From: Jimgerdemannia flammicorona
Lineage: Eukaryota
Direction of reading: 5' to 3'
Assembly (NCBI GenBank): GCA_003990765.1
Contig: RBNJ01000307.1
Coordinates: forward strand, 1 to 33,497
DNA length: 33,497 nucleotides
The translations under genes and the position numbers were made by a program. This document shows positions 1 through 33,497 of the stretch, one piece after another. The notes beneath the pieces are model-generated. The model made no database searches. It had not been told where the DNA came from and saw only the letters and a list, made by a program, of their open reading frames with translations. Each line of letters starts with the position of its first letter. Position 1 is the first letter of the stretch.

Positions 1-1908
1 CGGTTTGGAGGCAATTCGAGGTCGCGACAGCGAAGGCGAGAGTCGTGTTGTCGAAGAGCTGTGAGCGGCAAGACATGGTGAGTAGATGGGATGTTGTATA
101 GATGCGGGTTGAACCTGGATTTTTTTTTCGTGTAAATAGGGACTGGGTGGGAAACCTCTGGTGTGAAGAAAATGGATTGGCGCGGCATGGACGCGCAAAT
201 GGTGGGTCGTGACACCTATCGTATATGTACGAATCTTAACGTGGGACCGAAGAATGTAACGAAATCTTTCAACTCATCAAATCCTCCTCTGTTCTCGCAT
301 ATCGTCGACCTCTGTTGCCTCGCCGCCCACTCCCGGATGCAGACCTAATCCGCCAAGCAATGCAGGACAAGGCGCACCTAACCGTGCCGGAAATGCCTGC
401 TTTGTATCCTTCTATTCTACTCTATCTACCCCAGATTTATTACTAGTATTCGATTAGGTATACGATATTTTTGTGAAGTCAGAGCATTTTCATATTTTAA
501 GGTATAATTTATAAAATTATATCGGAAGGCATCCTCGTTCATTGACTCACCTTTCTATCTCAACTTTCAATTCCTAGCCTCCCCAAATTCGTCATGACCA
601 TTACTCTCGGCATCTGTCTTTCGGGCACCACTGACAACTTCGCCCAGATCGCCGCCACCGTACCAGTGCGTCGGAGAATTTGATGCTTTTACGAGAGGTT
701 ACGAGGAGTTGAGGATGGGGCCGATGCGGGTGGATGTTTAAAAGGGGATGAGATTCGCTCATTGTTTGATGGAGATCGCTGGTTGGATTTGGGTTTTGTT
801 GTGGCCGCATGTTAATGTTCTTCGAATATAGTACGTGTGTATGATATTATTGGATGGTAGATGAGCGAGTATTTAGTTGTGAAGAGATCGAACCCTTTGC
901 ATTCCTCTTGGCTATTGAATAAAGGCATAGCTATTGTCAATGGAAGCCACACAAAATTTCCATAGAGATGTCGAGTCGTGGGAAAGTCAACATCCGATAG
1001 CCTTGTCGTCGTCAGTATCAATGGGAGAAAGGCCCGCAAAAAGACAAAAGCAATCCATACAGACCAAGGTATGTCCTTCAAGATTATTGACGTCTGATCT
1101 TACAATCCTTCATTAGCTTTTTCTGGTGTAGATCCGTCAGGTGTAGTAACGGCGAGAGCTTGACTGCGGTGCTGATGTTTTTGCTGGTGACAGGAGGCAG
1201 GCGTATCGGTGATGCTAGGATATTTGCCTAGAGATAACGAAGTGTTGCCGAGCTGCATTATATCAGTCAAATTGGGCGATAACGCAACCGATAAAATTTG
1301 GTTGAAAGATCGCGAACCGCCTTTCACTGGCTTTGACCTTCGACCGTCCCCTAGGCTGTACAAAGGCTGGTGCTCGATTATGAATATGGAGGCCAACGAT
1401 ACTTTTTAAAGACCTGTATTTCTCTCCTCCGTTGTGTAAGCATTGCTGCATGGTTTTCTGCGTAGGGGACGAGGGTGGTGGGGGCTTCGAACGAAGCATG
1501 GTAACATCTGTATGGGGTTGGTGTCTAGGTATGTGCGATAATGAGGATGAGGTGCGTACCATCTAGAAGACGGGTCACGGGAGGTGGAAATGGTAGCGCG
1601 ATGGGTTTGGGTCGAGAATAGAACGCAGATGTAAATATTAAATGGGTCATTTTCAACACCCGTCATTCTTGGATGAGGTTCAATAGTCATATATTAACCA
1701 TTTCTCAACGATTGCTTAGTCTCTTTACGGAACAGAAGATTAGCAGAACGGATATTCCATATATATACATTAGTTAAAGCAATCAATATTTCCATGGCCC
1801 ACAGATTATTTAGAGCACTCAGTTCCTTTGCCATGCCACTATTCAAGCTTAGTCACTCAACTTTACTTATCCCTAAGCATTATAATGTTAAAAGGAAGAT
1901 ATCAGCTT

Positions 1909-2613
1909 ATAACTACTAGTTTTGACCTCTTCTGCTAGTATTTATAGAATTGGCTACTGAAATGAAAAAAAAATTATACTGAGGTTATATTTATTGACAA
2001 TAGTGATATATAAGAAAAGAAATTTTGTATAGTAGAGATCCTCAACTATCCTTTATATATATAGTATCTAAGAAGTCAATAAAGATTAAGTATTTAAGAT
2101 AAAGAAATCTATTATACTTCCTAAGTTAAGTATCTACTATATTATAATATATAAGTTTAACTAAAATAAAAAAGATATTTATATATTAATCTATTTTTAT
2201 AATTTTAACAATAAAGTAAAATATTAAATTAAACTATATTTAATTTAAAAAAATCTTATTTTTAGATTAAAAAAAGTAAAAAAAGTAAAAAAAGAAAAAT
2301 TCATTATATATTATATTTAATATATTTTAAATAATTATTAATAGTATTAATTATTTATACTTTTATCTAAGGATAAAAGAATAATAAATCTATAAATAAA
2401 ACTTTGTCACATTATATACTCAGATATATGAGATTCTCAATTACTAAAATAGGGTATAGTAATTTATTCTCATCTAAATCAATAACTCTTTATATGAAAA
2501 ACAGATATAGTATAAGCAACTTAGTAATATTTGTATAATAACAGAGAATTTCTCAGATCATTTCAGTAGCCAATTTTGTAAGTGCTGGCAGAGGGGTCAA
2601 AACTATTGGTTAT
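1909..2613. mobile_element. Non-autonomous TIR (MITE-like) DNA transposon, ~700 bp, decayed
   Basis: Left end 1909-1965 (ataactactagttttgacctcttctgctagtatttatagaattggctactgaaatga) matches the reverse complement of 2558-2613 (ataaccaatagttttgacccctctgccagcacttacaaaattggctactgaaatga). They differ by one indel and mostly C/T changes. The interior is very AT-rich with no ORF. Possible TA target-site duplication. Confidence 0.8.
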
Positions 2614-2981
2614 TCACTCTGACCGTTTCAGTATATGTAAAGGCCAGCATGTGCGAATGAGACGGACAAAGGGAGGGAAAGACCCCAATTTTTGCTTATC
2701 GGTCCGCTTGCTGCGAGACAATCTCTCGTAACGTGAAATCGTCAACGAGAAACTAACCAACTGTAACACCGCTTCGATTCTCTCCGTTTTCGAAGCGAAT
2801 TTTGTCCCAAGACGAAGCGCGTGCAATGATCGACATCCATCACCCTAATATATACCATGAATGGGTAGAACAATAAAATGATGTTTTATCCAAAACTCCG
2901 TAATTTCACTAGAGATCGCAATAAAAATAAAAATAAGAAATCTCTGCCGTGAAATAAATTCCTACCTCCCGTCTTGGCATT

Positions 2982-3610
2982 CTAGCTCAGATATATCTCC
3001 TCGGGGTTCTCGAGCTCGTCTAGAACCTCGACCCGCGCCAGCCGATTGTTGTGGGCATCGAGGCGGGACGTGGATTGTTATGGCGAGCTATACGATATAT
3101 GATAGAAGGTCAGTAAACGCGATCCACAAGTCAAAAATCTTCAAGTACGAAATATTTGCATGAACACAAACGAAAAGAAAATGGTTGCCTTTTACCCCAG
3201 AACAACCCTCACGAATCATATACAAGGGAAAAGACAAGCGTCTACCGACCTCGCAGTTTGTTTCATAGCAGATAATTCCAACAGCTTCAAGACAGGAGGT
3301 CCAATCTGGTATATGCAGCAAATGTGCGAGTTTATTGACCATCTATTACGATTCCTTCAATGGGGTTTTGAATAGGAAGTTGACGGGGGGGGTTTTTTTT
3401 TGAGGGAGATGAACTTAGCTAATAGAGGTGGACGAGGGGTGAGATCTAAAGCAATATGGGTGAGAATTTAATAAGGCATTTATTTATTTATTTATTATTT
3501 TTGGAGGGATCGGCATACTCGTTAGTCGAGCTTCTGTAGTCGTTCGAAGTCCTTCACGACCTCTTTGCTGAATCGAAAGGTCTGGCACAATCAATGCTTG
3601 ACCTACAGGT
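2982..3610 (-). pseudogene. Possible decayed Sds22-like leucine-rich-repeat gene fragments
   Basis: Minus-strand pieces bounded by GT/AG-like sites read ..ERLQKLD*, ..VNKLAH..LKLLELSA/NKLRE and ..RLDAHNNRLARVEVLDELENPEEIYLS*. These resemble SDS22-class LRRs (LxxLxLxxNxIxxIxxL) but contain stops and frameshifts. Confidence 0.3.
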
Positions 3611-3815
3611 GATTGTTTGGCTAGTGTTTATCCGTTATCGCCCTCGTTGTCCCATCTTTTCCATAGTCGCTACCGTCATTTCGCTATCAAAGAGTGGGAT
3701 TCGGAAGAGAACAAGAAGCGGTCCTTCCTCGAAGTGACCTGATGACGATCCGAATTCGGAAACACTCTTTAATTAACGACAAAGTTCTATCACGGCTCAA
3801 CACGAAACTTAATGT

Positions 3816-6800
3816 CTATTCTTTTTGGCACTCCACCAATTGCAATCCATATTCGCGCAACTTCTTCTCCGTCACGTTCGAGGGGCTGTCAACCACGAAG
3901 TCCTTCCCGGCCGATGATTTGGGAAACGCAATCACGTCACGGATCGAGGGCGTGCGGCAGATGATGGACATGAGGCGGTCGAAGCCTGGAATGGGGAGAG
4001 GGAAAATAATGAATATCAAGGGCAGCGTGGACAAAAAGGATGTTGGGCATGTATTATCCACCCGTACCAAGCGCAATCCCACCGTGCGGCGGACACCCAC
4101 ACCTGAGCGCGTTGATCAGGTGGTTGAATAGGCTATACTCTTCCTTCGTGAACTGTGTTGTGGTTCCCAGAAGGGTTGGTGTCGTTAATATTTTGATTCC
4201 AAATTGCGCATGGAAGAACAATGACACGCGCCCATGCGACCCACCTTGAGCACGTTCTCCAGAATCCAGGTCTGCAGCGCGGGCGAATGGATGCGGATCG
4301 ACCCGCCACCGATCTCGACACCATTGAGGACTAGGTCGTAGTGTTGACCGCGAACCTGATCATCATGAATGAATTTAATATCCAATACTCTCCGAAAATT
4401 CGCATACCACATCCTATGATCGACATACTTCCTCCGGCTTTGCCACCAACAGTTCTACATCCTCTGCCACAGGAGCCGTGAAGGGATGATGCGTGGACAC
4501 CCAGGCACGGCCGGTTGTGGGGTCCTCGGGACTGAAGAGTGGAAAGGATTCGACCCAGAGGAAGTTGTGTAGGGCGGGATCGATGACCATGAAGCCTGGG
4601 GAGATGAAAGAGATCAGATTCGAACGAGGAGGAAGGGATATTGGGCGGAACGGCGATTTCTAGTCATAATTACCTTTCGATTGGAGTAGCGAAGCGGCTT
4701 TGAGGCGGGTACGGCCAAGGGGAGTGCTACCACCCTGTTAGTGAGACAATTCAACCAAAAAAAAAATCAACATCTAGCCGCGACCATATCCCTGTCCGCG
4801 ACTCACAAACACTCCCATTATCCACATGCGCCCAAAGCAATACCTCATTACCCACACCCTCACTCACCCCAAAAAACTTGGGTCGCTTATTAATCACTAT
4901 CAGATCTCCGACTTCGACCTTCATCCCCCTTGACAGTGCCTCTCGCGTTTCATCGACGTGGACCGACTGTTTCGTGAGCGATGTCTCAGCGAGCCATGTG
5001 CCGTCACGATTAGCGTCGCTGATCTTGACTATCGCGATATCCTGCTCCCAAAAAAGGCGATGGCGTGGCCCACGAATAAAAAGTTAATGCAGTGGACGGT
5101 GTACCAGTCAACGAACTGAGCATACTCCCGCGCCGCACCTTGACGTTCTGCATGCCCATGGCCTCTTCCAGCGACTTGATCTCCAGCTTCGCCAGCGCAG
5201 CGCCGCCCTTGACGACGAGGCAGTCGAGCGCCGAGTCCGTGGTTATGTCGGGGAGATGGGGGGAAATGTCGTTGATCTGGAAGGAATAGTAGAATTACGA
5301 ATTAATGACTTGCGCGGGAAAAATGGTCGGCTCGTGTCGAGGGAATAAGTTACCTCCATCGCGAACCGTGTGTCCGGCTTGTCAGATCCGAACTAGATGT
5401 GGTTTGGAGAGGTCGAATGTCAAGTCCGCTTCGAGAAAGCATACGACTGACCTATTCGAGCCGAGGAAGGAAGGAGAGATCCGCCGTCATATCAACCCAC
5501 CCGACTCATCGCATCTTGATACGTCATCCTTGGGAACGCGTCCTTCCCCAGCTCGATCCCCAACACCCTATGCCAGATGGTCGCCACCATGCCCTCAATC
5601 AGGTCCTGTATATCGCGCGCCGTGACGAAAGACATCTCGAGATCGACCTGTTGCCCCAAAACAAACAATATTTTCAGCGATTCGACGTCGAGCACCATTA
5701 TCCCAACAAAGGCGACGCATACCAACCTGTGTGAACTCAGGCTGCCGGTCTGCCCTCAAGCCCTCGTCGCGGAAGCATCGCGCAATCTGGAAGTAGCGGT
5801 CCATGCCGGCGGACATCAGGAGTTGTTTGTGCTGCTGCGGGCTCTGCGGGAGCGCGTAAAAGGCGCCCGGAGTGCGCGTCGGGACTATGTACTCGCAGGC
5901 GCCCTCGGGGGTCGATTTAAAGAGTATAGGGGTCTCGACTTCAACAAAACCTGATGGAAGGATGTAGGTATGCGTTAAATGGTTGTTACGGAGGAAGAGT
6001 ATGGGATGGGATGAGAAATGAGTGGGGCACCTTTATCGATGAGGAAATTGCGGATGGTCGAGGCGGTAAGGGAGCGAACACGAAGGTTGTTTTGGAGGAA
6101 GGGACGACGGAGATCGAGGTAGCGGTACTTGAGGCGGGTTTCTTCGCTTGGCTAGGAGAAGAAGCAAAGTGGGATATGGGTCTAATGGTTGTGCGGGGCA
6201 TGCACTGTTGATTGTTGGGATTTGTTGACTTACCAGCTCATCATGCGAGAGTACGAAGGGCAGTTGGTCCGCCGGATTAAGGAGATATAATGACTTGAGC
6301 TCGACCTCGATCTCGCCGGTAGGTAATGTCTGGATCGATTGTAATTGGTGGGGAGCAGTCAATACAAAGTTCAAGGTCTTGGATCGAAAAAGGGCGTCTC
6401 CGCACTTGCTTGGTGACCGACCTTTTTGATCGTCTTGGGCAGCCGCTTCCTAACTGCCCCCACAGCGCAAATCACGCTCTCGACTGTTAAATTCTCTATC
6501 ACGGTTTTCACGGCGGCGCCATTGGCCGTAGAGGGGTCGCCGCTGAAGACGAGCTGGGTAACTCCGAAAGCGTCACGAACATGAATGAAGACGAGGTCGG
6601 AGGAAATATGCCTGAACAGGAATCGAGAACCAGTTGGCTGGAATGTTTTCGATGTAGAACGTGGTGAGGGTCAAGAGAAGATGGTTCACCTTATGAATTG
6701 TGCCCAGCCACACAGGACAACCTCTTGGCCATCGTGGTGTGACCGAAGTTCGCCGCAATTATGCGTTCGAGATGGATATGTACCTGTTATTTGAAGTGGT

Positions 6801-7065
6801 TTAATTAACAAATTGTATCACAGCTAGAAAGATTAATCTCAGGAAAAAGCCATATACCATGGTGGCTTTTGTCACCGGAAAGCTCACGCCATGTTGCGTG
6901 ATTGGTGAAGGCTGGGCTATTGAGATGAAGACAGCGTGTACTCGCAGGCAAACGCAGGGCCAAGTGTGGATTTTTTGGGGCTGCGCGTGTCAGAAGCGAT
7001 ACTAGAGCTAGAGCACCTCTCGACTGCGAGGCAGACCGCACCAGTGACGACCATGGTGGACGCAT
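3816..7065 (-). CDS. MSD1: Mitochondrial aspartyl-tRNA synthetase (bacterial-type AspRS), ~15 exons
   Basis: Arg/Ser/Leu-rich presequence [17 protein letters not shown]... Spliced exons give [122 protein letters not shown] and IRDVIAFPK. 14 GT-AG introns. Confidence 0.96.
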
Positions 7066-7091
7066 GGCAAAAATAATTTGGGTAACGTGTC

Positions 7092-7153
7092 TCGGTCAGT
7101 CGGTCAGTCGGTCGGTCGGTCAGTCGGTCAGTCGGTCGGTCGGTCAGTCGGTC
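7092..7153. repeat. (TCGG/TCAG)n compound tetranucleotide repeat in the MSD1-RPN2 divergent promoter
   Basis: tcggtcagtcggtcagtcggtcggtcggtcagtcggtcagtcggtcggtcggtcagtcggtc is about 15 TCRG units. Confidence 0.9.
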
Positions 7154-7325
7154 ATCGTATGATTACTCGTTTCAGCCAGTGACGTCAGGTGAGGGATTCG
7201 TCATCGCCTCCACGTTCAAAGCACCTGCTCTCGTGCATACGCAACCTTTTGGAAACAAACACAGACCGCCAAAAGTTCCCTTTCCTCGACGAGATAAAAA
7301 TATCGTATACTACCCACCAACGCAA

Positions 7326-8920
7326 ATGGTAGCCGCTCTCACTTCAGCAGGTACACCTCGGCATCTCCTTCCTTCACCAGTATCTCCAATGTCCTGACCA
7401 CAACCTGTCATTCTCTCCATTCCTCACAGGTGGTGTCATCGCGCTTCTGGACGAGGACCAGGAGGAACTTCAGACCTTCGCACTCCAGAAGCTAAATGGC
7501 CTGGTCGACCAGTTTTGGGCGGAGATTTCTGACTCCGTGTCGAAAATGTGCGTTTTATCAGCATCTCGAGCACATTGGGTCTCGGTTGGGTGCCGCAAGA
7601 AGGAAGGATCGGACGCGTCGTCGATTATAATTGAAGCGATTCAGACCGTTGCTTATTAATATTTGTGACCGAATTTTTTTTTGATAGTGAAATTTTGTAC
7701 GAGGACGAAGGGTTCCCGCAGCGAGAACTCGCTGCCCTAATTGCCTCGAAGGTAACGCGTTTCTTGCATCTTGTATTTCGTTGATAGCTTTTCTTGGGGA
7801 CAGAATTCGGGACATTGGGCTTGTGCAAAATTGAGACGGTGTAGTGGGTTTGAATATAAAAAGGGCTTTCTCGACATCCGTCGAAGACTATAATTCGACA
7901 CCGCCTCGACTAGCCGAATCAGCTCTCCAACTCGATTCATAACAATGGGACGTGGTGGGGATGCTTTACACCGTCTGCGGAGACTGACGCGGCCCTTTGA
8001 TCTACGCTGAACCCAGGTCTATTACCACCTTGGCGCATTTGACGAATCCCTCACCTTCGCTCTCGGCGCCGGCCAGCTTTTTGATGCGTCCGCCAAATCC
8101 GAATACGTCGAAACCATTATAGGTAAGTAAATTTCGCTATATATGGGTCTTGCATACGGCCCCACAATGTCATCTCCCTTCCTCACAGTCACCCTCCCCT
8201 TCATTCAGCCAAATGTATTCACAAGTACATCACGCTGCGCAGTAACCAATATGAGGAACCCGAAACGGCCGTGGAGATCGACCCGCGCTTGGAAGATGTG
8301 GTAGAGCGCATGTTCAAACGGTGCGAGGAAGATGGCGAATTCAAGCAGTCGATCGGCATCGCCCTTGAGTCGCGCCGCCTTGACATCGTCGAGCGTACCA
8401 TCCTCAAGGGCACCTCCCACGAGTTGCTTGCCTACGTTCTCGACGTCTCCATGACCCTCATTCAGAACCTCGATTTCCGGAACAAGACCCTCAGGCTCCT
8501 TGTCAGGCTCTTCAAGAACCTCCAGGAACCAGATTACGTCTCCATCAGTCAATGTCTCGTCCATCTTAACGATCCGGCGTCATGTTCAGAGCTGTTGAGG
8601 GAGCTGGTGAATAGGGGGGATGATGTAAGTGCTTTGTGGGGTTGGTTGATTGGCTTCTGGTAAAGTCTCCGCAGAGTATTGCGCTCCAAAGGAAAGAAAA
8701 GAAAAAAAAAATACATTGGCTTATATAAATTTCATAATTGTTTCCCACCAGCTGCACATCCTGATGGCTTACCAGATTGCTTTCGACCTGGAAGAGAACG
8801 CGACCCAGGATTTCTTGCACAAGGTTTCCAACGACCTGGCATCGGCACCCGCGGAGGAGAGGCCTGTAGACGGCGACGCGATGGATACGGATGAAGCGAA
8901 CAAGGTTGGTATGAATTAAC

Positions 8921-8954
<34 letters not shown>

Positions 8955-11900
8955 CGATGGAGGTATTTGTGTATATTGGCTATTCTGCATTTGTAATTTA
9001 CTTACGGATCTGGTTTCTGATGTGTTTAGCCGACCGACAAATTTTCCAAGATCAGATCTATTCTGTCCGGCGAGGAATCGATCAAGTTGCACCTTGAGTT
9101 CTTGTACCGGAACAATCATACCGATTTGTTGATTTTGAAAAACACAAAGGTTTGTGGTGTCTTGTGAACATTTGTGATGTGGGGACGCGACCATACGTTG
9201 TTGAACACGCCAATGTTGGCTGACGGTGACGCATAGATTTTTGGCATAGGAACGAGAATCGATTCTGATTGGATGTGCTGCGCTTATTCAATTTTACACT
9301 CCGTCATTCTATCTTAGAACGCCCTCGAGTCCCGCAACTCGGTATATCACTCGGCCGTCACCTTCGCCAATGCCTTTATGAGCGCCGGCACCACGAGCGA
9401 CGAGTTTCTCAGACAGAACCTCGAATGGCTCTCGCGCGCCACCAACTGGTCAAAGTTTAGCGCGACGGCCGCATTGGGCGTCATCCACAAGGTGAGCGCA
9501 ACATTTTTATTTCTAGATTTTGCTTACCAGCTCGCAATTCAGCAATGGTATCGTCGCTGACACTCTCGTTCATTCGCAGGGTCAACTCTCCCAGTCCCTC
9601 GCCCTCCTTGCTCCGTACCTCCCACAGGACGGCGTCAGCGGCGGTAGCTCCTTCTCCGAGGGCGGCTCCCTCTTCGCTCTCGGCCTCATCCATGCGAACC
9701 ACGGCGGAAGCGTGCTCGAGTACCTCCGGAATGCGCTCAAGAACACCCAGACCGAAGTACTGCAGCACGGCGCGGCGCTTGGGTTGGGCGTGGCGGGGAT
9801 GGCAACGGATAATGATGGTGCGTTGGGGGAAGAGGAGGGAGGAGGTGGTTGTTTGCTCGAGTGGATGGGCTGGGGAGTTTTTTTGTTTCGAATTTAACTG
9901 GGTTCGTGTGCTCTTTATTGTGGCGCTCAGATATCTACGTGGAGCTACTTACTGTCCTCCACAGCGACAGCGCCGTCGCGAGTGAGGCTTCGGGTTTGGC
10001 CATGGGTCTGGTCATGCTCGGCACGGCTTCAGCAAAGGCTATCGATGAGATGCAAGTGTACGCGCATGAAACACAGCACGAAAAGATTATTCGTGGTTTG
10101 GCTGTTGGCATGTCGCTGATTATGTATGGGAAGGAGGAGCAGGCAGATATACTGATCGAGAAGTTGTGCGGGGATAAGGTGAGGTTGTCGGGCATGATTT
10201 GTCATTGATCTGGTTTGGGGGCAGATGTATGCATTTTATTTCAAAATTTTGTACCAACACAACCTCCCCCCACTTTTTTTTTTTATTTTTTTTATCCCAG
10301 GACCCCATCCTCCGCTATGGCGGTATGTACACGGTGGCGATGGCCTACAGCGGCACGGGCAACAATAAGGCGATCCGGCGGCTGCTACACGTGGCCGTGA
10401 GTGACGTGAACGACGATGTTCGCCGTGCGGCCGTCACAGCCCTGGGTTTCATCCTGCTGCGCAATCACAAGCAGGTCCCCCGCATCGTCCAACTGCTCTC
10501 CGAGAGCTACAACCCCAACGTTCGATACGGTGCCACCCTCGCCCTAGGTATCTCGTGTGCAGGAACGGGACTCATGGAGGCTATTGAGCTGCTCGAGCCG
10601 ATGACTAAGGATCCCGTCGACTATGTCAGGCAGGGCGCGTTGATCTCGTTGGCTATGATCCTCATCCAGCAGACCGATGCTACGAATCCGAAGGTGCGAA
10701 GGTGGGCGGGGTAGATGGAAGTAAGGGAAGGAGTATGTACATCACGTGCTTCGTGCTAACGATGGTTCGTTTTGTGTCTCTGCAGGTTGGTACGGTACGG
10801 AAGTTGTACGAGAAGATTATTGGCGACAAGCATGAGGACTCGATGGCCAAGTTCGGCGCTGTTTTGGGACAGGGCATTATTGATGCGGGTATGATATCCA
10901 TATCAAGTTTGGTTTGCTTGGATCCTTATAGTCAGCCTCGTTCGGTGCGCGAGCATGTCATCCTCGCGCCACAGCATCTCACTGCCTTGTTTTCGCATCA
11001 TCAGGGGGTCGTAACGTCACGATTTCGCTGCTCTCGCGCTCGGGCCATGCCAACATGTCCGCCATCGTCGGCATGGCAGTCTTCACGCAGTTCTGGTACT
11101 GGTACCCGCTGACGCACTTCCTAAGCTTGGCGTTCACACCGACGGCTATCATTGGGCTGAACAAGGATTTGCAGGTATGCTGAGCTGTGACATTAATGCT
11201 GTGACTGTCTTTTATGGTGCCAACGCACAATTGCCATCTGCAATTTTTTTGTCGATCTCCCCACAAATCCTGTAACACAACCTAATTATTGGCAGATCCC
11301 GAAATTCGAGTTTATCTCCAACGCCAAGCCCTCGCTGTTCGCCTACCCGCCTACCACCAAGCCGCCAACAACGGCGGTGGTGGAGAAAGTGGCGACGGCC
11401 GTGTTGTCGACAACGGCCAAAGCGAAGGCGCGCGCCAAGAAGTCAGAGAAGGAGAAGGGCGCGGCGGAGCCGATGGAGACGGTGCGTTGGCGATGAGTTT
11501 TGGGTCTAGGTGGTGGTGTGTAAATCATTGCATGCTGATGAAATCGTTTGTGTTATTTGGTTTAGGATGAGAAGCAGGTAACCGAGGCTGAGGAGAGGAA
11601 GAAAGAAGAAGAGAAGGTATGTTTGTTGTTTTGTGGTTGCTGTCGTGCGGTTAGTTCCATACACCTGCCTGTTCCTTATTTAGCGCGTTGATCCACCATC
11701 ACCCGTGTAGGATGAAAAGAAAACGAAGAAGAAGAAGGAAGAGAACTTTGAGGTCCTGGAAAACATGGCTCGTGTGGTCCCTGGCCAGCTGAAGCACATA
11801 ACGTTCAAGGATGATTCGCGATACGTTCCCGTGAAAAAGGTATGCCGTTTGAATTCGACATCCGATGCCCGCGCATCTTCGCCCTACTGATGCACGTGTA

Positions 11901-12084
11901 ACGATTTTAACTCCCGCTCCCTCAGGGTGTTGTGGGAGGCATCCTAATGATGACTGACGGACGACCGGAGGATAAAGAGGACCTAATCATGCCGAGCGCG
12001 CCGTCAGCCGAGTCGGCCGGCGTGGCGAAGACAGAGGAGGAGGCGCCTCCGTTTGAGCCGTTCGAGTACCCGTTCGATAACTGA
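7326..12084 (+). CDS. RPN2: 26S proteasome regulatory subunit Rpn2/PSMD1, ~17 exons
   Basis: [71 protein letters not shown] repeats ([36 protein letters not shown]), FWYWYPL, C-terminal [12 protein letters not shown] (TGA 12082-12084). 16 GT-AG introns. Confidence 0.97.
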
Positions 12085-12509
12085 AAGGATGTTATTGGGT
12101 TGGGGGAGGGGGGCGCAGGTGATCTGTTTTTTCTCTTGTTCAAAGATAAGGGTGTGTCGGTCGAATGTCGGTGGGTAGGGATTTGAATGGTTATTAGACA
12201 CGAGGTATATTTTCTATTTGTATCGATTGCATAGGTCAATGTAGGGGTTGTACCCATGATTTCACATGTCTTGGTTATCGATGGTCTGACCGCTTAGCGA
12301 CGATTAATTTTGCACATGACTGCGAGTGCAAATTTCTCAGAAAGGGTCCGTGTGTGGGTGGGGCTGGAATCAAGATGGCGTTAGAAGCAGTACTTAAGCT
12401 GCGATCAACTATCCAAATCTCATACTCAGTTCTGATCCGTTGCCGCAAATACCGCCACTTTTGCACCTACACCCATATCCACACACCCCCACACACTCGT
12501 AAATACACT

Positions 12510-14393
12510 ATGGCCTTGCAGAAAGAGAGAATCGTCATTATTGGCTCTGGCAACTGGTATGTACCGATATCCCTGAAAACGCCAATTGCAAAGCCAATAT
12601 TTGCGGCCGTAAGCTAACTCCTCGTAACCACCAACCTCACTCCCAATGCCACAGGGGCTCCGCTATCGCCAAGATCGTTGGCCGCAACATCCAGGCCTTC
12701 CCCGACATCTTCGAGCGGGAGATCAAGCAGTGGGTCTTTGAGGAGGTCATCAACGACGAGAAGCTCACCGATATCATCAACCGCGAGCACGAGAACGTCA
12801 AGTATCCTTTTTGTGCTTGCCTTTGGCGAGCAGCCATAACATTGGTCTGCGTCGTTGGAAAACTGGGGTGTTAGGGTGACGATATTCGGTGGCTTGGCTG
12901 CCGTTGTGATCGAAGAACCGAAAGTAGAGTGGGTAGAATGTACGAACCCATGTTATCCTTAACACTCCTCACCTCGCACCGACTCGCTCCAACAGATACC
13001 TCCCTGGCATCAAGATCGCGGAGAACGTCAAGGCGGTCCCCGACCTCACGGACGCGTGTGAGGGCGCCACCATTCTCGTCTTCGTGCTGCCGCATCAGGT
13101 ATGTGTTTGCTTTGTGATTGTGCGCGTGTCGTTTCTGGGAATCTGTGGTTAATACGCCTCTGCGATGTGTGGGTGCTGTAGTTTTTTGACTGTTGTTTCT
13201 GCTCTCTCGGGTGTTATGATGTGGGTTATAGTTCGCCAAGGGCGTATGCAATAAGCTCAAGGGCAACGTCAGCCAGAACGCGAAGGGCATTTCTTTGATC
13301 AAGGTATGCGAATGGTTTATGAGTTTTATTACGTAGTGACTTGATTCGCTGGGGGGATTGAAAAGGCCGGAACAGCGGAACAATGTGCAAAAGTGATCCG
13401 CTTGCATAACAAAACAAAACCCCTGCTCCCCCTTTTCTTTCTCTCTTTCAACCCATCTCAGGGCGTTGACGTTTCCGAATCTGGCATCGTCCTCTTCTCA
13501 GAGGAGATTGCTACAGCGCTCAACATCCCGATGGGCGTTCTCAGCGGAGCCAACATCGCCAACGAGGTCGCGCTCGAGAAATTCTGCGAGACGACCGTCG
13601 GCTCGCGCATCCCTGAGCACGGCGACCTCTACTTCAAAATGTTCAACACTCCTTACTTCCGCGTCCAGGTTATTCAGGACACCGTTGGCGTCGAGCTCTG
13701 CGGTGCCCTCAAGAACGTCGTCGCTGTTGCCGCCGGTCTCTCCGACGGTCTCAAATATGGCGACAACACAAAGGCTGCCATCATCCGTCGCGGTCTGCTT
13801 GAGATGCGCAAGTTCGGAAAGACTTTCTTCGGCGGTGTCCGTACTGAGACCTTCTTCGAGAGTTGCGGTGTCGCGGATCTCATCACCACGTGCGCGGGCG
13901 GTAGGAATCGTAAGGTTTCGGAAGCGTTTGTCACGTCGGGCAAGGTATGTTATCTTGTGGAGGTGCTGCGAAGGGGAAAGGATAACCGGGGTTGTGCGAT
14001 TGGGTGTTTGTGGGTCTCGAGGCTATGTTGGTTGTACATGATGCTGATTGTGTCCTTTTTCGTATCGATTTCTGTTTGTATAGCCCATTGAAAAGCTTGA
14101 GGCTGAGATGTTGAACGGTCAAAAGCTTCAGGGCACGTCGACGGCGCAGGACATTCACAAGTTCCTTTCCACAAGGGGGATGTGCGAACAGTAAGTATCA
14201 CGCATTCAATTTTGTTGCGATTACGTTGTGCAGAGGTTGGGAATGGGTGATTTGTGCTGGATTTGTGTTGTTGAGCTTCTGGCGCTCACAATCTGTTCCT
14301 CCATTTGCGCAATCCAGGTTCCCTATGTTCACCACTGTCTACCGGATTATCTACGAGGGCCTGCCTTCCTCCAAAATCGTCGAGGATATCTAA
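12510..14393 (+). CDS. GPD1: NAD-dependent glycerol-3-phosphate dehydrogenase, 344 aa; exons 12510-12556, 12655-12801, 12996-13098, 13232-13303, 13462-13944, 14084-14190, 14318-14393
   Basis: [83 protein letters not shown]. Exon lengths sum to 1035 nt, in frame. Confidence 0.97.
12802..12995 (+). other. U12-type (minor spliceosome) GT-AG intron, GPD1 intron 2
   Basis: 5' splice site GTATCCTTTTT, branch box TCCTTAAC at 12956-12963, 3' CAG at 12993-12995. Removal restores the conserved HENVK-YLPG. Confidence 0.9.
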
Positions 14394-15102
14394 GCCACCC
14401 GTTGAAAGGGCAAATCGTAGACCAGGGTGTATAATTTGGAGCCCAAACGTAGATTGTTTTTCAATACACGAGATTTTTACTCATCTGCCTCCAAAAGATC
14501 TTCATTGATTGTACAAATATAAACCCCGTCGTTATTTTTTCTTATTTCCTTCACTACCTGTTATCTGTCTTTATCTCGATCTTCACTGTTCGAAGGAAGA
14601 ATAGAAGAATATTTTTCGAGCACTATCCTTTCCATCTCTCACGCCATGCGATGTCCTCGATACGGCATCGTGCAGACCGTGCTAAACTCCACGTGGAATT
14701 AGGTTTCCCACGGTGTCCTTAAGGACGCGTATCAGTTTCGATCGGAGACATACAGCGCGGCCTGTGCGCGCTGGGATCTGGGTGTGCAGAGGGCAGGGAG
14801 AGGAGTTGGAGCCAATGGAATGGACCAAGCGGTCGCCGATTATCAATCATGTACGGGCCATGAGTCATAGATGGTTGGCAAACCGGTTTCGCGATATATA
14901 TATATACATATATTTCATACAAAGCAGCATATAATTTCGCGATGACTGCATCCGACATGTTTTCGGAGCACAAGATGATCGGCGACCCTGCAACGTCGCA
15001 CCCGACTACCATATGACACGGAAAAATACATTTATGCGCCAACCCCATCAGCACATCAGCGGAGACCCGTGCCGAAGACCTAGACATTTGTAGGTTTTTC
15101 GG

Positions 15103-15138
<36 letters not shown>

Positions 15139-15301
15139 TCACAAAGGTTGTTGGCGGAGCTTGTAGTCTGGTAATATGGTGTCGGGTTTTCTTTCTTGAC
15201 GGTGTAATTGTATGTTATTGAGCCAATGTGCGAGGTTTTGGAAGGCGAGAAAAAGAATTCATGGTGATTAAATATAATTTAGGGCTCCTAAAATCACAAC
15301 A

Positions 15302-15373
15302 AGCAGCGTAGCGCAGAGGAAGCGCGCGGGGCTCATAACCCCGAGGCCGGTGGATCGAAACCACCCGCTGCTA
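15302..15373 (+). tRNA. Initiator tRNA-Met (CAT)
   Basis: Cloverleaf: acceptor AGCAGCG/CGCTGCT with A1:U72, D-stem GCGC/GCGC, anticodon stem CGGGG/CCCCG with loop CTCATAA, T-arm GGTGG-ATCGAAA-CCACC (A54, the eukaryotic initiator signature). A T-run Pol III terminator follows at ~15388-15394. Confidence 0.97.
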
Positions 15374-15754
15374 CAGTTTATATATGTATTTTTTATCCCC
15401 CTATCTATATTCTTACTTTTATACCTTTTATATTATTAATCCAGTAGATTCAATTGTATTTTCATACATATCAAATTCTTGATACGAAAATTCGTAGTAG
15501 TATATTGCAAATACGGATATCCAAACATCTCTGTGGTCTTTCTAGTTGACAAGGAGGACTTCTAAAAATTAAGAAGGATGATATTTCTGACTCATAATCT
15601 CAATGCCACTCCTGCGATGGGAAACAAAATGTTTTTTGTAAAATATCTTCTCTAGGTGACGCGGGCTAAGACCCGTCTTGGACATCTGTGATGACGGAAA
15701 AGGTTGCGAGATGAAGTGGTGGCTTTGGTGAAGAATCTATAACCTCGCACTAAT

Positions 15755-16598
15755 TCATGAATAATTCTTACCGGCATCATTGGATGGTAATATCGCTTTG
15801 CGAAGCAAGTCGTTCCTGGATGCAATCATTAGAGTGTTCGATAACATGTACAGAAACATAGGAGGCATTAGTAAAGAGCAAAAAGCGTAAATGTCAAACC
15901 TTTCCGTGATCATGGAAAATAATGCAGCGCATCACATTTCGGCCTTCTTTCCTTCATTACTATCCTGTTTCCCTCTTGCTCAAGCACCAACTATCTCATC
16001 ACCCTCCCTCCTCCGAGAGCATGGCAAATTATCTATTACCTCTGTTTGAAATCAAGAACCAGTCGGTTTAAGGAATCCATTGACTGAGGTATTACACGTT
16101 CGCCTTGATGCTGTCGAGTCCTGTTATTGGTGCAGCAAGCGACAAAGAGTGACATTAGCTTCACTCTTAACATCGCCGAGTGGATTTCGCTTCCAACATC
16201 GCGGAATGGAGAGTATATTGATCCGAGCGCATTCACAAACTTTCGATAGTACAAACAAAAATCGAAACGGTTGGAACGCACTCCTCTACAGATATCCCCT
16301 CTATAGTCAGCATCATCATATCCGTCGTCTCTCCGCCCATGTTGGTCGACAACGCGGCAGTCGACGACGCGACGGCCTCGACCCGGCACTCGGTAACCTG
16401 GAATAGCGGACTGTAGCTGTCCGCGCCCACAACCTCGGAGCAGGTGTCCGACAGGTCGACAACGATGCAGCCGTCCTTGGGCACCCCACCATCCAGCTCC
16501 TCGTCCTCAAAGACGTAGTGCACCACCGGGTGTCGGTGGGATTGCGCGGTGTGATCCTTGATGACGACGAATTGTGGGATGCTTGGGTTGGAAGACAT
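15755..16598 (-). CDS. Atg31-like autophagy protein (putative), 152 aa; exons 16598-16282, 16120-16040, 15815-15755
   Basis: Spliced product MSSNPSIPQFVVIKDH..HPVVHYVFEDE..CIVVDLSDTCSEVVGADSYSPLFQV..LTIEGIS..SLNRLVLDFKQRNDLLRKAIL.. Motif order matches Atg31 (P.xIxYIFED, VIIVxLD, C-terminal amphipathic helix). Exons sum to 459 nt. The gene model is firmer than the family call. Confidence 0.6.
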
Positions 16599-16971
16599 GG
16601 CGCTGGGGAGGTACGTGCGTTGCTTTTTACGCGAAGAGTAATGGCGACTGCAGTGGGCAGTCGGGTTCTGCGGACTCGCGCCATGTGACGTCTTGGCCAC
16701 GTGTTACAAAGGCTATGACATCATCAAACGTGGTGTCTTATGATTTACAAGTCAATCAAGAACAAAACAGACAGAGGGGATAGGGGAAACGAGAGAGTAC
16801 AACCTCAAACAATCTCTATATAATGGGATATGTACACTCTAAAGGCTCAAATGAGGAAACCAAGGTAATCGCCAAGATGATGGTGAGAAGCCAGAGAGGG
16901 GCTAATCGAAATACCCGAACAAGATGCACACATAAGCAACACGTAAGCTGCCGTGAAACATACCGCGGACC

Positions 16972-17010
16972 AAAAAGAAAAAAAAGAAAAAAAAGAGAAA
17001 AGAAAAAAAG

Positions 17011-17083
<73 letters not shown>
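16972..17083. repeat. Long poly(A)/A-rich tract
   Basis: About 70 consecutive A preceded by AAAAG-type units. The Lys/Phe ORFs here are artefacts. Confidence 0.9.
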
Positions 17084-17085
<2 letters not shown>

Positions 17086-17417
17086 GAGAGGACATCCCCG
17101 TTTCTGATCAATCCAGAAAAGAAACCAGACACAAAAAGATTAACATGATCTAATTGTATGGAGCGAAGCCTTGCCAATGACATATGCTAGAACAAATGTA
17201 TAGCGGGTAACATATGCAAGAGAACGGGGCGGAAAAGGGGAATGTGGACGAACAAGACGAAAGGTACGGTATTAGAATATAGACAATGACGATGAACCTT
17301 TGATCGAACATTAAGAAATGCTAGGTAATGTATGTACTATAAGATGACGAGCATTAAGCTTGATGCTCGAGAGATAAGGTGGAGGTGGACGGCGGGTAAA
17401 GAGGAAAACGTTCAAAG

Positions 17418-17449
<32 letters not shown>

Positions 17450-17714
17450 TTGCCAACATCAATACTGGACGGCAAAGGGGCAAAAAAATGGATTAATTTT
17501 GTGTCAAGGGGAAATTGGAAAAATGTAGGGAGAAACGAAAACAATGAACCGGATACATGATGCGATGTCCTAGGTTGGTTTTATATCGATCATTCCTACC
17601 ATTCTTCAAATATCCCAGCACACGCGGGCAAAAATTGTCTGTTGCTTTACCCATTATTTGCCCCTCCAACTTACCGCCGCCATTGCAAACGTGCGCATCG
17701 ATTCTGGAACGTCT

Positions 17715-20197
17715 TCACTCCGACACAACCATTGCCGGCATCATGAACCTATCTTTCTTATGCTTTTTCTTCTTCTTGATGGACGCCGTCCACGATGGCC
17801 TCCGATCCATCGAGGTATTCGAATGTCGATGCGTCCGGTGCACGTGCTTGTGGTGGTGGCGATGCGTGCGATCTTCCTCCCGCACGGCGTCGTCGTCGTC
17901 CTCAACGTAGTAAACAGGCTGGCCCCTCTCGTCAAACATGTCCGCCGAGCTCTCATACCGCGAACGCTTGTCCCGTTCCTGGTCTCGCTGATGGTGCTTA
18001 TGTTTACGCTTCGCCGATGACGATGAGGACGAAGCCTCAGGTGGTGGTGGTAGGAGCGCTGGCGGGAAGCGGGGGTCCGGGGGTGGGTAGTACGAGTAAA
18101 ATTGATGCGGAGTTGGAACTGGGGTCGGTGAGACTTCCTCGGAGGAGGATCCCCGGATGGATTCCGGCTCGTTATACGACATGTATGAGTCGCCACGGTG
18201 CATGTAAGGCGCGACTGATGTCGATGCCGACGGGGCGTAATAGTCGTGTTCGTAATGACCAGAATCGTAGTACATCTCACGCGGCCGAGATAACTCCTGG
18301 AGCAGCCCGTACTCGTACTCGCGCCCGTCGTACACTGGATCGCGTTCGTAGTCTCCGTAAACGGGCCGCGGCTCGTCCTCCGGCGGGTAGCTATACTGTG
18401 ACTCGTCTTCGTATTCGTATTCAGGTTCTTGTTCCGGGTATTGGTCGTATTCCCTGTCTCGGTCACGGTCGCGATGGCGCCGGTGGCGATGTGACCTATG
18501 TTCCCGGTGATCGAAGGCTGGCGGCTCGTGCATGAGCACCAAGTCGGCGTCGATGTCTTCGGAGGGGAGGCCTTGCGGGAGCGAACGTGTTGGGAGAATG
18601 CCCATCAAGGGATTAAGAGTTAAGGTAATAGTGATGAAGATGACTGGACTTAAATGGACCAAATCAAAAGTGCAGAAACGCATTTCACATTGCGCGAGAA
18701 GGATATTAATCATGAACGGTCTGATATTCGGGACATAATCCTCAGCGCCTTCCTCGTCCAGAGCTGTCTCGGATGTAACTGAATGAACACAGTAGAAACC
18801 ATGCAAAGCCGATTTAACGCCGGAAAAGACAATCGTATAAACACAAAACATTAGTATCAAAGCTTTGCCAACTACCTTTGGGGAACTTGAGTTTGATCAG
18901 CTCATTATGCAATGATGTTATTTTACGTTGAACATCCTCTAACATTGACCTTCGTAAGGCCAATCGACCAAACTACATATCGGAAATCCCGAATAAAGCT
19001 ATTCAGTAACCAAGGGGTTTCTTCTTTTCCTTCTTCTTTTGAAGGGCAGTGACTGCCTCATATAAAACACGATACAATAAAGCAAAACACGATACAATAA
19101 AGCGAATGAAATAACTAAATACCGCGAAATCATCAAACGCTTGCTTCTCAGCTGCGTGAAAGAATTTGCGTGTGGACACCCGAGTATACTCCAGGCGTGT
19201 TTGCGCGATCTGCAGCTTCCGCCGTCGTTTAGTTTCAATGTCGTCCAGCTCCTGACGGAATCCTGGGTGTGTTCCTTCTTCGACCTGTCTTTGCATGGTA
19301 TCTAGTTCAGCCAGTCTGTAAAGACGGAATATGGGATGTCCATAAGTAAATGGGCGATATATTCGCATGAATAAAGTGTGGGAAAGATCCAAAATAGAGG
19401 ATGCCAGGTGGATATGTATGAGAAGGTCTTTACCTCTCCTGTAATAGTGCTTCTCTCCGCGCTTTTTTCTCTTCCCTCGACAGCTTCGGTGCTGCCACCT
19501 CGACTTCGCTGTCGTCGGACTCGTCATATTCGGCGGGGTTCTTGGCCTTCCCTGGCAAGAGCCCGTTTGCCTTGGCCGAAGCTCCGCGACCGCCCTTCCG
19601 CCGCTTAGGAGTGTTGATCGTGTCGGGTGGAGGGGGCTCATTCTCGTTGGGTTCCGCCACGGGCGCAGTCAGTCTAGTGGACTTGCGGCGTCCGCCCGGT
19701 TGGCTTGGGTCCTCCGACGGCTCGGCCAGCGAGGAATCTACGGAGTGCGAGCGCGTGGGCATTCGGAACTCGGTCGCCTCGCCCGATTCGGACACGGGGG
19801 TAGACGATCGTGCGTGCTCCTCTGGCGGTTGTTGTGGGTCCGAGGGACCGGGTGAGACAGTGTTGGTGGTTGACGATTGGCTCGCCCGTCGGTTGGTGCG
19901 GGTATCACGCCGTGCGGTTTGGCGGACGGATGAGGACGTGGACGGCGAGGAGACTGTCGCTCTGGGTGTATTGGCCTGCTCCTGCGTCGGCTGCGGGTCC
20001 GAATCTTGGGTGGGAAGCGGCATGGGAGCTTGTGAATCGCTATCCCGACGAGCAGTAACTGCAGGGACGGGCGTAGAAGGTAGTGGGGGCGAAGGCTGTT
20101 GTGGGGTTGGCAAGGCCTGAGCCGTTGCTCGGGACCGAGTAGATATCCGGGGAGGCTTATTGGGCAGGCTGGGAGACCTCTCAGTCTTTGGCGGCAT
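17715..20197 (-). CDS. Sds3/Dep1/BRMS1-like Sin3-Rpd3L HDAC complex subunit, ~665 aa; exons 20197-19434, 19315-19123, 18972-18876, 18778-18707, 18586-17715
   Basis: Low-complexity P/S/T N-terminus, then an Sds3-like coiled coil (LQERLAELD..EEGTHPGFRQELDDIETKRRRKLQIA..AEKQAFDDFAFGRLALRRSMLEDVQRKI) and a GLPSEDIDADL motif, then a Y/E/H-rich tail ending in KKKKKHKK. Exons sum to 1998 nt. A 5'UTR intron is possible (donor ~20382). Confidence 0.75.
18587..18706 (-). other. U12-type AT-AC intron (120 nt, in frame, stop-free) in the Sds3-like gene
   Basis: On the minus strand: 5' splice site ATATCCTTC at 18706, branch box TTACCTTAAC at 18628-18619, 3' ...CCAACAC at 18587. Both ends are phase 1. The intron translation is hydrophobic and unlike the flanking exons. 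Confidence 0.8.
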
Positions 20198-22232
20198 ACT
20201 GGAAGGCTGCGGTGAGACGGAGAGGGAGAAGGGGGAGAGCTGTGAGTGGTTTTGGGGAGAGGGGGGTATATATGGGGGGAGAGGAGAGGTGCGGAAGAGG
20301 TGCTCAAAGCGAAAGAGCGGAAGGAAATGGAACATGATTTTTCAATCCACGCACACAACGGGCATTGCCTCCCGATACATACCTTCTGTTATCTCGACGG
20401 CGTTCTATGGGGTTTCGGCTGTGCAAAAATCCTGTATTCTGCAAAAAACGACAGTACGTTGTATAGCTCGAGGTATAGTCTATTTTCTTTGTGTTGGTTG
20501 CGGGCAATTTCCGATGGAGTGGAGGGGTTCAAGAGAGGAAAGGGACTGTAACAGCAACGAGCGGACAAATAATCTTGTCACTAATAAGGAAACCACATCT
20601 GTCCTCGCTGACATTTTTTTGATTGGGGACTTTGGCCATGATCATTGCGTCTGAAATCGATGCTTTCCGCGAACCCCCCAACCGACCGAACCCCGCTACC
20701 CATTTTCTGCTTGCTCACACACCTGCGGACCCCGTTCCGCGACCTCCTTGCCCCACCGTGCCTGTTATTCTGCACAACTACCGTTAACTTGCACCTCGAT
20801 ACATACATACCAAGATGGTTTCCTCGCGACCTCCACTGACTGTGCCATGCTATCACATGACATATGACGTGGAAGACAACATGCTTTGACGCGATTCATA
20901 TCGGTAAACGAGTGCTAGAACATCCCACTTTTCAAACATTCCGATTTAAACATAATGTAGTAACAATCGCGAAATCTACTAGCTTGGTTATGCTACGTTG
21001 GGTTACCAAAATATGACCACACTAGCATTTTTAGATCTCTTCAAAGTTATTAGACTTCTCCAAGTTAATGAATACAACTCCCGAGTACAACTAAGACGGT
21101 ATGAAACTTACGCCCACCTCGACACCCGCTTCGTGTTATTCCAGCACAGTGAAAGGGTTTGTAGCCTTGGAACTTGAGCTAACCATGTGACGAGCAAGGA
21201 ACGTGACGTAGTTCTTTTTGGTTTTGCCACGCACTGTTAAGGTATGATTCGTCGGTTCCGTAAGCGAACTTTGTGGGGAAGTATACATGAACGATTGTTC
21301 ACATGTGTGTCACATTACTTGAACTGTTGCCACATGTGCTATGGGCGCATATCATTCATTTTCCAGAAGTAGGTCAACAACCTCTTTGACGTGTGGTCAT
21401 CTCATGGACCTATTCTCCGTACTCTGAACTATCTAATCTAAGATGCCCCAGATCCGAATAATATATGCGTCTATTTTTTTATTAACCGATTCCCAGACCG
21501 GACTGCCCACCTCAACTGCCACGGTTTCGATCCATTTTGGGAACAGCTTAATGAGGGTTGCGCCTCGCCCGTCCCACCTAGCCACCCGTCCTTTAACGGA
21601 AGTGCGATCTCGGTGAATTCACACACGCATTAGTCGATTTCGGTCCTTGTGTATCCCCTGATGCATGCCACGTCAGAACCGCGTCCGTTATTACCATTGC
21701 ATGCCAGCCGGATATCCTTAAACGAGGTACGCCACCCACAAAATGTCCATCCATGCGAGTGATAGCGGTAATCGGTAAGAGTTGAGGTGGCGAGACCGCG
21801 TGAAACTTCATTTATTAGTTCGCCGTCCGGAGATCTGGATTCGGGCTACTTTGGAGACTATATTCCTTGTTTGGGAAAACTTATTGCCCCGACCACACAT
21901 GATATCCAAAAATTTAAGGTGATGTTGGGACACGGGGATGACGTCACATTGTCATTTACTATGTGTCGTCGAAACGAAATTTGAATGAGCATTGCGACAC
22001 TGCTACTATGGTCATCGACTTTGTCGCGGCATCGCTTCGCTATTAGTGACATGTGAATGCAGTTCGGTGTGGTCACGATCCAGGCTTTCTTCCTTTTTTT
22101 TTTTTTTTTTTTTTTTTCTCATTCTTTGGTTTTTGAATGAGGGTTTTCATCTGCAAAGACAACCAATGCCACTCTGTTTATAACTTGTGTTTCCTATAAT
22201 TCCATTCCGTGTTTCTTTCTAATTTGTAATTT

Positions 22233-23580
22233 TCACTTTTCCGCCATGACCGCACATGCAACAGACCCTAACGACATCCTCATATCTTCCCGGTCGACAT
22301 CATGACCTGGAAAAAAAGGGGGGAGGGAGACGCGAAACAAAATAAATAAAAATTAGAGTAAACCAACCCATTCAATAAAATCGCGCAAAATAAGTAAAAC
22401 ACACGTAAGACAACAGAAACAAAGTACTTACTGTCCTCCACCATTCCCCACCTTTGAATCTGTGAATTGACTTCTACCTGCGCAGCTCTCGCCGCCTCTT
22501 CAACCATGACTGCCCTTTTCACCAGCGCTAGCGCGACCAAGAAACTCTTGCTCGTCATGCAGGCCCTCTCGAACGCCGACAGTTCAATCGGATCCATCGT
22601 CTCCAACTCGAGCCTCAGTCGCGCCCTCGTCTCCTCCGGCTGCCGCGTCGCCACCATCCCCGTCGTCACCACAATCTCAATGTTGTGCTCGCGCCGCGCC
22701 CAGTCGAGTAGCGGCACCCAATCCCGCTCCTGCAGCGCCACGAGCGAGTCTGGGTACTCTTGGTGATAAAGAATCGTGTCTGTGTCGAGGTAACTGAGCA
22801 TGCGTGAAATAACTTCAGAGCGGACGGTCGGATCGTGGGTGGTGGCCGGGTGAAAAGCGTCTATGGCGCGGGAGACGAGGGAGGTCTGGTATGGAAAATA
22901 TAAATATACAACAGATCGTTCAGTTGAGATTTGGTGAATTAATAGAGTTCGTCGTACCGATTGGGCAAAGTAGTGAAACTTACCAGCGGCAGCGCGTGCG
23001 GTTTAAGAACTTTTGTCTGAGCATCCCACTCGGCCGCGAGCATCAGCGCCAGAGAACGTTTAGCTTTCGGGATCAACAACTTGTTCAGGCCAGGCGTCTT
23101 GATATGCCTGCCGTCCAACGCGATTGCGTATTGTCCTTTCATATTTGAAGGAGGCTAAATGAGAAAACCGGTAGAACAAAATCAGACGAGCATAGCAATC
23201 ATGTGAATGTACCATCAACCTCGGTTATCGAGGCTGTTTTCCAGAATCGGCGCATTGTTCGTTCAACCCCTAATCACACGAAAAAACAAACAAAAAACAA
23301 AAAAAAAAAACAAAGAAAAAATCAACCAATTAGTTTGAATATATTAAATTAAATACTGAACCAAACTTGGCGCATTCAATGCAAAAATGAACCAATTCAT
23401 ACTCTGCATTTGGGCCTCTTCCGCCGCAACCCCTCCCTGAGCAGCTGCCACTGTCGCCTCCGCTCGCTCCTGTGCAGTCTGGACGCTACTGCACCGTGCG
23501 ACGGATACAGTAAAAGGTCGTAGGGCGGTCAGAACAGCAGGATTGCCACGCAATAGAATTCTCGAAAGCGAAGTGCGCAT
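22233..23580 (-). CDS. ATP12: Mitochondrial F1-ATPase assembly chaperone Atp12/ATPAF2, 5 exons
   Basis: Presequence MRTSLSRILLRG.., then RRFWKTA, IALDGRHIKTPG, LAAEWDAQ..KPHALPL, YLDTDTIL, KSFLVALAL, EVNSQIQRWGMVEDSHDVDRED. An upstream in-frame ATG at 23637 is an alternative start. Confidence 0.93.
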
Positions 23581-23664
23581 GTTTCGTTTGAGGTACCGTT
23601 TTCTTCTGGTCGACCGCGTCAGCCACAAGGACGGCATTTCTGTTTATGTTTAAATAGGTCACGT

Positions 23665-23672
23665 TGATTGGT
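23665..23672. promoter_or_regulatory. CCAAT/HAP-type box (TGATTGGT) in the ATP12-MZM1 bidirectional promoter
   Basis: Matches the TNATTGGT HAP-complex consensus and lies near the middle of the 156 bp between the two ATGs. Confidence 0.4.
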
Positions 23673-23736
23673 CAAAATTTCCCGATGGCTGCTCAAACGA
23701 AACTATGCTGAGATTCATTCAAACAACGCATCCAAC

Positions 23737-24542
23737 ATGTCTACAGTAACAAGGTACACCGTTCTGAACGCCTACAAGAACTTGCTCAAGGTGCAGCGGA
23801 ATACCTTCAAAGGTATTATTTTTAAGCGTGGTTGTTGATATCCAATTTAGTAATAGCCCCTCAAGTAACACATTTGATCTCTTGCGCATTTGACACCCAT
23901 GTAGCTGATGTGGAAGCAATACAAGGTAATGTTGACGATTACTCCACCTTGTGTCTATTTTCTGGTAAAATTTACGTCACTCGATATTGGATGACAGTGG
24001 AGTTCGCAAAGTTTGCTGATTTGCCCTCCCTCTTCTGCCATAAACATCATCATTTGTAAAGCCGCGCGGCTAAGAACACATAGCGAATTTATGAAGTATC
24101 GTGATGAAACAAATCCCGAAATGATACAAAAGGTGAGTGGAATATTGGTTTTACGATCACGTTTTGCATCACGACTTCAATTGTCCGGTAACGATTATTT
24201 CTCACCATTACGTTTCATGGCTGCGCGCACAATTCGACGGCTCTCAACAGAAACTTGTATACGCCAACCAGATCGCCTCCATATTGGCCAAAAATATTGT
24301 TCAGGGCGTGAGAACGAACGACAACGACGAGACATATAGTGAGTTCTTCCCGTCTTTCTGTTAGGCCCATGCCACCTTCCTTCCGATGTTGAAAGTCATC
24401 GATTAACATCTCTTTTGCAGGACTGCGATTCAACCCAGAGACAGAGCTGGGCGACAACGACTCGATCAAGAAAAATCGGCACAAGCGCGATGCGGCAACA
24501 CATGAGCATAAGGATGGATGTTGTGAGAGCGGGAGCGCGTGA
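23737..24542 (+). CDS. MZM1: LYR-motif complex III (Rieske protein) chaperone Mzm1/LYRM7, 125 aa; exons 23737-23812, 23905-23925, 24062-24132, 24251-24338, 24421-24542
   Basis: VLNAYKNLLKVQRNTFKADVEAIQAARLRTHSEF..IASILAKNIVQG..YRLRFNPETELGDNDSIKK..GCC. The NIVQG and TELGDNDSIK motifs are typical of Mzm1. Includes a 21-nt micro-exon. Exons sum to 378 nt. Confidence 0.9.
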
Positions 24543-24950
24543 GATTGGGATGCGTTAATGGAACCTCTATCACAAACGTTGATATATCAGAGTAAGCTAT
24601 TTTGGTGCTATAGAACGATTTTGAACTATACAACATCGGCAAATCGTGCATTCGATTGAACTATCATATTCTTGAAAGAGCACATTTGCCTACTGATACA
24701 TAAAAGGATTTGTACTGACGCCATGGACATGACGACGCGCCAAAATATATTCCAATTTATATATAGTGAAAGTAAGAAACCCCCCAATGTTCGCAGGGTA
24801 AATAAAAGCCACTGCCAAAATATTCATCACTTCTCTCTTTCTTTCTTAAAGGTATTTGAATGACCAATGACCATATACCTTCCCAAATGTGCTGCGTAGC
24901 ACATCATCAATGCCCATCGGAAAGGTCCCAAATTTACTGTCTGGCAGCTG

Positions 24951-26375
24951 TCACTCAAGGGGTCGTAGTTTGATATAAAATTCCGGCGGGCATCTACAAA
25001 GGTTGGTCGGCTGCCATATATCAGTATATTCTTTGCCTGCATGTCGCCATAGCGGGTTCTTGCTTGCCAAAAAACAGTGCGTGAGCCCGTGACACCCGGA
25101 CGTAACGGCGTGCACGAAATCCTTGTCCATGCTTTCCCGCACCCTATCGCCACTCTCCGCGGAAAACGCGTACGTGATAAAAATATCGGTCAGGAACTGC
25201 CACCCACTTACATCCCTCACTCCCTGGCCCGACAGCTCGGCGAAGGCGTTGCGGATCGTCAGGTACCGAAGCCGGCGGGCGTTTGAGGCGCAATGGGCGA
25301 GGAAGGCGTTCGTGAGGACGCTGATGCCAGAAAGCTCGAGCAAGGTGAGGTATTGACACGAGTCGATGACATGGCACAGGTTGTGCTCGGTTATCTGCTG
25401 AACGGTGGGTCTCAAAGTTCCGATTTCGACATTGAGTCTGAGGGTTGTCAGATTTGGGCAATGGTCTGCGATGGTTTCGAGAATGAGGTCGTTGAAGAGA
25501 AGGCGGCAGTGGACAATGGTGAGTTCGCGAAGACGAGCGCCACAGTTGCGCACTCCTTGTTGAAGTTGGAGGCTCGTGATATTGTCAAGCCTCGAAAGCT
25601 GGATCTTGGACAGCTTAGGGAGAGCGTAGATGCCATCCAACGGAAATGGGACTTCGCCTCCAATTCCGCCGTTCAACGAAATTTTCTCAAGCGTGTCAGG
25701 CAGTTGCTGAAAGAATTTGGCACCGTCGTCGCCAGAGTAAGAGAGCCCGGTGAAACGAAGTGCCATGAGGTTTCCCATCAGCGGAACGACGGTCTTGAAG
25801 AAATTAGAGAACACGTTCGGCTGACTGCTATACCATTCGGGCAAATAAAACTCAATCTCCCTAATCTGGTTGGGCGAAAGGAGTTGTAAAATATTGGTGA
25901 TACCCAATGCTACTTCAGCCAGATCCGCCGCCGGTAGTCTAGGTCCGTCCAAAGCACGCAATGTCGGCGCTCTTAGGTCGATTCTTTTCACAAAAGCGAG
26001 ATGATCAACACCGGTTTCGACGGCTCGGGAGTGTGAATTAATCAGGAAGCTGGCCAGACGCTTCAAGGTCTCAGATCGAGTGGCTTCTTCGTCGCGCCAG
26101 AAGTCGAGCCTACACCAAATCAGAGGAAGGGCAAGGGAACGCCACTGGTGGGAGACTTGCGAGCATGACAGTAGGTTACTATGAATTTGGTGGTGGTGGA
26201 AGATGCCGTAGTCGATGCCTGGGTAGTGGCTGAGCAAACGAAAGATACGTTCGAGGACTTCAGGAGGAAAGGGTAGTGGTCGCTGAATCCTTTGCCGTTT
26301 ACGTCCTATATCGCCCTCAGGGTTTGGCGGAAGGTACTCCAGTGAACCGGTACGAAGGTTGGACATTTGGGGCAT
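24951..26375 (-). CDS. F-box / leucine-rich-repeat (RNI-like) protein, intronless, ~474 aa
   Basis: F-box LPFPPEVLERIFRLL..LLSCSQVSHQWRSLALPLIW followed by cysteine-containing LRRs (IADHCPNLTTLRL, IDSCQYLTLLELS). First ATG is at 26375. Confidence 0.85.
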   Translation of the reverse strand: MPQMSNLRTGSLEYLPPNPEGDIGRKRQRIQRPLPFPPEVLERIFRLLSHYPGIDYGIFHHHQIHSNLLSCSQVSHQWRSLALPLIWCRLDFWRDEEATRSETLKRLASFLINSHSRAVETGVDHLAFVKRIDLRAPTLRALDGPRLPAADLAEVALGITNILQLLSPNQIREIEFYLPEWYSSQPNVFSNFFKTVVPLMGNLMALRFTGLSYSGDDGAKFFQQLPDTLEKISLNGGIGGEVPFPLDGIYALPKLSKIQLSRLDNITSLQLQQGVRNCGARLRELTIVHCRLLFNDLILETIADHCPNLTTLRLNVEIGTLRPTVQQITEHNLCHVIDSCQYLTLLELSGISVLTNAFLAHCASNARRLRYLTIRNAFAELSGQGVRDVSGWQFLTDIFITYAFSAESGDRVRESMDKDFVHAVTSGCHGLTHCFLASKNPLWRHAGKEYTDIWQPTNLCRCPPEFYIKLRPLE

Positions 26376-27086
26376 GAGGAGAGCTAGGTCGCGTTTCGCC
26401 AAGTCACAATGAGGTCCCGTCACGTGTCATCCCAAAAATTCAAAAGTCCCATAGTTGCGATGGTGCCGAAGAGCAACATTGCACCACCAGATTTAAAATT
26501 AACCTGTTTCTTTGGCCTCCTCGGCACCAACTCTCCGCACGGCTTGCCCAATTTTTCGGAAGTCTGGCAGCGCTTGTCAGGAACCTTAGAACTGACAGAG
26601 AAAATTAGCCAATAACTGACTGTGTGGAAGATCATGTGCCAAATCATGTGCAAGATCCCGTGAAATGACGTGTAGATTACTTACTGTCGCTGTCACGGAG
26701 TGCTGAACCCGGTCCAGACAGAACATCTATATTCTGATACAGCCTACCAGGTAACTAATTTGGCACAGGTTAGTACTTATTAATGTGGCCTAAATCTAAC
26801 TTCAACTTACATCTAGTCCATATCTAGTAGTATGATAAAATGAAGCCAGAAACTTCTGAGATATTAAAATATATCTAGCATACAGTATGGTAAATTTTTA
26901 CCAAAAAGACTCAGAATGGGTTGAACCTTTGAGACCAAAAGCCCAACATCTTAATAGGGCAACCAACTCTCTATAAAAGGTTAAGAAAAATTTGAGAACT
27001 CAGCTTAAGCTCTCTAATATTTTTATGTTCCTCAATATCTTTATACTCAGTATTCTTAAGATTTCAAGATATATATATTTTTGGGA

Positions 27087-27124
27087 GTTTTTTTTTTTTT
27101 TTTTTTTTTTTTGTTTTTTTTTTG

Positions 27125-27165
<41 letters not shown>

Positions 27166-27188
27166 GTTTATTTCATTTTTTTTTTTTT
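27087..27188. repeat. Long poly(T) tract
   Basis: Interrupted T-runs spanning about 100 nt. Confidence 0.9.
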
Positions 27189-27309
27189 GTATTTTCTTAT
27201 CTGTCTTTTTTGTACATCTTTTAATTACTGTTTAATTTGCACATTTTCTAGTTTTCTGTTTCACAATAACTAGTCAGATTGTTAAAAATATTCAGGCCAA
27301 ATTTTGGAA

Positions 27310-28140
27310 AGACAAGACAATAGATGAAAGAGTCAAACTGGGCAACAAACCTAGTGCTGAAAGTTATGGTATAGTTTTTGAAGAAAGTCAACTAGATGGA
27401 GAGATATGTATGGTCAAGATATTAAGTAGAGAAGGTGCTATGTCATTTGATATTACTATGATTAAATGTGAGATAAACTTACTTCTTAAACTCAATCACT
27501 CTAATATTATATGAGCTTCTTAAGCATATTTGACTAGAGATTCCACATCAATCGAGATAGAGTATACTGAAGGACTGGTGGCTAATCTTATTAATCAAAT
27601 AAAAGAAGAGGCTGACTTTCAAAACTCATCCTCATCATCTTCAAAGAGCTCCTCAATGCAATATTATACCTGTACAATAATAAGATTACTTACTACAATA
27701 TCAAGCATGATAATTTACTGTACAAATCCAGTGCAGAAGGTTTATATATCATACTTTATAACTTTAATATATTAGTTAATATTGAAAATGATATAGTATA
27801 GCTAATACTTAGTTTGCCTGCATATAAATCATCTGAATTAATTGATAGTTGTCAGTTAGATTATATTCCATTTATAGCTGACATCTGAGTTCTATCTATT
27901 ACACTATATATCTTACTGACCTGCAATTTGCTATAAGATGAGATATAAAAGACAAATGCTATATACCAGAGATATCTTTATGACTATAGAACTATTTTTG
28001 GTCCAACCCTGCATCTGTGCATATTGATAGAAAACTTAATTCTTAGAGAACTAATGTACAATCTGAAACTTCACCCTGATATTCATATTTCACATAATAT
28101 TTATAGAGATTAAAGAGCTGTGGAAGATAAATAAATTACT
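27310..28140 (+). pseudogene. Heavily mutated Ser/Thr protein kinase pseudogene
   Basis: Subdomains appear in order but degraded: SAESYGIVF (Gly loop), CMVKIL, EINLLLKLNHSNII*, IEYTEG, YLYNNKITYYNIKHDNLL (catalytic loop, 27667-27720), LYNFN (DFG, ~27760), AYKSSEL (APE), ADI*VLSITLYILL. Many stops and frameshifts. Confidence 0.8.
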
Positions 28141-28539
28141 AAAGCAGTCATTGATATCAGATATAGGTGAAATCAATGTTACTAAGAGGTTGAAAATATC
28201 AGACAGTGACAAATGTATTTGTTATAGTGAGGCTAGTATGACAGGCTTGAATTATTCATTCAAAGGTCAGTGGGAGAACTACTAGATTTGTAAAGAGTGT
28301 CTTTAGTCAGTAAAAGAGATATTATTGATCAGCATTAATAGTGCATATATATTTGGAATAATAAAAGAAAGTACATAATCTATGCAAATTTTTATTTCTC
28401 TCAGATTCATTATAAAAATAGATTTTGTATTACTTTCAGAGATAATTTAGAAGATTATATAGTTGTATTATCAGTAGACTTAATGACTTTTTTACCTTTT
28501 TTTTTTTCTAAATAATGTTTAACAAATATCTGTTACTAT

Positions 28540-28959
28540 CTTTGACAACTCAAGATTGAAAAGGAATATAATGCATCTATCTTAGCTTTCCTTATCAAAA
28601 GACTGAAGATAAAAGAACTATTGGTATTCATCTTGATTTTGGATATCAAAGCTCTCATCTTGGTATTATATCATGAACTGTATAATGACAAGCTACCAGT
28701 GACAGTATTAGACTAACATAAAGCCCTATATAAGATATATATAGAATAGCTATAGAAAATGTTATATCTTCAGCTATCAACAGACAAGATAATAGACAAA
28801 TTAAGGCTAGATATCAGTACTATAATACTAGCTTTATTTAAAAATCCTTTAGTTTTATCTCATAAACACATCTTAGCAAAAGGGCTTATACTAAATATAG
28901 CTATAGTAGATGATGAGAATAAGATTTGTAAAATTATCAATAATATTTATGAAGATTGA
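28540..28959 (+). pseudogene. Decayed ORF of unknown identity inside the AT-rich block
   Basis: One frame is largely open (QLKIEKEYNASILAFLIKRL..KIINNIYED*) with few stops. No family recognised. Confidence 0.25.
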
Positions 28960-29243
28960 TTTTAATAAACAGCTAACTGCATTTTATTATTATAACTTTA
29001 TTGCTGCAAAAGTATAATGATAATCATCTCCTTTAGATTATAATAAATAGCACCACTTTATCAGATTTGGGTTAACTATATGAAGTATATATACTATTCA
29101 CAAATGTATAGCTATTTCCAGATAATATACCTAGCTATATCCAATATTACCCCAGCAAGGTTGGTGGCTATTAATACCTCAATAATAGAAAAGAAATCAG
29201 GCTTCAAGCAAAGTCTGTGATTAGGTAAAACTGATATACTTTG

Positions 29244-29307
29244 GAATAGATTCAGAATAGATTTAGAATAGATTTAGAATAGATTTGGAATATATTTGAA
29301 ATAGATA
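29244..29307. repeat. 11-bp tandem repeat (GAATAGATTTA-like, ~5.5 copies)
   Basis: gaatagattca gaatagattta gaatagattta gaatagatttg gaatatatttg aaatagata. Confidence 0.8.
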
Positions 29308-29389
29308 AGTATCAGTATTAGTGAGATTCTACTTTATTGTATTATATATTATCTGCTTACTACTTATTAATATACCTATTCTTTCCAAG

Positions 29390-31170
29390 TATAATATTCC
29401 ACAAAACAGGTTTGCTCTTGATTCAGATAAAGAATGACATTGTATATTTGATAGATAATATTGCTCTAGGGTGAGTTCTTTTTATTAATTATGATTTTAT
29501 CAGTCTTTGTTTGTGACCAATACCATATATATGTCTTATACTAGTCTCTTATAGTAGGTAAATAGTTATTGAGAAGAAGTCAAGAGAGATCTAAATCATA
29601 GAAATCTTTGTGATGTGAGAGTTCTTTGGATATTTAGAGTTTGGTAGTATCTGTTCTTTATGGCTATACTTGCATATCTTTCTCATTTTCATTTATTTTT
29701 CTTTCTTATCTGCTAATATTATAAGGCCCCAAGCTAAGTCAAGTTGAGAGTTTTTGTAGTTAGAGACCCATCTGTCTTATACATAAAGTATGAATTGATG
29801 ATTGCAATATCTAACAACTAGAAGAACATTGGCCACTAATTTCTTTTGGCTTTAATTTGTATATAGTAATATGCTCAGAGTTGGTTGGCAATATTGACCT
29901 CTTCTATATGATAGTTGTAATTATTGATAATCTTTGGAATCTCAATATCTATAGAATATTTGTTTCTCCAGATTGCTTAGACTTGAGTTTTATTGACTTT
30001 GGTTATTATTAGATATCATTGCTTATACTTGATTTTCTATTTTGCTTCTTACAATTTATAGATAGTAGTTAGTATTTTGACCACAGAGATATTCTTCTAT
30101 AGCAATACTAGAATATTGTTGATGACTACCTCTAATAATATATTCTAGTTGAGCTCTTTCTCTTTACTATATTTAATTTTAAGTTTCTCTAAGAATTATA
30201 TTCTATCTATTTTAACTGTTCTATATGCCCCAATTCTTTTTTATTGTAGATATTTGAATAGTGGAATACTGGAAAAGTATCTATCTATATAGATGTTGAA
30301 TCTCTAAGTCTTAGGTAATTGTTTGACTAGGTGAATCATAGTACATATATACTATTATACCAAACTTATTATTATCATCATTCTTTATCTCTTTGCTTTT
30401 AGTAGTACACAAATCTGGAAGAAATATCTATATATAACTATGATTACATAATGCAAAGACCTTGTAACTCTTCAAGATCAGCTTAAACTTTATATAGTAA
30501 ATATATAAGCTTCTGCCTATAAACCATATTATCATCTCATCAATAGATATATTAGAACTTGGTCAATATATTGTTTAGGATATTTTTTGAATATAAGATA
30601 ATAATGGCTCAAGTTTTGCCATATATTAATCATCATTGTATATGCTATATAGGAGAAATATAAAGGAATCATTTGATTTGTTGGAAGTAAAATAGAGATA
30701 TATATTCAAGAATGTGGTGTTTTGACTTCTAAAAGTCTATATCCCACTACTACTCAAGACTTCCTTCAGTGTAGAAAAGGCCAAAGTAAATACAAATAAT
30801 AATGAAGATAAGAAGTTCAGGTACTATTAGAATCTTCCACTCTCTACCAGTTATAAGATCCTTTATCTTCATTGTGGTATAGTAATTCATATTGGTAATA
30901 ATTATTTTTAGCATCTTATTAGAGAAGAAGAGATAGAAGACTTTAAGAATAGATCCAAGATGCTTAGGGAGAGCAGGCTTTAAGTAAAAAGACTTTTTGT
31001 ATTTGAGGTATATAAAAGTAGAAGGGTCAGATAAAGGTTTATTATTATTATTATTATTATTATCTATAAACTTATTATCCACATATTTATCATTATTGTC
31101 CATATCCTCATTATCATCCTCTACATTCTTGTTGTCCATATTCTTGCATTCTCTATTCTTATCATCCACA
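29390..31170 (-). mobile_element. Degenerate piggyBac-superfamily transposase relic
   Basis: Minus-strand motifs in order: FYLFFSNKMLKIIITNMNYY..W..ELLIFIIICIYFG, PSSNISIDEMIIWFIGRS (~30510-30560), YKVFALCNHSY, YIDRYFSSIPLF..IGAYRTVK, EEVNIANQL*AYY (from GGVD.ADQL), WPMFF*LLDIAIINSY, and a C-terminal Cys-rich remnant (CF..Y). Many stops. Confidence 0.85.
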
Positions 31171-31447
31171 TCTCTATTATCTATACCCTTATCATCTATG
31201 GTGGAAATGGTGAAAGTGATAGATATAGCCTTGTTTTTATTTTTATCATTGATAGTTGTGTGACCTGGTTAGCATAGAATCTCAACCACAATGATTTACT
31301 TCCTTTTGCTGCTTTTTCTTATGAATTCCTAGAGCATAGAGATGGTAGACATAGAGGTAGATATAGCAGTAGAGGTGGAGGATAGATATAGTAATAAAGG
31401 TAGAGAGTGGGTATAGTAGTAGAGATGGAGAACTTGAGTACTTTGTA

Positions 31448-31582
31448 AGTAAACTTGTTTGCTTACAAAGAACTTATCTGCTTGCTGCTTTCATATGTAG
31501 GTGAACTTGACTTATCTGCTTACTGCTTTTATAGGTAAACTTATTTGCTTACTATTTTTATAAGTAAACTTATTTGCTTACA
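31448..31582. repeat. Degenerate ~30-bp tandem repeat (GTAAACTTATTTGCTTAC core)
   Basis: About 5 imperfect copies of aacttrtytgcttrc, just 5' (on the minus strand) of the piggyBac ORF. Confidence 0.65.
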
Positions 31583-32042
31583 TTATTGATATGAGTATGA
31601 GAGATATATAGGATAAGAGTTTGTCATAATACAGTGGTATTGCATAGAACTATTTCAAATACTCTTTATACTTATACTAGATTGTTGTTTCATAAAGTCT
31701 TGATTTGGACACTATAAGTCTACAAGCCTATAAGCCATAAGATGAAGACTATAAGATTATTAGGAAATTGATAATAAAGGGCAATGAACAGGCAGTATAT
31801 AGACAAAGACTGTCAGATCTTGAGTAATATGTTTGCTAAGGAATTCCTCATCAAGTATGTCTTCTGAATAATTTCTATAAGATTTCCAAATAATTTCTGA
31901 ATTATTCCAATAGACTTAAGCTTATTTAATTTGACATTATGTCATCATCCTTTATTATATTAAAAGCTCTATTATCTGTCAAAGAAACCCATTACTTCTT
32001 AGCTCCCTCTTCTCTGTTTCTATTCTACTTAGTACTCTCAAT

Positions 32043-32236
32043 GAATTGAATTGAATTGAATTAGACCTAAATTCAATTTGATTCAAAACTTTGAATTGAA
32101 TTGAGGCCCAATTCGATTTAAATCAATTCGAATTAAGGTCTAATTCAATTTAATTCAATTCAAATTAAGATCCAATTTGAATTGAAGTTCAAATTTTGAA
32201 TTCAATTTAAAATTTGATTTGAAATTCAAAACTAAA
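32043..32236. repeat. AATTG/AATTC-rich inverted repeat (foldback)
   Basis: 32043-32074 matches the reverse complement of 32130-32161 at 30 of 32 positions, inside pentamer (GAATT) arrays. Confidence 0.75.
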
Positions 32237-32439
32237 ATATGGTAATTCAAAACTCACATGCAATACAACTTATAACAACATATACACAATCAAGCATATT
32301 GCAATCAAATATGTTGGACATGTCTTCTACAGTACTACTTATAATAGATATTATGATAATAATAGCTTCAATATCAGATACAGCTTCAATAAGCATAGCT
32401 ATAATAATAACATGGGCTTCTTTCTCCACTACCTTACCG

Positions 32440-33497
32440 GTCACAAGGTTTGGTAGGCGACCTTCCGAGTCCCCTTTCCCCTAATATTACCCCCTCTACC
32501 TCGGGTTGGTTTGCTGTGCCTGCAGGGGCATGGTGGGAGGAGGGCAATGGTGATGAGTTGCCCCTTTATTGGTGTCGGATCGGTGCTTCCTCCTCTTTTT
32601 CGCGGATTCTGGTGCCTTCAGCTGCATCTGGGGTGTACCTGTTTTGGTGTGGCGCCTTCTTTCTTTTGCCGTCGCCAACAAGGAGTTGTCTCGGTGTGTC
32701 TCGGGCTACGTAGGGAGTCGGCCGACCTTGGGCGTCAAGTGCTCAGTGTAGGTTACCTGCAGGTCCTCGGTGCCTGTGGTAGGGCCCTCTGGCTTTGGCG
32801 AGCTTCCCGGCAAGCACGGTTCTGGTGTAGGTGACTGCTTTTCGGGTGTTGTCGAGATGGGAGGGGAGATGGCCATTACAGATAGGCGGAAGGGCGATTA
32901 CGGTGAACCAGTAGGGTGCCAGGCTGGGGGCGGTCATCAGGGCTGGGGCAGGTGCTGCTTCGGTGGGGCCTTTTGATTGGTGCGGCGCAGTTAGGTGGTA
33001 GGTGTCACTCTCGGCTTCTTTTGGCGGGTAGCGGGGTGAGGCCCCAGTCGTCAGGGGGGGTCGGGGGACCCGAGGCTACCCATTTCAGGCATCTTGGCTG
33101 CACTCAACTGGAACCGGGAGCTGACATGACAACGTGATCGAGGCCCGCAGGCTTGAGTAGTGGGGTATTGGGGGTTTCCTCCCGCCTCACATGTAAGTCC
33201 TTTACTCACCTCGACTGGGAGAACCAGGCCCTACCCACCGTGTTGTGCTTTGATAAGGGTTTTTTCTTTGCCTGTCATTCTCTTTGGGGTGGCAGGGGCT
33301 ATTCTATTCGGCTCGGGCATGGCCTTGTACATACGTTGGGTTCTCGGGCGTGCGCTTTCGGTCGTTGGTGTATGGTTGGGTTTCCCCTGGTGGTAGGGAG
33401 AGCATGGTGCACAGAATGAGGTGCGGGCTTATCAGCCCTGCTGCGCCTGGCATGGTCAAGCTGCTGGACAATAGCTAGCCTAGGTTAATGGGGGGGC
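32440..33497. other. GC-rich unassigned segment, possibly a younger retroelement or TE fragment
   Basis: Abrupt switch from AT-rich to G-rich sequence with CpGs retained. Fragmented ORFs show no recognisable domain. LTR-like ends (gtcaca at ~32440, tgaca at ~33128) lack a matching TSD, PBS or PPT. Confidence 0.25.

Follow-up and report, generated by a model that had tools for sequence, protein, structure and literature searches.

Two U12-type introns in an Endogonales fungus and the distance from their branch boxes to the 3' splice site

Two introns in a 33,497-nt stretch of fungal DNA (hereafter the window) look like minor, U12-type introns, and in both the last A of a CCTTAAC box lies 33 nt from the final base of the intron. 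From this agreement the sequence-only reading proposed, with the caution that two cases could be chance, an identical, long spacing, an altered 3' splice site geometry and an expanded set of minor introns in the lineage. The question is whether 33 nt is one rule obeyed by both introns or whether the two spacings have different origins. Both introns prove to be of a known kind, U12-type, and the variant at their 3' ends is modestly interesting.

The two introns and their host genes

Intron 1 (12802..12995, + strand, 194 nt, phase 2) is the second intron of a gene for NAD-dependent glycerol-3-phosphate dehydrogenase (GPD; 12510..14393, + strand), recognized by PF07479 (4e-34), PF01210 and a fungal GPD alignment, with coding exons at 12510-12556, 12655-12801, 12996-13098, 13232-13303, 13462-13944, 14084-14190 and 14318-14393. 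Its minor-type 5' splice site GTATCCTT (12802..12809, + strand) follows an exon that ends in CAA, without A-2 G-1. The branch box TCCTTAAC (12956..12963, + strand) matches TCCTTRAY at 8/8 positions and is the only box in this intron with at most one mismatch; its last A, at 12962, is 33 nt before the intron end at 12995. The C-rich spacer that follows (12964..12995, + strand) is free of AG up to its terminal CAACAG, and the first AG 3' of the box serves as the 3' splice site; the fold computed for this spacer showed nothing notable (z -0.76). The joint 12801->12996 ('skips 194, GT..AG', unambiguous in position) is found in RNA contigs from 4/4 runs, which represent four studies. Intron 1 is genuine, and its removal at these exact borders is confirmed by RNA.

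Intron 2 (18706..18587, - strand, 120 nt, phase 1) is an AT-AC intron of an Sds3-like gene (17715..20341, - strand, its 5' end provisional; exons seen ..-19434, 19315-19123, 18972-18876, 18778-18707 and 18586-17715). Its minor-type 5' splice site ATATCCTT (18706..18699) follows an exon ending in TTA. Two candidate branch boxes, each a 7/8 match to TCCTTRAY and thus equal in score, precede the 3' terminus CAACAC at 18587: a distal one, ACCTTAAC (18626..18619, one mismatch), whose last A at 18620 is 33 nt before the intron end, and a proximal one, CCCTTGAT (18611..18604, one mismatch), whose A at 18605 is 18 nt before it. Contig pieces from two RNA runs (X1 and X2) end precisely at 18586, and the 362 letters of an RNA record between 19434 and 18586 equal the sum of exons of 193, 97 and 72 nt only with the last exon ending at 18707. 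Intron 2 is thus genuine as well, its removal being supported indirectly, through exon edges in two runs and exon-length arithmetic. PF08598 matches one 64-aa exon of the gene (19314-19123; E 2e-05), its 25.2 bits falling just under the cut-off of 25.4, while a Pfam search with the exons that flank intron 2 gave no match. SUDS3, BRMS1 and BRMS1L, which belong to the Sds3 family, are human and mouse genes with minor introns (Olthof et al., 2019; PMC6717393), and the minor intron of SUDS3 is its intron 7 (de Wolf et al., 2021; PMC8280824). Those of SUDS3 and BRMS1L are A-type (ATATCC), as is intron 2, although this likeness was drawn at gene level and rests on our side on the single sub-threshold exon match. 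Since the mammalian Sds3 family also contains minor introns, there are hints that intron 2 was retained rather than gained.

The two host genes lie 5.6 kb apart. Both donors are of the RTATCCTT type and unlike every one of 17 U2-type donors in the window, the termini (GT..AG and AT..AC) are matched within each intron, and phases 2 and 1 agree with the bias of minor introns against phase 0. A-2 G-1, which at donors is associated with use of the major spliceosome in human, is absent from both donor-side exon ends (AA and TA). Taken singly the motifs occur at chance level (RTATCCTT 4 times for 2.75 expected, CCTTAAC 3 times for 3.66), whereas in 2000 dinucleotide-preserving shuffles a donor followed on the same strand by a box 30-400 nt away never occurred twice and occurred once in 79. 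The U12-type assignment, the coordinates and motifs and the arithmetic behind the 33 nt (12962 to 12995; 18620 to 18587) in the sequence-only reading are therefore correct, and its estimate of two such introns in about 50 fits the 50 RNA joints reported for 4500-24400. Among the 19 introns with fixed borders that we examined, two are U12-type and 17 have U2-type donors; only 1 of these 17 contains a U12 box with at most one mismatch.

Over 82% of its length, an F-box protein encoded in the window shows 100% identity with one from Jimgerdemannia flammicorona (Endogonales, Mucoromycotina), so that, judged by protein identity, the window is from this species or a near-identical Endogonales fungus. 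The host is a root-associated, early-diverging fungus. Its GPD is closest to those of Umbelopsis and Bifiguratus (76-77%); U11, U12 and U6atac genes have been reported from Bifiguratus, and U12 introns from Rhizopus and Phycomyces. An Rfam search of the window returned tRNA only and no minor snRNA.

Box distances in related Mucoromycotina

Phycomyces blakesleeanus and Rhizopus oryzae belong to the same subphylum, and their U12 introns share with those described here the perfect RTATCCTT donor and the CCTTRAC box. We counted distances by hand in the EST-supported U12 introns listed in the supplement of Bartschat and Samuelsson (2010; PMC2846911), a comparison of two species with small samples in which the Rhizopus and Phycomyces S13 introns are orthologous and so non-independent. 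In the GT-AG introns listed there the best box lies 23-43 nt upstream in 10/10 cases: all eight in Phycomyces are distant, at 30, 28, 31 and 24 nt for clean CCTTRAC boxes and at 25, 43, 23 and 24 nt for CCTTCAC or CCTTTAC, and two Rhizopus paralogues are at 23 nt. In the same ten introns the first AG after the box is the 3' splice site. In contrast, the listed AT-AC introns, which have ATATCCTT donors, are at 12, 12, 11, 14, 11 and 11 nt in Phycomyces and at 15 nt in Rhizopus (11-15 nt, 7/7). The two classes separate completely in Phycomyces (8 vs 6 introns, Mann-Whitney p 0.0023); in four of the eight GT-AG introns there are also less well-matched boxes closer to the 3' end (19, 11, 14 and 15 nt), and the difference is weaker if these are used (p 0.016). 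The sections of that paper available to us contain no comment on box spacing.

This difference between 23-43 nt and 11-15 nt in the two species makes long spacing look like a class trait of Mucoromycotina GT-AG minor introns, with no fixed 33-nt ruler. Intron 1 resembles the GT-AG introns listed for these relatives in its distant box, pyrimidine-rich spacer and first AG; the genes are different (for example ribosomal protein S13), and the spacers are T-rich there and C-rich here. The canonical range on which the earlier claim relied is that of the literature (an optimum of 11-13 nt and a convention of 10-20 nt), and intron 1, at 33 nt with no alternative box, falls outside it. Intron 2 falls inside it only through its proximal box, and even these 18 nt exceed the 11-15 nt of the relatives' A-type introns; its spacing is thus either 18 or 33 nt against 11-15 nt. 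By analogy with its class, use of the proximal box seems at least as likely as use of the distal one, and for this reason the identity of the two 33-nt values is probably in part coincidence. The claim of identical spacing is consequently only half solid: intron 1 has its single perfect box, and in intron 2 the equal-scoring box at 18 nt had been missed. Altered 3' geometry survives in a narrower form, for the GT-AG intron 1 that is spaced like the GT-AG introns of relatives; a fixed spacing of 33 nt is not supported, given the 18-nt box and the short-spaced AT-AC introns of the two relatives.

Alternative readings of the 33-nt spacing

We consider it probable that these are two genuine minor introns, of which intron 1 has the layout usual for Mucoromycotina G-type introns and intron 2 owes its 33 nt in part to coincidence. 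In intron 1, U11 and U6atac would base-pair at GTATCCTT, U12 would do so at the perfect TCCTTAAC, and the second step would use the first downstream AG, 33 nt off at the far end of the C-rich spacer. This combination of distant box, pyrimidine-rich spacer and first AG would be the usual G-type (GT-AG) arrangement in Mucoromycotina, A-type (AT-AC) introns would have kept the classical 11-15 nt, and intron 2 of the Sds3-like gene offers two boxes in tandem, 33 and 18 nt from its end. The acting spliceosome, the branching A and the choice of AG are what we infer here from the observed motifs, the splicing seen in RNA and the class difference counted in the two related species.

The proposal of a 3' end remodelled in the whole lineage, with about 33 nt fixed for both subtypes, the distal CCTTAAC boxes in use, perhaps a CCAACA 3' element and many more minor introns, draws on the recurrence of 33 nt and on CCAACA, which stands directly before the final base in both introns. 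If the two 33-nt values were pure coincidence, this common CCAACA would be left unexplained. The distal box of intron 2 also has the form AA then C, which we take to be a better match to the U12 pairing region, and a third candidate intron (404..577, + strand), unconfirmed, combines a GTATCCTT donor with a one-mismatch box, TCATTGAC, from which the first AG is 32 nt away. Yet intron 2 has the equal-scoring 18-nt box, the relatives' A-type introns are short-spaced (7/7), their G-type introns are spread over 23-43 nt, and CCAACA is absent from the Phycomyces and Rhizopus G-type tails inspected; the candidate at 404..577 lacks homology support, a Pfam search giving no match there and one weak relative being uninformative on the junction. 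An alternative in-frame donor, GTATTC, is present at 446. As to many more minor introns, the presence of two confirmed U12 introns in 20 kb with about 50 joints would suggest a high density, but density cannot be judged from a single window chosen for holding two, and intron 2 may be old given the minor introns of the mammalian Sds3 family. Rhizophagus irregularis and Basidiobolus meristosporus, also early-diverging fungi in which the minor system works, have 205 and 249 minor introns (Larue and Roy, 2023; PMC10639083), which bears out the earlier remark on Rhizophagus; these are genome-wide counts and ours is from one window. J. flammicorona is among the species surveyed in that work, according to a label in a supplementary figure. 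All told, such remodelling appears quite unlikely.

The motifs of intron 1 also allow a reading in which the major spliceosome, or mixed components, removes it wholly or partly. TTAAC would then act as the branch site of a U2-type intron, U2AF would bind the C-rich spacer as its polypyrimidine tract, and intron 1 would be a 'minor-like' or 'hybrid' intron in transit from U12 to U2. TTAAC indeed fits YTRAY, which occurs in 10/17 U2-type introns of the window at 9-49 nt (median about 26), a range that includes 33 nt, and spacer pyrimidine content (66% in intron 1, 62% in intron 2) resembles that of the U2-type introns here (53-91%), where a U12-type intron would be expected to lack a polypyrimidine tract. 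U2AF1 binds some minor and many minor-like introns in human cells, where some minor-type introns have major-type 3' features (Olthof et al., 2024; PMC11347168); according to the literature, GT-AG introns undergo U12-to-U2 conversion more often than the other subtype, and in Bifiguratus no intron was scored as minor, 45 as minor-like and 41 as hybrid. However, a GTATCCTT donor preceded by CAA offers U1 a poor site and is unlike the U2-type donors here (17/17), and A-2 G-1 is missing. A perfect 8/8 U12 box together with a perfect U12 donor goes beyond chance expectation, and the same architecture with perfect donors recurs in the 10/10 G-type introns of relatives that possess minor snRNAs, all of which makes removal by the major spliceosome unlikely. 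Finally, nothing here might be specific to the lineage, intron 1 being a single outlier in the tail of ordinary minor introns and the pattern in relatives an artefact of small samples. The samples are small indeed, and classifiers of U12 introns admit upstream boxes at 8-38 nt, or to a limit of 40 or about 45 nt, a box at 10-20 nt being 'not always necessary'. The complete separation of G-type from A-type introns in Phycomyces, with which Rhizopus and this window agree, makes this reading distinctly improbable.

Possible subtype-specific 3' ends in fungi

Returning to the favoured reading, a broader version can be put forward tentatively, as something we hold to be possible but somewhat short of even: in Mucoromycotina, and perhaps in other lineages apart from animals and plants, A-type introns would keep an 11-15 nt ruler, and in G-type introns the U12 box would be distant, the spacer rich in pyrimidines and the first AG the one used, giving a 3' end like that of the major spliceosome's introns, possibly read by U2AF-like factors. 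A lineage-specific change at the 3' end of minor introns has a precedent in Physarum polycephalum (Larue et al., bioRxiv 10.1101/2020.10.12.336362), in which the box itself changed (TTTGA) along with U12 snRNA and keeps a distance of 9-12 nt to the 3' splice site, unlike the canonical box at long distance described here. Different handling of A-type and G-type introns is known from human cells, in their dependence on CENATAC (PMC8280824), an idea of subtypes common to the present case; the accessible sections of that paper and of Olthof et al. (2024) contain no statement on a subtype difference in the distance from box to 3' splice site.

Counts of minor introns in early-diverging fungi rely on models that were trained on animal and plant data. 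If the boxes of GT-AG minor introns in this group routinely lie 23-43 nt upstream, such introns would be misfiled under tight distance windows or polypyrimidine-tract criteria, which would bias estimates of minor-intron density in fungi and the histories of loss and gain built on them. Should subtype-specific 3' ends be real, animal-trained classifiers would under-call fungal minor introns, and the scores of Bifiguratus, obtained despite its minor snRNAs, would be a possible example. G-type introns would then represent a standing intermediate toward U12-to-U2 conversion, and the subtypes would provide a natural system in which to study this conversion and 3' splice site choice by the minor spliceosome. 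At the level of annotation, the 120 nt of intron 2 are in frame and stop-free, so that a gene caller may read through them, and the predicted Sds3-like protein would gain 40 false residues.

Splicing and minor-type identity of the two introns

Intron 1 (12802-12995, plus strand) is the second of six introns in an NAD-dependent glycerol-3-phosphate dehydrogenase (GPD) gene; it begins GTATCCTT, carries the U12 branch box TCCTTAAC at 12956-12963 and terminates in CAACAG. Intron 2 (18706-18587, minus strand), in an Sds3-like gene, begins ATATCCTT, carries the box ACCTTAAC at 18626-18619 and terminates in CAACAC. Both are taken as spliced at these borders, intron 2 by indirect evidence. RNA came from four public runs with parts of the window (X1-X4), whose contigs were placed over 4500-24400; two of the runs come from one coded organism, are stored as contigs and are RNA by guess, and the other two, root metatranscriptomes, contribute small shares. 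The joint 12801->12996, which skips 194 nt (GT..AG) and is unambiguous, is present in contigs of all four runs; X3 and X4 amount to only 0.08 of sampled words, and among the joints listed they have that of intron 1 and six others. At the edge of intron 2, contig pieces of X1 and X2 stop precisely at 18586, and in the X1 record 362 letters separate a piece ending at 19434 from one beginning at 18586. The minus-strand GT-AG introns 19433-19316, 19122-18973 and 18875-18779 give exons of 193, 97 and 72 nt, whose total equals 362 only with the last exon ending at 18707, and intron 2 is therefore taken as spliced at 18706 and 18587.

Around the GPD gene, the X2 contigs and, in part, those of X3 and X4 carry many transitions relative to the window, at single sites from 12471 to 14432, along with two 9-nt deletions (12454, 14407). 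These contigs look like related strains or species that kept the same intron 1 joint. Long homopolymer A/T runs at 15092-15146, 16967-17094 and 8913-8960, one of which translates to a lysine run, were skipped as repeats in read placement.

Taken singly, the motifs occur at chance level in the window (RTATCCTT, 4 vs 2.75 expected; CCTTAAC, 3 vs 3.66 expected). It is the pairing of donor and box that is beyond chance: a donor followed by a same-strand box 30-400 nt away is found twice in the window. Of 2000 dinucleotide-preserving shuffles, none had two such pairs and 79 had one. Several points suggest that both introns are minor-type. Their donors fit the 8-nt consensus and differ from the 17 U2-type donors fixed in the window; the box is perfect in intron 1 and has one mismatch in each of the two boxes of intron 2, a quality equalled in 1 of the 17 U2-type introns. 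A-2 G-1, an exon end that, in the part of the literature covered, marks use of the major spliceosome in human, is absent from both upstream exons, and both phases are non-zero (phase 2 for intron 1, phase 1 for intron 2), as the same body of work describes as typical of minor introns. Relatives are likewise described there as possessing minor snRNAs and U12 introns. An Rfam search of the window returned no snRNA gene and a single match, a tRNA.

Box-to-3' splice site distances here and in relatives

The textbook optimum for the distance from branch A to 3' splice site is 11-13 nt, and older classifiers required 10-20 nt; later work, as far as covered, calls this range 'not always necessary', and scans reach 38-45 nt. 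The sequence-only reading had noted an identical 33 nt between the last A of the box and the last base of both introns, and we find this distance in each. In intron 1 there is no second box at up to one mismatch and no AG between box and 3' splice site, so that its 33 nt is solid at the level of sequence. Intron 2 has a proximal box, CCCTTGAT, whose A lies 18 nt from the end and whose score equals that of the distal box at 33 nt; the 'identical spacing' thus depends on which box is chosen. The distal box has the AA-C form, which we take to pair more strongly with U12. By analogy with the AT-AC introns of relatives, the proximal box would be no less likely than the distal one to serve, but its 18 nt still exceeds their 11-15 nt. 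Folding of both spacers gave no distance-shortening structure (z -0.76 and -0.87). The two spacers are similar to the 3' ends of U2-type introns in this fungus: their pyrimidine content is 62-66%, vs 53-91% in the U2-type introns of the window, of which 10 of 17 have YTRAY matches 9-49 nt upstream (median about 26).

For relatives we used the EST-supported U12 introns that Bartschat & Samuelsson 2010 list with 10-nt exon flanks (PMC2846911, additional file 2; 17 entries for Phycomyces, 3 for Rhizopus); distances were counted manually, with the branch A of the best box as starting point and the final base of the intron as end. Four Phycomyces GT-AG introns with a clean CCTTRAC box have distances of 30, 28, 31 and 24 nt; four others, with a CCTTCAC or CCTTTAC box, have 25, 43, 23 and 24 nt, with weaker nearer alternatives at 19, 11, 14 and 15 nt. 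In Rhizopus both S13 paralogues have 23 nt; one Phycomyces intron is their orthologue. In all 10 of these GT-AG introns the first AG past the box serves as 3' splice site, with a spacer that is T-rich. The six Phycomyces AT-AC introns with the ATATCCTT donor have 12, 12, 11, 14, 11 and 11 nt, and the single Rhizopus AT-AC intron has 15 nt; three more Phycomyces A-class entries were excluded, their donors being ATATATAT, ATTTCA and ATATCTAT and not ATATCC. Best-box distances of the two subtypes do not overlap (Mann-Whitney, Phycomyces 8 vs 6, p 0.0023; four clean boxes vs 6, p 0.013; with every nearer alternative used, p 0.016). In the same file the GT-AG U12 intron of Phytophthora L31, an oomycete case, keeps its TTCCTTGAC box in two species, 58 nt upstream in P. 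sojae by hand count and likewise far upstream in P. infestans (about 55 nt, roughly counted).

CCAACA immediately precedes the last base (G or C) of both minor introns, at 12990-12995 (+) and 18592-18587 (-). This ending is seen in no Phycomyces or Rhizopus tail of the 2010 supplement (PMC2846911), where one oomycete G-type (GT-AG) intron has the ending CCAACAG and one A-type (AT-AC) intron CTAACAC.

A probable difference between GT-AG and AT-AC minor introns

These distances suggest that Mucoromycotina GT-AG minor introns combine a distant box with a pyrimidine-rich spacer and splice at the first AG, a pattern that intron 1 fits, whereas AT-AC minor introns seem to keep a short ruler. The altered 3' splice site geometry proposed in the sequence-only reading is thus only partly retained: the long spacing seems to characterise one subtype in this fungal group (23-43 nt in 10/10 G-type introns of relatives), and a fixed 33-nt rule finds no support, given the 18 nt also available in intron 2 and the 11-15 nt of A-type relatives. 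In human cells the two subtypes differ in factor dependence, according to the part of PMC8280824 covered, and U12-to-U2 conversion is described in the literature covered as more common in the GT-AG subtype; a major-like 3' end of G-type introns would fit both. Bifiguratus, listed under Endogonales, possesses U11, U12 and U6atac genes and is scored in the covered part of Olthof et al. 2024 (PMC11347168) with 0 minor, 45 minor-like and 41 hybrid introns. Such scoring would be expected if introns of this kind miss animal-derived criteria, which is only a hint. Introns 1 and 2 belong to an already known intron class, and the split between G-type and A-type is the part worth pursuing. Box distance is not discussed in the part of Bartschat & Samuelsson 2010 (PMC2846911) covered. 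The literature covered gave no statement on a GT-AG vs AT-AC difference in box distance, and nothing on Jimgerdemannia minor introns. Both points may be touched on in Supplementary Figures S4, S20 and S21 of PMC11347168 and in the deposited data of PMC10639083, outside that coverage.

Minor-intron density divided from table counts is about 0.06-0.14% in the Rhizopus and Phycomyces EST sets (PMC2846911, part covered), and the covered part of PMC10639083 gives 0.27% for Rhizophagus and 0.55% for Basidiobolus. Two minor introns in about 50 joints would be unusual for a random window, but this window was flagged for having two. In the tables covered of PMC6717393, SUDS3, BRMS1 and BRMS1L carry minor introns in human and mouse, so that the Sds3-like intron may be an old intron retained; neither GPD1 nor GPD1L turned up in the same tables.

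Host genes, other donor-like sites and neighbourhood

Intron 1 splits the conserved NVK|YLPG motif of GPD in phase 2, and the GPD exon has its nearest relatives in Umbelopsis and Bifiguratus (76-77% identity). Scanning metagenomes with an alignment of 13 GPD sequences yielded 80 loci at up to 62% identity, mostly full-length uninterrupted matches, and a donor-plus-box scan over all 80 returned only 2 irrelevant sites. In the gene hosting intron 2, a 64-aa exon matches the Sds3-like family at 25.2 bits vs a cut-off of 25.4, borderline because one exon alone was scored; the exons flanking the intron gave no match to the Pfam profile with which we sought to place the Sds3 intron, and no public protein model of this gene was found among proteins of 621-2000 aa. 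Intron 2, of the AT-AC subtype, is 120 nt long, in frame and stop-free; its read-through or retention would add 40 residues, and gene callers could miss it.

A candidate third GT-AG minor intron lies at 404-577 (+), with a perfect donor GTATCCTT, a TCATTGAC box whose distance to the first AG is 32 nt, and an AT-rich interior. An alternative donor, GTATTC at 446, is in frame, no Pfam family matches the flanking ORFs, and the sole relative is an 87-aa protein with 84% identity over a 31-aa query and a different upstream sequence. Sites 5037, 1217, 14383, 30577 and 31102, which match RTATCCT only and have neither coding nor strand support, were rejected, as was ATATCCTTAAAC at 21712-21723 (+), which resembles donor and box at once, is scarcely covered by RNA and is probably a chance match.

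The neighbours in the window are RPN2, a class II aminoacyl-tRNA synthetase, ATP12, an F-box protein and tRNA-Met (CAT), the last at 15302-15374 (+), separating GPD from the gene that follows. The F-box ORF has a sole match, a Jimgerdemannia flammicorona protein, at 100% identity over 82% of its length. The window is thus taken to stem from this Endogonales fungus or one nearly identical to it, an origin that fits the matches in root metatranscriptomes. Across the final 7 kb (26000-33497) GC content drops from about 50% to 27-36%, and an ORF of 172 aa at 30750-31268 is without Pfam match; this part may be repeat-rich or degraded DNA.

Follow-up and report, generated by a model that had tools for sequence, protein, structure and literature searches.

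An AT-AC intron in an Sds3-family gene of Jimgerdemannia flammicorona is of the U12 type and probably very old

Jimgerdemannia flammicorona is a root-associated early-diverging fungus. The window analysed here, the whole of a 33,497-nucleotide stretch of its DNA (contig RBNJ01000307.1, assembly GCA_003990765.1), carries on the minus strand an Sds3-like gene whose reading frame stays open through a segment with the ends of an AT-AC intron. Is this segment removed from the transcript, which spliceosome would remove it, how old is it, and does its open frame matter? The first-pass annotation had answered the last question by proposing that minor-spliceosome activity could switch between protein isoforms.

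The region 12300-20500 was compared with the assembled contigs of two public runs, which come from two studies and show the same 14 joints. Since all 14 joints listed fall at splice sites, both runs show cDNA, though their records bear no RNA label. One contig in each run joins 18586 to 18707, skipping 120 nt. The joint reads GT..AT on the plus strand (AT..AC on the minus strand) and has 0 ambiguous bases. The predicted junction 18707^18586 is present base-exactly in both runs, and this transcript joint is the decisive support that confirms the AT-AC intron. The gene is organized as follows, in the order of transcription.

20383..20480, minus strand: exon 1, 5' untranslated region, 5' end approximate (joint 20206/20383 and contig offsets)
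20207..20382, minus strand: intron 1, GT-AG, 176 nt (contig joints, sequence)
19434..20206, minus strand: exon 2, with the ATG at 20197 and a P/S/T-rich low-complexity N-terminus (contigs; start the same as in RUS34879.1, P0001, and in the Endogone model P0002)
19316..19433, minus strand: intron 2, GT-AG, 118 nt, phase 2 (contig joints, sequence)
19123..19315, minus strand: exon 3, Sds3 coiled coil with a GTHP motif (Pfam PF08598, E 2e-5 for the exon alone)
18973..19122, minus strand: intron 3, GT-AG, 150 nt, phase 0, at a position common to the paralogue L044 and the Mortierellaceae-like locus L042 (contig joints, alignment)
18876..18972, minus strand: exon 4, 97 nt, equal in length to the matching exon of the paralogue (contigs, alignment)
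18779..18875, minus strand: intron 4, GT-AG, 97 nt, phase 1, at a position common to the paralogue (contig joints, alignment)
18707..18778, minus strand: exon 5, 72 nt, linker (contigs, sequence)
18587..18706, minus strand: intron 5, the last intron, U12-type AT-AC, stop-free (sequence and joint 18586/18707 in both runs)
18698..18706, minus strand: U12-type 5' splice site ATATCCTTC (sequence; predicted to base-pair with U11 and U6atac of the genome at their 5' ends)
18619..18628, minus strand: best branch box TTACCTTAAC, with the putative branch A at 18620, 32 nt from the intron end (sequence)
18604..18618, minus strand: tandem candidate branch-like boxes TCTTAAT and CCTTGAT, weaker, 25 and 17 nt from the intron end (sequence)
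18587..18589, minus strand: acceptor CAC, used (contig joint and sequence)
17457..18586, minus strand: exon 6, the last, with the rest of the coding sequence, the stop codon TGA at 17717-17715 and the 3' untranslated region (one unbroken contig piece)
18540..18584, minus strand: motif P.GL...[DE]I..DL, aligned with the Sin3-interaction segment of SUDS3/BRMS1 (pattern; human alignment by eye)

Exon 6 is unbroken from 18586 to 17457 in the contigs, which makes the AT-AC intron the last of the gene. In the window sequence this intron runs from 18706 to 18587 on the minus strand and splits codon 376 (Ser376) in phase 1; its donor, box, acceptor, length of 120 nt and phase are confirmed as first described. 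From 18706 onward it reads ATATCCTTCT, which matches the donor pattern RTATCCTT, and CCTTAAC at 18625-18619 agrees with the branch-box pattern CCTTRAC. The 3' end is CCAACAC; an AAC 2 nt upstream of the CAC acceptor is unused in the contigs. The spliced product reads PFMI-S-SLPQGLPSEDIDADL. Apart from the 18706 donor, no AT-type U12 donor on either strand of the window is followed by a branch box. The window has a single instance of donor, box and AC in that order, compared with 0.023 per block-shuffled window (300 shuffles), which taken alone is modest evidence. By the features examined, 18587..18706 is a U12-type AT-AC intron, and its motifs suggest that the minor spliceosome acts on it.

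A genome-wide count of the motif pair was tried as a significance test and abandoned: there were 153 matches, compared with 88 when the order was swapped and 583 when the pattern was reversed, and the count is uninformative because repeats dominate it. A tighter AT-AC pattern gave 22 matches genome-wide compared with 8 for its reverse, about half of the 22 being repeats by eye.

Across exon 6 a second reading frame stays open for 287 codons (window 17741-18604, minus strand). Splicing to the unused AAC acceptor would lead into this frame, and the resulting protein would lack the Sin3-binding motif. No such splice form was seen in the transcript contigs of the two runs, and the second frame is probably a by-product of low-complexity codons.

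An ORF finder does read through the AT-AC intron, as had been claimed: the open frame 17715-18896 spans it. The frame originally given, 17715-18860, shares the read-through, but 18860 is a TTG within intron 4 and not a real start. To call the intron hidden is apt for the public model of this contig, which misses the junction, but not for RUP46551.1, which already has it. RUP46551.1 (P0008; 690 aa, from another assembly of J. flammicorona) differs from the splice model only by 25 additional residues at the N-terminus and 1 substitution, and the junction it carries was thus already implicit in a public protein. For this contig the public model is RUS34879.1 (358 aa), which enters intron 3 and ends there without reading through the AT-AC intron. 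The Endogone model P0002 likewise ends in intron 3 and is uninformative on the AT-AC site. Because both stop in intron 3 (window 19003-19122, minus strand), both lack the Sin3-binding motif.

The spliced product has 665 residues, comprising the P/S/T-rich N-terminus, the Sds3 coiled coil, the linker, the motif and a low-complexity tail. Its assignment to the Sds3-like family of the HDAC complex, made from the outset, is borne out by the PF08598 score of the spliced form RUP46551.1 (37.9 bits, above the curated cut-off of 25.4; E 2.6e-9). In a profile search S. pombe Sds3 (E 8e-4) ranked above Dep1 (0.013), both being weak matches. This rank, together with an intron offset equal to that of human SUDS3, gives hints only that the gene may be an SDS3 rather than a BRMS1/Dep1 orthologue.

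The motif P.GL...[DE]I..DL stands directly after the minor intron and is kept, as a pattern, in 15 of 17 fungal homologues. According to PMC10224958, a short helix of yeast Sds3 or Dep1 engages the HID of Sin3. PMC8800102 places the Sin3-interaction domain of Sds3 about 30 residues before a Tudor domain at 250-326, which fits the position of the motif. The motif after the junction thus appears to be the short helix by which a subunit of Sin3/Rpd3L would bind the Sin3 HID. Searches of the PDB with single exons or with the motif found no Sds3 chain. The homologue searches were shallow (1, 2 and 18 matches, and 6 matches including 2 of repeat junk) and returned no protein of Glomeromycota or Mucorales; of the metagenome scans, one gave 0 loci and another 1 locus.

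An Sds3-family search of the genome found two further loci, a paralogue (L044, G000:C201) and an intronless copy (L043, G000:C8825). The paralogue has an AT-AC intron at the aligned site which, like that of the window gene, is in phase 1, has a length divisible by three (3n) and has a distant branch box. It differs in being 168 nt long, in having two in-frame stops and in being followed by one more intron, whereas that of the window gene is the last. Three successive introns of the two genes stand at matching positions and in matching phases (0, 1, 1), with an exon of 97 nt between the first and the second in each gene. Aligned to the paralogue, the spliced form of the window gene continues through the motif (score 92), whereas the retained form breaks off (81). 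The intronless copy contains the AT-AC junction of the paralogue; of 7 junction 30-mers, 6 match exactly. Being intronless, this copy serves as a natural cDNA for seven introns of the paralogue, the AT-AC one included. It is a processed copy, 5'-truncated, with one internal stop, and adjoins AT-rich DNA.

Is the intron position older than this genome? SUDS3, BRMS1 and BRMS1L of human and mouse are all minor-intron genes in the supplement of PMC6717393. The minor intron of human SUDS3 is intron 7, described as U12-type AT-AC in PMC8280824 and PMC11039992; the supplement of PMC8280824 gives AT-AC ends for SUDS3 and BRMS1L and GT-AG ends for BRMS1. The human flanks in that supplement (10 exonic bases before and 6 after the intron) were placed by eye on the human proteins of the PMC13173789 supplement, and the human-fungus alignment at the intron site is a 15-residue motif compared by eye. 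Placed in this way, all three human minor introns are in phase 1 and closely precede this motif. The codon split in SUDS3 is, by our own count, that of Ala205, and the conserved L, I, D and L follow at +6, +11, +14 and +15; in the window gene L, I, D and L follow Ser376 at the same offsets. In BRMS1L, L, I and D are at +7, +12 and +15 after the split codon, as they are in the fungal paralogue.

Like human SUDS3 intron 7, the intron of the window gene belongs to a gene of this family, has AT-AC ends, is in phase 1 and stands at the same offset from the Sin3-interaction motif. The human intron differs in being 1004 nt long and not 3n, with its box 9 nt from the acceptor, whereas the fungal one is 120 nt long, 3n and stop-free, with its box at 32 nt. 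In SUDS3 further introns follow, and so does a capped Tudor domain (PMC8800102), whereas here the last intron is followed by the low-complexity tail. The minor introns of BRMS1L (AT-AC) and BRMS1 (GT-AG) share the family site and the phase, but they are 981 and 1335 nt long and, like the intron of the fungal paralogue, are separated from the motif by one residue more.

From these agreements we infer that the fungal and human introns descend from one minor intron of the common ancestor of fungi and animals. The match with SUDS3 might instead be fortuitous or result from independent gains, with the fungal intron arising within Mucoromycota. Such an origin would suit the fungus-human similarity at the site, which is limited to a short motif, the published tree, which leaves the orthology of fungal and animal Sds3/BRMS1 proteins unsettled (PMC13173789, section 5), and the Mortierellaceae-like locus L042, where the intron 3 position is present and there is no intron at the AT-AC site. 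It would have to reproduce a rare intron class, the AT-AC ends, the phase and the residue offset alike in two fungal and two human paralogues, and neighbouring intron positions are also common to the fungal paralogues; we regard it as very improbable.

The branch box TTACCTTAAC was correctly reported in the first-pass annotation, but its distance from the acceptor went unremarked. The acceptor is 32 nt from the end of the best box and 25 and 17 nt from the ends of the weaker ones; in the paralogue the best box is 47 nt away. The published optimum between branch and acceptor of U12-type introns is 11-13 nt (PMC3584512), a strong tendency and no strict definition, and in the three homologous human minor introns the box lies 8-11 nt from the acceptor (PMC8280824 supplement). 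Most other AT-AC candidates picked in the J. flammicorona genome have the box at 8-18 nt, showing that long spacing is not the rule of this genome. The stretch from the best box to the acceptor contains no AG, and the only earlier AC in it is that of the unused AAC 2 nt upstream. This would fit scanning to the first CAC. With best boxes at 32 and 47 nt, the two fungal copies are natural substrates for testing the strictness of the U12 distance rule.

A branch box so unusually far from the acceptor might mean that the major (U2) spliceosome removes the intron, or that either spliceosome can do so, and that the U12 motifs are relics. Major AT-AC introns do exist in human (PMC8280824), and a genome search gave no match for U4atac, a blank that does not show absence; the same holds for the U11-48K zinc finger (zf-U11-48K). 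Other components of the minor spliceosome are represented in the genome: U11 snRNA (65.4 bits, over the cut-off), U6atac (14 matches over the cut-off), a full-length U12-like snRNA (46.3 bits, E 5.6e-6, under the curated 53-bit cut-off) and a CCDC84/CENATAC-like exon (26.7 bits, just over the cut-off). The 5' regions of the snRNAs are predicted to pair with the donor and the box region of the AT-AC intron. Given these genes, the full ATATCCTT donor with its CCTTAAC box, a position common to known human U12 introns, and further candidates with donor and box between open frames elsewhere in the genome, removal by the U2 spliceosome has only a very slight chance of being correct.

The locus is best explained, with high probability, as an ordinary, very old U12-type AT-AC intron, the last in the gene of an Sds3-family subunit of the Sin3/Rpd3L deacetylase complex. 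U11 and U6atac would read the donor, U12 would read a branch box, and the first CAC downstream of that box would serve as acceptor. Removal of the intron would join the coiled-coil linker to the Sin3-binding helix. Any regulation would be of the usual minor-intron kind, in which slow splicing limits the amount of mature mRNA.

Other introns of this type can be proposed in the genome. When 52 of the pattern loci were examined (30 of the 153 and all 22 of the tighter set), about 14 were picked by eye as candidate minor introns between open frames, among them L015, L022, L030, L031, L038, L039, L049-L051, L055, L057 and L058; the 14 include the AT-AC introns of the window gene and of the paralogue, and the others are putative. 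By their translations, some of the flanks resemble SMC3, NAD kinase, TatD and an inositol polyphosphate kinase. A human minor-intron table lists an A-type minor intron for SMC3. The window itself has a second minor-type intron at 12802-12995 on the plus strand, GT-AG and in phase 2, with the donor GTATCCTTTT and the box TCCTTAAC. It is spliced in both runs, and its box is 32 nt from the acceptor. The gene containing it is, as we assume from its sequence, a glycerol-3-phosphate dehydrogenase (GPD) gene; GPD1 and GPD1L are in neither of the two human minor-intron tables searched.

Eight of the 14 U6atac matches were examined (L003-L010, on G000 contigs C4139, C11555, C2721, C19399, C4534, C176, C2742 and C20606). 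Exact direct repeats of 14-18 bp flank five of them (L003, L007, L008, L009 and L010), and those of L006 are near-exact; some of the repeat-flanked copies stand after a T run. By these marks the repeat-flanked copies are classed as retroposed snRNA copies, which are known for mammalian U6 (PMC4476161), and L004 looks like the source gene. In the window, AT-rich blocks at 2000-3000 and 27000-32000 have a GC content of 0.27-0.30, compared with about 0.50 in the gene-dense core; they are likely to be decayed repeats.

There remains the question of the open frame. Retention of the AT-AC intron would, as was pointed out at first, add 40 residues without a premature stop, the frame being open and the product 705 instead of 665 aa long. 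A regulated switch can be imagined in which slow minor splicing gives a 705-aa protein with 40 hydrophobic residues before the Sin3-binding helix, leading to weaker complex assembly or acting as a degradation mark. The open frame would allow this, the linker tolerates changes in length (110 to 151 residues), and splicing may be slow with so distant a branch box. In addition, the human SUDS3 intron shows partial retention that responds to the minor spliceosome, its PSI rising from 0.16 to 0.59 on CENATAC depletion (PMC8280824 supplement).

The spliced form alone was assembled in both runs, leaving the proposed isoform switch unsupported. No contig of either run covers the AT-AC intron; contigs drop rare forms, and low retention is possible. 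The depth of the bin 18602-18875 was 14.3 in one run and 7.36 in the other, equal to 54.3 x 72/274 and 28 x 72/274, which is what the 72-nt exon contributes alone, in agreement with the lack of an assembled retained contig.

Among 17 coding introns checked in the window gene, the paralogue and the GPD gene, one is both 3n and stop-free. Shuffles of the AT-AC intron were stop-free with p=0.18, or about 0.06 when the 3n condition is included, and this combination is probably a chance state of a short intron. The predicted AT-AC intron of L038, a candidate of 93 nt, is also 3n and stop-free. The open frame is not kept in homologous introns: that of the paralogue has two stops, and the mammalian introns (1004, 981, 1335, 1061, 218 and 1024 nt in the PMC6717393 supplement) are 3n in 2 of 6 cases and not in the other 4.

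Nor is the retained sequence special. The insert, described as mostly hydrophobic, is not unusually so, its hydropathy (GRAVY 1.0) being matched by 7% of stop-free shuffles, as expected of a T-rich intron. A transmembrane-like insert was considered and rejected; the best 19-residue window, 1.74, is reached by 17% of shuffles. The RNA fold of the intron shows nothing unusual (z 0.09). When the insert was compared with 15 homologue linkers, 33-196 of 200 shuffles scored as well, that is, it matches none of them better than its own shuffles do.

A 40-aa gap in orthologues had been suggested as a check. When run, the comparison was not clean: the gap exists relative to the linker of Mortierellaceae, which is about 40 aa longer, but that linker is unrelated in sequence. 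The distance from the GTHP motif to the Sin3-binding motif is 110 residues in the spliced form, 121 in the paralogue, 131-151 in 15 fungal homologues and 150 in the retained form. The last value equals the spacing in the Linnemannia homologues, whose linker is Cys/Ser-rich and of unrelated sequence. That the longer Mortierellaceae linker might be an exonised copy of the intron was also considered; the idea was dropped rather than refuted, there being no similarity above that of shuffles and no donor remnant seen in L042. The Mortierellaceae Sds3-like proteins (P0009-P0023; L042:2720-2810) have a conserved Cys/Ser-rich insert with CxxC, placed after the coiled coil and ahead of the Sin3-binding motif, which may be a small metal site.

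Exon-junction-dependent NMD relies on a junction located downstream of the stop. No junction follows the AT-AC intron, which is the last, and the stop-free state is therefore less needed for escape from NMD than was originally assumed. According to PMC3584512, unspliced minor introns are believed to be kept back in the nucleus and degraded there. On balance, a regulated switch at this locus is improbable. A fuller version, to which we give a similarly small chance, is that in Endogonales the ancestral intron is now a tunable switch, in which the far box would make splicing slow and retention, the intron being the last, 3n and stop-free, would yield a stable 705-aa Sds3 with a 40-residue hydrophobic wedge before the Sin3-binding helix. 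If that were true, minor-spliceosome activity would set the make-up of the Rpd3L deacetylase complex at the protein level.

Minor introns have been reported in varying numbers in early-diverging fungi, with 205 in Rhizophagus irregularis, 249 in Basidiobolus, about 4 in Rhizopus and about 20 in Phycomyces, and a subset of them is at positions common to animals (PMC10639083, PMC2846911). The present intron is like them in its motifs, in the phase-1 bias and, probably, in belonging to such a conserved subset. Jimgerdemannia, Endogon-, SUDS3 and BRMS1 are absent from the main text of PMC10639083, whose external database or tables may list the intron. BRMS1L is named in PMC3728624 as a gene responsive to the level of U6atac. 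Within the sources it covered, our literature search found nothing on this intron, on minor introns of Jimgerdemannia or on conservation of the SUDS3/BRMS1 minor intron with fungi, and it gave no match in the supplement of PMC7367187. There is no new mechanism here, since published work already covers the minor introns of such fungi and the conservation of a part of them in animals. What appears to be new is the ancestral position, which matches the offset of SUDS3 in the window gene and that of BRMS1L in the paralogue.

The public model for this contig is corrected, as RUS34879.1 loses exons 4-6 together with the Sin3-binding motif. For the family, the locus would provide a transcript-supported case of a minor intron whose codon position has stayed the same in early-diverging fungi and in humans, and in both copies of the Sds3/BRMS1 family. 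The conserved position would date the intron to the ancestor of fungi and animals or earlier, and the intron may serve as a marker for sorting Sds3 from BRMS1/Dep1 orthologues.
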